The notes below the pieces were generated by a model. That model did no database searches. It saw only the letters and a program-made list of their open reading frames with translations, and was not told the DNA's origin. 45,397 bases of DNA from Gemmatimonadales bacterium. GTDB lineage: Bacteria; Gemmatimonadota; Gemmatimonadetes; Gemmatimonadales; GWC2-71-9. The stretch lies in contig DATLKW010000006.1 in assembly GCA_035538175.1 (NCBI GenBank), positions 1-45,397 on the forward strand. Reading direction: 5' to 3'. Both the position numbers and the translations under genes were made by a program. Shown here piece by piece: positions 1 to 45,397 of this stretch. How positions within the stretch are numbered: position 1 is the stretch's first letter; each line of letters begins with the position of its first letter.

Positions 1-434
1 CCCAACCCCCGCAACAGGGCCGCCATCTCGTTCACCCGGTTGTAGAGCTCCTGGTAGGTGAGGGCGACGTCGGGCTCTCCCTCGGGCTCCGGAACGAAGA
101 TGAAGGCGGCCTTGTTACGGTACTTGTCGAGCTGGCGGTCGACGCAGTTGTAGGCGGCGTTGAGCTTGCCGCCGACGAACCATTTCCAGAAGGGCGCGTC
201 GCTCGTATCGAGGACCGTGCGGTAGGGCTCGACCCAGCTGAGCATGTCCGCGTAGACCTTGAAGCAATCGGGAAATCGGTCGAGGCCGAACTGCTCGAAG
301 ATGCGTTCGTCGCGGAGGTTCGCCTGCGCCTTGAACCGCTCGGAAGGATACAAGTACTCCTCTTCCTTCCAATGCACGGCGATCTGCGCTTCGGTGACAT
401 CGGTCAATTCCTGCGGCGGTGCGGTCTTGGCCAT
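1..434 (-). CDS. acs: Acetyl-CoA synthetase (AMP-forming acetate-CoA ligase), N-terminal part; the gene continues past the left edge
   Basis: My own translation of the minus strand from ATG 434 gives MAKTAPPQELTDVTEAQIAVHWKEEEYLYPSERFKAQANL...PFWKWFVGGKLNAAYNCVDRQLDKYRNKAAFIFVPEPEGEPDVALTYQELYNRVNEMAALL. The WF.GGKLN..YNC.DR and LTY.EL blocks are typical Acs N-termini. A GAGGAGG Shine-Dalgarno lies about 12 nt upstream. The ORF is absent from the track because it has no stop inside the window. Confidence 0.85.
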   Translation of the reverse strand, partial: MAKTAPPQELTDVTEAQIAVHWKEEEYLYPSERFKAQANLRDERIFEQFGLDRFPDCFKVYADMLSWVEPYRTVLDTSDAPFWKWFVGGKLNAAYNCVDRQLDKYRNKAAFIFVPEPEGEPDVALTYQELYNRVNEMAALLRGL

Positions 435-752
435 CGGTCAGGTGCCTCCTCGTCGCTCCTACGTCTCGCTCGAGCCGGCCCGCGCCGCCCCCGCTAGGCC
501 TCCGCACCGAGACGCGCCCCCCGCCGGCCGCTGGGCACGGCGGGGGAGGGTCGGCTCGGGGTGGGGCGGCGGGTCGATGTAGGCGTTCACCGGGCGTTGG
601 GGGTTTCGAGCTAAGGTATGCCCTCGCAACGGCGAGCGGTCAAGGCACGTCTTGCAAACTGCCGTGCGGCCCTCGCTCTGCGGCAGCCCGTGGCGTGAGC
701 GGCGCCACCCCCCTTTTTGACAACGGGTTGGTGGCTCGCAGGTTAGACACCC

Positions 753-768
753 TGGCATCAGAGTCGCA
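753..768 (+). promoter_or_regulatory. Candidate sigma-54 (-24/-12) promoter element
   Basis: TGGCATcagagTCGCA compares with the consensus TGGCAC-N5-TTGCW. GG (754-755) and GC (766-767) have the canonical spacing. The element lies about 50 nt upstream of the STAS gene start codons. Confidence 0.35.
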
Positions 769-816
769 TAGCCCCTCCGGCGGCCACATTACCTGGAGCC
801 GACTGTGGAGGAGTTG

Positions 817-1137
817 ATGGCGATGTCGACGCATCCCACCGAGAAAGTCCTGGCCGCGCCCGAGACGCTGGGCCTCGAGTCGCGCACGGTGTTCCGCCGC
901 GCGGCGACCGAGCTCCTGGAGCAGCTGGGCGAGGGCGCGGGACGCCTCGTGATCGATCTCTCTGGGACGCGGGCGATCGACAGCGCGGGGCTGGGCGCGC
1001 TCATGCTGATCCAGCGCAAGGCGGCGGAACGGCGCCTGACGGTCTGCTTGCGCGGTGCGAACGAGGAGCTGCGCTTCCTGCTGGTGCTGACCAAACTCGA
1101 CGACTTGTTCGAGCTCGAGAGCGGCGCGACGCGCTGA
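817..1137 (+). CDS. STAS-domain protein (anti-sigma-factor antagonist, SpoIIAA-like)
   Basis: The track ORF is 805..1137 (GTG). ATG 817 and ATG 823 follow GGAGGAG (807-813), so the exact start is uncertain. GRLVIDLSGTRAIDSAGLGALMLIQRKAAERRLTVCLRGANEELRFLLVLTKLDDLF is a typical STAS pattern. Confidence 0.8.
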   Translation: MAMSTHPTEKVLAAPETLGLESRTVFRRAATELLEQLGEGAGRLVIDLSGTRAIDSAGLGALMLIQRKAAERRLTVCLRGANEELRFLLVLTKLDDLFELESGATR

Positions 1138-1189
1138 GGCGTCCCGGGCTGGGGCAGGGGGGAGGGGGGCCGCATATATTGGCCCACCT

Positions 1190-1570
1190 ATGGCGTCCCC
1201 CAGTCGCCCCGCGGGCGCCCGGCGCCGCGTGCTATTCGTCGAAGACGAATCGGCGCTGCGGCGCACCTATCAGCGATTCTTTGCCACCCGCTACGACGTG
1301 GCGTTCGCCGCGACCGGCACCGAAGCCCGACACCAACTCGACAGCTTCCAGCCAGAGGTCCTCGTCCTCGACCTCCGGCTGCCCGACACCGACGGCGTGA
1401 CCCTGCTCCAGGAGATCCGCCAGTCCCGCCCCACCCTGCCCGTGATCGTCACCACCTCTTACATCAGCATGGAGCCCCTCTTCCAAGTGCTCGACCTGGG
1501 CCATTCAGGCTACCTGGTCAAGCCGTTCGAGCTGGACGACCTCGCCGCGCGCATCGATGGTCTCGGCTGA
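1190..1570 (+). CDS. Single-domain response regulator (CheY-like receiver, no output domain)
   Basis: It has the acidic pocket FVEDE, the phospho-acceptor context VLVLDLRLPDTDG, VIVTTS and GYLVKPF. TATATT lies 9 nt upstream of the ATG and there is no SD. Confidence 0.85.
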   Translation: MASPSRPAGARRRVLFVEDESALRRTYQRFFATRYDVAFAATGTEARHQLDSFQPEVLVLDLRLPDTDGVTLLQEIRQSRPTLPVIVTTSYISMEPLFQVLDLGHSGYLVKPFELDDLAARIDGLG

Positions 1571-2243
1571 GGGCCTGCGGCACGCCTACGGGGCCGTAGT
1601 CGCGCTCGACGACGTGTCCTTCACCCTCGGCCCGGGGCACACGCTCGCCATCTTCGGGCCGAACGGGGCGGGGAAGACCACCCTCCTGCGGGTCCTCGCT
1701 GGCCTGGTCCGACCCAATGGCGGCTCCGCGCGCGTGGCGGGAGGCCGACACGCGATCGGCTGGATCGACCATCAGTCGCACCTGTACGGGGACTTGAGCG
1801 TGCGCGAGAACCTTGAGTTCTGGGCGACGCTCTACGGCGTCCCCCGAGCGGCGCGGGCCCCGCGCGCCACGGCCCTGGTCAAACGCCTGGGCCTGGCCGC
1901 CCGCGCCGACACGCCCGTGCGCACTCTGTCGCGCGGTCTGATGCAACGCGCGGCGATCGCCCGGGCGCTGATCCATGAGCCACCAGTGCTCCTCTTGGAC
2001 GAGCCCTTCACCGGACTCGACCTCGCGGCCGCGGCGGAGCTCCGGGCCCTGCTCGCCGAGCTGCGGGGCGCGGGGCGAGTCGTGGTCCTCACCACCCACA
2101 ACGTCGACGAGGGCGTCGAACTCGCCAGCGACGTGGCGTTTCAACACCGGGGACGCTTCGTGGCCTTCGGCCCGCGCGGCACCCGCAGCGCGGCCGAGAT
2201 CGCTGCGGCCTACCGCCAGGCGGTGCGGACCGACGATGCGTGA
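1557..2243 (+). CDS. ccmA: Heme exporter ABC ATPase CcmA
   Basis: It has Walker A GPNGAGKTTLLR, signature LSRGLMQR and Walker B VLLLDEP. The start overlaps the receiver gene by 14 nt. ccmB and ccmC follow directly. Confidence 0.8.
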   Translation: MVSAEGLRHAYGAVVALDDVSFTLGPGHTLAIFGPNGAGKTTLLRVLAGLVRPNGGSARVAGGRHAIGWIDHQSHLYGDLSVRENLEFWATLYGVPRAARAPRATALVKRLGLAARADTPVRTLSRGLMQRAAIARALIHEPPVLLLDEPFTGLDLAAAAELRALLAELRGAGRVVVLTTHNVDEGVELASDVAFQHRGRFVAFGPRGTRSAAEIAAAYRQAVRTDDA

Positions 2244-2916
2244 GACGCTCCGAGAGGCCTGGACGATCGCGCGCAAGGACCTGGTGCTCGAGTTCCGGAC
2301 GCGCACGGCCTTGCTGTCGGCCTTCGTGTTCACGGCCCTCGTGCTCACCGTGTTCTACTTCGGCCGCGATCCCACGGCGGTGGCGACCATCGATCTCGCG
2401 CCGAGCATCCTGTGGGTCACGTTCACGTTCGCGGCCATGCTCGCGTTGAACCGCGCCTTCCAGCTCGAGCTCGAGCATGGGGCGCTCGATGGGCTGCTCG
2501 TCTCGCCGCTCTCACGGCCGGGACTCTACCTCGGCAAGCTCGTGGCGAACCTGGCGTTCGTCGCCCTCATAGAAGCCGTGGGGCTGCCGCTCTTCGTGCT
2601 CTTTTTCGACGTGCCCGTGTGGCCGGTACTCCTGCCGCTCCTCGGCGTGATGGCGCTCGCCACCACGGGCTTCGTGGCCGTCGGCACCCTGTTCAGCGCC
2701 ATGGTGATCCGGATGCGCTTCGCCGAGCTGATGCTGCCGGTCCTGCTCCTGCCGTTTCTCTTTCCCCCGCTGCTCGGCGCCGTGCAGATTACGGCGCGCC
2801 TCTTCGGCGGGCGGCCCTTGAGCGAGGCGGGAGGTTGGCTTAGGTTGCTCGCCGCTTACGACATCCTGTTCGTGTCGCTCGCGACGCTCCTCTTTCGCCA
2901 CACGGTCGACGAATGA
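2236..2916 (+). CDS. ccmB: Heme exporter permease CcmB
   Basis: An in-frame ATG at 2236 lies inside track ORF 1975..2916 (MRETLREAWTIARKDLVLEFRTRTALLSAFVF...). There is an ATGCGTGA overlap with the ccmA stop. The protein is a polytopic membrane protein sitting between ccmA and ccmC. Confidence 0.8.
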   Translation: MRETLREAWTIARKDLVLEFRTRTALLSAFVFTALVLTVFYFGRDPTAVATIDLAPSILWVTFTFAAMLALNRAFQLELEHGALDGLLVSPLSRPGLYLGKLVANLAFVALIEAVGLPLFVLFFDVPVWPVLLPLLGVMALATTGFVAVGTLFSAMVIRMRFAELMLPVLLLPFLFPPLLGAVQITARLFGGRPLSEAGGWLRLLAAYDILFVSLATLLFRHTVDE

Positions 2917-3593
2917 CGCTCCTCGCGAAAGGCCGCGCCATCACGCTCCTGGGCCTGTGCGGTCTCGTGGGCGTGTACGTGCGCGCCCTGGCGTTCACCC
3001 CGGTGGAGCGCGTGCAGGGCCTGGCGCAGAAGATCTATTACCTGCATGTGCCGGCCGCGATCTGGGCTGAAACGGCGATGATCTTCGTGGGGCTCGCCGG
3101 GGCCTTCTATCTCTTCCTGAAGGACGAGCGCCTCGACCGCTTCGCGGCGTCGTCGGCGGAAGTGGGCACCGTCTTCGCCACCATCGTGCTCACGACGGGC
3201 CCCATCTGGGGCAAGCCGATCTGGGGCACGTGGTGGACGTGGGATGCGCGGCTCACGTCGACGCTGCTCCTCTTCTTCGTGTACGTCGGGTACTTGCTCC
3301 TGCGGGCGGCCGTGGTCGACCCCTTTCTGCGCAGCCGCTACGCCGCCGTGCTCGGCATCTGCGGGATGTTCCTCGTCCCCTTCATCCATTTCAGCGTCTA
3401 CCTGTTCCGCACGCTCCATCCCGGCCCCATCGTCCTGAAGCCGAGCGCGCCGTCGTTGCCGGCGCCGATGCTTGTGACGTGGGCGGTGTCCGTCGCCGTA
3501 TTCACGGTGCTCTATGTGGGATTCGTGACGCAGCGGTATGCGCTGGCCGTCCGCGGCGCGGCCCCCGAGCGCGGGGAGGCCGGCCCTGGCTGA
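2913..3593 (+). CDS. ccmC: Heme exporter / heme-handling protein CcmC
   Basis: It carries the Trp-rich heme-handling motif WGKPIWGTWWTWDARL (WGxxWxWD). There is an ATGA overlap with the ccmB stop. Confidence 0.9.
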   Translation: MTLLAKGRAITLLGLCGLVGVYVRALAFTPVERVQGLAQKIYYLHVPAAIWAETAMIFVGLAGAFYLFLKDERLDRFAASSAEVGTVFATIVLTTGPIWGKPIWGTWWTWDARLTSTLLLFFVYVGYLLLRAAVVDPFLRSRYAAVLGICGMFLVPFIHFSVYLFRTLHPGPIVLKPSAPSLPAPMLVTWAVSVAVFTVLYVGFVTQRYALAVRGAAPERGEAGPG

Positions 3594-3594
3594 C

Positions 3595-3696
3595 GTGCCC
3601 TCGACCGGCGGCTACATGGTCGCGGCCTACGTCGTGACGGCGGTCATCCTCGTCGCTTACGCCGTGGCGCTCTACCGGCGCGGGAACCGCCCCTAA
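3595..3696 (+). CDS. ccmD: Small single-TM protein, CcmD-like
   Basis: This ORF is not in the track (under 60 aa). It starts at GTG 3595 or ATG 3616 and stops at TAA 3694-3696. The product is VPSTGGYMVAAYVVTAVILVAYAVALYRRGNRP. One hydrophobic helix followed by basic residues, located directly after ccmC, is the usual CcmD layout. Confidence 0.5.
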   Translation: MPSTGGYMVAAYVVTAVILVAYAVALYRRGNRP

Positions 3697-4277
3697 CCGT
3701 CCCGTTTGTCGACGAACAACTCGGCGCGGGCGGCGGACAGGCGTTCCAGGCCGTTCGGGACTTGGGTGGCCCAGAGGTGCAGCGCTTCGTCCGCCGCGGT
3801 GATATCCCCCGCTTGGAACAGGGCCTGGGCGTTGCGCCGCAGGGCGTCGGCTCCGGCGCCCGCCGCGTAGGCGCGCGCGAACCGCGCGGCCGCCTCGGCG
3901 TGGCGGCCGGCGCGGCGATACAGGTCCCCCGCCGCGAGCGCGGCGTCGGGACGCTCCTCGAGGGTCAGCACCTGCTCGTAGGCGACGAGCGCGTCCTGCT
4001 GGCGGAACACCATCTGCCATGCCTCGCCGAGGAGCATCCAGGCGTCGGGGTTGGCGGGGAAGCGCACCGCGCCCTCCTGCGCCACCGCGACTGCCCCCCA
4101 GCGATCCTCGATCGCGCGCCGCAACCGCACCAGGGCGGGGTAGCACTCGGCGAACGCCGGGGTCACGACGCACCCGAGCCGCAGCCACCAGTCGGCGCGC
4201 TTCGGCGCCTCCCGCTGGCTGGCGGCGGCGCGACGCACGGTGAAGCGCACCAGCGCGGCGCGCAGGGATCGGAGCAT
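3693..4277 (-). CDS. TPR-like repeat protein (hypothetical)
   Basis: This is the C-terminal 194 codons of track ORF 3693..5087, starting at ATG 4277 (MLRSLRAALVRF...). Helical repeat pairs such as DAWMLLGEAWQMVFRQQDALVAYEQVL and AAGDLYRRAGRHAEAAARFARAY look like TPR. The upstream part of the track ORF is antisense to hemD. Confidence 0.5.
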   Translation of the reverse strand: MLRSLRAALVRFTVRRAAASQREAPKRADWWLRLGCVVTPAFAECYPALVRLRRAIEDRWGAVAVAQEGAVRFPANPDAWMLLGEAWQMVFRQQDALVAYEQVLTLEERPDAALAAGDLYRRAGRHAEAAARFARAYAAGAGADALRRNAQALFQAGDITAADEALHLWATQVPNGLERLSAARAELFVDKRDG

Positions 4278-4278
4278 G

Positions 4279-4297
4279 ATAGATTGCAACAATCTAT
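4279..4297. promoter_or_regulatory. Perfect 8-3-8 inverted repeat ATAGATTG-caa-CAATCTAT, filling the 18-bp gap between divergent start codons
   Basis: Read directly from the sequence. The flanking starts are ATG 4277 (minus, TPR) and ATG 4296 (plus, hemD). It is an AT-rich island in otherwise very GC-rich DNA. Each arm contains TAGATT, a -10-like hexamer. Confidence 0.5.
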
Positions 4298-5120
4298 GCG
4301 AGACCGTCCGCGATCGCCGCGCGCGACACGCGCGCTCTCGGGTCGGCGGATCGTCGTGACGCGTGCGCGCGATCAGGCGGGCGAGCTCATCCAGGCGCTC
4401 ACGGCCCTCGGCGCCGAGGTCGTCGCCGCGCCCACCATCCGCATCGTCCCCGTCGCCGACTTGCGCACCCTCCGGACCGCCCTCGCCGCGCCCACCCCGT
4501 ACGACTGGATCGTCTTCACGAGCCAGAACACGGTCGAGATCGTGTGCGCCCGGCTGGCCACGTGGGGACTCGCGCCAGCCGATGTCGCGCGCTCGGCGAT
4601 CGCCGCGATCGGGCCCGCGACGGCAGCGGCACTCGGGCGTCACGGGCTCGAGCCCGCACTGGTCCCCGAGCGCTTCGTGGCGGAGGCCGTCGTGACGGCC
4701 CTCGCCGCTCGGGGTCCGCTCGCAGGGACGCGCGTGCTCATCCCGCGGGCGCGCGAGGCCCGCGATGCGCTCCCCGATGGCCTGCGGACTCTGGGCGCCG
4801 TGGTCGACGTCGTGCCCGTCTACGAGACGGCCCGCGAACCGGGCGACGGCTCCGCGCTCGCGGCCGACATCCTCGCCGGGCGGATCGACGCCGTGTCGTT
4901 CACGTCGTCTTCCACGGTGCGCGGGTTCGTGGAGCTCGTGGGGCGGAGCGCGGCGGCCTCGGGCCGTTACGCGGCGGTGGTGATCGGCCCCGTCACGGCC
5001 CGCACGGCGCGCGCCCTGGGGATCGACGTGGCGGCCGAGGCGGCGGACTACACCGTGGGGGGGCTCGTCACCGCGCTCGTGCGCCACTTCGCCGCAGGGG
5101 GCGGGCAGAGCCCCCCGTGA
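4296..5120 (+). CDS. hemD: Uroporphyrinogen-III synthase
   Basis: An in-frame ATG 4296 lies within track ORF 3762..5120. The blocks [42 protein letters not shown] and [13 protein letters not shown] fit the two-lobed HEM4 pattern. The stop overlaps the hemC start (GTGA). Confidence 0.8.
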
Positions 5121-6049
5121 CGGCGTTCACGCTCGGCACCCGCGGGAGCGAACTCGCGTTGCGGCAGGCCGAATGGGTGCGGAACGCGCTCGGGGAGCGC
5201 GGGGTCACCGCCGAGCTCGTGATCATCCGGACGGGTGGCGACGCCGCCGTCGACCGCCCCCTCTACGAGCTCGAAGGCAAGGGGTTCTTCACGAAGGAGC
5301 TCGAAGATGCCCTCTTGGCCGGCACGATCGACGCCGCTGTCCATTCGCTGAAGGATCTCCCGACGACGCTGCCCGAGGGCTTGGCGCTTGCCGCGGTGCC
5401 CCGGCGCGCCCAGCCGACGGAGGTGCTCGTGAGCCGGGACGCGGGGGTCACGTCGCTCGCGGGGCTTCGCGCGGGCGCCACGATCGGCACCTCGAGCCTG
5501 AGGCGCGCGGCGCAGATCCGCTATCTCCGGCCCGATCTCCACGTCGTCGCGTTGCGCGGCAACGTCCCGACGCGCCTCGGCAAGGTCGCCCGGGGCACGG
5601 ACGGCCTCGACGCCGCGCTCGTCGCCGGCGCGGGGCTCGAGCGCCTCGGCCTCGAGGGCCGGATCGCCGCCCGGCTCGATCCCCTGCTCGTGATGCCGGC
5701 CCCGGGCCAGGGGGCCCTCGGGCTCGAAGTCCGGGGCGACGACGCGCGCGCGCGTGGCACGCTCGCGCCCCTCGACGACCCGGCGAGCGCTCGGGACGTG
5801 ACGGCGGAGCGCAGCCTCCTGGCGGCGCTCGAAGGGGGGTGCCAGGCCCCGGTCGCCGCCTACTGCGCCGCGGGCGCCGAGCTCGGGACCGAGGGGCCGC
5901 ATCGGCTGTTCGGGCGCGTGACCGCCCAGGACGGCGCGGTCCAGATTACCGCGTCCGCCCCCCTCGACGAGCGAGCGCCCGCCGCGGCGGGGGTCCGCGT
6001 GGCGAGCTTGCTCCGGGCGGCGGGGGCGTCGAGATTGCTCGGCCGATGA
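5117..6049 (+). CDS. hemC: Porphobilinogen deaminase (hydroxymethylbilane synthase)
   Basis: GTG 5117 is in frame with track ORF 4544..6049. Matching blocks are [41 protein letters not shown] and the cofactor-cysteine context [12 protein letters not shown]. Confidence 0.9.
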
Positions 6050-7017
6050 GCCAGTTCCCGTTGCGCCGCATGCGCCGCCTGCGCCGTACCCCCGCCCTGC
6101 GTCGCCTGGTGCAGGAAACCCACCTCGCCCCGGCCCAGCTCGTGTGGCCGCTCTTCGCGTGCCACGGCCGCGGCGTCCGCCAGGAGGTCGGCCTCCTCCC
6201 AGGCGTCTACCAGACGTCCGTCGATGAGCTCGTCAAGGACGCGGAACGCGCGCACCGCCTCGGCCTGGGTGGGATCATTCTCTTCGGCCTCCCGGCCGCC
6301 AAGGACGCGACGGGCTCGGAAGCGTACGACGAACAGGGCATCGTGCAGGAAGCGGCGCGCGCCGTGAAGCGCGCCGTGCCCGAGCTCCTCGTGATGGGTG
6401 ACGTGTGCCTCTGCGAGTATACCGACCACGGCCATTGCGGCGTGCTCCGCGACGGCGACGTGGACAACGACGCCTCCGTGTACCTGCTCGGGAAGGTCGC
6501 GGTCACGCAGGCGCGGGCCGGGATCGACATCGTGGCGCCGAGCGACATGATGGACGGCCGGGTCGCGGGGATCCGCAAGGCACTCGACGCCGCGGGCTTC
6601 TCGCACGTCCCGATTCTGTCCTATGCCGCGAAGACCGCGTCCGCCTTCTACGGGCCGTTTCGTGAAGCGGCGGGCTCCACGCCCCAGTTCGGGGATCGCC
6701 AGTCGTATCAGATGCAGGGCACGAACGGCGACGAGGCGATGCGGGAAATCGGGCTCGACTTGGCCGAAGGGGCCGACATCGTCCTGGTGAAGCCCGCGCT
6801 GCCCTGCCTCGACCTCATCCGCCGGGCGAAGCAGCAGTTCGGCGCGCCGCTCGCCGCCTATCAGGTGAGCGGCGAGTACGCGATGATCAAAGCCGCCGCG
6901 GCGCGCGGGATGGTGGACGAGGCGCGCGCCATGTGGGAGACGCTCTACGCGATCCGGCGGGCCGGCGCGGACATTATCCTTAGCTACTTCGCGCCGCAGG
7001 TCGCCGAGCAGCTCTAA
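6046..7017 (+). CDS. hemB: Porphobilinogen synthase (delta-aminolevulinate dehydratase), zinc type
   Basis: ATG 6046 overlaps the hemC stop (ATGA). The product begins [25 protein letters not shown] and contains the Cys-rich metal site [14 protein letters not shown], plus [18 protein letters not shown] and YQVSGEYAM. Confidence 0.9.
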
Positions 7018-7035
7018 AGGGCGAGCGCGGCGTCC

Positions 7036-7719
7036 TTACGATCGCGGCAGCAGCACCGCCTTCCACAGCGCCCCCGCTACCCCCGCACCGACCAGCGGGC
7101 CGATCCAATACACCGCGTGGGCGTCCCACTGGCCGGCCACGAGCGCGGGACCGAAGGCGCGGGCCGGGTTCATCACGGCGCCCGTGAAGCTTCCGCCCAC
7201 GAGCGCATCGACGAAGATCGCGAGGCCGATCCCGAAGCCGCCGATGCGGGGCGCCTCGGACGACACGGCCGTGCCGAACACGGCGCTCACGAGGAAGAAG
7301 GTGAGCGCGGCCTCGATCCACACGCCCTGCATGAACGTGACGTCGCCGCCGAGCCGCGGCGTGCCCACGAGCGCGAGTCCCACGGCCGCTCGGGGCAAGA
7401 GGGCCTTCACGAGGCCCGCTCCGCCGACGGCGCCCGCCAGCTGGGCGGCGACATACGCCCAGGCGCGACGCCCGTCGATCCGATTCGCGATCCAGGCGCC
7501 GAAGGTCACCGCCGGGTTCATATGGCCACCGGAAATGCTCATCGTCATCGAGACGATGATCGCCATCGCCACGCCGTGGGCGAACGCCACGCCGAGGGGA
7601 CCGATGCTCGCGGGGGTCGTGCCCGCGGCGACCACCGCGACCACGCTGCCCGCGCCCAAGAACACGAAGAGGAGCGTCCCGACGAACTCGGCCGTGAGGG
7701 GCCGCAGCTGGGTGGACAT
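7036..7719 (-). CDS. aqpZ: MIP-family channel (aquaporin Z-like)
   Basis: ATG 7719 lies inside track ORF 7036..7905. Two NPA boxes are present: SGGHMNPAVTFG and GAVMNPARAFGP. Confidence 0.85.
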   Translation of the reverse strand: MSTQLRPLTAEFVGTLLFVFLGAGSVVAVVAAGTTPASIGPLGVAFAHGVAMAIIVSMTMSISGGHMNPAVTFGAWIANRIDGRRAWAYVAAQLAGAVGGAGLVKALLPRAAVGLALVGTPRLGGDVTFMQGVWIEAALTFFLVSAVFGTAVSSEAPRIGGFGIGLAIFVDALVGGSFTGAVMNPARAFGPALVAGQWDAHAVYWIGPLVGAGVAGALWKAVLLPRS

Positions 7720-7775
7720 GAGAGGCCCTCGAAGGTGTAGGGAGATGTGCCGACGCGGAGAATTTGGGGGCCGGG

Positions 7776-9023
7776 CTAGGCCCGCCGCAATACGAGCGTG
7801 GCGTTGATCCCGCCGAAGCCGAACGAGTTCGTGACCACGACGTCCGGCGCCGCCGCGCGGCCCTGCTGCGGGAGGCAGTCGAGATCGCACGCGGGATCGG
7901 GGCACTCGAGGTTGAGGGTCGGCGGGAGCCAGCGCCGGTCCATCGCGAGCGCGCAGATCGCCGCCTCGATGGCGCCGCTCGCGCCGAGCGCGTGCCCATA
8001 GTAGCCCTTGGTGCCGCTCACGCTCAGGCGGTAGGCGTGGTCGCCGAACACCTGCTTGATGGCGACGGTCTCGGTCGCGTCGTTGAGTGGCGTCGAGGAG
8101 CCGTGGGCATTGATGTAGCCGACCTCGGTCGGCGCGACGCGCGCGTCGCGGAGCGCCAGGTCCATCGCCCGCGCGGCCTCGCGGCCGTCAGGGCGGGGGG
8201 CCGTCATGTGATACGCGTCGTTCGTGACGGCATAGCCGACGAGCTCGGCGTAAATCTTCGCGCCGCGGGCCACGGCGCGCGCCCGCTCTTCGAGCACGAG
8301 CACGGCCGCGCCCTCCCCCATCACGAAGCCATCCCGCCCTTCGTCGAACGGCCGCGAGGCGTGCGCCGGGTCGTCGTTGCGCGTGCTCATCGCGCGGATC
8401 ACGTTGAACGCCGCGTAGGTCATGGGCGCGAGCGGCGCTTCAGCGCCGCCCGCCAACATTACGTCGGCGTGGCCCCCGCGAATTGCGCGGAACGCCTCCC
8501 CCACGGCGATGGTCCCTGAGGCGCAGCTCATCGCGTTGGTCGAGTTCGGACCCGTGCAGCCGAATTCGATCGCGAGGTTGCAGCTCGCGGCGCCCGGGAA
8601 GACGGCGAGCGCCAGCGCGGGGTCGAGCCCCCGCGGGCCGTCGGCGCGGAAGCCTTCCACCTGCGCCTCCGCGAACGCCACACCGCCCAACGCGGAGCCC
8701 ATCATCGCGCCGACGCGCTCCAGCCGCTCGCGCGCCGGGTCGAGGCGCGCATCCGCGAGCGCGAACCGAGCGCTCGTGACCGCGAGCTGGGAAAAGCGAT
8801 CGAGCCGCCGCGCCCGCTTCGCCTCCAGGTGGTCGAGCGGCCGGAAGTCGGGGATCTCGGCGGCGATCTTCGAGCGGAACGGCGTCGGATCGAAACGGGT
8901 GAGCTCACGTACGGCGGACGACCGGGCCGTCAGCCCGGCCCACACGCCGTCCGCGCCTGTGCCGATGGGCGTGACGGCGCCGACCCCCGTGATCACCACC
9001 CGCCGCTCGGGTGCGCTCCTCAC
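7776..9023 (-). CDS. Beta-ketoacyl-ACP synthase, KAS I/II (FabF-like) family
   Basis: GTG 9023 ([21 protein letters not shown]) overlaps the upstream stop (GTGA). The Cys-His-His triad contexts are [23 protein letters not shown] and [12 protein letters not shown]. The C-terminus reads [14 protein letters not shown]. Confidence 0.85.
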
Positions 9024-9511
9024 GAACCCTCGAGCGCGCGTCGGAGCCCCGCGAGCGTGCGGGACGCAATCCCGTGGATGAACACGGGCCCGATCACGAA
9101 CCGCGCCGCAAGCCCGCCGACGAGCGGCCAGGCGGGTCCCCGCCACTCGTGCACCACCGTCACCACGACGCCGCCTGGCCCGCCTGGCCCGCCTGGCCCG
9201 GCCGGGCCCGCCGGCGCAGCGGCGAGCTGCCACACCACGTCCATCCCGGCCGTGAGGCCGCGGACGTGCCGATAGCGGATCTCCCCGGCGCGCCGATCGA
9301 CGCGCATCTCCGAGACCCACCACACGGGGTAGGCGAGCGGGCCGAAGGGGCGGCGCGCGGCCATCTCGACCGTGCCCCCCCCGTCGCGCCGCTCGAGAAA
9401 CCGCACCCAGCGGTAGTGCGACAGAATCCGCGGCCAGCGCTCGACGTCGGCCGCGAGCGCGAAAACGCGATCGAGGCTCGCGTGGATCTCAGCACGGTCG
9501 ACGGTGCGCAT
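9020..9511 (-). CDS. SRPBCC (START / polyketide cyclase-dehydrase-like) ligand-binding protein
   Basis: ATG 9511 gives MRTVDRAEIHASLDRVFALAADVERWPRILSHYRWVRFLE..., the typical N-terminal beta-alpha signature of Polyketide_cyc2/SRPBCC proteins. It contains an inserted Gly/Pro loop encoded by a 9-bp tandem repeat. Confidence 0.6.
   Translation of the reverse strand: MRTVDRAEIHASLDRVFALAADVERWPRILSHYRWVRFLERRDGGGTVEMAARRPFGPLAYPVWWVSEMRVDRRAGEIRYRHVRGLTAGMDVVWQLAAAPAGPAGPGGPGGPGGVVVTVVHEWRGPAWPLVGGLAARFVIGPVFIHGIASRTLAGLRRALEGS
9172..9207. repeat. 9-bp tandem repeat GCCTGGCCC x3 plus one degenerate copy
   Basis: The perfect copies are at 9172-9180, 9181-9189 and 9190-9198, followed by GGCCGGGCC. 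On the minus strand this encodes ...[15 protein letters not shown]... inside the SRPBCC CDS. Confidence 0.9.
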
Positions 9512-9522
9512 CGCGCCGCACG

Positions 9523-10251
9523 TCAGGGGCAGCGCCCAGGCCCGCGGTCTCGAGCCGCCGGCGCCCAGGCCGCCACGATGCGGAACCCCGGCCGGTAGCG
9601 GGCCACCGCCCGCACTCCCGCCTCGGTGAGCATCCGATTGAACTCCTCCCGCGTGTAGCCGCGTTTGAGCGAGACGACGGCGTCGTGGCGCGTCGAGCGG
9701 CTCATCCCTAACGAGAGACAGGCGACCCACGCGCCCGCCATGGCGGCGCGCGAACGGTGCAGGTCGGCGAGCACGACGGCGCGCCGGGCCAGCGCGTCGC
9801 ACGCCGCGATCCAGCGCAGCGCCTCGGGGCGCGGCAGATGGTGCAGCACCTGGCTCACCACGACGACGTCCACCGCGCGGGCCCCGAGCGGGGGTGCGCC
9901 GCCGTCGGCGAGGATGGCCGCGAGGGGACGATCGCCTGCGCCTCGGGCGAGCCGCGCGGCCGCGCGATGCCGCTCGATGGCGATGAGCCGGAGCGCGAGA
10001 CCGTGCCGGGCCGCCGCCCGCGCCAGCGCTCGCGGAATGTCTCCGAGCCCCGTCCCCACGTCCAGCAGGGTCCATGTCCGGGTCTCGTCGGCGGCCGCGC
10101 TGCGGCGCCAGGCGACGAAGAAGGGTTCGAGCGCCCGCAGGACCGCGCGGGTTCCGCCGAAGAGGGCGTTCAGGCGGGCGATGTCCCGGAGCTCCCGCTC
10201 GACCGCCCCAGGGTCGGCGCGCGGGTCGTCGAGCAGCTCGACCCCGATCAT
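9523..10251 (-). CDS. Class I SAM-dependent methyltransferase
   Basis: ATG 10251 overlaps the upstream stop (ATGA). SAM motif I is LLDVGTGLGDIP and the post-I acidic residue lies in LIAIERH. VVVSQVLHHLP is typical of Methyltransf_12/23-like proteins. Confidence 0.75.
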   Translation of the reverse strand: MIGVELLDDPRADPGAVERELRDIARLNALFGGTRAVLRALEPFFVAWRRSAAADETRTWTLLDVGTGLGDIPRALARAAARHGLALRLIAIERHRAAARLARGAGDRPLAAILADGGAPPLGARAVDVVVVSQVLHHLPRPEALRWIAACDALARRAVVLADLHRSRAAMAGAWVACLSLGMSRSTRHDAVVSLKRGYTREEFNRMLTEAGVRAVARYRPGFRIVAAWAPAARDRGPGRCP

Positions 10252-10733
10252 CGGCTGCCCTCGAGGCCCGCGTACCCGCCCCGGTAATACACCAGCGGCC
10301 GGCCATCCGAGACGCTGCCTCCCGTGACGAGGCCAAAGAACACCGTATGGTCGCCCCCCGGGGCCTCGCCCTGTTTGTCGCACTCGATCGTCGCCACCGT
10401 CCGCTCGAGCACCGGCAGGCCGTACCGACTCTCGCGGTAGCCGATACCGTCGAACCGGTTGGGGTGCTCCGCGGCGAAGCGGCGCGACAGGGCCTCCTGG
10501 TCCGAGGCGAGCACGTTGAGCACGAACCGCGGCGCCGCCTGCAAGGCCGGGTGCATGTCGTTCGTCCGGGCGACGCATACGAGCACGAGTGGTGGCTCGA
10601 GGGAGACCGAAGCCACGGAGCTCGCCGTCATGCCGACCGGTCGCCCGGCGGGGTCGCGGGTCGTCACGACCGTCACGCCAGTCGCGAAGCGGCCGAGCAG
10701 CTGACGAAACAGGTCGGGATAGACGCCGGGCAT
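10248..10733 (-). CDS. Flavin reductase-domain protein (NAD(P)H:flavin oxidoreductase, HpaC-like)
   Basis: ATG 10733. The blocks FRQLLGRFATGVTVVTTRDPAGRPVGMTASSVASVSLEPPLVLVCV, RFVLNVLASDQEALSRRFA and GDHTVFFGLV fit the classical Flavin_Reduct pattern. Confidence 0.8.
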   Translation of the reverse strand: MPGVYPDLFRQLLGRFATGVTVVTTRDPAGRPVGMTASSVASVSLEPPLVLVCVARTNDMHPALQAAPRFVLNVLASDQEALSRRFAAEHPNRFDGIGYRESRYGLPVLERTVATIECDKQGEAPGGDHTVFFGLVTGGSVSDGRPLVYYRGGYAGLEGSR

Positions 10734-10735
10734 GG

Positions 10736-11941
10736 TCACCAGAGGAGACGGGCGAGCACCGCCGGGGCGAAGACGCGGCGCGCCGGGACGATGTTCCCGG
10801 CGGCGCTCACGAGAAGATCGGCGAGCGCCGGACGGCGCGCCAGGCGACGGACCACGCGGTTCGTGAGCGCGGGCCACCCGACGCCGAGGCCGATGAGGCG
10901 CTCGAAGAGCCATTTGCCGCGGAACGTGCGGCGCCGCGCTCGCCCGTAGGCGCGGAGCGCGGCGCCCGGGACGGGACCGGCGCGCTGCGCGAGCACGGGC
11001 GCGAGCGTCTCGGCCACGAGCTCCGCGCCCCGCAACGCGGCGTAGATCCCCTGCCCGGTGAACGGGTCAAAGAAGTCCGCGGCGTCCCCGACGAGGAGCG
11101 CGCCCGGCACGGCGGCGACCCGCGACCACTGCGCGAACGGCCCCGTCACAAGCACCTCGCGCACCAGCCGGCGCGACGCGAACCGACCGGCGAGTCCGGG
11201 AAACCGCTCGAGCTCGGCGAAGAACGTCCGGCGATAGTCTTGCCCACTCGCGCGCACAAGCCCGAGCGGCAGGACGAGCGCCACCGTCGTGACGCCGCCG
11301 CCCACGGGGCCGAGGCCGACGTACCCCCGCGCGCTCACGTGCAGCTCCCCGACGCCGTCGACCCCGGCGACGTCGCTTACGTGCGCGCTAAACGCGAGAC
11401 GCTCGGGCGCCGAGACCCGAACGAGCCCCAGGCGACGCGCCACCACGGAGCGCAAGCCATCAGCCGCCACGACGACCCGGCTGCGGTAGGTCTCGCGCGG
11501 TCCCGTGCGCGACCGCCCCACGACTCCCGCGACCCGCCCGCGCTCGAAGACGAGGTCCTCGACGCTGAGCCCCTCGCGCACCTCGACGCCGGCTCGGGCG
11601 GCCGCGGCCACGAGCACGGTGTCGAAGGTCGCGCGCGGCAGCGCGAAGCTCGAGGCCGGAGACCCCGCGGTGAACCGCCCGCACATCGCCGTCCCGTCTG
11701 GGGCGACCACCTTCATGCCGGAGAGCTCGGCGTGGGCCGCCGCCGCCACGGCGTCGAGCACCCCCGCGCCGAGGCGCCGCAGCAGGTGGGTCGTTCCGGG
11801 GCTCAAGTACTCCGAGCAGGGTTTGTCGCGCGGAAATCGGGCGCGGTCGAGCAGCAGCACCTCTGCGCCCGCCTGCGCGAGCCGCAGGGCGGTCGCCGCC
11901 CCCGCCGGACCCGCCCCCACGACCACCGCGTCCCAGGTCAC
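10736..11941 (-). CDS. FAD-dependent oxidoreductase, geranylgeranyl reductase family
   Basis: GTG 11941 (VTWDAVVVGAGPAGAATALRLAQAGAEVLLLDRARFPRDKPCSEYLSPG) shows the dinucleotide fold GxGxxG plus the K.C.E.LSP block typical of GGR-type enzymes. VVAADGLRSVV and LVGDAADFFDPFTGQGI are also present. Confidence 0.7.
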   Translation of the reverse strand: MTWDAVVVGAGPAGAATALRLAQAGAEVLLLDRARFPRDKPCSEYLSPGTTHLLRRLGAGVLDAVAAAAHAELSGMKVVAPDGTAMCGRFTAGSPASSFALPRATFDTVLVAAAARAGVEVREGLSVEDLVFERGRVAGVVGRSRTGPRETYRSRVVVAADGLRSVVARRLGLVRVSAPERLAFSAHVSDVAGVDGVGELHVSARGYVGLGPVGGGVTTVALVLPLGLVRASGQDYRRTFFAELERFPGLAGRFASRRLVREVLVTGPFAQWSRVAAVPGALLVGDAADFFDPFTGQGIYAALRGAELVAETLAPVLAQRAGPVPGAALRAYGRARRRTFRGKWLFERLIGLGVGWPALTNRVVRRLARRPALADLLVSAAGNIVPARRVFAPAVLARLLW

Positions 11942-11954
11942 CGGCCGAGGGGCG

Positions 11955-12641
11955 CTATCCGAGCGCGAGCCGCGTGGCTGCGAGCGCCACGGCGGCGCCA
12001 CACACCGTGGCGGCGAAGTTGACGCCATCGTTGTCGAGCCATTGCCGCCCCGCCACGAGCCGGACCGGCTCGTGGCACACCGTCCGGGCGCGCTCGAAGC
12101 GCGCGTCGCACGCAGGACACGCGTACTTGCCTTGCAGCGTCGCGCCGAGCAGGGAGTCGAGGACCATCCCCGCCACCCCCGCCCCGGCGCCGATCGCGAG
12201 CCCCGGGGCGGGTCCCGGAGCGGCCACCGCATGGGCCAGCCCGGCGATCGCGACCGCGCCCGCCACCCCACCGAGCGTCCCGAGCGCCGTCACCCCGCCT
12301 GAGGTACCGCGTGCTACGCGGCGGCCGTTCGTGATGAGTCGCGGGGAGAAGGGCGAGAACGCCCCGATCTCGGTCGCCCAGGTGTCCGCCGCGGCAGCGG
12401 CGAGAGCGCCCGCCGCGGCGGGCCAGGAGCCCAGGAGCGCCGCCGCGGCGGCGATGCCGCCGTTCGCGACGACTTGACGCGCCGTGCGCCGCGGGCCTCG
12501 GCGCTCGGCGAGCTGACTGAGCAGACTGCCGGAGAGAAAGAACGCCCCGAGCACCGTGAGCCCCCGCCATCCGAGCCCCCACACGGTGGTCCCACCGACG
12601 ACCGCGGCCGCGACCACGCCGCCGCGGCTGAGCCAATTCAC
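11955..12641 (-). CDS. DUF92 / TMEM19-family integral membrane protein
   Basis: GTG 12641 overlaps the anti-sigma stop (GTGA). The protein is polytopic and Gly/Ala-rich, with AADTWATEIG, GTSGGVTALGTLGG, a Cys cluster CPACD...CHEP and NDGVNFAAT near the C-terminus. From memory these are hallmark blocks of the TIGR00297/DUF92 family. Confidence 0.6.
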   Translation of the reverse strand: MNWLSRGGVVAAAVVGGTTVWGLGWRGLTVLGAFFLSGSLLSQLAERRGPRRTARQVVANGGIAAAAALLGSWPAAAGALAAAAADTWATEIGAFSPFSPRLITNGRRVARGTSGGVTALGTLGGVAGAVAIAGLAHAVAAPGPAPGLAIGAGAGVAGMVLDSLLGATLQGKYACPACDARFERARTVCHEPVRLVAGRQWLDNDGVNFAATVCGAAVALAATRLALG

Positions 12642-12862
12642 TCGTCGATTAGCTCGTCGAGGATGCGGCGCTTCAGCTCCGGAGGCGCGCCGCGACCGCG
12701 GCAGCGCATCTTCACGAACGTGAGAAAGACCTTCTCGAAATCGAAGTGCTCGCCACAGGGCGGACAGTCGGTGAGATGATGCCGGATTTCTTCCTCTACC
12801 TCCGGCGTGAGCTCGCGGTCGAGGTACTCATAGAGGTGCTCCATGCACTCGCGGCAATTCAT
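12638..12862 (-). CDS. rsrA: RsrA-type soluble zinc-binding anti-sigma factor (ZAS, HxxxCxxC)
   Basis: The product is MNCRECMEHLYEYLDRELTPEVEEEIRHHLTDCPPCGEHFDFEKVFLTFVKMRCRGRGAPPELKRRILDEL. It is colinear with actinobacterial RsrA (C..LYE.LD.E....HH...C.PC...E..VK.LV.RCC...P..L). It has no TM segment. The ATGA overlaps the sigma gene stop. Confidence 0.85.
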   Translation of the reverse strand: MNCRECMEHLYEYLDRELTPEVEEEIRHHLTDCPPCGEHFDFEKVFLTFVKMRCRGRGAPPELKRRILDELIDE

Positions 12863-13530
12863 TTCGCGTTCCCCTTGATGTACCCCATGCCCACGGCGTA
12901 CTGGTACAAGCGCTGCTGCAACAGCCGCCGCGCGCGGAACAGGCGCGACTTCACCGTGCCGACAGGGACCTCCTGCACGCGAGCGATCTCCTCGTACGAC
13001 ATCCCCTCTACGTCGCTCAACACCACCGTCTCCCGGAATTGTTCCGGGAGCTCATCGATCGCGCGGAGCACTTCGTCGTCCACGATGCGGTCGAAGAAAG
13101 TGCCCTGCGGATCGTCATCCTGGACTTCGTCAAAGACGGAGAAGGGTTCGATCGCATCGATGTCGACCGTCTCGGGATGCCGCGTGCGCCGACGGTATTC
13201 ATTAATGAACGTGTGGCGCAGAATCGTGAGCAGCTAACCCTTGGCGTTCGTCCCCCGTTCGAACTGATGCCAGGCGCGGTACGCCTTGAGCATCGTCTCC
13301 TGTACCAGGTCGTCGGCCTCGGCGGGGTTGCCGGTCAGCCGCAGCGCGACCCGATACAGACTGTCCAGGTGCACCAGCGCTTCGCGCTCGAAGCTCGCCC
13401 GCTTGTCCTTGTCGGCCTCGGCGGACGGGGTCGACGTGGACGGAGGTGGGGGCGCCGGGGGCGCCGGAGGGACCGGGGGGGCCGGGGGGGCCGGGCGGGC
13501 CGGGGGGCCGGGGGGTAGAGTACCGCTCAT
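12859..13530 (-). pseudogene. sigR: SigR/SigH-type ECF sigma-70 factor interrupted by one in-frame TAG (13234-13236)
   Basis: Track ORFs 13234..13782 (region 2: [25 protein letters not shown]) and 12859..13083 (region 4: VPVGTVKSRLFRARRLL) are in the same frame. My own translation across the gap reads ...GTNAKG*LLTILRHTFINEYRRRTRHPETV... The TAG sits where SigR/SigH proteins have the W of KAWLYRILTN. The likely start is ATG 13530 ([10 protein letters not shown]...). Confidence 0.8.
13441..13516. repeat. Imperfect G/C-only short repeats (GGGGCGCCGG / GGGGGCCGGG units)
   Basis: Read directly from the sequence. On the minus strand this encodes the Pro-rich N-terminal extension [25 protein letters not shown] of the sigma factor. 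Confidence 0.7.
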
Positions 13531-13540
13531 AACGCTCCGT

Positions 13541-13566
13541 AACCTCTCCCGGTGCGGCCGGGTTCC
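13541..13566 (-). promoter_or_regulatory. Candidate ECF (SigR-type) autoregulatory promoter GGAAC-N18-GTT
   Basis: The minus strand reads GGAAC CCGGCCGCACCGGGAGAG GTT, followed by 10 nt and then ATG 13530. From memory, the SigR/SigH consensus is GGAAT-N18-GTT. Confidence 0.45.
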
Positions 13567-13582
13567 GCAATAGGGTGGCGGC

Positions 13583-14206
13583 GTGTACGTTTCGCGCGCC
13601 GTGGTCCATAGCATCGTGCCGCTCGCGGTCCTCGAGGCGGTCAAGAACCTCGACACGCCGGTCGAGGACGGTCTGTCGGAGTTCGCCGAGGAGCTGTTGT
13701 CGAAGCGACTCGGGCTATCCGAGACGGTGGCGATGCAACTGCGGGAATACGAAGCCATGGCGCGGCGCAATGCCGCCGCCAATGAGGGGCACGTCGAAGC
13801 CCTGCTACGGCTCGTGGGACGGCGGCCCGATGCCGACCTCGTGTTCGCCGACGCGGGGCGCCGCGCGGCCCGACGGGCGGTGCGCCGCCTCTTCGGCCTG
13901 ACGCGGCTCGCCGCGAAGGGCGCTCCCCGACTGTTCGGCTACGCCGCCGCGCGCCGCGCGGCCCGCGCCGTCTTGGGCGCCGATTTGAAGCGCGAGCAGC
14001 ACATCCCCGTCGCCTGGGTGCGGGACGCGCTGGCGGTGCACGCGACGCCCGACGGGTCCGCCTGCGCCCTCTACGGCACGGGCTTGAGCGAGCTGCTCCG
14101 CCTGCTCGTCGGCTTCGAGGGCGCCATGCTCCACGTCTCCTGCCGCGCGCGCGGCGGGACGGTGTGCGAGTGGCGGGCCGCCCCGCCCGATCCCCGACAC
14201 CACTGA
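13583..14206 (+). CDS. Hypothetical protein with a V4R-like C-terminal domain
   Basis: Track ORF (GTG start). The C-terminus [39 protein letters not shown] resembles the C-x4-G...E/H-x2-C-x2-G-x3-C-x-F/W pattern of V4R small-molecule-binding domains. Confidence 0.45.
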
Positions 14207-15396
14207 TGGCCCTGCTCGAGGGCTTCGATTTTCCCGCGCTCGCCGACGCCTTGGGCGCGCTCGGGGCGGACGGCTGGCTCCTCTACGACTTCCGGAAGGT
14301 GAACCCCATCGCCGAGCGGATCCTCGGCCCGACCGGGATGGGTACGCGACGCCTGTTCGTGCTGCTCCCGCGCAGCGGTCGCCCGGTCGCCATCGCCCAC
14401 CGGATCGAGCTCCAGCCGCTTGCCGACTTCCCGGGCGATGTGCGCCCCTACGGGGCGTGGGGCGAGCTCCACGCCCACCTCAGAGGGCTCGTGCGTGGCC
14501 GCACGCTCGCCCTCGAGATCTCCCCGCTCGATCAAGTCCCCTACCTCGATCGCGTGCCTCACGGCGTGGTCCAGCTCCTCGAATCGTTCGGGGCGCAGCT
14601 CGTGTCGTCGGCCCCTCTTGTGTCGCGGTTCGCGGCGCGCTGGTCCGAGCAGGAACGGGCGGGGCACCGCGCGGCCGCTGAAGCCCTCGCCAGCGTCGCT
14701 CGGGAGGCACTCGCATGGGTGGGGGGCGAGGCCGCCCGCGGAACCGAAGTCCGCGAGACGACCGTGCAGCGACGCGTGCGGGAGGCGATCGAGCGCGCGG
14801 GGCTCTGGACCAGCGACGGGCCGATCGTCGCGTTCGGGCCGACGACCGCGATGCCGCACTACGAGCCCCATCCCGGCACCGACCGCCGGCTCGCGTCGGG
14901 CGACGTCGTGCTCCTCGATTTGTGGGCCGGACCCGGACCGGGCTCAGTGTTCGCGGATCAGACGTGGATGGCGTTCGCCGGGCGCGCCCCCGACGCCGAG
15001 GTGCGGCGCGTGTGGGACACCGTGAAAGCGGCGCGTGACGCGGCGGTCGCCCTCGTGCGACGGGGCACTGGGGGCGCGGGCGGCGCCCCGCCGCTCACCG
15101 GCGCCGCAGTCGACGACGCGGCCCGAAGCGTTATCCGCCAGGCCGGGCTCGGCGACTACTTCGTCCATCGCACCGGGCACTCGATCGACCGCGATCTCCA
15201 CGGCTCCGGCCCCCACATCGACAACTTCGAGACCGAGGACACCCGACCCCTGGTCCCCGGTGTGGGCTTCTCCGTCGAGCCGGGTGTTTACCTCCCCGGC
15301 CGCTTCGGGATGCGGAGCGAGATCAACGTCTACATCGGCGCGGCGGGACCCGAGGTGAGCCCGCGCGAGCCGCAGGACGCGCTGCTCCTGCTGTGA
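14206..15396 (+). CDS. M24-family metallopeptidase (Xaa-Pro aminopeptidase/creatinase-like)
   Basis: ATG 14206 is in frame with track ORF 14164..15396. Metal-ligand contexts are VVLLDLW (Asp), FVHRTGHSIDRDLHG (His), GFSVEPGVY (Glu) and MRSEINV (Glu). Confidence 0.8.
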   Translation: MALLEGFDFPALADALGALGADGWLLYDFRKVNPIAERILGPTGMGTRRLFVLLPRSGRPVAIAHRIELQPLADFPGDVRPYGAWGELHAHLRGLVRGRTLALEISPLDQVPYLDRVPHGVVQLLESFGAQLVSSAPLVSRFAARWSEQERAGHRAAAEALASVAREALAWVGGEAARGTEVRETTVQRRVREAIERAGLWTSDGPIVAFGPTTAMPHYEPHPGTDRRLASGDVVLLDLWAGPGPGSVFADQTWMAFAGRAPDAEVRRVWDTVKAARDAAVALVRRGTGGAGGAPPLTGAAVDDAARSVIRQAGLGDYFVHRTGHSIDRDLHGSGPHIDNFETEDTRPLVPGVGFSVEPGVYLPGRFGMRSEINVYIGAAGPEVSPREPQDALLLL

Positions 15397-15412
15397 CGCG
15401 GCGCGGGTTCGC

Positions 15413-16276
15413 TCACAACGCCGCGACGACGAGCCCGCCCCACACCGCCGCCCCGAGCGCCACGTGCGCGGCCGCGAGCGGCCGGGGGAGCTGCAACAGC
15501 ACCATCGCCGCGGCCAGGGTCACCTGGGCGCCCACGAGGCCCACCACCCCCCACACGGCGCGTCGCTTCGCGCGCACAGCCCACCAGATCACGAAGGCGA
15601 AGAGCGCATAGGCGAGCACCCGGTGGGTCCAGTGAATGTGCTGGAGCGCGTTGCCGCTCGGGACGAGCTGCCCATTGCAGAGGGGGAACCCGAGACAGGC
15701 GCTCGCCGCCCCGGTGTTGGCGGTGAGCGCGCCGGCTAGAACGGTTGCGAATCCCAGCACCAGGGCCACGAGCCCCGTGGGGCCGGGGTCCCTCAGCCAC
15801 CCCTCACTTCGCTCGCGCGCCACGACGAGCAGCGTCGCCAGCAGCAGCATGGCGGTCGCGAAATGCAGGACCACCGTCCACGGCGGGAGGCGCAGCCTGA
15901 CCGTGACGGCACCGAGCAGCACCAGGACGACGAGGAGGCCGAGCGCCGCGTAGGGCAGGGCCGACGGCAGCCCGGGGGCGGCGGGATCGCGGGAGGCGTT
16001 GGCGCCGACGGACGCTCTTCTGTGCCTGCCCCGCAAGCGCCCGGCGTAGACCGCGAGCGCGAGTACGAGTCCCGATACCGCGGCCGCCACCAGCCGATGC
16101 GCGTACTCAATGAGCGTCGGGACATCGAGCGGCGGCAGGAGTCGGCCATTGCACAAGGGCCAATGCTCGCCGCACCCGAGCCCCGAGCCGGTAATACGCA
16201 CGATCGCCCCGAGGACGATGAGGAGATAGGTGAACGTCACCGCGGTCCAAGCGAGCGGCGTGAAGCGTCGCGTCAT
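15413..16276 (-). CDS. ctaA: Heme A synthase (COX15/CtaA family)
   Basis: Matching blocks are LLIVLGAIVRITGSGLGCGEHWPLCNG..LIEYAHRL, and a second half with SACLGFPLCNGQLVP...HIHWTHRVLAY. This gives the duplicated Cys-pair plus His motif of CtaA. Confidence 0.85.
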   Translation of the reverse strand: MTRRFTPLAWTAVTFTYLLIVLGAIVRITGSGLGCGEHWPLCNGRLLPPLDVPTLIEYAHRLVAAAVSGLVLALAVYAGRLRGRHRRASVGANASRDPAAPGLPSALPYAALGLLVVLVLLGAVTVRLRLPPWTVVLHFATAMLLLATLLVVARERSEGWLRDPGPTGLVALVLGFATVLAGALTANTGAASACLGFPLCNGQLVPSGNALQHIHWTHRVLAYALFAFVIWWAVRAKRRAVWGVVGLVGAQVTLAAAMVLLQLPRPLAAAHVALGAAVWGGLVVAAL

Positions 16277-16375
16277 GGGTGCGGAAATGTATACCGCCCG
16301 CTCGCGGCCACGAGGCGTGGTTTCAGTCTTCCAACGAACTGCAACGCGGGCCGGGGCCGCGAGGGCGGCGGCCGG

Positions 16376-17899
16376 CTAGGGGCGAGACTGCCCGAGCGTG
16401 CTGTGGCGCCGTCCGTACCGGAAATAGATGACCAGCCCGAGCGCCAGCCATACGAACAGGCGGATCCAGGTGTCGAGCGGGAGCGTGAGCATCAGGCCCA
16501 GACAGGTCAGGATGCCGAGGAGCGGGACCAGCGGCACGAAGGGCGTACGGAACGGGCGCTCCAGGTCGGGCCGCGTGTGCCGGAGCACCCACACGCCCGC
16601 GCACACCAGGACGAACGCGAGCAGCGTCCCAATGTTGACCCACGTGCCCAGGAGCTGCAGCGGCAAGAGCCCGGTGGCCACACAGACCGCGATGCCGGTA
16701 TAGATCGTCGAGAGATACGGCGTCCGGAACCGCGGATGGACCCGGCCCGCCCAGTGCCCGAGCAGGCCGTCGCGCGACATCGCGTAGAACACGCGGGACT
16801 GTCCCAGGAGCATCACGAGGATCACCGAGCCGATGCCGAGGACCGCCCCGACGTCGATCGACACCCGGATCCACCAGGATGCCCCGATCCGCTCCAGCGC
16901 GTACGCCATCGGCGCGGGGTTGTTGAGCTCGCCGTAGGGGACGATGCCCACGAGCACGGCCGAGACGACGACGTAGAGCAGCGTGCAGACCGCCAGCGAT
17001 CCGAGAATCCCAATCGGCATGTCGCGCTGGGGGTTCTTCGATTCCTGCGCCGCAGTCGAGACCGTGTCGAAACCGATATAGGCGAAAAACACCAACCCCG
17101 CCCCCCGCAGCACCCCCGACCAGCCGTACGTGCCCCACTCACCGGTGTTCGGGGGGATGAAAGGCCTCCAGTTGGCAGGGTTCACGTGCGACAGGCTCAC
17201 GAGCACCACCAGGAGCACGATCGCGACCTTGAGGATGACGATCACGGTGTTGACCCGCGCCGACTCCCTGATCCCGATCACTAGGACGGCGGACATCGCG
17301 ACCACGATGAGCACGGCCGGGAGGTTGATGAGCGCGCCGGTGAGGTTGAGCCCCGGGTGGGCGCACCCGGCGATGTGAGCGGCGACCTGGGAGGCCGTGC
17401 ACAACTGCGTGGGCGGCGCGGTGAGGGTCGGCGGGATCCGCACCCCGAACAGCGCCAGCAGCGAGACGAAGTGGGCCGACCACCCGACGCCCACGGTCGC
17501 GGCGCCGGCGGCGTACTCGAGCACCAGGTCCCACCCGATGATCCACGCCGCGAACTCGCCCATCGTGGCGTAGGCGTAGGTGTAGGCGCTGCCCGCGACG
17601 GGCACGGCGCTCGCCATCTCGGCGTAACAGAGACCCGCAAACGCGCAGGCGACCCCGACGAGAATCATCGATAGCGGCACCGCCGGCCCGGCGTACAGCG
17701 CGGCGACCTGCCCCGTGATCACGAAGATGCCGGCGCCGATCACGGCGCCGATACCGAGCGTGACGAGATTGAGCGGGCCGAGCGCCCGCGTCAGGGCGTG
17801 GTCGCCCGCCGCCTCCGCCTCGGCGCGGAGGGTCCCGATCGGCTTGGTGGCGAAGAGGGTCACCCCAGCAATCTGCGGGACGGGTGCCTCTCGGCCCAA
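16376..17899 (-). CDS. APC-superfamily amino acid permease (cationic amino acid transporter-like)
   Basis: Matching blocks are LNLVTLGIGAVIGAGIFVITG, FAGLCYAEMASAVPVAGSAYTYAY and FIGFDTVSTAAQESKNPQRDMP. The start is uncertain: TTG 17899 or GTG 17863. Confidence 0.8.
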   Translation of the reverse strand: MGREAPVPQIAGVTLFATKPIGTLRAEAEAAGDHALTRALGPLNLVTLGIGAVIGAGIFVITGQVAALYAGPAVPLSMILVGVACAFAGLCYAEMASAVPVAGSAYTYAYATMGEFAAWIIGWDLVLEYAAGAATVGVGWSAHFVSLLALFGVRIPPTLTAPPTQLCTASQVAAHIAGCAHPGLNLTGALINLPAVLIVVAMSAVLVIGIRESARVNTVIVILKVAIVLLVVLVSLSHVNPANWRPFIPPNTGEWGTYGWSGVLRGAGLVFFAYIGFDTVSTAAQESKNPQRDMPIGILGSLAVCTLLYVVVSAVLVGIVPYGELNNPAPMAYALERIGASWWIRVSIDVGAVLGIGSVILVMLLGQSRVFYAMSRDGLLGHWAGRVHPRFRTPYLSTIYTGIAVCVATGLLPLQLLGTWVNIGTLLAFVLVCAGVWVLRHTRPDLERPFRTPFVPLVPLLGILTCLGLMLTLPLDTWIRLFVWLALGLVIYFRYGRRHSTLGQSRP

Positions 17900-18158
17900 C
17901 GACGCCGGGACGAGCGGGATTCAGAGCGGGACTAACGGCGCCGGGATCAGCCGGCGGTACCTCACCCCGCGCCCGTTCGCGAGACTGACTGGGCGCCAGG
18001 GGTGGAGACGAGCGCTAGATCGCGGGCCGGCCATGATGGCCCCCCGATCAGGCCGGTTCGCAGCTCGGGTGCAGGTTATATCGCCTCGAGCTGGTTTCAG
18101 TGGTACCGCATCCTCACACGCGCTATCGAGCCACACGGGTTCACAGCCGATCCAGGGT

Positions 18159-20189
18159 TCAGTAGGTCTCGAACACGGCGGTGGTGTCCTTCAGCCCCTG
18201 TCGCGCTCGGTAGCGCAGCCACACGCGATTCGGGAAGCGCTCCCGGAGCTCCTCGTTGCGCGGGCCCAGATCGCGGGCGAACACGACGGGGCCGCCGAGC
18301 GAGCCGTCGCTTTCGACGCTCGCCAGCGCAAGGAAGGGAGCGTAGGGTGTGCTGCCGAGGGTATCGCGAGCGATTTCCTCACGACACGCCGGTGTAAGGG
18401 CGCCACCCTGTGTTAAGAAAATTGCTTGGTCGGCCTGAAGGCCCGCCACGGCGTAGAGCGGTGCGCGGGGTCGTGTGGCGGCGATGATGCGGGCGTGGAG
18501 ACTAGCTGTATCGGCGGCCCCCCGGCCCTCCTCGGCATCGAGCGCGGTCTGGAGCTGGCAGGCGTCGGAGCTGGACAACAGCCGGTCGGCGTCGCCGGGG
18601 GTCAGACCGAGGGCGCGGAGGCGCGCGACCAGCCGGGCCCGCCACGCTTCGTGCACGAACACGAGGGCGTGGTGGAGGCGGGCGGCGTCCACCTGCCCCG
18701 CGATGTCGGTCTTCAGCTTGGTGCGGCCTTCGTGGTAATAGGACGCCCGCATCCGCACGCTCGAGACGCCCGTGGGGATGAGCCACGCGCACAGCGCACA
18801 GAGGGGCACGATGAGGAATGTTGCCCGTCGCAGCGTCGCCCCGTGTAGGTGCTGCGCTACGAGCCCGGGGGCGCGGGCGGCGAGGATGACGAATGCCGGT
18901 ACCGCGGTATAGAGAAACCGCGGGCCAGCGAAGAAGCTATCGGCAGCCCAATACGGGGCGTATCCGAGCATGAGGACGCCGATCAGGCCGATGAGCAACG
19001 CGTCCCAGCGGGTCGGCAGGCGCAGCGAGACGAGTGCGGCGACGATGGGGATGAGGCCCGGCAGCGGCCACTCGAACAGATAGCGATTCAGCCGCATCAA
19101 GTTCGCGGACGCGAGGATGACCGCACGCGTCGGTGTAAGCGGGACGCCAAGCGGATCGACGTGAAACCCGAGCTGCTGCCCCGGGCCGTACAACGCTTCG
19201 TAGGCAAACAACAACGGAGCGCCGGTCGTTCGGGCGTTGGCATAGAGCAACCACGACACCGGCAGCGCGCCCGCGGCGACCTGCGCGAGCAGCGACCGCG
19301 CGCGCGCGGGCTCGCGCGCGAGCACCCACAGCTGGAACACCCCGATCAGCACGGCTACCGCGATGGCGTCGAGTGGCCGGATCGTCGCCAGGCCCCCGAC
19401 GGCGAGCCCGATCAACGCTGCCGCCCCCGACGTACGGCGAGGATCCGGCGCCGTGGTCCAGTGCGTCAGCGCGGCGAGGGCGAGCGTGGCGAGTGCGAGC
19501 GAGCCGACATGGTTCATCTCGCTCGCGCCCATGATGAGGACGAACGGCGACAGCGCGAACAGTAGCGCAGCGGCCCGCCCGGCTCCCTCCCCGAACGCCG
19601 CCGCCGCGAAGCGGTACAGGCCGCACGCGGTCACGGCCGTGAGGACCGGATTCACGAGCCACGTGGCCCGGAGCGCCATCCCGAGGGCGAGGAGAGCAGG
19701 GCCGCCGACGGGATACATCGAGTACCAACGGCCCCCGCGATCGAGCACACCGGTGATCGAGAAGAACTCGGGATGTGGTTCCCCGACGGCTGCCAGGTGG
19801 CCGGCAAGGAGAATGCGAGCGTGGAACCGCTGGGCCATCTCGTCTTGCGCAAACGGGGCTCGGGCGAAGCAATAGACGGCGAAGAGGGCGGTGAGCGCGA
19901 GCACCCCGCTCGCCAGGAGCGCCTGGAAGAGGCGCGGCGAGGGTGCCAGGACGGCGCCGACCGCGCGGACGCTCCAGCGATCGAGGCGCTCCCCAAGGAG
20001 CCGCGCGACGACCAGCGCGAGGAGCACACTGCCCCCGCCTACGACCAGCCACCAGCCGACCGCCGCCCCCCACCACGGCACCTGCGGCGTGCCGCTCAGC
20101 ACGTTTGCGACGGGCACGAGCCCGAGGGCCGCGAGCGTCACGGCGGCGCCGAGGGGAGCAAGCCTCGCGGCGCGTGAAGGCTCAGACAT
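18159..20189 (-). CDS. Large polytopic membrane protein, GT-C fold glycosyltransferase-like (ArnT/PMT_2-like), paralog 1
   Basis: 676 aa. The first-loop acidic motif is FAQDEMAQRFHARILLAG, followed by 10 or more TM segments and a roughly 200-aa soluble C-terminal domain. It is alignable with the protein at 23384..25030. Confidence 0.6.
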   Translation of the reverse strand: MSEPSRAARLAPLGAAVTLAALGLVPVANVLSGTPQVPWWGAAVGWWLVVGGGSVLLALVVARLLGERLDRWSVRAVGAVLAPSPRLFQALLASGVLALTALFAVYCFARAPFAQDEMAQRFHARILLAGHLAAVGEPHPEFFSITGVLDRGGRWYSMYPVGGPALLALGMALRATWLVNPVLTAVTACGLYRFAAAAFGEGAGRAAALLFALSPFVLIMGASEMNHVGSLALATLALAALTHWTTAPDPRRTSGAAALIGLAVGGLATIRPLDAIAVAVLIGVFQLWVLAREPARARSLLAQVAAGALPVSWLLYANARTTGAPLLFAYEALYGPGQQLGFHVDPLGVPLTPTRAVILASANLMRLNRYLFEWPLPGLIPIVAALVSLRLPTRWDALLIGLIGVLMLGYAPYWAADSFFAGPRFLYTAVPAFVILAARAPGLVAQHLHGATLRRATFLIVPLCALCAWLIPTGVSSVRMRASYYHEGRTKLKTDIAGQVDAARLHHALVFVHEAWRARLVARLRALGLTPGDADRLLSSSDACQLQTALDAEEGRGAADTASLHARIIAATRPRAPLYAVAGLQADQAIFLTQGGALTPACREEIARDTLGSTPYAPFLALASVESDGSLGGPVVFARDLGPRNEELRERFPNRVWLRYRARQGLKDTTAVFETY

Positions 20190-20322
20190 GATCTCGCTTG
20201 CGCCTCGTGAGGCCGACGCTCCGCAGGGAGCGACGAACGCCGCAGCGCTCGGGGCCGGGTCCCATGCGCTGCAACGCCTTGGCCCAGCGGCGAGCCCACT
20301 CGCCGGCTGGCGACGCAGTCAT
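20182..20322 (-). CDS. Possible small basic protein (46 aa), translationally coupled to the GT-C gene
   Basis: This ORF is not in the track. GGAGGTGG lies 5 nt upstream of ATG 20322. The product is MTASPAGEWARRWAKALQRMGPGPERCGVRRSLRSVGLTRRKRDHV. Its TGA (20182-20184) overlaps ATG 20189 of the downstream gene (CATGTCTGA). Confidence 0.3.
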   Translation of the reverse strand: MTASPAGEWARRWAKALQRMGPGPERCGVRRSLRSVGLTRRKRDHV

Positions 20323-20427
20323 GCGGCCACCTCCCCGAGCGGCCTTACCGACCCCTGGCGCGACGTGTAGCGCTGGCGAGCGGCGGGGGAGCTCGTCACC
20401 GCTGTGCTCGAGCGTCGCGACGGTGCC

Positions 20428-21567
20428 TCACGCCGAACGCACGCTAGCCGCGTACACCGCCACCATCTTGGCGGCAATGGCCGTCCAATCGTAGCGGGCC
20501 GCAGCTGCCTGAAGCGCGCTCCGCGCCGTGGATGGATCGCGTCCGAGCAACCGGTCGCACGCTGCCGCGAGCGCCATGGCATTCGACGCAGCGACGAGCC
20601 CTTTGAGGGGCGTGTCGAGCAGCTCGACCGCCGCATTCTCGGGCTCATCACAGACCACCACCGGGATCCCGCAGGCCCACGCCTCGAGCACGACCGTCCC
20701 GAACCCCTCGCGCTTCGACGGCAATGCCAGCACCCGGCTCGCCTTGAGACGCGCGTACACGTCCTCCGGCGTTCGCAGCTGCCCCGCGAAGCAAATGCAG
20801 CCATCTACCCCTAGCGTCTTCGCCAAGCGCTCCAGATTCTGCCGTTCGGGACCATCGCCGATAATGAGCAACGTCGTGCCCGGCCGCCGGGCGCGCAGGT
20901 AGGGCATCGCTTGGATTAGTAAGTGCACCTGCTTGTGCGCCAGCAGACGCCCTGTGTACACGATATCGGCCGATGCCGGACTCGCGGCCACTACGCCGAT
21001 GCGCCTTGTATCGACTCCGCTCGGCACCACCACGATCCGATCCGGCTGCGCGCCCGCCGCCACCAGACGTCGTTTGGTAAAATCGCTGATGGCCACGATC
21101 GTCGGTGAGCACCGCAGCGCCAGCCGTTCGAAGAACTTCCCAACGATGCCCGCGCGACCGAGGTACTCGTCCCAGTAGTCGCCCCAGTATTCGAGCCAGG
21201 TGACGACAAGAGGGCGCCGCTTGACGAGGCTCAGGAGCCGAGCCACCGGCACGGAGAGGTAGGGGAAGCTCGCAACGTCCCACACATCCTCCTCGCTGCG
21301 GAGCAGCGCCCAGCACAGGCCCGCGGCAAACACGACAGGCTCGAGCAGGCTGCGCCGCCCGCGGCGCGTATAGAGAGGCAGAGCCGGAGCCACGGCCACA
21401 TACCGGCAGTGCGGCAACTGACCACTACGATCCTTGCGCCAGTAGTTCAGCCCGTAGAGCGTGACTTCATTGCCCGCTTGAGCGTGGGCGGCGATTCCGT
21501 ACGTGCGACGTTCGGCCCCTCCCATTACGTACGGGTACACCGCGTCGTAAATCAGTGCGACCCGCAT
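20428..21567 (-). CDS. GT4-family (group 1) glycosyltransferase
   Basis: The N-terminus is MRVALIYDAVYPYVMGGAERRTYGIA. The C-terminal half has ...ICFAGQL...LALPSKREGFGTVVLEAWACGIPVV, the EX7E-type motif. Confidence 0.8.
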   Translation of the reverse strand: MRVALIYDAVYPYVMGGAERRTYGIAAHAQAGNEVTLYGLNYWRKDRSGQLPHCRYVAVAPALPLYTRRGRRSLLEPVVFAAGLCWALLRSEEDVWDVASFPYLSVPVARLLSLVKRRPLVVTWLEYWGDYWDEYLGRAGIVGKFFERLALRCSPTIVAISDFTKRRLVAAGAQPDRIVVVPSGVDTRRIGVVAASPASADIVYTGRLLAHKQVHLLIQAMPYLRARRPGTTLLIIGDGPERQNLERLAKTLGVDGCICFAGQLRTPEDVYARLKASRVLALPSKREGFGTVVLEAWACGIPVVVCDEPENAAVELLDTPLKGLVAASNAMALAAACDRLLGRDPSTARSALQAAAARYDWTAIAAKMVAVYAASVRSA

Positions 21568-21651
21568 CGTCTCGGTTGCGCTGGGCTGGGTCGCCGCCGC
21601 GTCGGCGCCGTCCGGGCTCCGGCCGAGGCACCGCGGCGCCTCGCCACGCTG

Positions 21652-22884
21652 CTACACACTCGAGGCCGGCGTTCTCGTCTTGAGCCGCATGACGTACATG
21701 AGGAAGCTCGCGACCAGTAGCTCCAGCCCGCTCGCGAACAGGGTCGTGGCGAGGGAGAGGTAGGGCACGGCCGCGAGCGCGCCGAAACCCGAGGCGGCCC
21801 AGCGGCCGATCACCGCCGCCCACATCCCGGCCCCGGTCACCGCGAGGAGCATCGCGGCGATCCGCACGGGACCGTCCCCGGCTTGCCCGACCGCCCGCGC
21901 GGCTGAGCTGTGCCGGAATCGCACGCCGATCGACCAGGCAAAAGTCGCAGACACGAGGCCCAGCACCAGGAGCGTCGACCCACCCAAGGCCGCGGCCAGG
22001 CCGGCTAGGTTCGTGTGCACGTCCCATCTCCGAAAGAGCACCGTGCGGGGGCCCGACAACAGGAGAACCTGCAGCGCCGTGCCGAAGAGGTAGGAAAGCA
22101 GCCCCGGCCACAAAAGGAGCGAGGGCGACAAGACCAGCATGTACTCCGTGTGTCGCCACGCGTCCCGCAACGGCCGGAGTTTCGATAGGCCGACGCGTGC
22201 GCTGTAAGGAATGCTTAACTCTTGCACGCGCATTTCTTGATCGAGGGCCTTGACCACCATCTCCGTGGCGAACTCCATGCCCGGCATGCTCAAGCCCAGC
22301 GCAGCCACGCGGTCGCGGCGGATCGCGCGCATGCCGCAATGAATGTCCCGCAAGGGGGCGCCAAACAGGAAGCGCGTCATGCCCGAAAGGACTGGGTTCC
22401 CGAGGTAGCGATTGAGCAGCGGCATCGAGCCACGCTCCATGAGGCCCCCGAACCGGTTCCCCAGTACCACGTCGGCGCCGCCGTCGCGCATCACCCGCAC
22501 GAACTCGCCGACCATCTCCACAGGATAGGTGCCGTCGGCGTCGAGCAGCAGCACGAACTCTCCGAACGCCTCCCGCAGCCCCCGTAGGCAGGCGGCGCCA
22601 TAGCCGCGACGTGCCTCCACGACCACTCGCGCCCCTTCGCGTCGCGCAATCTCCCCAGTGCGATCTGTAGAGCCGTTGTCAATGACTACCACCTCGCCTT
22701 GCAGGGCCTCTCGGGCTAGCGCAGCCCGCGCCCGCTCCACACAGCGAGCGATTGCCGCTTCCTCATTGAGGGCTGGGAAGACGATCGAGACAGTGGGCGC
22801 GTCCTCGTCTCGCCCCACGGGCGCTGCCGAGCTCTGGGCCATCGCGCTCCCCGGCTCAGGGCTGGACTTGAAGGCGAGGCTCAT
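21652..22884 (-). CDS. GT2-family glycosyltransferase with a C-terminal 4-TM domain (polyprenyl-phosphate sugar synthase / DPM1-GtrB-ArnC-like)
   Basis: Matching blocks are VSIVFPALNEEAAI, VVVIDNGSTDRT and LLLDADGTYP (DxD). These are followed by hydrophobic segments. ATG 22884 (MSLAFKS) is preceded by GGGGGAG. The track ORF extends to 22950. Confidence 0.75.
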   Translation of the reverse strand: MSLAFKSSPEPGSAMAQSSAAPVGRDEDAPTVSIVFPALNEEAAIARCVERARAALAREALQGEVVVIDNGSTDRTGEIARREGARVVVEARRGYGAACLRGLREAFGEFVLLLDADGTYPVEMVGEFVRVMRDGGADVVLGNRFGGLMERGSMPLLNRYLGNPVLSGMTRFLFGAPLRDIHCGMRAIRRDRVAALGLSMPGMEFATEMVVKALDQEMRVQELSIPYSARVGLSKLRPLRDAWRHTEYMLVLSPSLLLWPGLLSYLFGTALQVLLLSGPRTVLFRRWDVHTNLAGLAAALGGSTLLVLGLVSATFAWSIGVRFRHSSAARAVGQAGDGPVRIAAMLLAVTGAGMWAAVIGRWAASGFGALAAVPYLSLATTLFASGLELLVASFLMYVMRLKTRTPASSV

Positions 22885-22987
22885 GCGACGCTCCCCCGCG
22901 CGGCTCGCGTGGCGAGCTCGGAGATGGGTGCCCCAGTGCAAAGCCCGCAATCTTATGGAGTACGGAGCTTATAGCAACGGGAATCAT

Positions 22988-23003
22988 GCGTGGTGCACCA
23001 CGC
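22988..23003. promoter_or_regulatory. 16-bp perfect palindrome GCGTGGTGCACCACGC in a divergent intergenic region
   Basis: Read directly from the sequence. It lies about 100 bp upstream of the GT2 gene start, within a roughly 500-bp region with no credible ORF. Confidence 0.4.
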
Positions 23004-23383
23004 CGACGAGGAGTCGGTTTTCAAAGCGTCGCGGTACCTAAAGGGCCATCCCACGGCCAGCAGGTGCACGGCGTCCTCGCGGCCTCAGTCGGCGCGTGGC
23101 GCGCAAGCGGCGAGCGGAGACCAGACGCCTGCCCCCCCGGCCGGGCAGCTGCACTTGTGAAAGGGTGTATGTTCTTTGCATTGGGGTCCGCCCGTATATT
23201 GCCGGGGCCCACGCCCGGGAGCGCGCCTGTGCTCGGTGACGACCGGCAGCACGCCACCCTGCCGAGCGGCGTGTCGCCCGCTCGCTGCGTCCTCTTATCC
23301 CGAGCGTCGCGCACCGGCCACCCGAACGGCGGCCACCGCGGAACCGGGCTCCTGGCACCCGTCTCAGCGCGCCAGCGAGCAGC

Positions 23384-25030
23384 GTGCGCCCCACCCCTGC
23401 CGGGCCGAGGCACTCACGTAGGCTCACATCGCATCTCGTGATCGCAGACCGCGCAACGCGTCTCCTCGAGTCTCGTTGGGCGCCTCTGCTGTGCGGTGTC
23501 GCCACCGCCCTGGTCACATGGTGGGTGTGGGGATCGCTGCGCCAGGTCACGATCGTCGGCGACGAGGCGGCCTACGTTCTCCAGGCCAAGGTGTTTGCCT
23601 CTGGGCGCTGGACCGCGCCCGGCCGTCCGCTGCCCGAGTTCTTCGAGCAGTACCACGTACTCGTCACACCGATCCTGGCGTCCAAGTACTGGCCCGGTCA
23701 CTCGCTCCTCATGGTGCCCGGCATCTGGCTGGGGCTGCCGGGCCTCGTACCGGTGCTGCTCAGTGGCCTGACCGGCGCCCTGTGCTTCGCCCTGGCACGG
23801 CGGCTCGCAAATCCCTGGGTCGCAGCCGTGACGTGGTTCGTCTGGACAACCGCCTCGGGCAACATGCGCTGGCGGGCATCGTATTACTCCGAGGTCACGA
23901 CTGGCGCGCTCTGGCTTGTCGGCTGGTGGGCCTTGCTCGACTGGTACGAGACGGGGCGGCGAGGCGCGCTCCTCACTCTGGCCGCGTGCGTGGGGTGGAG
24001 TGCGGTGACGCGACCGCTCACCGCGCTCGCGTTCGCCATCCCGACCGCCGTCGTCGTCCTGCGGCGCTGCTACGCGCGGCGCACGTGGCGGGATCTCGGG
24101 CTCGCGTTGGCGCTGGGAGGGGTGGTGCTCGGCTTGATCCCCTTGTGGAGTGCCCGCACGACAGGCGATTGGCGCACCACCCCGTATGTCCTCTACGCGC
24201 GGCTCTATTTCCCCCTCACGCTCGACACCACGCCTGAGCGGCCCCTGCCCCCGGACATGCAGAGCTTGCTGGATGGTTTGAATGACCTCGTCCGGGGGCA
24301 TACGCTTCGGGCGCTTCCAACCGAGCTCTTGAAGCGGATTCGCCAGATCGGAGTCGACATGTGGCACGGCTGGCGCCTCCTCCTCCTGCCGTTCGCGATC
24401 ATTGGTCTTTCAGCGCTGCCCGCCGGAGCGAGCTATGGTGTGGCGACGGCGGCGTCCCTCGTCCTTGCCCATCTGTGGATGGCACACTTCCCATCCTGGT
24501 CGCTCTACTACCTCGAGCTGCAGCCCGTGCTGGCGTTCCTCACTGGGCTCGGGGTTGGGGTGGTTGCTCCGCGGCTGACGAAACGGTTGGGCGTCCCAGG
24601 GAGCCGGGTGACCGTGGTACTCTGCTGCAGCGGCGCGCTCGCGCTGTCCTTCCTCGATCTCCGAGCGACGGGTCGCACGCTGGGGAACCGCCAGGCCTAT
24701 TTCCGCAGGTTCGCGGTACTTGTCGAGCGCATTCGCGATCCCGAGGCCATCGTGTTCGTCCGGTACTCTCCCTACCACAATGTCAATGCGAGCTTGATTG
24801 CGAATCGGCCTGACCTGGACCGGGCTCACGCCTGGATCGTCTATGACCGAGGAGCGGACAACTCGCGCCTGATCGCGCTTGCTCCGAGCCGCACGCCGTA
24901 CTTATACGACGAGGCAACAAATAGTCTGTCGGTGCTCCCGCGAGCGACGGCGCCTCACGCCGGTGACGCGCGTCCACCCGTGACGCGCCAGGCGCCCGAC
25001 AAGAACGCTGCAGGAGATGGGCGTCGCTAA
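23384..25030 (+). CDS. Large polytopic membrane protein, GT-C fold glycosyltransferase-like (ArnT/PMT_2-like), paralog 2
   Basis: The first-loop motif is VGDEAAYVLQAKVFASGRW...PLPEFF, which matches QDEMAQRFHARILLAGHL...PHPEFF in paralog 1. It has many TM segments and a soluble C-terminal domain. The start is uncertain: GTG 23384 or GTG 23438. Confidence 0.6.
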   Translation: MRPTPAGPRHSRRLTSHLVIADRATRLLESRWAPLLCGVATALVTWWVWGSLRQVTIVGDEAAYVLQAKVFASGRWTAPGRPLPEFFEQYHVLVTPILASKYWPGHSLLMVPGIWLGLPGLVPVLLSGLTGALCFALARRLANPWVAAVTWFVWTTASGNMRWRASYYSEVTTGALWLVGWWALLDWYETGRRGALLTLAACVGWSAVTRPLTALAFAIPTAVVVLRRCYARRTWRDLGLALALGGVVLGLIPLWSARTTGDWRTTPYVLYARLYFPLTLDTTPERPLPPDMQSLLDGLNDLVRGHTLRALPTELLKRIRQIGVDMWHGWRLLLLPFAIIGLSALPAGASYGVATAASLVLAHLWMAHFPSWSLYYLELQPVLAFLTGLGVGVVAPRLTKRLGVPGSRVTVVLCCSGALALSFLDLRATGRTLGNRQAYFRRFAVLVERIRDPEAIVFVRYSPYHNVNASLIANRPDLDRAHAWIVYDRGADNSRLIALAPSRTPYLYDEATNSLSVLPRATAPHAGDARPPVTRQAPDKNAAGDGRR

Positions 25031-26186
25031 GTTCGCAGGGGACGCGAGCACTGTGGGGCCCGACTCGCCTGGTCCATCCCGCGGACTCGTCGCAGTCAAC
25101 GGTCGGTTCTTGGCGGACCCGGTGACGGGGGTCCAGCGCTACGCGTTCGAGCTCACTCGAGCGTTGGTCGGGGCCCTCGCGCAGCACGGCCGCCGTCTCG
25201 TCGTCCTCGCGCCCAGCGGGGCACTGGCCGACCAGGCGTCTCTCTTGCCGGTGGTCCGGGCGCGGTCGAGGCTCCGGGGCTACGCTTGGGAGCAACTCGC
25301 GCTCCCCAGTATGGTCCGGGAGGTTGGTGCGAGCCTGCTCTGGAGCCCAGCCAACGTGGGTCCCCTCCTCGTACACCGCCAGATCCTCACGATCCACGAC
25401 GCGGCCGTCCTCGCCCACCCTGAATGGTTTGACTGGCGGTTCGCCATGATGAACCGGTTGTTCCTGCCGCGGTTGGCGCGGCGGGTGTGGCACGTCGTCA
25501 CGGACAGCGCTTTCTCCGCGCAGGAGCTCTCGCGTCACGGCGTCGTGACAGCGGACCGGGTGACGGTGATTCCTGCCGGGGCTTCGCACGTGGGCCTAGC
25601 GGCTGGCGCCGTGTCAGGCCCGCGCGGAGACGTGAGCCTCGAGGGTCCCTATCTCCTCTGCGTATCGACGCTTGAGCCCAGAAAGAACCTGGCCCGACTC
25701 CTCAACGCATGGGCCGCGGCGCAAGCGCGGCCCGAACTCGCGGACCATACCCTCGTGATCGTGGGCGTGGCGCAATGGTTGTTCCGGAATACTGCCTTAT
25801 CGGGGACCGCGACCCCACGCGTCCACTTCGCGGGGTATGCGTCCGACGCAGAGCTCGCCCGGTACTACCGGCATGCCCGAGCGGTTGTCTACGTCCCACT
25901 CTATGAGGGGTTCGGCCTGCCCCCGCTTGAGGCAATGGCGGCGCATGTGCCCGTCCTCGTGTCCGACATCCCGCCCTTGCGGGAAGTCTGCGGCGACGCG
26001 GCCCTCTATCGGTCTCCGTGGTCCGTAGAAGCGATCGCCGATGGGCTGAGCGAGATCATCGCGAACACGTCGCTTCGGGCTCGCCTGCGCATGCTCGGCG
26101 ATGCACGCCAAGCCGAGCTTACGTGGGATCGCGCGGCCGAGCAGCTCGGTGGCCTGATCGCCCGTCTCGAAGATTCTCCGCCGTGA
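25017..26186 (+). CDS. GT4-family (group 1) glycosyltransferase, mannosyltransferase-like
   Basis: Matching blocks are VAVNGRFLADPVTGVQRYAFEL, LCVSTLEPRKN and VYVPLYEGFGLPPLEAMAAHVPVLVSD. The start overlaps the preceding gene by 14 nt. Confidence 0.8.
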   Translation: MGVAKFAGDASTVGPDSPGPSRGLVAVNGRFLADPVTGVQRYAFELTRALVGALAQHGRRLVVLAPSGALADQASLLPVVRARSRLRGYAWEQLALPSMVREVGASLLWSPANVGPLLVHRQILTIHDAAVLAHPEWFDWRFAMMNRLFLPRLARRVWHVVTDSAFSAQELSRHGVVTADRVTVIPAGASHVGLAAGAVSGPRGDVSLEGPYLLCVSTLEPRKNLARLLNAWAAAQARPELADHTLVIVGVAQWLFRNTALSGTATPRVHFAGYASDAELARYYRHARAVVYVPLYEGFGLPPLEAMAAHVPVLVSDIPPLREVCGDAALYRSPWSVEAIADGLSEIIANTSLRARLRMLGDARQAELTWDRAAEQLGGLIARLEDSPP

Positions 26187-26219
26187 TCACGCCGGGGAGC
26201 AAGGTTGATCGTCAGCGCG

Positions 26220-27530
26220 CTACTCGCGCGCCGCATCCGTGGCGTACAGCGCCGTCGCCACGCCGAGGGCGAGGCTCGCCGCAAACGCGAGCCCGGCCAC
26301 GTGCCACCGGCCGGCGAGGGGCGGCGCCCAGACGAGATACCCGAGGAAGGCCACGGTCGAAATGAGGAGCGAGACAGCGGCGCGACGACGGCCGATCGCA
26401 GCGGGCACGAGCACTCGCCCCATAGAGCTCCACACGTACACGCCGACGTAGCCCAGCACGGCTGCAGCGGTCAGCAGGATCGAGTCCTGCCCGAACCGGC
26501 CCCTCGCAAAGAAGACGGTCACGAGCGGCTCAGCGAAGAGCACTAAGGCGAGGCCAGGGATGAGGGCGAGTAGGGCGACGAGCAGGAGTGACTCTCGAAC
26601 GTGACGCCGGACTCCGGCAACATCTCCGTCGACGTGCTTCCTTGCCACGGCGGCGGTGACGGTCGCGTCGAATCCCGCGGCCACGACCCCTCCAAACACT
26701 GTGACGATGCGTAGCGCGTAGCTCAGAGCCGAGATGGCGCCAACCTCGAGGCGGGAAGCGAGCGCTCGCTCGCGAACGAAGATGAGCTGGAGGAAGGCCG
26801 CGCCCACCACGAGAGGCAAGAACTGACGAAAGAAGGTGTGCGCGCGCTTGTACCGCGGCTTGACGCGCCAGAGGCCCAGGTGCTGAACCACCGAGTAGAT
26901 CGTGGCCGCGGCGCCCAAGAGGTAGCCTCCTACGAAGAGCGCCGCGACGTACCCAACGTCCGGAGGGCCGAGCAACTGGCCGCCGGCGAGGGTCAGACCG
27001 GGCAGGAGACCGAGCAGTGCCGCATGCAGGAATCGGCCCTGCGCGTGGAGCAGCCCGAAGCAGAGGTACATCACGGGCGCCGCCGCGAGCGACAGACTCG
27101 CGCGTTGAACGAGATGGATGGTCGCTCCCACAACGCGCTCCGGCATGCCGGGCGCGAGCAACCGCACCAGGCGGTCGGCCGATAGCCAGCTCGCCACGCC
27201 CAACGCTGCCCCGCTCGCGAGCCAGATCAGGAGAAGCCCCAACGTCTCGGAGCGAGGCACGGGATCGGCCTCCTGTCTCAGGAGCTCAGCGTAGGTGAGC
27301 GCCGCCCCAATCCCGCACGCTTCCACTAAGTTGGTGCCCACGAGGGTCGGCGTCACCGCGACCCAAAACGCATCCATCTCTGCCGACGTCCCGAACGTGC
27401 GCGCCATGAGCGCGTACGACACGAAGCTGACCGCCATCCTGATTCCGAACAGCCCGTTAAGCAGCAACGCGGTGCGCGAACGCATCAGCACTGGCCGATG
27501 CCTTTTCGGTGGCCTCGTTGCCTGTGACAC
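26220..27530 (-). CDS. MOP-superfamily flippase (MurJ/MviN- or Wzx-like)
   Basis: It has 12 or more TM segments. The N-terminal block ALMARTFGTSAEMDAFWVAVTPTLV resembles the MurJ motif. The start is uncertain: GTG 27530 or ATG 27485. Confidence 0.65.
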   Translation of the reverse strand: MSQATRPPKRHRPVLMRSRTALLLNGLFGIRMAVSFVSYALMARTFGTSAEMDAFWVAVTPTLVGTNLVEACGIGAALTYAELLRQEADPVPRSETLGLLLIWLASGAALGVASWLSADRLVRLLAPGMPERVVGATIHLVQRASLSLAAAPVMYLCFGLLHAQGRFLHAALLGLLPGLTLAGGQLLGPPDVGYVAALFVGGYLLGAAATIYSVVQHLGLWRVKPRYKRAHTFFRQFLPLVVGAAFLQLIFVRERALASRLEVGAISALSYALRIVTVFGGVVAAGFDATVTAAVARKHVDGDVAGVRRHVRESLLLVALLALIPGLALVLFAEPLVTVFFARGRFGQDSILLTAAAVLGYVGVYVWSSMGRVLVPAAIGRRRAAVSLLISTVAFLGYLVWAPPLAGRWHVAGLAFAASLALGVATALYATDAARE

Positions 27531-27567
27531 CGAGGGCCAGATGTGGGGCGCCTGGCGGCGAGGAGTA

Positions 27568-28359
27568 TCAAACGGCGCGCGCGATCACGCGGAGCGTGCC
27601 ACTCAGCCGGAGGCGCTGCAGGAGGACCGAGCACACCCGCTGCGGCCGGGTCATTCGGGCGTCGCGCAAGACGCACGGCAGATACGACGCGGCGAATCCG
27701 GCTCGGCGCAGTAGGTAGCGCACGGATTGCGGAGAAAACAGGAACAGGTGCGTCGGATTGGTCGCCTGATCCCATCGCGCGCCGAGGAGGCGCGCCTGGG
27801 GGGCGCGACGATTGGGGACCGACAGGTAGAGCACCCCTCCCGGGCGCAGCAGAGCTCGCAACTCGGTGAGCAGGCTCAGGGGAGCGCGCACGTGTTCGAG
27901 CACGTCCAAAAGAGCGATAAGGTCATACGCCTGGCCCTTTCGCTCCAACGGGACATCCGCCAGCTCCTTAAACACCCGTACGCCGCGGCGCACCGCCAGC
28001 GCCCGGGCAACCGCGTCGGCCTCGACCCCATCTACCTCCGCCCCCCATCGCGCGACCTCATCGGCGAAATCGCCCGCACCGCATCCGAAATCAAGCACGC
28101 GACCGCCCTTCGAAGGCAACAACCTGTGGCCAGCCAAACACGAGACGAGTTGCTTGATGAGCTCGCGAGGCGTGTTTTCGTAGACCGGCTTCCTCGCGTC
28201 GCTCGCGGGATAGTACCGCTCGCGATAGGCTTGTTCGAGTTCGGTGTCGGACGCCTGCGGGTGCGCGAACAGTACGTCGCACGACGCACACGCGAAGAAT
28301 GGAAGGTCATGCCATTGCTGCTTGGCCAGGTTCGCAGAGCCGCAGCCGAGGCATCGCAT
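27568..28359 (-). CDS. Class I SAM-dependent methyltransferase with an N-terminal zinc ribbon
   Basis: ATG 28359 is preceded by GAGGGG. The zinc ribbon is MRCLGCGS...CASCD. SAM motif I is VLDFGCGAGDF. DLIALLDVLEHV and LRPGGVLYLSVPN are also present. Confidence 0.8.
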   Translation of the reverse strand: MRCLGCGSANLAKQQWHDLPFFACASCDVLFAHPQASDTELEQAYRERYYPASDARKPVYENTPRELIKQLVSCLAGHRLLPSKGGRVLDFGCGAGDFADEVARWGAEVDGVEADAVARALAVRRGVRVFKELADVPLERKGQAYDLIALLDVLEHVRAPLSLLTELRALLRPGGVLYLSVPNRRAPQARLLGARWDQATNPTHLFLFSPQSVRYLLRRAGFAASYLPCVLRDARMTRPQRVCSVLLQRLRLSGTLRVIARAV

Positions 28360-28498
28360 CGACTGCCCCTCGATCGGAAGGTAGCAAGATAGGCGCCACC
28401 AATCTCGTGAGCCAGGCGGCCACGTGCACGGCACGCAGCGATACCTTCCGTGCAGGCCCGAGCGGGCTTAAGATCACGCTCCGCGTCACCGCCCCTGT

Positions 28499-29344
28499 TT
28501 GCGAATCGTCCAAGGAGAGCTTGGTGGGCTGCTTGAGAGCAGTATCGAAAAGGTGAAGTTCGGGCTCTACTGGCCGTTTCGACGAACGCCATTCCGGCCG
28601 TGGTACAGGGCGTACAAGAAGAGCCGGATCCTAGCTGAACTGAGGGCCGGAAGGTTCAACGCGAGGCGACTGCCCGAGGGATTTGGTCAAGGCATCGACG
28701 AGCGAATCGTCGAATACACCTGGATGTTTTCTCGACTCGCTGCTCATGCCGGCAAGCTGCTCGACGCGGGTTCCGTTCTAAACTTCGACTATTTGCTCGA
28801 GCACCCCCTCTTACGCTCGAAGCAGATCTTTATCTGCACCTTGGCTCCCGAGCAGCGCTGCTTCTGGTCGACGGGAGCTTCTTATGTCTATGGCGATCTG
28901 CGGCGCACCTGCTTTCGCGACAACTACTTTGACTGGGTCGTGAGCCTCTCCACGCTGGAACACATAGGCATGGACAATACGACGCACTATGTGCGCGGTG
29001 CTCGCCCGGAGAAGGATCTCCATGCCCATCTCGAAGCCGTTCGCGAGTGGCGTCGAATCCTCCGTCCTGGGGGCACGCTCTACTTGAGCTTCCCCTTTGG
29101 CTCTTATGCGGATCACGGTTGGTTTCAGGTTTTCAACGCCGAAATGTTAGTCGCCGTGATCGACGCGTTCAGCCCCGCCCGCGCGGAGGAGCACCACTTC
29201 AAGTGGGAACCGTCGGGTTGGCAAGTCTCCTCGAGGCAGGGGTCCGCGACTGCCCGTTACTACGACTGGCATCGTGAACGGGGTTATCGCTCCGACCTGC
29301 CGGTCGCGGCCGGCGCGGTAGCATGCCTAGAGCTGGAGAAATGA
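28499..29344 (+). CDS. Methyltransferase-like protein (class I fold, divergent)
   Basis: The track ORF starts at TTG and an alternative GTG lies at 28553. Matching blocks are KLLDAGSVLNFDY, FDWVVSLSTLEHIGMDN and LRPGGTLYLSFPFG. G+C is visibly lower, with many A/T-ending codons. Confidence 0.55.
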   Translation: MRIVQGELGGLLESSIEKVKFGLYWPFRRTPFRPWYRAYKKSRILAELRAGRFNARRLPEGFGQGIDERIVEYTWMFSRLAAHAGKLLDAGSVLNFDYLLEHPLLRSKQIFICTLAPEQRCFWSTGASYVYGDLRRTCFRDNYFDWVVSLSTLEHIGMDNTTHYVRGARPEKDLHAHLEAVREWRRILRPGGTLYLSFPFGSYADHGWFQVFNAEMLVAVIDAFSPARAEEHHFKWEPSGWQVSSRQGSATARYYDWHRERGYRSDLPVAAGAVACLELEK

Positions 29345-29668
29345 GCATTGGGGCGAGGTACCGCGAACCCGGCGCGCCGTGGACGATCTCATCGACCACC
29401 GTGAAACCCGTAATCCGTCGGCGTCAATGGGGGTCGAGCGTTCGAGAAAGGCCGCGCCGAGCCGATCGAGCTCGGTCGTCGTAGCGTCCGACCCACCAGG
29501 GGGACAGCCTCGTCGACGTGAGGCGCGGACTCGATGTCCGCGACGTCGCCCCCGAGCGGCCAGGGGGCGGTGAGACCTGGTGCGCATGGGAGGCTGCAAG
29601 GCCCGTGCAGGTCTCGAAGGTCCAAGCCGAGCTTTGGGACGGACGGGGCGTTTATATTGGGGCCGCCC

Positions 29669-31021
29669 ATGACCACCCCTCCACCGTCCGCCGATCGCTG
29701 GGGCGATCGGCTACCGCGCCGACTCGGGCTCTGGAGCGCCGTGGCGGTGCTTGTCGGCTCGACCATCGGCAGCGGCATCTTTCGCACTCCGGCGGTGATC
29801 GCGGCGCGAGTCCCGTCGCCGGGACACATGCTCATTGTGTGGGTACTCGGTGGCCTCCTTGCGCTCTGTGGAGCGCTCACCTACGCCGAGCTCGCCGCGA
29901 TGTTCCCGCGCTCGGGCGGCGTGTTCGTCTACATTCGCGAAGGCTTCGGGCGGCTGCCCGCGTTTCTCTTCGGGTGGACGGAGCTCGTGATCATTCGAGC
30001 GTCAGCGCTCGGCGCGATCGCCACCCCGTTCGCGGAGTACTTGTTGCGGTCGCTGGGCTTCGATCCACGGGTGCCGCCCTACGCTGGCGCCGTGCACTAC
30101 GTGGCGGCGCTCGCCATCGCCGTCACGGCCGGCCTGAACTACGTCGGGGTCCGCTGGAGCGCGCTCGTCCTCAACCTCACCACCTCCGCTAAGTACGGCG
30201 CGCTCGTCCTGCTCGTCGCGCTCGCCTTCTTGTCAGGTCGGGGCGACTTCACCCACTACGCGGCCACGGGGACCCCCGTCTCGGGGGGCTTGTTCGGGCT
30301 CGCCCTCGTCTCCGTGCTGTGGGCCTACGACGGATGGGGCGACCTGTCGTTCGTGGGCGGGGAGGTGCGGGACCCCGAGCGGAACCTGCCCCGGGCGTTG
30401 GTGCTCGGGACCGTCGCCATCATCGCCATCTATCTGCTGGCGAACGCCGCCTACCTCTACCTCATCCCGATCGCGGAGATGGCGCACTCCCCGCTCGTTG
30501 CTGCGGACGCCGCGCAGCTCCTCGTCGGTCGCTTGGGCGTCGGGATCATCGCCACGGTCGTCATGATCGCGACCTTCAGCACGCTGCTCGGCTCGATGCT
30601 CACCGCCCCGCGCATCTTCTTCGCCATGGCCGACGACGGCCTGTTCTTCGAGAGCGTCGCGCGGGTCCATCCGCGCTACCAGACCCCGTCGGTCTCGATT
30701 CTCCTCACCGGCGCGCTCGGGATCGCGTTCGTGCTTGCCCAGACGTTCGAGGAGCTGGCCGATCAGTTCGTCGTCGCGATCTTCCCGTTCTACGCGCTCG
30801 CGGCCGCGGCGGTGTTCGTGCTCCGGCGCCGCCGGCCCGACGCCCCCCGCGCGGTCCGGGTGCTCGGGTACCCCGCCGTGCCCCTCCTCTTCGTCGCCGC
30901 GTCGCTCTTGATCCTCGGCAATGCGCTGCGCGAACATCCCGCAGCCACGGGCCTCGCGTTCCTGATCATCCTGGCGGGGATTCCGGCCTATCACCTCTGG
31001 CGCCGCTTCGGCACCGCCTGA
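29669..31021 (+). CDS. APC-superfamily amino acid permease
   Basis: ATG 29669 is in frame with track ORF 29534..31021. Matching blocks are LGLWSAVAVLVGSTIGSGIFRTPA, LCGALTYAELAAMFPRSGGVFVY and GEVRDPERNLPRAL. TATATT lies 10 nt upstream of the ATG and there is no SD. Confidence 0.85.
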   Translation: MTTPPPSADRWGDRLPRRLGLWSAVAVLVGSTIGSGIFRTPAVIAARVPSPGHMLIVWVLGGLLALCGALTYAELAAMFPRSGGVFVYIREGFGRLPAFLFGWTELVIIRASALGAIATPFAEYLLRSLGFDPRVPPYAGAVHYVAALAIAVTAGLNYVGVRWSALVLNLTTSAKYGALVLLVALAFLSGRGDFTHYAATGTPVSGGLFGLALVSVLWAYDGWGDLSFVGGEVRDPERNLPRALVLGTVAIIAIYLLANAAYLYLIPIAEMAHSPLVAADAAQLLVGRLGVGIIATVVMIATFSTLLGSMLTAPRIFFAMADDGLFFESVARVHPRYQTPSVSILLTGALGIAFVLAQTFEELADQFVVAIFPFYALAAAAVFVLRRRRPDAPRAVRVLGYPAVPLLFVAASLLILGNALREHPAATGLAFLIILAGIPAYHLWRRFGTA

Positions 31022-31025
31022 ACGC

Positions 31026-31058
31026 AAAACGAAACCGCCCCCCGTGCGGAGGGCGGCT
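31026..31058 (-). terminator. Intrinsic terminator hairpin (probably bidirectional) between convergent genes
   Basis: The minus strand reads CCGCCCTCCGCACGGGGGGCGG followed by TTTCGTTTTGCGTT. On the plus strand the stem is preceded by an A-rich tract. Confidence 0.6.
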
Positions 31059-31085
31059 CGGGACGGCGATGGCGTCGGCGCGGAC

Positions 31086-34000
31086 CTAGTTGAGCAGGTA
31101 GCGCACGCCGAGCTGCAGGCGCCACACGTCGGAGAGCGTCGGGATCTTCTGGAACGAGTGGGAGATCAACTGGCCGCCCTGCGCCGCCAGTTTATACATC
31201 GGGGCGCCTGTGGCATCCACGCCCGCGAAGACTAGCGGTTGCTGGGTCACGAAGTTCTGCGAGACGCCCCAATCGTTGTGGAGCAGGTTGGTCAGGTTCA
31301 CGATATCGAGCCGGATCTGGAGCCGCTGGGGACGGCCGGCGACGCGTTCGCCCACATCCTGCGAGATCGTCAGGTCGGCCCGGTACACCATCGGCAGGAA
31401 GACGGCGTTGCGCTCCGCGTACCCGCCGCGCCGCGTGCGGAGATAGTCGTCCTGCTCGATGAAGGCGTTCCACGCCGCCTGTTGCTGGGCCCGCGTATAC
31501 GTCGTCCCGGCCACGGTCAACGGCACGAAGTTCATCTCGCTCGTATCGCGCGCCACGTAGATCAGGTCGTTGCCGAACGCGCCGTCGCCGTTCATGTCGC
31601 CCCCGAACTCGTAGCTGAAGTTACCGGGGCTGCGGCCCTCGAAGTACAGGCTCGCGTTGGTCGCGCCGATCCCGAACAGGTCGCGGCTATAACTGACCAC
31701 ACCGAAGATCCGCGGGCCCGCCGCGAACTGGGAGTTGGCCGAGGCTGGATTGTTCGGGTCCCGGAAGATCGGGTTGCCCGTCCACGAGCTCACGGCGATC
31801 GATTGTGCGTCCACCGTGTTCTTGCTCGCGCCGTAGCTGTACCCGACCTTCGCGAACACGCTGTTCGCGAACGGCCGCTCGAGCGAGAACGCGACGTTCC
31901 AGGAGTGACCCACGCCCTCGTTCGTGAGCACCGTGGCATCGCTCACGTTTCGGTAGATCCGGTTTGAGGTCCAGCGCGGGCGCCGGTCGGGACCGGCGAA
32001 GTACGCCTGCGGCGCCGGCAGGTTGGCGTTGATGTAACCGATCCCGTTCACGTCCTTGGAATAGAGGTATTCCGCGGTGCCCGTGAGGTCCCAGGGGAGC
32101 CGCTGATCCACCGCGAGGTTGCTGCGCCACACTTGCGGGAACTTGAAATTCGGGTCCGTGAGCGCGAGCTGGAAGTTCGTCGCGGGCGCCCCGGTGACGT
32201 TCGTGGGCTTGTACGCGTCCGGGTTCGGGTTGAAGGGGTAGTTGACGGTCGTGTCGTGTTGAATGAAGCCCGTGAGCACGCCGGTGTTCCCGACCTGGTT
32301 CGAGATCCAGACATAGGCGGGGCGGCCGGTAAAGATCCCGGTCCCGCCGCGGATCTGCGTCTGCTGCTTCCCATCGACGTCGTAGTTGAACCCGAGCCGG
32401 GGCGAGACCAAGGCGTTCACGCCCGGGAGACTGCCGCTGTTGTAGTGCACCGGCGCCCCACTCCCATCGCGGAACGTCATCGTGTCCGCCACCGGGTTGT
32501 CGTACGCGGTGTTCGTGAACTTGGGGAAGTCGATTCGCAGCCCGCCGGTGAGCGTGAGATTGGGAATCGGCCGCCACTCGTCCTGCGCGTACGCGCCGGC
32601 GTACAAAACGTCGAGCGGCTGGACCGGTTCGGTCTGTCCCGGAATGTTCGAGTACCGGACCTGGAAGCGGCGCAGTGTGACGGGTGCCGGCGCTTTGCGG
32701 CCGGGGTTCGCGAGATAGGCGTTCGCGTCGGTGTAGAAGTCGGCGAGCGAATTGTACACGTAGACGCTCTGGGCGCCCGGGAAGAAGACGTTGGTCGAGT
32801 GATACTTCTCAACGCTGACCCCGAAGGTCACCGAATGCCGGGGCAAATAGACGGTGAAGTTGTCCTGGAACTGGGTGCTGTGATACCGCAGCTGATTGTC
32901 GGGCGTGAACGGCTCGAACCCAAACGTGGTGTAGTTGGTGCCCCCCGACAGGATCTCCACCAGCGGGAACCACGGCGGGTGGATGGTCTTCCGACTCTCG
33001 TCGCTGTACGAGTACCCGACGATGAGGTTGTTGGACAGGTTGTTCCCGATGGTCGAGTTCCACTCGCCCACCACCGTGCGGATCTGCTCCAAAATCGCGT
33101 AGTTCGAGTTCGCGAAGTTGAGCGAGTTCCCGGTGCCGCGGCGATTCCCGAAGCCCAAGGCCCCCGAGTTGGAGACCAGAACGTCGGAGCTTGAGTTCAA
33201 CAGGTTGAACCGCAGGGTCACCTTGTTGCGCTCGTTCCAATTGTAGTCCACGCGCGTGATGAAACGCGTCGCGGGGACCGAGAAGTCGTAGCCCTGATAC
33301 GGGCCCGTCGAATAGTTGAAGTTCTGTTTCAGGTAGGCGCTGAGGGCGTCCAGGTCCGACGCCAGAACGCGTGTCGTCGCGCCGCTGTCTGGCTGACCGC
33401 CCGTGTTCGCCAGGAACGTCGTGCCGGGCGCGGTCTGGCCGTCGTTCTCGAAGCTCGCGAAGAGGAAGAGGCGGTCCCGGACGATCGGTCCGCCGATCGA
33501 GGCGCCGAAGTCGTGAAACTTGAACGTGCCCGGGTTGAACGTGTTCGGGCCTGCGGTGGTGCCCACGAAGCTGTTGTTGCGGTAGTTGTAGTAGAGCGAA
33601 CCGCTGAACTCGTTCGTTCCGCTTCGCGTGACCATGTTGATACCGGCGCCCGTGAAATTCCCCTGACGCACATCGTAGGGCGCCACGTTTACCTGCACCT
33701 GCTGCACCGCATCGAGCGAGATGGCGGCGACGAGGGTCCGGTCGCCGGGCTCGCCGCCTAACCCGAACGAGTTGTTAAAGTAGGAGCCATCGACGGTCAT
33801 GTTGTTGAAGCGGTTGTCCTGGCCGGCAAACGAATACCCCGTCCGCCCCGTCGAGCCGCCCAGGCTCACGCTGGTGAACTGCGGGGTGAGCCGGAGCAGG
33901 TCCTCGAGCCCGCGCGTGATCGTCGGGAGGTGGCTGATCTCCGTGGTCCCGACGGTCGTGGCGGCCCCGGTGCGCTCGGAACTAAAGACGGCGTTGGTCC

Positions 34001-34379
34001 TGGCGTTGACCGTCACCGGCTCCAACTCCACGCTCGCGCGCCCCAAGAGGAAGCGCAGATCCGCGGTGCCCCCGAGGGTAAGGTTGATGCCGTCCTGCAC
34101 CTCCCGCCGGTACCCCAGCATGACGACGCTCACGCGATACGGTCCGCCGACGCGCATGCCGGGAATGGTGAACCGGCCGTCCGCTCGCGACCCGGCGGCG
34201 TAGGTGGTGCCGGAGGGCCCGTGCAGGGCCACCACACGCGCGCCCTCGAGCGGGACGCCGGAGGAGTCGCTGACGATCCCGGCGATCGCCGCGGTCGTCA
34301 CGCCCTGCGCGCGAAGGGCCGTTGCCCCCGCGCACAGCGCGGTCACCAAGAGCAGGCCAACGTAGCAGGTGAGCTTCAT
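31086..34379 (-). CDS. TonB-dependent outer-membrane receptor with an N-terminal carboxypeptidase-regulatory-like domain
   Basis: ATG 34379 (MKLTCYVGLLLVTALCAGATALRAQG, signal peptide) is preceded by GGGGGGA. The CarboxypepD_reg-like block is IAGIVSDSSGVPLEGARVVALHGPSGTTYAAGSRADGRFTIPGMRVGGPY. A plug and a roughly 900-aa beta-barrel follow, ending in ...LGVRYLLN. Confidence 0.85.
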   Translation of the reverse strand: MKLTCYVGLLLVTALCAGATALRAQGVTTAAIAGIVSDSSGVPLEGARVVALHGPSGTTYAAGSRADGRFTIPGMRVGGPYRVSVVMLGYRREVQDGINLTLGGTADLRFLLGRASVELEPVTVNARTNAVFSSERTGAATTVGTTEISHLPTITRGLEDLLRLTPQFTSVSLGGSTGRTGYSFAGQDNRFNNMTVDGSYFNNSFGLGGEPGDRTLVAAISLDAVQQVQVNVAPYDVRQGNFTGAGINMVTRSGTNEFSGSLYYNYRNNSFVGTTAGPNTFNPGTFKFHDFGASIGGPIVRDRLFLFASFENDGQTAPGTTFLANTGGQPDSGATTRVLASDLDALSAYLKQNFNYSTGPYQGYDFSVPATRFITRVDYNWNERNKVTLRFNLLNSSSDVLVSNSGALGFGNRRGTGNSLNFANSNYAILEQIRTVVGEWNSTIGNNLSNNLIVGYSYSDESRKTIHPPWFPLVEILSGGTNYTTFGFEPFTPDNQLRYHSTQFQDNFTVYLPRHSVTFGVSVEKYHSTNVFFPGAQSVYVYNSLADFYTDANAYLANPGRKAPAPVTLRRFQVRYSNIPGQTEPVQPLDVLYAGAYAQDEWRPIPNLTLTGGLRIDFPKFTNTAYDNPVADTMTFRDGSGAPVHYNSGSLPGVNALVSPRLGFNYDVDGKQQTQIRGGTGIFTGRPAYVWISNQVGNTGVLTGFIQHDTTVNYPFNPNPDAYKPTNVTGAPATNFQLALTDPNFKFPQVWRSNLAVDQRLPWDLTGTAEYLYSKDVNGIGYINANLPAPQAYFAGPDRRPRWTSNRIYRNVSDATVLTNEGVGHSWNVAFSLERPFANSVFAKVGYSYGASKNTVDAQSIAVSSWTGNPIFRDPNNPASANSQFAAGPRIFGVVSYSRDLFGIGATNASLYFEGRSPGNFSYEFGGDMNGDGAFGNDLIYVARDTSEMNFVPLTVAGTTYTRAQQQAAWNAFIEQDDYLRTRRGGYAERNAVFLPMVYRADLTISQDVGERVAGRPQRLQIRLDIVNLTNLLHNDWGVSQNFVTQQPLVFAGVDATGAPMYKLAAQGGQLISHSFQKIPTLSDVWRLQLGVRYLLN

Positions 34380-34483
34380 CCAAATCCCCCCGCCGAAGGG
34401 TTGAAGGACTAAACGCACACGATCGCGAGACGGGCACGCAGCGGTCTGCCGCGTCAGAGTGGTGAAGAGGCACCCCGGCGCCG

Positions 34484-34503
34484 GACGCGTCAAGTAACGC
34501 GTC
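34484..34503. promoter_or_regulatory. 7-6-7 inverted repeat GACGCGT-caagta-ACGCGTC upstream of the receptor gene
   Basis: Read directly from the sequence. It lies about 105 to 125 nt upstream of ATG 34379, next to a GGTTGTC direct repeat (minus strand GGTTGTCAAGTGGTTGTC). Confidence 0.3.
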
Positions 34504-34649
34504 TGTCTCGTCTGACGGGACAACCACTTGACAACCGTGGTGGCCCCGGGCTGACGGGGGTGGCGTGCGGCGGGGCTAGGCCTTCAAGGAGCTGGAGGCG
34601 GGGGGCGACGGACGGTCGCTTCGGGGGGCGCGGGGGTCCTGCCCAGACA

Positions 34650-35762
34650 TCACGTCCGCGCCTGGCGCCAGAGCCACACCCCCGCCACCCCAAAGAGGAG
34701 ATTTGGCACCCACGCCGCCACCTCCGGCGGCAGCGCGCCACTCTGTCCGACGGCTTTCGACAGCTGGAACATCAAGAGGTCCACGAAGGTCGTCGCGAGG
34801 CAGACCGCCACGCCCCAGGCGGTGCCGCTCCGCGGCGTCGAGATCGCAAGCGGCGCGCCGAAGAGCGCGATCACGATGCACGCGAACGGGACCGAGAGCT
34901 TGAGCGCCCGCTCCACGCGGAGCTTCTTCGTATCGGAGCCCGAGCGCGCGAGCGCATCGACGTAGCGGCCGAGCTCGGCAAACCCCATCTCGTCGGGCGC
35001 CTTGGGCTCGGCGAGGAGCGCCGCCGGGGTCTCCCGCAGCGTCCTCGTCTTGAGCGAATCGAAGGCGAAGGTCGTCTCGCGGCCCGGCCCGAGCAGATAG
35101 CGCAGCGCGCCCTTCGCGAGCGTCCAGCCCCGCTTCGCCCGGGCCGTGTCGTAGGTCGCCCGCTCCGCGGCGACCAGGATCGTGGGGTACTCCTCGCCCC
35201 TGCCACCGCGCTCGAGAATGACGTCGCGCATCTCCGCGCCCGCCGTGCGGAGCTCGAGCGAGCGAATCGAATACACCCACCCGCGGTCGGCCCGATAGAC
35301 AAACGGATTGTAGCGCGAGGCGACTTGGCGCACGGTCTTTTCGCCCAGGAGCTCCGCCCGTCGCGCCGACGTCACCGGCGCGAGCTCCGTCAACCCGACG
35401 TCGAGCGCGACCGCCGCGAGCGACGCCGCCAAGAGCGGCCGCACCACGCGGTGAAACGAGATCCCGGACGCCTTCGCCGCCACGAGCTCCGAGTGGCGGC
35501 CGAGCGCCCCCACCGTGAACACCACGGCGAACAGCACGGCGACCGGCAAGACGAGCGAAATCGTCTCCGGCAGGTAAAACAGATACGAGTAGGCGAGCTG
35601 CCCCTTGGGGATCCCGCGCCCGAGATACGTGCTGAGCTTGTCCGTCAGGTCGATCACCATGACGAGAAACGGAAATCCGAGCGCCGCGAGCAGGAACACC
35701 TTGAGCCACTCGCGCACCACGTAGCGATCGAGCGTGCTGAGCGGGGCCTCGGCCACGCGCAC
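34650..35762 (-). CDS. lptG: LptF/LptG-family LPS export permease
   Basis: GTG 35762 overlaps the upstream TAG by 1 nt. Matching blocks are LSTLDRYVVREWLKVFLLAALGF and ELVAAKASGISFHRVVRPLL. It has a periplasmic middle domain, and three C-terminal TM segments. Assignment as F versus G is arbitrary. Confidence 0.7.
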   Translation of the reverse strand: MRVAEAPLSTLDRYVVREWLKVFLLAALGFPFLVMVIDLTDKLSTYLGRGIPKGQLAYSYLFYLPETISLVLPVAVLFAVVFTVGALGRHSELVAAKASGISFHRVVRPLLAASLAAVALDVGLTELAPVTSARRAELLGEKTVRQVASRYNPFVYRADRGWVYSIRSLELRTAGAEMRDVILERGGRGEEYPTILVAAERATYDTARAKRGWTLAKGALRYLLGPGRETTFAFDSLKTRTLRETPAALLAEPKAPDEMGFAELGRYVDALARSGSDTKKLRVERALKLSVPFACIVIALFGAPLAISTPRSGTAWGVAVCLATTFVDLLMFQLSKAVGQSGALPPEVAAWVPNLLFGVAGVWLWRQART

Positions 35763-37381
35763 TAGGGCCCGCCCGCCCGGCGCCACCGCGCCCAGAGGGC
35801 CGGCACCCACGCCGGCCAGAGGTCGCCCCAGTCGCTGCCGTGGGGCGAGTCGCCCGGCTTGCGCAACCGCCACAAGCCGAAGAGGCCCGCGACCGCGCAC
35901 ACCAAGTTAGGCGTCCACATCGCGAAGAACGGCGACACGACCAGCCGGTCGCCGAGTTCCTCGCCGCCGATCAGTCCGACGTAGTACACGGTGAAGATCG
36001 CGACGCTCACCCCGAGGACCAGCCCGATCCCGCCGCGCTCGAAGCGTAAGCCGATGGGGACGCCGACGAGCGCGAAGACGAAGCACGCGAGCGCGATGGC
36101 GTACTTCTTCTGGATCTCCACCTCGTAGGCGGCGGCGCGCTCGCGCGTGCTCCGCAGACGCTGTTCCTCGCCGACGCCCGCCCCGGGCGTGATCAAGGAG
36201 GCGGGAACGAAGGGCGGGGGAGTGGAACCCGCTACCCCGGCGACGCGCGTGAGGACGTTCGGCGCGGGCGGCGGCGCGGCCGACTGGGGCGGCGGGGCGG
36301 TCGCCGCCGGACGGCGCACGGGGGGGGCCTGCGCGGGCGGGCGCGCGCGATGGGGCGTGGGGGTCTGGGCACCGGCTGTGGCGGGGATGAACCATTGCGC
36401 GAGCCGTCGCAGGGCGCGGCAATAGGGGTCCCGGGGCACGGTCTCCGCCTTGCTGGGCCCGGGCACCGTGGTCAGGGGGACGAGCCCTGTCAAGCGGCGC
36501 AGGTCGTTCTGAATCACCGCTCGGGCGTCCGCTGCGGCGCGCTCGATATCGTGGCGCGTTGTGACGACCGCCTGCCGCATCTCACACGTCGACATCTCAC
36601 GGTCGCTCTTGTAGGTGTCGTTCGTGGTCAACTCGAACGGATTCGCCACCCCGGACACCCGCATGCGGTTCGTGGTGAAGAACGTGCGGTTGAACTGGGT
36701 GGGATCGGTGCGACTCACTTCCTCGATGTCGCCGTCCTCGAGCGTCAGGTAGAGATCGCGGCCCCCGACGCTGTACGCCATCCGCCCGCTATCCGCCGTG
36801 ATGATGCGCCGACGCTCCGCATCCGCCAGGTCGTAGATCGTGACTTCCTTCAGCTTGTTCGTGCTACCGTCGATCCGCGCCGCGCGGAGAAAGAACTGCC
36901 CCGCGACAACTTCGTTGATCACCTGCTCCTTGAGCGCCAGCGACGGCTTCTTGCGCTGGATGTCCATCTGCAGCGTGCGCAGCTGATGGTTGGTGCGCGG
37001 GAGCAGCTGATCGTTCCACAGAAAGGACAGCAGCGTGACCCCGGCCGCACCCGCCAACACCGGGCGCACGAGCCGGCCCACGCTCACGCCCCCGGCTTGC
37101 ATCGCGACGATCTCGTTGTCCGCCGCGAGCCGCGTGAACACGTAGAGCACGGCCACGAGTACCGCCATGGGCAGCGTCACGGCGACGATGAACGGCACCG
37201 AGAGGAGGAAGACCTCGGCGATCACCGCGCCCGGGAGGCCCTTGCCCAGGAGACCGGAGAGCTGCTTGGCGACCTGCTGGATCAGCATTAACGAGGTGAG
37301 CGCCGTCAGGGCAAAGCCGAGCGGCGCGACGTGCTGGCGCAAGAGGTAGCGACTGAGGGTGCGCACGGTCGGTGGCGCCAT
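35762..37381 (-). CDS. lptF: LptF/LptG-family LPS export permease with a long low-complexity insertion
   Basis: Matching blocks are VRTLSRYLLRQHVAPLGFALTAL and EIVAMQAGGVSVGRLVRPVL. It is 539 aa, compared with the roughly 360 aa usual for this family as I recall. Confidence 0.7.
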   Translation of the reverse strand: MAPPTVRTLSRYLLRQHVAPLGFALTALTSLMLIQQVAKQLSGLLGKGLPGAVIAEVFLLSVPFIVAVTLPMAVLVAVLYVFTRLAADNEIVAMQAGGVSVGRLVRPVLAGAAGVTLLSFLWNDQLLPRTNHQLRTLQMDIQRKKPSLALKEQVINEVVAGQFFLRAARIDGSTNKLKEVTIYDLADAERRRIITADSGRMAYSVGGRDLYLTLEDGDIEEVSRTDPTQFNRTFFTTNRMRVSGVANPFELTTNDTYKSDREMSTCEMRQAVVTTRHDIERAAADARAVIQNDLRRLTGLVPLTTVPGPSKAETVPRDPYCRALRRLAQWFIPATAGAQTPTPHRARPPAQAPPVRRPAATAPPPQSAAPPPAPNVLTRVAGVAGSTPPPFVPASLITPGAGVGEEQRLRSTRERAAAYEVEIQKKYAIALACFVFALVGVPIGLRFERGGIGLVLGVSVAIFTVYYVGLIGGEELGDRLVVSPFFAMWTPNLVCAVAGLFGLWRLRKPGDSPHGSDWGDLWPAWVPALWARWRRAGGP

Positions 37382-37438
37382 TATATTCGGAAGTCCAAGT
37401 CCCTACAAGACATTCACCTCCTGACTACCCCTCTCGCC

Positions 37439-38350
37439 ATGCGAAGGAGCCGCTGCTGGGGCGCGGCGCTATGCGTCAGCGTCGGCGTCGGCGCCGCTTG
37501 CGCCGAGCGTGGCGGGGCCCGGCCGCGGGAGTTCGCCGGCCAGCGCGCGCTCGGCTACGTCGAGCGGCAAATGGGGTTCGGGCCCCGCATCCCGGGCACC
37601 TCGGCGCACGAGCGCGCGGGCGACTGGATCTTGACCCAGCTCCGCGCTACCGCTGACACCGTGCTCGTGCAGCGCATCACCCACGTGACTCGCCGCGGCG
37701 ACACGCTGCGGTTGCGCAACTTCTTGGCGCGCTTCAAGCCGGCCGCCGCGGAGCGGGTCCTGTTCCTCGCCCACTGGGACACGCGACCGCACGCGGACCA
37801 GAGTGCCAACCTGGCGCAGCAGCGCCTCCCCGTCCCCGGGGCGAACGACGGTGCGTCCGGCACGGCGGTCCTCCTCGGCGTCGCCGACGCCCTCAAGGCG
37901 AAGGCCCCGCACCTCGGCGTCGACCTCCTGTTTGTCGACGGCGAAGACTACGGCGACTTCGCGGATACGAACGACGTCCTCATCGGGTCGCGCTACTTCG
38001 CCGCCCACCAGCCCGCGGGCTATCAGCCGCTCTTTGCCGTGCTCTTCGACATGGTCGGGGACAAGGATCAGGACTTCTATTACGAGGGCAACTCCCAGGC
38101 CTTCGCCCCGGAGGTGGTGGACCGCGTGTGGCGCACCGCTGCCGACGTGGGCTACGGGCGCGTCTTCCTTCCGGGCGTGAAACACACGCTCACCGACGAC
38201 CACGTCGCGCTCCAGCACGCGGGAATCCACGCCATCGACGTCGTGGATTTCGACTACCCATACTGGCACACCACCGAAGACACGATCGACAAAGTGAGCG
38301 CGGCGTCGTTGCAGGTGGTGGGCGACGTCGCGGTGGCCTTGGTGCGCTGA
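37439..38350 (+). CDS. M28-family peptidase / glutaminyl-cyclase-like protein (exported)
   Basis: ATG 37439 is in frame with the track ORF. It has a signal or lipoprotein-like N-terminus (MRRSRCWGAALCVSVGVGAAC). Metal-ligand contexts are LFLAHWDTRP, GANDGASGTAVLL and FVDGEDYG. Confidence 0.75.
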   Translation: MRRSRCWGAALCVSVGVGAACAERGGARPREFAGQRALGYVERQMGFGPRIPGTSAHERAGDWILTQLRATADTVLVQRITHVTRRGDTLRLRNFLARFKPAAAERVLFLAHWDTRPHADQSANLAQQRLPVPGANDGASGTAVLLGVADALKAKAPHLGVDLLFVDGEDYGDFADTNDVLIGSRYFAAHQPAGYQPLFAVLFDMVGDKDQDFYYEGNSQAFAPEVVDRVWRTAADVGYGRVFLPGVKHTLTDDHVALQHAGIHAIDVVDFDYPYWHTTEDTIDKVSAASLQVVGDVAVALVR

Positions 38351-38579
38351 TCGCCGAGCGTCGTTCGCTGCCCCGGGCCGCAGCGACGCCCGGACCCCGC
38401 TCCGACGTCCCGCGTGACCCAGATCACGCGCGACACTCGGGCTAGCGTCCGATAGACTTAGACTGGGAGGCCCCCGGGCGTCCCCGACCGAGGGCGAGGC
38501 ACGCGCGCCCCGAGCGCCGACGGTGGCGTTCCCCGACCTCGGGCCCTACGTGATCTATTCGGGGGCCGCCCGCCCCTGC

Positions 38580-38607
38580 TTGACAGGGCTCGGCCGCCAA
38601 CTATGTT
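38580..38607 (+). promoter_or_regulatory. Near-consensus sigma-70 promoter TTGACA-N16-TATGTT
   Basis: The -35 element TTGACA is at 38580-38585, followed by a 16-nt spacer and the -10 element TATGTT at 38602-38607. The -10 directly abuts the first ATG of the pilB ORF. Confidence 0.5.
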
Positions 38608-40340
<1,733 letters not shown>

Positions 40341-40344
<4 letters not shown>

Positions 40345-41501
40345 CGGCAGGCGCTTCGCATGCGGTGAATCTGCGCTCCCTCCTCGAGGAGATGATCGAG
40401 AAGGACGCCTCCGACCTCCACATCGTGGCGGGGGAGCGCCCCAAGCTGCGCGTGGATGGCGACATCGTGAACTCCGGCGTGGAGGCCGTGCTTACCCCCA
40501 AGGACACGCTCTCGATCGCCTACTCGGTGCTCACCGAGAACCAAAAGAAACGCTTCGAGAACGAGAACGAGCTCGACTTCTCGTTCGGGATCCAGAACCT
40601 GGCGCGCTTCCGCGGGAACTGCTTCAAGCAACGCGGCTGCGTCTCGCTCGTGATCCGCCAGATTCCCTTCACCGTCCGGACGTTCGAAGAACTCGGCCTG
40701 CCCGGCGTCGTGGCGAGGCTCGCCGAGCGGCCGCGCGGCCTAGTGCTCGTCACGGGCCCCACTGGCTCGGGCAAGAGCACGACGCTCGCCGCCATGATCG
40801 ACAAGATCAACAAGGAGTTGAAGGGGCACATCATCACCGTCGAGGACCCGATCGAGTTCATCCACCGCCACCAGAACTGCATCGTGAACCAGCGAGAGAT
40901 CGGGACCGACACCTCGAGCTTCGCGGCGGCCCTCAAGTACGCGCTGCGGCAGGATCCGGACGTCGTGCTGGTGGGCGAGATGCGGGACCTGGAGACGATC
41001 GCCGCCGCGCTGACGATCGCCGAGACGGGGCATCTCGCGTTCGCCACGCTGCACACGAACTCCGCGATGGAGAGCATCAACCGGATCATCGACGTGTTCC
41101 CGTCGCACCAGCAGGCCCAGGTGCGCGCCCAGCTCTCCTTCGTGCTTGAGGGGATCATCACGCAGACCCTGCTCCAGAAGGCGAAGGGGAAGGGGCGCGT
41201 GATGGCGTGCGAGATCCTCATCATGACGCCGGCGGTGCGGGCCCTGATCCGCGACGAGAAGATCGAGCAGATCCCTTCGATGATGCAGGCGGGGAAGAAA
41301 CACGGCATGCAGACGCTCAACGACGCGCTGTACCAGCTCTACATGGGCCGCGAGGTCACGAAGGAAGAGTGCCTCCGGGTGACGTCGACCCCGAACGAGT
41401 TCCTGCGGATGATCGGTGAGCCGCCGCTCGACGAGAAGGAACCGATGCCCGTCGGCGGCCAGGCCGCGGTCGCCGGCGGCCGCGTCGCGGCCCGGCGCTA
41501 G
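40341..41501 (+). CDS. pilT: Twitching-motility retraction ATPase PilT
   Basis: There is an ATGA overlap with pilB. Matching blocks are ASDLHI, VTGPTGSGKSTTLAAMID, VLVGEMRDLETI and FATLHTNSA, plus the AIRNLIRE-like motif AVRALIRDEK. Confidence 0.9.
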
Positions 41502-41520
41502 GCCCGCGGAGGAGGACTAG

Positions 41521-42726
41521 ATGCCAGTCTTTCAATACACCGCGCGCACGCTCAAAGGCGAGCTCGTCAACGATAAGGTCGACCTGCCGACGCGCGACGA
41601 CGTCGTCGCCCACCTGCGCAAGAACCGCATGGTGGTCGTCAAGGTCAGCCAGGCGCCCCGCGAATTCAAACTCAACCTCAAATTCGGCAGCGGCATCAAG
41701 ACCCGCGACGTCGTGGTGTTCACCCGCCAGTTCTCCACCATGATCAACGCCGGGCTGCCGCTCGTGCAGGCGCTCGACATCCTGGCCCAGCAGACTGAGA
41801 ACAAGCTCCTCGCCGACGTGACGCGGCAGGTCGTCTACGACGTCGAAAGCGGCCAGACGCTCGCCGACGCCCTGCGCAAGCACCCCAAGGCGTTCGGCGA
41901 TCTGTACGTCAACATGGTCGCGGCGGGCGAGGCGGGCGGCATCCTCGATACCATCTTGCTGCGGCTCGCTCAGTTCCTCGAGAAGAACGACGCGATCATC
42001 CGCAAGGTGAAGGGCGCGATGATCTATCCCGCCGTCATCTTGACCGTCGCGGTGGTCGCGATCGCCGTGCTCCTCATCTTCGTCATTCCCACGTTCCAGA
42101 ACATGTTCGCGTCGGTGAATCTCCAGCTGCCCCTGCCGACGCGGATCGTGATCGGCGCGAGCGCCGTACTCAAGAACTACTGGTGGGCGATCGCCGGGGT
42201 CATCGGCGGCGGGGTGTTCATGGTGAATCGCTACTACCAAACGCCGCCGGGCCGACTCCAGATCGATGCCCTGCTGCTCAGGCTGCCGGTCCTCGGCGAC
42301 GTGCTCCGCAAGGCGGCCGTGTCGCGCTTCACGCGGACCCTCGGCACCCTCATCTCCTCCGGGGTCTCCATCCTCGACGGCCTGGAGATCACCGCGCGCA
42401 CCGCCGGCAACATGGTGATCCACAACGCCGTCATGGAGTCGCGCGCCTCGATCGCGGGCGGCGAGACCATCGCCGCGCCACTCGCGAAGTCCAAGGTGTT
42501 CCCCCCGATGGTGATCTCCATGATCTCCGTCGGGGAGCAGACGGGGGGTATGGACGAGATGCTGTCGAAAATCGCCGATTTCTACGACGACGAGGTAGAC
42601 GCGGCCGTCAGCGCCCTCCTGTCGCTCATGGAGCCCGTTATGATCGTGGTGCTCGGCGTCATCGTGGGTGGCATGGTCGTCGCCATGTACCTGCCGATCT
42701 TCGACATGGTGAACGCGGTGCAATAG
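41521..42726 (+). CDS. pilC: Type IV pilus platform protein PilC (GspF family)
   Basis: GGAGGAGG lies upstream. The product starts MPVFQYTARTLKGE. It has duplicated T2SSF domains (FTRQFSTMINAGLPLVQAL / FTRTLGTLISSGVSILDGL). Confidence 0.9.
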   Translation: MPVFQYTARTLKGELVNDKVDLPTRDDVVAHLRKNRMVVVKVSQAPREFKLNLKFGSGIKTRDVVVFTRQFSTMINAGLPLVQALDILAQQTENKLLADVTRQVVYDVESGQTLADALRKHPKAFGDLYVNMVAAGEAGGILDTILLRLAQFLEKNDAIIRKVKGAMIYPAVILTVAVVAIAVLLIFVIPTFQNMFASVNLQLPLPTRIVIGASAVLKNYWWAIAGVIGGGVFMVNRYYQTPPGRLQIDALLLRLPVLGDVLRKAAVSRFTRTLGTLISSGVSILDGLEITARTAGNMVIHNAVMESRASIAGGETIAAPLAKSKVFPPMVISMISVGEQTGGMDEMLSKIADFYDDEVDAAVSALLSLMEPVMIVVLGVIVGGMVVAMYLPIFDMVNAVQ

Positions 42727-42756
42727 CGTCACCCGATGCGGCGGACGGCGGCGCGA

Positions 42757-42779
42757 GGCCTCCCGCACGGCGGGGGGCC
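42757..42779 (+). terminator. Weak hairpin after pilC
   Basis: GGCCTCCCG-cacgg-CGGGGGGCC is followed by only TT, so it is a poor U-tract. Confidence 0.3.
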
Positions 42780-42809
42780 TTGCCGTCAGAGGAAGGGGGA
42801 CGGACGAGG

Positions 42810-43979
42810 GTGCAGGGACCACAGGCGCAGCGCGCGACCGGGCTCACGCTCCGCCACGACAGTGTGCCGATGCGCCTCTATCACGAGGCCAAGCGGCTCG
42901 GCGTGTGGGACCCCCGGGACCTGGAGCTCGGGCCGGACGCGAGCGATTGGACCCGCCTGAGTGTCGTCGAGCGCGACGTGGTGCTGCGCCTCACCGCCCT
43001 CTTCCTCGCCGCCGAGGAGGGAATGACGCGGGACCTGCTCCCGCTGCTCATGACGGTCGTCCGGGAAGATCGCCTCGAGGAGGAGCTCTTCCTCACCACC
43101 TTCCTCGCCGAGGAAGCGAAGCACACCGAGTTCTTCCGCCGCGTCCTCGACGAGGTCTGCCGCCAGTCGGGCGAGCTCACCCGCTACCAGACGCCGAGCT
43201 TCCAGCAACTGTTCTCCGAAAAGCTGCCGACCGCGATGAAGCGGCTCCTCGTGGACGCGTCCCCTCCCGCGCAGGCGGAGGCGCTCGTCACCTACACACT
43301 CGTGGGCGAAGGCGTCCTCGGTGACGCGGGCTACCGCGTGCTCACGCGCGCGCTCGACGGGATCATGCCCGGCTACCGGTCCGGGCTCGGCCGCGCCCAA
43401 GCGGACGAAGCGCGCCACATGGCCTACGGCCTGTTCCTGCTGTCGCGGCTCGTCGCCACCGACCCGAGCGTGTGGGACGCAATCACCCATCGGATGGACG
43501 ACCTCCTGCCCGTCACCCTCGGCATCGTGAGCGAGTTCTTCGAAGCCTACGACCACATGCCGTTCGGCCTCTCGCTAGCGGATACGATCGAGTACGCGAT
43601 CGGGCAGTTTGCGGTCCGCTGGGCCCAACTCGAGGAGGCACGCGACAAGATCCACGGCGGCGCGGGGACCGCCGCCCGAGCGGTGCCGACCGAGCAGGAG
43701 GCCGGCGCCGTCAGCGAGATTCGGGCGTGGCTCGCGGATGCGATCGGGAGCGGCCCGATCGAGCTCGGGCGGGACGCGACGGGGCGGGTGGTGGTGTTCC
43801 AGGTGGGACCTGAGCGCACCCCGCGCCTGCTCATCACCCAGGACGTGCTCGATCAGCACAGCCCCGCCGATATCGTCGCGGCCCTCGGCGAGCGGGTCGG
43901 GGCGCTCACCGGGAACCCCCACGCCCGCCTCACCTGCATGCGCATCGGCCGCAAGATTGTCGTGCAGGCACTCGAATGA
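42810..43979 (+). CDS. Ferritin-like di-metal carboxylate protein, ribonucleotide reductase R2 / R2-like ligand-binding oxidase family, with an extra C-terminal domain of about 100 aa
   Basis: The start is GTG 42810 (after GGAAGGGGGA) or ATG 42870, both within track ORF 42183..43979. The metal ligand set is AAEEG, EEAKHTEFF (ExxH), LVGEGVL and ADEARHMAYG (ExxH). Confidence 0.7.
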   Translation: MQGPQAQRATGLTLRHDSVPMRLYHEAKRLGVWDPRDLELGPDASDWTRLSVVERDVVLRLTALFLAAEEGMTRDLLPLLMTVVREDRLEEELFLTTFLAEEAKHTEFFRRVLDEVCRQSGELTRYQTPSFQQLFSEKLPTAMKRLLVDASPPAQAEALVTYTLVGEGVLGDAGYRVLTRALDGIMPGYRSGLGRAQADEARHMAYGLFLLSRLVATDPSVWDAITHRMDDLLPVTLGIVSEFFEAYDHMPFGLSLADTIEYAIGQFAVRWAQLEEARDKIHGGAGTAARAVPTEQEAGAVSEIRAWLADAIGSGPIELGRDATGRVVVFQVGPERTPRLLITQDVLDQHSPADIVAALGERVGALTGNPHARLTCMRIGRKIVVQALE

Positions 43980-44003
43980 CCGGCGCCCCACGGCGGGTGG
44001 TCG

Positions 44004-44630
44004 TCAGGGCGAGGCCATCGGGGACGGAGCGACAGTATCGCCGGCGAGGCGCGGCAACTCGAGCCACTGGCGCGGGAACCGTGGGAGAAACCGCACGCGC
44101 CGGTTCACCACCGCCTGCACGCGCCGCCACCAGCAGATGATGGGGCGCGGCGTCCGACCCACGCTCACCACGGCGAAGGGGATCGAGTCGGCAACGACCG
44201 TCCGGATGTCGGGCTGGCTGAGCGAGCACAAGTCCTCGGGCGTCTTCACCCCGAAGCTCGAGTCCGGACCCGTCCAGGGATGGTTGTGCCACACGGCGAG
44301 TGTGCCCCGCGCGCACGGGACGGGCTGCACCCGGTCCACGCTCGAGCTGATGATGTCGGGCATCACGAACTCGCCCACCACCGCGCTGTCGCCGAGCGCC
44401 GTGCCCTGAAGGCAGAGGACCACCTCACGGTCGAGCCCCGCCGCCAACAGACTCACCCGACGCAGCAGCGACGCCGTGAGGGCGAAGCGCCTGAGCGGCT
44501 GGGAGTTGAGGATCGCGGAATCGGTTGCCGTGAGCGGCGCCTGCGCGAGCGCGGGGCGCACGAAGGGGAGGGCGAGCACCCCCACGGCCGAGCCGAGCGC
44601 CAGGGCCGCGGGACGGAGACCGCGTGGCAT
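44004..44630 (-). CDS. Exported protein with a JAB/MPN (JAMM)-like metalloprotease motif
   Basis: The signal peptide is MPRGLRPAALALGSAVGVLALPFVRPALAQA. REVVLCLQG...VWHNHPWTG...SLSQPD fits E...HxH...SxxD, but with a long spacer. Confidence 0.45.
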   Translation of the reverse strand: MPRGLRPAALALGSAVGVLALPFVRPALAQAPLTATDSAILNSQPLRRFALTASLLRRVSLLAAGLDREVVLCLQGTALGDSAVVGEFVMPDIISSSVDRVQPVPCARGTLAVWHNHPWTGPDSSFGVKTPEDLCSLSQPDIRTVVADSIPFAVVSVGRTPRPIICWWRRVQAVVNRRVRFLPRFPRQWLELPRLAGDTVAPSPMASP

Positions 44631-44795
44631 GCTATAGAATAAGCCCGGCCTCGGCGCTGTCGTCGAGAGGGCGCTCTTGCACTTTGCTAGACCGATCCCA
44701 ATACTTAGCCGCCGGACGGGGCGGCGGGGCGATCCCGGCGCGATGCCGTAACCGGTTGTGGGTACGACGGTTAAGGTCTCGCTAAGGAGCGGGAT

Positions 44796-45397
44796 GTGAC
44801 GTGGCTCGGCGGCGGTGCGAAAGAGTCGGCGATCCCGACCCCCCAGGCGCTCCTCCGGTCGGTCTACGCCGGTCGCCTCTGCGTCGCCGCGGCGATCTAT
44901 CTCGCCGCCTCGCTCAAGTTCGCGGTGCTCGCGCCGCTCGACCTCCTCGTCACGTCGTTCGTCCTCGTGGCGGCCGTGGTCGTGACGATTGCCTCATACT
45001 GGTACACGCACGTCCTCCGGCGTCCGCCCGGCCGCACGTTCCTCTACTCCCAGGCCCTGTTCGACGTCGCGCTCATCACTACGGTCGTCCACATCACGGG
45101 CGGGCCCCAAAGCGACCTGACGCCCCTCTACGTCCCCCTCATCGCTGTCGTGGCGGTCCTCATGCCCCCGGCGAGCACCGCCCTGATCACCCTGCTCGTC
45201 GGCATCGTGTACTTCGCCGACGTGTTTTTCGGCCACCGCACGCTGATGACGGCGCAAGTGGCGCTCCAGCTCCTCGTGTTCGTCGCGGTGGCCATGGTTA
45301 CGGCGTACTTCGCGAGCCGCGTGTCCGTGATGGGCGCGGAGCGGGAGGCGCTGGCCGGGGAGCTGCGGCAGGCGCGGCTCGAGGCGGCGGACGTGCT
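44796..45397 (+). CDS. Sensor histidine kinase, N-terminal polytopic membrane domain (PilS-like); continues past the right edge
   Basis: My own translation from GTG 44796 (AAGGAG 7 nt upstream) gives VTWLGGGAKESAIPTPQALLRSVYAGRLCVAAAIYL...LFDVALITTVVHITGGPQSDLTPLYVPLIAV...SRVSVMGAEREALAGELRQARLEAADVL. The multi-TM domain, and the FD....T..V..TGG..S block, resemble PilS-type kinases. There is no stop in the window. Confidence 0.55.
   Translation, partial: MTWLGGGAKESAIPTPQALLRSVYAGRLCVAAAIYLAASLKFAVLAPLDLLVTSFVLVAAVVVTIASYWYTHVLRRPPGRTFLYSQALFDVALITTVVHITGGPQSDLTPLYVPLIAVVAVLMPPASTALITLLVGIVYFADVFFGHRTLMTAQVALQLLVFVAVAMVTAYFASRVSVMGAEREALAGELRQARLEAADV

Follow-up and report, generated by a model that had tools for sequence, protein, structure and literature searches.

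In the stretch of DNA analysed here (45,397 nt from a soil bacterium of the Gemmatimonadales, hereafter the window), a SigR/RsrA-type redox switch appears to drive a hid-like phenolic-lipid pathway in which a FabF-like ketosynthase (KS) and a cyclase-like protein take the place of a type III polyketide synthase (PKS). We hold this reading, whose chemistry we infer from gene families and their neighbourhoods, with moderate confidence. The most likely product would be a methylated, hydroxylated long-chain phenol of the alkylresorcinol type, that is, a membrane lipid.

The gene block and its regulators

Eight co-directional ORFs with high GC3 (0.80-0.92) lie tightly packed on the minus strand, as a preliminary description of this DNA had reported, and all seven junctions match the values given there: from the sigma gene to the KS gene they measure -4 (ATGA), -4 (GTGA), 13 nt, 2 nt, -4 (ATGA), 11 nt and -4 (GTGA). 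The family named there for each of the eight genes is likewise upheld by Pfam and NCBIfam profiles. Both ends of the unit have to be redrawn, however. Position 13566, given there as the limit of the block, falls on a GGA codon and is not a start; it marks the 5′ end of a promoter motif, and the first ATG lies at 13530. At the other end, a ninth gene on the same strand, 56 nt past the KS gene, encodes a MIP-family channel of the aquaporin/glycerol-facilitator type (7036-7719; PF00230, 187 bits). We count it as the last gene of the conserved block because it is found in 19 of the 22 metagenome loci long enough to reveal it; it also follows the KS gene in loci L001-L006 and L010.

The first gene (12859-13530, minus strand) was correctly recognised as encoding an ECF sigma factor (Sigma70_r2, 76 bits; r4_2, 66 bits), but its stop codon had been overlooked: an in-frame TAG at 13234-13236 interrupts the ORF at codon 99 of 223 (context NAKG*LLTILRH). 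Since the DUF92 and KS genes both terminate in TAG, this is a genuine stop in the window. All four complete aligned homologues have Trp at this position, the codon is TGG in 121/121 motif matches from 120 metagenome loci, and the protein is otherwise 85-87% identical to intact homologues. Either the switch was inactivated only recently, or the TAG stems from an error in the assembly.

The sigma gene overlaps, via ATGA, a gene for a 74-aa zinc-binding anti-sigma factor (ZAS; 12638-12862, minus strand; zf-HC2, 42 bits), which scores 73 bits against the RsrA model TIGR03988 (equivalog cutoff 62.5). Its candidate zinc ligands are C3/C6, H29, C33 and C36, the last three forming an HxxxCxxC motif that is complemented by the N-terminal Cys. 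Ahead of the sigma gene lies an ECF promoter of the SigR/SigH type, TTGC-GGAAC-N18-GTT (13541-13570, minus strand), whose GGAAC-N18-GTT core (13541-13566) is the only one of the window's copies of the motif to sit upstream of a gene start. Because its GTT is only 10 nt ahead of the sigma ATG, the sigma transcript should be nearly leaderless. In loci L003-L006 the spacer varies while the -35 and -10 blocks stay the same, and TTGC-G[GA]AAC-N17-19-[GC]TT is present in 85 of 98 metagenome loci (47 distinct sequences; N18 in 81 of the loci). The Cys/His motif and the equivalog score support the earlier call of a SigR/RsrA-type pair. Oxidation of the Cys/His zinc site of the ZAS would release the sigma factor, which would then transcribe the whole block from this promoter, apparently in an autoregulatory fashion.

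That the regulators are joined to a lipid-type biosynthetic operon also holds in other genomes. We collected 120 metagenome loci by the sigma motif and scored each gene wherever the downstream sequence sufficed. Behind sigma, the ZAS gene was present in 104/104 loci, DUF92 in 83/83, the FAD-dependent oxidoreductase in 56/56, the flavin reductase in 49/49, the methyltransferase (MT) in 36/41, SRPBCC in 34/34 and KS in 25/25. Apart from these MT counts and the MIP counts given above, the order of the whole block was invariant in loci with enough downstream DNA. The MT gene has been deleted in one sub-lineage.

Probable tailoring enzymes shared with alkylresorcinol clusters

The class I SAM methyltransferase (9523-10251, minus strand; Methyltransf_11/25; PRK06202 134 bits, cutoff 243) belongs to a family with 1121 representatives at E<1e-10, and its homologues adjoin a type III PKS and an FAD gene in a number of loci (L011, L030, L031, L089, L102 and others). 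A genome scan with the MT family motif yielded 120 loci, with gene context for 119. Type III PKS and MT occur together in 16 of these, most of them also with FAD; 23 carry MT-FAD-SRPBCC-KS, four (plus L009) carry KS-MT-FAD, and 35 are of the Gemmatimonadota type. As its partner the MT-FAD pair has a type III PKS in some loci and a FabF-like KS, usually with SRPBCC, in others, and not one of the 119 loci has both.

The order type III PKS > MT > FAD is one of two found in cyanobacterial hierridin-like (hid) clusters (PMC8086630). HidA methylates 5-pentadecylresorcinol in vitro (PMC6836626), and the type III PKSs of planctomycete mtr-fdo-t3pks operons produce C15/C17 alkylresorcinols (PMC10896814). 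Gimesia maris Mtr and Fdo, in the OCR-damaged form in which we took them from the supplement of the latter paper, match our MT and FAD family HMMs, and the matches cover the family-specific motifs NDLxRSR, DGPLS..AFT..E, FPRxKxC and GYVGL; the FAD family motifs FPRxKxC, GYxG and GDAAxFxDP also occur in Fdo. These matches would place the MT and the GGR-like flavoprotein of the window (10736-11941, minus strand; FAD_binding_3, 104 bits) in the HidA/HidB (Mtr/Fdo) families known from alkylresorcinol operons, the link to HidA/HidB being made via G. maris Mtr/Fdo. The preliminary description knew of no pathway, among those characterised, that has such a set of genes. This is half right: it does not apply to the MT-FAD pair, which is the tailoring pair of hidABC and mtr-fdo-t3pks. 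The flavoprotein is proposed to be a ring hydroxylase, a role that is putative for HidB/Fdo themselves; co-expression of G. maris mtr and fdo gave methylation only (PMC10896814).

The proposed electron supplier of the flavoprotein is encoded next to it, namely a flavin reductase (10248-10733, minus strand; PF01613, 153 bits) resembling HpaC, HsaB and FerA, with NCBIfam matches to the latter two under cutoff. A ferredoxin gene replaces it at the adjacent position in Eremiobacterota and in L009.

The proposed ring-forming step and competing readings

The KS (7776-9023, minus strand) matches both the N and the C domain of ketoacyl-synt and has an intact Cys-His-His triad (C167, H272, H307), as noted before. 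The SRPBCC gene (9020-9511, minus strand; Polyketide_cyc, 38 bits) overlaps it via GTGA, and in several phyla the two ORFs likewise overlap or directly adjoin each other. With the SRPBCC family profile, the top of the PDB list consists only of type II PKS aromatase/cyclases (BexL 8.5e-17, WhiE 2e-12, TcmN 1.5e-9, ZhuI 4e-7). The KSs of the Gemmatimonadota-type clusters with flavin reductase and of the SRPBCC+KS-type clusters share 60% mean mutual identity across phyla, as compared with 44-47% to B. subtilis FabF, and on this measure form a cross-phylum group.

In the pathway that we favour, the KS would lengthen a fatty acyl-ACP by malonyl-ACP units without reduction, and the SRPBCC protein, translationally coupled to it, would fold the poly-beta-keto end and close it to a ring of the resorcinol type, so that the two together would do the job of the type III PKS (HidC) in related clusters. 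The HidB-family flavoprotein, supplied by the flavin reductase, would hydroxylate the ring, and the HidA-family MT would methylate it, giving a membrane alkyl-methoxy-(hydro)quinone or phenol, i.e., a hierridin- or polyketide-quinone-like phenolic lipid. The redox-induced lipophilic antioxidant suggested earlier is still compatible with the data. No gene for an ACP, chain-length factor, thioesterase or acyl-activating enzyme was found in the cluster. DUF92 and MIP are conserved members without a step in this pathway.

An alternative that we regard as unlikely, though deserving of attention, is that the block tailors an aliphatic lipid without any aromatic ring. The KS would then be an ordinary elongating KAS II and the SRPBCC protein a lipid-binding carrier, while MT, the GGR-like flavoprotein and the flavin reductase would methylate and reduce an acyl chain, much as mid-chain methyl fatty acids are made by methylenation and then reduction. 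Indeed, with 516 bits the KS clears the equivalog cutoff of 494 set for housekeeping fabF (TIGR03150), and it has ~47% identity to B. subtilis FabF. No other biosynthetic gene of the block is as well conserved (81-90% identity among close relatives), and simple fatty-acid elongation could therefore be its function. Aliphatic chemistry could also be indicated by the TIGR04072-like "lipid biosynthesis" B12/radical-SAM gene that is inserted in sister Gemmatimonadaceae clusters, and members of the FAD family depend on a separate reductant (flavin reductase or ferredoxin) and retain a Lys-x-Cys motif like that of GGRs. Furthermore, the SRPBCC residue at the position of the aromatase/cyclase Arg69 is not conserved. 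However, the MT and FAD families partner type III PKSs in many phyla, including experimentally shown alkylresorcinol synthases of Planctomycetota and cyanobacteria, KS and type III PKS exclude each other as partners, and the SRPBCC profile matches aromatase/cyclases rather than lipid-transfer START proteins.

The preliminary description itself had leaned towards isoprenoid metabolism, with a GGR-type reductase saturating a prenyl chain, a DUF92 protein phosphorylating prenyl phosphate, and the saturated chain being placed on an acyl or polyketide head group. This is now improbable. The polytopic DUF92 membrane protein (11955-12641, minus strand; COG1836/VTE6 type; PF01940 178 bits; TIGR00297 95 bits, cutoff 206) does belong to the same family as VTE6, the phytyl-phosphate kinase of plants (PMC9782597). 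In the genome-loci survey, however, DUF92 is confined to the Gemmatimonadota versions, and in at least five other phyla the cluster lacks it. The DUF92 gene overlaps that of the ZAS via GTGA, and its product carries a CxxC-x10-CH insert, the Cys motif being present in 25/25 copies. The flavoprotein has a GGR superfamily model as its best NCBIfam match, and its PDB neighbours include archaeal GGR alongside halogenases. Nevertheless, the GGR label holds at the superfamily level only: the protein falls just under the TIGR02032 cutoff (148.5 versus 158.8 bits) and a type III PKS-linked homologue (L011) reaches much the same score with the same profile (143.5 bits). GGRs carry a YxWxFP motif, at the site of which the window protein reads GYVGLGP. 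Neither the window nor the related loci contain a prenyl diphosphate synthase or a UbiA-type prenyltransferase.

Equally doubtful is a composite of unrelated functions, in which the packing reflects genome compaction, KS is a housekeeping FabF (in keeping with its very high conservation), MIP a water or glycerol channel, DUF92 a companion of the anti-sigma factor (the two genes stay together in sister Gemmatimonadaceae clusters, where no sigma gene adjoins them), and just the trio of MT, FAD and flavin reductase a small module acting on a substrate made elsewhere (MT-FAD stands alone in 23 Acidobacteriota loci, within 8-kb pieces); against it speak the invariant order behind sigma, the persistence of SRPBCC-KS beside MT-FAD in Chloroflexota, Eremiobacterota, Armatimonadota and Gemmatimonadota, and fusions of flavin reductase with MT (P0187) and of MT with SRPBCC (P0167, P0317).

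Comparison with known systems

The regulatory part resembles SigR-RsrA of Streptomyces and SigH-RshA of Mycobacterium in its ECF sigma gene with an overlapping small ZAS gene, its cysteine motifs, its promoter and the RsrA-model score. It differs in that the sigma factor, interrupted in the window copy, stays below the cutoff of its best NCBIfam match (TIGR02947 SigH_actino, 173 bits; cutoff 251.55), and in that a lipid operon, and no gene for thioredoxin or thiol homeostasis, is the one target visibly linked to it. The host is also different, a member of the Gemmatimonadota; mycothiol is known as an actinobacterial thiol.

With type II PKSs that use an aromatase/cyclase (TcmN, WhiE, ZhuI, BexL), the putative ring-forming pair shares a KS with the FabF/KAS II fold and an SRPBCC protein with an aromatase/cyclase profile, in which the residues aligned to Trp28, Tyr35, Trp65, Met91 and Trp95 of the TcmN pocket are conserved. 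Unlike these systems, it has a single KS without chain-length factor or dedicated ACP, the KS is nearer to B. subtilis FabF, its top PDB match (425 bits), than to the actinorhodin KS (330 bits), and the equivalents of Arg69 and Arg82 are Met/Gln and His.

As compared with hidABC of picocyanobacteria and mtr-fdo-t3pks of Planctomycetota (PMC6836626, PMC8086630, PMC10896814), the adjacent genes of the HidA/Mtr and HidB/Fdo families, compared via the damaged G. maris sequences, and the pathway logic of first making a long-chain phenolic lipid and then tailoring it would be shared. The window lacks a type III PKS, having the FabF-like KS and the aromatase/cyclase-like SRPBCC protein instead, and adds flavin reductase, DUF92, MIP and a dedicated ECF sigma/ZAS switch.

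Finally, the actinobacterial srsABC/pkqABC clusters, which convert alkylresorcinols to alkyl-benzoquinone "polyketide quinones" (PMC9927152, PMC6669644), differ in that a type III PKS makes their ring and in that SrsB, a membrane methyltransferase, is of the ICMT family and not of the class I family present here. They nevertheless follow the logic proposed here, of ring-forming synthase, methyltransferase and oxidoreductase/hydroxylase, and their redox-active lipid product with a role in stress or dormancy fits control by a redox-responsive sigma factor.

Genomic contexts of the methyltransferase and the flavoprotein

The methyltransferase of the operon is a class I SAM-dependent enzyme that resembles PRK06202, below the cutoff of that model; an exact look-up of the window protein returned no record, and a sequence search against the PDB gave no match. 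Its family is large (1121 representatives at E<1e-10 in a library clustered at 50%), and the window protein has the invariant residues in common with type III polyketide synthase (PKS)-linked and other distant members, to which it is 27-44% identical. At one related locus (L011), the gene order is type III PKS, methyltransferase and FAD_binding_3 protein, and at another (L009) it is FabF-like ketosynthase, methyltransferase and FAD_binding_3 protein. A degenerate DNA motif designed by hand from the methyltransferase signature RHD[GA]..S..[RK][AG][FY]T..E served to scan the genome collection, and the loci were then searched by tblastn with the window, L011 and L009 proteins. At least 120 loci were retrieved, 119 of which gave context.

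Among the matches listed, 35 loci from Gemmatimonadota carry the arrangement of the window, that is, (anti-sigma factor,) DUF92 protein, flavoprotein, flavin reductase, methyltransferase, SRPBCC protein, ketosynthase (and MIP channel). A shorter version consisting of methyltransferase, flavoprotein, SRPBCC protein and ketosynthase is found in 23 of the listed loci, from Chloroflexota, Eremiobacterota, Armatimonadota, Longimicrobiales and others, and a type III PKS is present in 16, from Methylomirabilota/Rokubacteria, Actinomycetota, Chloroflexota, Acidobacteriota, Bacteroidota, Elusimicrobiota and others. Four listed loci from Acidobacteriota, plus L009, have a ketosynthase, methyltransferase and flavoprotein, and in 41 more, on pieces of at most 8 kb and mostly from Acidobacteriota, the methyltransferase is alone or accompanied by the flavoprotein. 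Among the matches listed, a type III PKS and a ketosynthase never occur together in one locus. Thus, the methyltransferase-flavoprotein pair occurs with either a type III PKS or a ketosynthase (with or without the SRPBCC protein), and within these matches the two partners are mutually exclusive. Some of the proteins are also found fused, namely flavin reductase with methyltransferase (Flavin_Reduct, P0187) and methyltransferase with Polyketide_cyc (P0167, P0317).

The flavoprotein is an FAD_binding_3 protein whose best NCBIfam match is the geranylgeranyl reductase (GGR) family TIGR02032, with 148.5 bits against a cutoff of 158.8. The type III PKS-linked flavoprotein of L011 gives the same pattern (TIGR02032 with 143.5 bits, then QhpG, MenJ and CmlS), which argues that the GGR label reflects a superfamily resemblance common to HidB-type oxidoreductases; on such enzymes, this label can mislead functional inference. 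Archaeal GGR structures reportedly feature an active-site Cys in a K-x-C-G-G region and a YxWxFP motif. In the flavoprotein family, Lys-Pro-Cys is conserved throughout ("fPR.K.C.eylsp"); the second site reads GYVGLGP in the window protein. That the operon encodes an aliphatic pathway of methylation and reduction is in our view unlikely. The solved structures nearest in sequence are flavin-dependent halogenases and one archaeal GGR. Flavin-dependent halogenases have a WxWxIP motif, and a halogenase reading, invited by these top PDB matches and by the adjacent flavin reductase, was rejected because the flavoprotein lacks the Trp of this site (GWLWYIP in the best match, halogenase 8zop, versus GYVGLGP).

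The flavin reductase is matched by PF01613. In Eremiobacterota, a small ferredoxin gene lies upstream of the core of methyltransferase, flavoprotein, SRPBCC protein and ketosynthase (L023 225-473; also L035 and L083), and L009 likewise has a ferredoxin gene (6322-6582) upstream of its ketosynthase, methyltransferase and flavoprotein genes. That a ferredoxin or flavin reductase is encoded beside the flavoprotein points to an external source of electrons for this enzyme. Downstream of the core, the same Eremiobacterota (L023 3996-7275; L035; L083) have genes for an ABC ATPase and a large MacB/FtsX-like permease, an exporter-like pair that hints at export of the product.

The DUF92 protein (11955-12641, minus strand) matches PF01940 with 178 bits, and TIGR00297 with 95 bits against a cutoff of 206; its family membership makes it a candidate prenyl-phosphate kinase. 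The preliminary description had taken its pairing with a GGR-type reductase as a hint of a saturated prenyl chain. This isoprenoid reading does not fit, as the GGR label holds at the superfamily level only, with TIGR02032 below its cutoff. No prenyl-pathway gene neighbours the DUF92 gene, and we regard an isoprenoid pathway as very improbable. Literature searches found nothing relevant on DUF92 together with geranylgeranyl reductase, nor on the DUF92/TMEM19/VTE6/COG1836 family, where TMEM19x matches predominated. A CxxC-x8-10-(H)xC(H) insert is present in all 25 Gemmatimonadota DUF92 proteins examined (the window protein and those of 24 loci, including L001-L006, L010 and L025). It resembles a small zinc ribbon or thiol site, and its presence is worth mentioning beside a zinc/thiol anti-sigma factor.

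The ketosynthase and the SRPBCC protein

The ketosynthase exceeds the cutoff of the fabF model TIGR03150 (516 versus 494 bits), and the intact Cys-His-His triad that had been noted is present (C167, H272, H307). Its top PDB matches are FabFs, led by the B. subtilis enzyme with 425 bits, versus 330 bits for the actinorhodin ketosynthase. The ketosynthases of the Gemmatimonadota-type clusters and of those with only methyltransferase, flavoprotein, SRPBCC protein and ketosynthase have a mean identity of 60% across phyla, versus 44-47% to B. subtilis FabF; the ketosynthases from the Acidobacteriota clusters without an SRPBCC gene form a separate group, approximately 41% identical to the others. 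With this one reference FabF compared, the identities suggest a dedicated ketosynthase that travels with the cluster. Type II PKSs have a KS-alpha/KS-beta pair and a dedicated acyl carrier protein (ACP), whereas the window cluster has a single ketosynthase. The window ORFs scanned include neither acpP nor fab genes, and no gene for an ACP, a chain-length factor, a thioesterase or an acyl-activating enzyme was found in them or in the flanks examined.

The SRPBCC protein belongs to the Pfam family Polyketide_cyc. A profile built from 30 sequences gives eight PDB matches at E<1e-8, each a type II PKS aromatase/cyclase (among them BexL at 8.5e-17, WhiE at 2e-12 and TcmN at 1.5e-9), and ZhuI comes after these at 4e-7. 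Profile similarity thus shows the SRPBCC protein to be related to the aromatase/cyclases. The invariant residues W26, Y33, W65, M90 and W94 align to W28, Y35, W65, M91 and W95 of TcmN, in whose pocket Tyr35 and Arg69 are said to be important. Of this catalytic pair, the window protein keeps the Tyr (Y33) but not the Arg: at the Arg69 site the window protein has Met69 and the family M/Q, and the Arg82 site is an invariant His. Given the profile likeness on the one hand and the replacement of both Arg residues on the other, we call the protein cyclase-like rather than a canonical member of the family. In several phyla, its ORF overlaps or abuts that of the ketosynthase. The window SRPBCC protein contains an internal Gly/Pro-rich low-complexity insertion of 16 letters (9150-9200) that is absent from its homologues, and the sigma factor has a longer PPxPP tail at its N-terminus (13440-13520) than its homologues; these insertions look like slippage expansions in GC-rich DNA.

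The putative redox switch and the operon behind it

The pair at the head of the operon had been described as SigR-RsrA-like, and this description holds. The sigma factor has the sigma-2 and sigma-4 domains (Sigma70_r2 76 bits, Sigma70_r4_2 66 bits), and the anti-sigma factor has the ZAS ligand arrangement of RsrA/RshA, with H29-x3-C33-x2-C36 and C3/C6 upstream, matches zf-HC2, and exceeds the cutoff of the RsrA equivalog TIGR03988 (73 versus 62.5 bits). The best NCBIfam match of the sigma factor, TIGR02947, stays below its cutoff (173 versus 251.55 bits), such that the protein does not qualify as an equivalog of actinobacterial SigH/SigR. Release of the sigma factor by thiol oxidation is what we propose for this pair.

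The sigma frame of the window is not intact, since it carries an in-frame TAG at 13234-13236 ("...GTNAKG*LLTILRH..."). The four intact homologues aligned all have Trp at this position, and the remainder of the gene is 85-87% identical to them. In a metagenome scan with a degenerate pattern permitting TGG or TAG, all 121 matches (120 metagenome loci) had TGG. Recoding does not explain the TAG, because the same codon is the true stop of the DUF92 and ketosynthase genes in the same window. It is either a recent nonsense mutation or an assembly error; an exact 32-mer search of metagenome contigs for the same strain gave no match.

There is no start codon at position 13566, the upper limit of the interval described earlier; the sigma gene has its ATG at 13530, and the sequence of 13541-13566 is GGAAC-N18-GTT. 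The consensus of SigR/SigH promoters is GGAAT-N18-GTT, and we take the element upstream of the sigma gene to be the expected autoregulatory type. In related loci, the sigma gene is preceded by TTGCGGAAC and GGTTACGG, both invariant, with a variable spacer of 18 nt between them. TTGC-G[GA]AAC-N17-19-[GC]TT is present in 85 of the 98 metagenome loci with sufficient upstream DNA, and in 81 of these 85 the spacer has 18 nt, with 47 distinct sequences. Within the window, the motif occurs three times (3.25 expected), which is not above chance, but the copy at 13541-13566 is the only one upstream of a gene start, the others being inside the sigma gene and at 91-116. With 10 nt between the GTT and the ATG, the transcript is expected to have hardly any leader.

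Behind this promoter, eight minus-strand ORFs with a GC3 of 0.80-0.92 occupy 7776-13530 of the window, whose G+C content is approximately 70%. The family assignments of the preliminary description were upheld for each of the eight genes by Pfam and NCBIfam profile searches, and its junctions are exact (-4 ATGA, -4 GTGA, 13 nt, 2 nt, -4 ATGA, 11 nt, -4 GTGA). The boundary of the eight-gene unit did not stand, because a ninth gene, encoding a MIP-family channel (7036-7719, minus strand, 56 nt after the ketosynthase gene), is also a member of the conserved block. A sigma-70 promoter and terminator scan of 6500-14500 detected no credible internal terminator or promoter. The named close homologues are all from Gemmatimonadota, mostly from Gemmatimonadales MAGs.

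We counted linkage in loci retrieved via the sigma motif alone, with those loci long enough to show a given gene as denominators. Downstream of the sigma gene, the anti-sigma gene is present in 104/104 informative loci, DUF92 in 83/83, the flavoprotein in 56/56, flavin reductase in 49/49, SRPBCC in 34/34 and the ketosynthase in 25/25, and the methyltransferase and MIP genes are found in 36/41 and 19/22, respectively. The synteny called for in the preliminary description is thus borne out, the block being conserved behind the sigma gene in the metagenome loci except for the methyltransferase and MIP genes in a few. Within the sampled data, the linkage of sigma factor and operon is absolute, and we consider it very unlikely that the operon is a functionally composite string of genes. 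The five loci without the methyltransferase gene (L173, L191, L214, L235, L243) represent a true deletion in one sub-lineage, in which the genes for flavin reductase and the SRPBCC protein adjoin; this sub-lineage can thus do without methylation.

In Gemmatimonadaceae, the anti-sigma and DUF92 genes also stand before the biosynthetic block, but an adjacent sigma gene and a promoter of this kind are both absent, which restricts the sigma coupling to the lineage of the window. The Gemmatimonadaceae clusters have a gene for a B12-binding radical SAM protein inserted between the DUF92 and flavoprotein genes (L074 2398-3915, L097 3533-4963 and L106 4557-6176, three loci without an adjacent sigma gene), whose best match is the lipid biosynthesis model TIGR04072 (305 bits, cutoff 360).

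Several features of the neighbourhood deserve mention. A divergent plus-strand gene (13583-14206, 207 aa, no Pfam match) has an intergenic region of roughly 50 nt in common with the sigma promoter; for the L097 homologue of this gene, a BchJ/V4R-like match is weak, at 28 bits, and does not reach the cutoff. An M24 peptidase gene (14164-15396) comes next, and both genes are kept beside the operon in L003-L006 and also occur in Gemmatimonadaceae loci without the sigma gene. Conserved haem-related genes flank the operon (1-7017 and 15413-16276), with acs, a STAS protein gene, a response regulator gene, ccmB, ccmC and convergent hemD-hemC-hemB on one flank and ctaA (haem A synthase) on the other, and this arrangement is the same in L001-L006. 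Further away, ORFs of 676 aa (18159-20189, minus strand) and 548 aa (23384-25030, plus strand), both with strong coding GC3 and no Pfam match, sit among glycosyltransferase and MurJ genes, and an ORF of 1145 aa with strong coding GC3 (31086-34523, minus strand) immediately precedes an LptF/LptG gene. Neither Rfam nor tRNA scans found anything in the window.

A predicted phenolic-lipid pathway and its known relatives

We propose that thiol oxidation of the anti-sigma factor would free the sigma factor, such that the whole block is transcribed. Acyl-ACP and malonyl-ACP would then be turned into an alkylresorcinol-type ring by the ketosynthase and the cyclase-like SRPBCC protein. Hydroxylation of this ring would fall to the HidB-type flavoprotein and its reductase, and methylation to the HidA-type enzyme; the predicted membrane product is an alkyl-methoxy-(hydro)quinone or phenol. 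As a whole, this model of a redox-switched phenolic-lipid pathway, which gives no step to DUF92 or MIP, has in our estimation about an even chance of being right. The earlier idea of a lipophilic antioxidant fits it.

More tentatively, and at somewhat less than an even chance, the ketosynthase and SRPBCC protein may constitute an unrecognised, type III PKS-independent route to alkylresorcinol-type rings that has replaced HidC in at least four phyla (Gemmatimonadota, Chloroflexota, Eremiobacterota, Armatimonadota), and that in one Gemmatimonadales lineage has become the dedicated output of a SigR/RsrA-type switch, yielding a membrane hydroquinone/quinone inducible by oxidative stress. The existing routes to resorcinol rings use type III PKSs or DarAB, and if the claim is true, this would be a third enzymatic solution for the ring of bacterial phenolic lipids. 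Since annotation pipelines label the enzymes "FabF" and "SRPBCC family protein", such clusters are probably missed by type III PKS-based annotation. Gemmatimonadota, Chloroflexota and Eremiobacterota, three poorly cultured phyla often encountered in soil metagenomes, commonly carry them, and the lipids of these bacteria would be relevant to stress tolerance and might serve as biomarkers. An RsrA-type sensor coupled 1:1 to a lipid pathway would furthermore offer a case outside Actinobacteria in which a link of thiol-oxidative stress to redox lipids of the membrane can be tested directly.

Both the tailoring pair and a pathway of this general type are already known (hid, mtr-fdo-t3pks and, by analogy, srs/pkq). 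In the literature we covered, which is incomplete, we found no description of a FabF-like ketosynthase and a cyclase-like SRPBCC protein in place of the type III PKS, of the Gemmatimonadota additions to such clusters (flavin reductase, DUF92, MIP), or of a 1:1 coupling of such a cluster to a SigR/RsrA-type switch; a search combining alkylresorcinol, ketosynthase, aromatase and Gemmatimonadetes found no route via ketosynthase and SRPBCC.

On the methyltransferase side, srs/pkq are functional analogues and not family members, since SrsB, which we considered as a homologue of the window methyltransferase and rejected, is of the ICMT family (PMC9927152). [quoted passage not shown] In planctomycetes, 58 of 96 type III PKS genes are accompanied by an mtr-fdo operon; those PKSs that were tested gave C15/C17 alkylresorcinols, and mtr plus fdo of G. 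maris added one methyl group (PMC10896814).

We compared three-frame translations of the synthetic G. maris mtr and fdo genes (from the OCR-damaged supplement of PMC10896814) with our own HMMs. Mtr matches the HMM of the window methyltransferase family in two frames (52 and 51 bits), including ELxDxP, NDLxRSR and DGPL..AFT..E, and Fdo matches the flavoprotein HMM (57 and 43 bits, Z=1e6), including FPRxKxC, GYVGL and GDAAxxxxP; FPRxKxC, GYxG and GDAA are common to the window flavoprotein, the type III PKS-linked proteins and G. maris Fdo. As judged by homology to G. maris Mtr and Fdo, these matches show the window methyltransferase and flavoprotein to belong to the HidA/Mtr and HidB/Fdo families, and by analogy we predict an alkylresorcinol-derived product for the window operon. 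The cluster genes and flanking ORFs scanned include no type III PKS gene of the Chal_sti_synt type. The operon thus has in common with hidABC and mtr-fdo-t3pks the methyltransferase and the adjacent FAD-dependent family, but where the ring enzyme of those systems is a type III PKS, it has a ketosynthase and an SRPBCC protein instead.

What the first reader, a model, noticed from the sequence alone, without database searches (positions are those of the whole stretch)
13234..13236. In-frame amber codon at the invariant Trp of the SigR/SigH-like sigma factor
The minus-strand frame from ATG 13530 to the stop at 12859 encodes a complete ECF sigma, except for TAG at 13234-13236. It reads ...[32 protein letters not shown]..., whereas actinobacterial SigR/SigH read ...GTNLKAWLYRILTNT(F/Y)INSYRKK... 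A single G-to-A change (TGG to TAG) explains it. TAG is used as a normal stop by neighbouring genes (the TonB receptor, the lptF-like gene, pilT, pilC), so genome-wide reassignment is unlikely. The cognate anti-sigma gene and all downstream genes are intact. The options are:
- a very recent inactivating mutation
- a sequencing or assembly error
- low-level readthrough acting as a regulatory throttle
- expression of the downstream genes from another promoter
Basis: seen in the sequence. Interest (0 to 1): 0.7.

Follow-up and report, generated by a model that had tools for sequence, protein, structure and literature searches.

The report
Private nonsense codon in sigma gene
One soil-metagenome genome carries a stop codon in place of an invariant tryptophan in a stress sigma-factor gene, but near-identical and related sequences all read tryptophan, so it is an ordinary knock-out allele or a consensus error, not a programmed signal.

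Summary
On the minus strand, ATG 13530 to TGA 12859 encodes a 223-codon ECF sigma factor, and codon 99 (13236..13234) is TAG. The window is a whole 45,397-bp contig of an NCBI TPA MAG (Gemmatimonadales), and its record annotates the 98-aa N-terminal fragment.

The stop is private to this contig:
- An independently assembled contig (Logan, SRR8500488) is 99.8% identical and reads GGA TGG where the window reads GGT TAG.
- A 98.3% relative reads GGC TGG.
- All 81 other loci examined have Trp here.
- The 98-aa fragment is a singleton among about 15 billion proteins.
- No amber allele turned up in the JGI metagenome contigs.

TAG is a genuine stop for at least seven Pfam-supported genes in the window. 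There is no tRNA, no Rfam hit and no unusual RNA structure 3' of the stop.

The gene, its RsrA-like anti-sigma partner and a conserved GGAAC-N18-GTT promoter form a normal SigR/SigH-type module under strong purifying selection. The TAG is therefore either a very recent null allele (about 0.55) or a consensus error (about 0.38). Only the reads can separate these two. Programmed readthrough or recoding is unsupported. Interest is low.

The parts
12859..13530 (-). SigR/SigH-like ECF sigma factor gene, 223 codons, interrupted at codon 99
   Evidence: Translation. Pfam sigma-2 and sigma-4 domains. Best PDB match is Mtb SigH, E 3.5e-42. NCBIfam TIGR02947 SigH_actino is the best hit at 173 bits, below its 251-bit cutoff. 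The intact allele is encoded by L001 and L085.
13234..13236 (-). In-frame amber codon (TAG) replacing the invariant Trp99
   Evidence: TGG at this codon in 81/81 other loci. TGG in the 99.8%-identical L001 and the 98.3%-identical L085.
13237..13237 (-). Third base of Gly98. It is T in the window, A in L001 and C in L085. This is the second difference from the nearest allele, 2 nt from the nonsense change.
   Evidence: If three mismatches fell independently over 1481 columns, two would lie within 2 nt with probability 0.0085.
13541..13566 (-). GGAAC-N18-GTT, a SigR/SigH-type promoter-like motif ending 10 nt upstream of the ATG
   Evidence: Found at the same position, with differing spacers, in the window, L001, L085, L002, L003, L004 and L008. 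The SigR consensus GGAAT ... GTTG is quoted in PMC5005934. The count of matches in the window alone is not above chance.
12638..12862 (-). RsrA-like zinc-binding anti-sigma factor (74 aa, H29-x3-C33-x2-C36). It is intact and its start overlaps the sigma stop (ATGA).
   Evidence: Pfam zf-HC2, E 8.9e-11. NCBIfam TIGR03988 antisig_RsrA, 73 bits against a 62.5-bit cutoff. PDB RsrA 5frf, E 2.4e-8. The protein is identical in L001.
11955..12641 (-). DUF92 membrane protein gene, intact. Its start overlaps the anti-sigma stop, so it is probably in the same operon.
   Evidence: Pfam DUF92, E 2.4e-52, profile positions 14-251 of 251. The same gene order occurs in L085.
13448..13515 (-). 9-nt tandem repeat encoding the proline-rich N-terminal extension of the sigma factor
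   Evidence: TRF finds period 9 and 7.7 copies. There is a 9-nt indel relative to L085. N-terminal length varies among cluster members.

Best explanation
The TAG is a plain, very recent loss-of-function allele of an otherwise normal, strongly conserved SigR/SigH-type ECF sigma factor gene. It is carried by the haplotype that won the consensus in this Gemmatimonadales MAG.

Shown:
- TGG became TAG at the invariant Trp99, together with a neighbouring synonymous change (GGA/GGC to GGT).
- The rest of the gene and operon are identical to an intact allele.

Inferred:
- Translation stops after 98 residues. The product keeps only the proline-rich N-terminus and regions 2.1-2.2. It lacks the -10 recognition part of sigma-2 and all of sigma-4, so it cannot direct transcription.
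- The operon's conserved GGAAC-N18-GTT promoter is of the type read by this sigma factor itself, so positive autoregulation is lost.
- Translation of the overlapping anti-sigma gene (ATGA junction) and of DUF92 is probably reduced.
- The cell then lacks the inducible thiol/oxidative-stress response, which is a tolerated state in SigR/SigH-type mutants of cultured bacteria.

Nothing about the site is programmed. It is the kind of segregating null allele seen for stress sigma factors such as rpoS in E. coli.
For: Privacy of the stop:
- L001 (Logan, SRR8500488) is identical over 1483 nt except for 3 bases and reads GGA TGG.
- L085 (98.3% identical) reads GGC TGG.
- 81/81 other loci have TGG.
- The 98-aa fragment (HVH08196.1) is a singleton 90% cluster, whereas the intact protein's cluster has 433 members.
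- No TAG allele was found in JGI metagenome contigs, even with synonymous positions left free.

Recent origin under purifying selection:
- Against L085, apart from the two changes at codons 98-99, the sigma gene shows only 4 substitutions, all at third codon positions that leave the protein unchanged, plus one in-frame 9-nt indel. No decay is visible downstream of the stop.

Standard genetic code:
- TAG ends the amino-acid permease, GT2, MurJ, TonB receptor, LptF, PilT and PilC genes at the ends of their domains.
- There is no tRNA in the window.

A real variant is plausible:
- If the MAG belongs to the SMAG catalogue, as its closest TPA relatives do, it is a per-sample Illumina/MEGAHIT assembly.
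- A 45-kb contig then implies enough depth that the consensus usually reflects the majority allele (inference).

Precedent:
- Amber and other nonsense alleles of rpoS are known in E. coli stocks and isolates (PMC2700278).
Against: No reads were available, so the allele has not been shown to exist in DNA molecules. The two changes lie 2 nt apart in an otherwise almost identical 1.5 kb (p about 0.0085 under independence). That pattern fits a single multi-nucleotide mutation but equally fits a localized read or consensus error. Only one assembly in the public collections carries the TAG. My rough base-rate estimate gives real allele and consensus error similar prior weight.
Confidence: 0.55

Rival explanations
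1. The TAG is a sequencing or assembly artefact. The organism's real sequence is GGN TGG, and GGT TAG entered the MAG consensus from a locally poorly covered or error-bearing set of reads.
For: An independent assembly of the same population, 99.8% identical, reads TGG. The window differs there by two substitutions within 3 nt, a clustered pattern typical of local read errors and improbable for independent mutations (p 0.0085). GGT at codon 98 and TAG at codon 99 are each unique among 82 sequences. The allele occurs in one assembly only.
Against: Short-read de Bruijn assemblers need an erroneous k-mer path to be seen repeatedly and to out-weigh the true path. That is unlikely inside a 45-kb contig (inference from the MEGAHIT pipeline, and only if the MAG is from that catalogue). 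I recognised no other broken gene in the window: same-frame adjacent ORFs are separate genes (GT2/GT4 and permease/COX15), apart from one low-GC3 pair without Pfam hits (42786-44003) that I did not resolve. Codon 98 position 3 is naturally variable among strains (T/C/A), so one of the two differences could be ordinary polymorphism.
Confidence: 0.38
2. The amber codon is functional. Low-level readthrough, or termination followed by re-initiation giving a split sigma factor, throttles the sigma factor dose.
For: The base after the stop is C. From general knowledge, TAG-C is among the weaker termination contexts in E. coli. The rest of the gene shows no decay, although a very young null allele predicts the same.
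Against: The stop is not conserved in any relative, not even at 99.8% identity. No RNA structure beyond chance lies 3' of the stop (z -0.89) and there is no Rfam element. Near-cognate decoding of UAG mainly inserts Gln or Tyr rather than the invariant Trp (general knowledge). The next in-frame ATG/GTG/TTG is at codon 150, so a restart product would lack regions 2.3-2.4.
Confidence: 0.04
3. TAG is decoded as an amino acid in this organism, through a reassigned code or a resident amber suppressor tRNA.
For: None beyond the in-frame TAG itself. The rest of the MAG could not be inspected for a tRNA with a CUA anticodon.
Against: At least seven Pfam-supported genes in the same contig end at TAG exactly where their domains end, and the next gene follows. 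There is no tRNA in the window. Relatives encode TGG rather than TAG at this site.
Confidence: 0.01

Closest known systems
SigR-RsrA (Streptomyces coelicolor) / SigH-RshA (Mycobacterium tuberculosis) thiol-oxidative-stress ECF sigma / zinc anti-sigma modules
   Same: A two-domain ECF sigma whose best PDB match is Mtb SigH (E 3.5e-42). The Trp lies in the ...GTN.K.WL..IL... motif. A small soluble HxxxCxxC anti-sigma lies immediately downstream and passes NCBIfam's RsrA model. A GGAAC-N18-GTT promoter-like motif lies upstream, conserved in relatives and matching the published SigR consensus GGAAT/GTTG (PMC5005934).
   Different: The host is Gemmatimonadales, not Actinobacteria. The sigma factor scores below the curated SigH_actino cutoff (173 against 251 bits). 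It has a proline-rich, length-variable N-terminal extension. The anti-sigma is only 74 aa. The gene in this contig is broken by TAG.
rpoS amber (codon 33) and other nonsense alleles segregating in Escherichia coli stocks and isolates
   Same: A premature stop in a stress sigma factor gene is present in some strains and absent in near-identical ones, while the rest of the gene is intact (PMC2700278).
   Different: The rpoS alleles are confirmed in cultured strains, recur, and are linked to selection under nutrient limitation. The codon-33 amber lies near the N-terminus, where downstream re-initiation can give an active protein (general knowledge, Subbarayan and Sarkar 2004). Here the allele is seen once, in a MAG consensus. 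It sits in the middle of sigma-2, so neither fragment could work.
Internal-stop pseudogenes and consensus errors in metagenome-assembled genomes
   Same: A single in-frame stop in one assembly, with intact orthologues everywhere else. The annotation splits off a fragment (the 98-aa N-terminal product is on record).
   Different: Nothing differs materially. This is the category it belongs to.

Membership tests
ECF (group 4) sigma-70 family | Only sigma-2 and sigma-4 domains are present, with no sigma-3 or region 1.1 | tested here: met
   Pfam Sigma70_r2 at residues 54-117 and Sigma70_r4_2 at 152-204, with nothing else. NCBIfam TIGR02937 sigma70-ECF scores 96.9 bits against a 42.9-bit cutoff.
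SigR/SigH (actinobacterial SigH, TIGR02947) subfamily | Score above the curated family cutoff | tested here: not met
   TIGR02947 is the best NCBIfam hit but scores 173.2 bits against a 251.55-bit cutoff. The gene is SigH-like, not an equivalog.
SigR/SigH (actinobacterial SigH, TIGR02947) subfamily | Closest experimentally characterised relative is SigH/SigR | tested here: met
   PDB best hits are Mtb SigH 6jcy_F and 5zx2_F (E 1e-42). S. coelicolor SigR sigma-2 (1h3l) scores E 1.5e-26.
SigR/SigH-type module | Cognate ZAS anti-sigma (HxxxCxxC plus an N-terminal Cys), cytoplasmic, encoded immediately downstream | tested here: met
   The 74-aa ORF overlaps the sigma stop. It carries C3/C6 and H29-x3-C33-x2-C36. 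It matches zf-HC2, TIGR03988 RsrA above cutoff and RsrA 5frf at E 2.4e-8.
SigR/SigH-type module | Autoregulatory promoter GGAAT-N18-GTT upstream of the sigma gene | tested here: inconclusive
   GGAAC-N18-GTT at 13566..13541 is conserved in position in 7 close loci with variable spacers. The motif count in the window is not above chance, and transcription was not measured.
SigR/SigH-type module | Redox (disulfide) control of anti-sigma binding, and a regulon of thioredoxin / low-molecular-weight-thiol genes | not testable with these tools
   This needs biochemistry or the full genome. No thioredoxin genes with the motif lie in the window.
Programmed stop-codon readthrough / recoding site | The in-frame stop is conserved among orthologues | tested here: not met
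   0 of 81 other loci have a stop here. The truncated product is a singleton cluster. No TAG allele occurs in JGI metagenome contigs.
Programmed stop-codon readthrough / recoding site | A stimulatory RNA structure or element 3' of the stop | tested here: not met
   The 110-nt fold has z -0.89 against shuffles. There is no Rfam match in the window.
Alternative genetic code (TAG sense) | TAG is not used as a terminator in bona fide genes of the same genome | tested here: not met
   TAG terminates the permease, GT2, MurJ, TonB receptor, LptF, PilT and PilC genes.

The most novel reading that the evidence does not exclude
The amber allele is real and is kept in part of the population as a dosage throttle. 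Rare readthrough, or termination followed by restart at the adjacent CTG, would supply a trickle of sigma factor while the intact anti-sigma keeps it silent. That would give a heritable low-responder state of the thiol-stress regulon.
Probability: 0.03. Interest if true: 0.55.

Novelty: already known. Interest (0 to 1): 0.1.

Why it matters
It matters little beyond annotation hygiene. The locus should be treated as one sigR/sigH-like gene with an internal stop (a pseudogene or a suspect base), not as two short 'sigma factor' proteins. If the allele is real, it is one more natural null allele of a stress sigma factor segregating in a soil population. That is of minor interest for population genomics of Gemmatimonadales. 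A side observation has more value: a complete SigR/RsrA-type module with its promoter motif is conserved in this non-actinobacterial clade.

Tried and rejected
- I searched JGI metagenome contigs for the locus with both variable bases masked, and for any amber allele with synonymous positions left free. Both searches returned zero hits, so this source gave no further copies of the strain.
- I tried to trace SRR8500488 in the literature and in the SMAG supplements. Nothing was found, so I could not establish whether it is the MAG's source run.
- I tested whether the double change could be templated by a nearby direct or inverted repeat (quasipalindrome or gene conversion). No 8-11-mer containing the mutated bases occurs elsewhere in the window. 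Rejected.
- I looked for an internal sigma-70-type promoter that could drive the downstream genes independently. None was found by the simple scan.
- I looked for a suppressor tRNA, a known RNA element and a readthrough-stimulating structure. None was found.
- I checked whether other same-frame adjacent ORF pairs in the window are also genes split by TAG. The pair 20428-21651 / 21652-22968 is two different glycosyltransferases (GT4 and GT2). The pair 15413-16375 / 16376-17920 is COX15 and a permease. The pair 42786-43574 / 43575-44003 has no Pfam hits and low GC3, so I left it unresolved.
- The question was settled by DNA comparison with close relatives.

Full report
**Observation.** Reading the minus strand from ATG 13530 to TGA 12859 gives 223 codons with one internal stop, TAG at 13236..13234, codon 99. 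With Trp restored, the protein has the two ECF sigma domains: Sigma70_r2 at residues 54-117 and Sigma70_r4_2 at 152-204.

**Source of the window.** Exact-sequence look-ups show that the window is a complete 45,397-bp contig of an NCBI third-party-annotated MAG named 'Gemmatimonadales bacterium'. The 98-aa N-terminal fragment is deposited as HVH08196.1 ('sigma factor'). The downstream gene is HVH08194.1 ('mycothiol system anti-sigma-R factor'), followed by the DUF92 gene, HVH08193.1. So the TAG is in the public record.
- The closest species-representative relatives are SMAG soil MAGs and Angelo-type grassland MAGs.
- SMAG MAGs were built per sample from Illumina reads with MEGAHIT (PMC10640626).
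- That this MAG is itself from SMAG is my inference, not a shown fact.

**What the gene is.**
- The best solved relative is M. tuberculosis SigH (5zx2_F, E 3.5e-42). S. coelicolor SigR sigma-2 (1h3l) follows at E 1.5e-26.
- NCBIfam's SigH_actino model is the top hit but scores below its curated cutoff (173 against 251 bits). The gene is SigH/SigR-like rather than an equivalog.
- The 74-aa gene that overlaps the sigma stop (ATGA) has C3/C6 and H29-x3-C33-x2-C36. It matches zf-HC2, passes the RsrA equivalog model (73 against 62.5 bits) and aligns to RsrA 5frf.
- GGAAC-N18-GTT (13566..13541) ends ten bases upstream of the ATG. The same motif sits at the same place, with different spacer sequences, in seven close loci.
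- That motif matches the published SigR consensus, GGAAT at -35 and GTTG at -10 (PMC5005934). Its count in the window alone is not above chance, so the support comes from positional conservation.
- Together these describe an ordinary autoregulated SigR/RsrA-type module, here in Gemmatimonadales.

**Is the stop shared by anything else? No.**
- Looking up the exact anti-sigma protein returned one further contig, L001 (Logan assembly of SRR8500488, 1483 bp). There the sigma gene is called as an intact 223-aa protein.
- L001 and the window are identical over the shared 1481 columns except at three bases. One is near the contig end (window 13771). The other two are at the site: GGT TAG in the window against GGA TGG in L001.
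- A second close relative, L085 (ENA JX_forest, 98.3% identical over 2.2 kb), reads GGC TGG.
- Across the 81 other loci fetched, at 32-100% protein identity, the codon is TGG in all 81. It is invariant in an alignment of members of the 90% cluster.
- The truncated 98-aa product is a singleton cluster among about 15 billion proteins, whereas the intact protein's cluster has 433 members.
- Two scans of the JGI metagenome contigs found no copy of the strain and no amber allele in relatives, even with synonymous positions left free.

**Selection and age.**
- Between the window and L085, apart from the two changes at codons 98-99, the sigma gene has four substitutions, all at third codon positions. 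The L085 protein is identical to the restored window protein wherever the two align, so all four are silent.
- The only other difference is one in-frame 9-nt indel in the proline-rich repeat.
- Downstream of the stop the window is identical to L001. The core of the protein is 86-89% identical across the cluster, with most columns invariant.
- The gene is therefore under strong purifying selection, and the stop has had no time to be followed by decay.

**Genetic code and recoding.**
- TAG terminates at least seven domain-supported genes on the same contig: amino-acid permease, GT2, MurJ, TonB-dependent receptor, LptF, PilT and PilC.
- Two same-frame adjacent ORF pairs separated by TAG are separate genes (GT2/GT4 and permease/COX15), not further interrupted genes. 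A third such pair (42786-44003) has no Pfam hits and low GC3, and I left it unresolved.
- The window has no tRNA and no Rfam match. The 110 nt around and after the stop fold no better than shuffles (z -0.89).
- The next in-frame canonical start after the stop is at codon 150. A restart product would lack the -10 recognition part of sigma-2.
- From general knowledge, near-cognate suppression of UAG inserts mainly Gln or Tyr, not the invariant Trp.
- Programmed readthrough, a split sigma factor and a reassigned code are therefore all unsupported.

**What remains.** Two ordinary explanations are left, and I cannot separate them without reads.
1. A real, very young null allele.
   - It has a good precedent in the amber and other nonsense alleles of rpoS in E. 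coli (PMC2700278).
   - It fits the way short-read assemblers pick the majority path in a well-covered contig.
2. A local consensus error.
   - The point that keeps this alive is that the window differs from its nearest allele at two bases 2 nt apart, in 1.5 kb that is otherwise almost identical.
   - If the three mismatches were independent, such clustering would have a probability of about 0.0085.
   - GGT and TAG are each unique among the 82 sequences.

Some further points bear on both. The third base of codon 98 is naturally variable (T/C/A in the three closest strains; C, A and G in others). A single multi-nucleotide mutation would produce the same pattern. I found no nearby repeat that could have templated the change. 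I put the real allele at about 0.55 and the artefact at about 0.38.

**Consequence if real (inferred).**
- The 98-residue product cannot bind promoter DNA.
- The SigR-type promoter loses its activator.
- Translation of the overlapping anti-sigma gene, and probably of DUF92, drops.
- The strain lacks the inducible thiol-stress response.
- No independent sigma-70-like promoter inside the operon was detected by a simple scan.

**Verdict.** It is a known, ordinary kind of event, either a nonsense allele or an assembly error, in a known kind of module. Interest is low.

Noticed in passing
window 13448-13515 (minus strand; sigma codons about 6-28): A 9-nt tandem repeat (GGGGGGGCC, 7.7 copies) encodes a proline-rich N-terminal extension ([25 protein letters not shown]) of the sigma factor. 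It differs by a 9-nt indel between the window and L085. The extension varies in length (197-223 aa proteins) among 90%-identical relatives. It recalls the N-terminally extended SigR' isoform of Streptomyces (general knowledge).
   Followed up: partly
window 13541-13566 (minus strand), and L001, L085, L002, L003, L004, L008: The conserved GGAAC-N18-GTT motif ends only 10 nt before the ATG. A transcript started from it would be leaderless or nearly so. This suggests that a complete autoregulated SigR/RsrA-type module is conserved in this Gemmatimonadales clade, outside Actinobacteria.
   Followed up: partly
window 13583-14206 (+): A divergently transcribed 207-aa gene (HVH08197.1, hypothetical) has no Pfam or NCBIfam hit. 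It is conserved at about 98% DNA identity in three Logan soil contigs (L082-L084). In those three contigs the next called gene starts at its last base.
   Followed up: no
window 18162-20318 (-) and 23240-25027 (+): Two long ORFs (719 and 596 aa) have a coding-type GC3 but no Pfam match. They are embedded in a GT2/GT4/GT4/MurJ-like flippase/methyltransferase cluster, possibly polysaccharide polymerase or chain-length proteins.
   Followed up: no
window 3594-7035: In this very GC-rich stretch (about 0.76), long ORFs on both strands have similar GC3 (for example 3594-5120 + and 3693-5126 -). Gene calls there are ambiguous from composition alone.
   Followed up: no
window 38584-45397: A type IV pilus gene set: a PilB-like ATPase with an MshEN domain, PilT, PilC, and a PilS-like sensor cut by the contig end. 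Upstream are LptF/LptG and a 1165-aa TonB-dependent receptor with a CarboxypepD_reg domain.
   Followed up: no
window 13771 against L001 position 10: The only other difference between the window and the SRR8500488 contig (A against G) lies 10 nt from the end of the Logan contig. That is where a unitig would break at a strain-variant bubble, which hints that more than one haplotype of this population is present in that sample.
   Followed up: no
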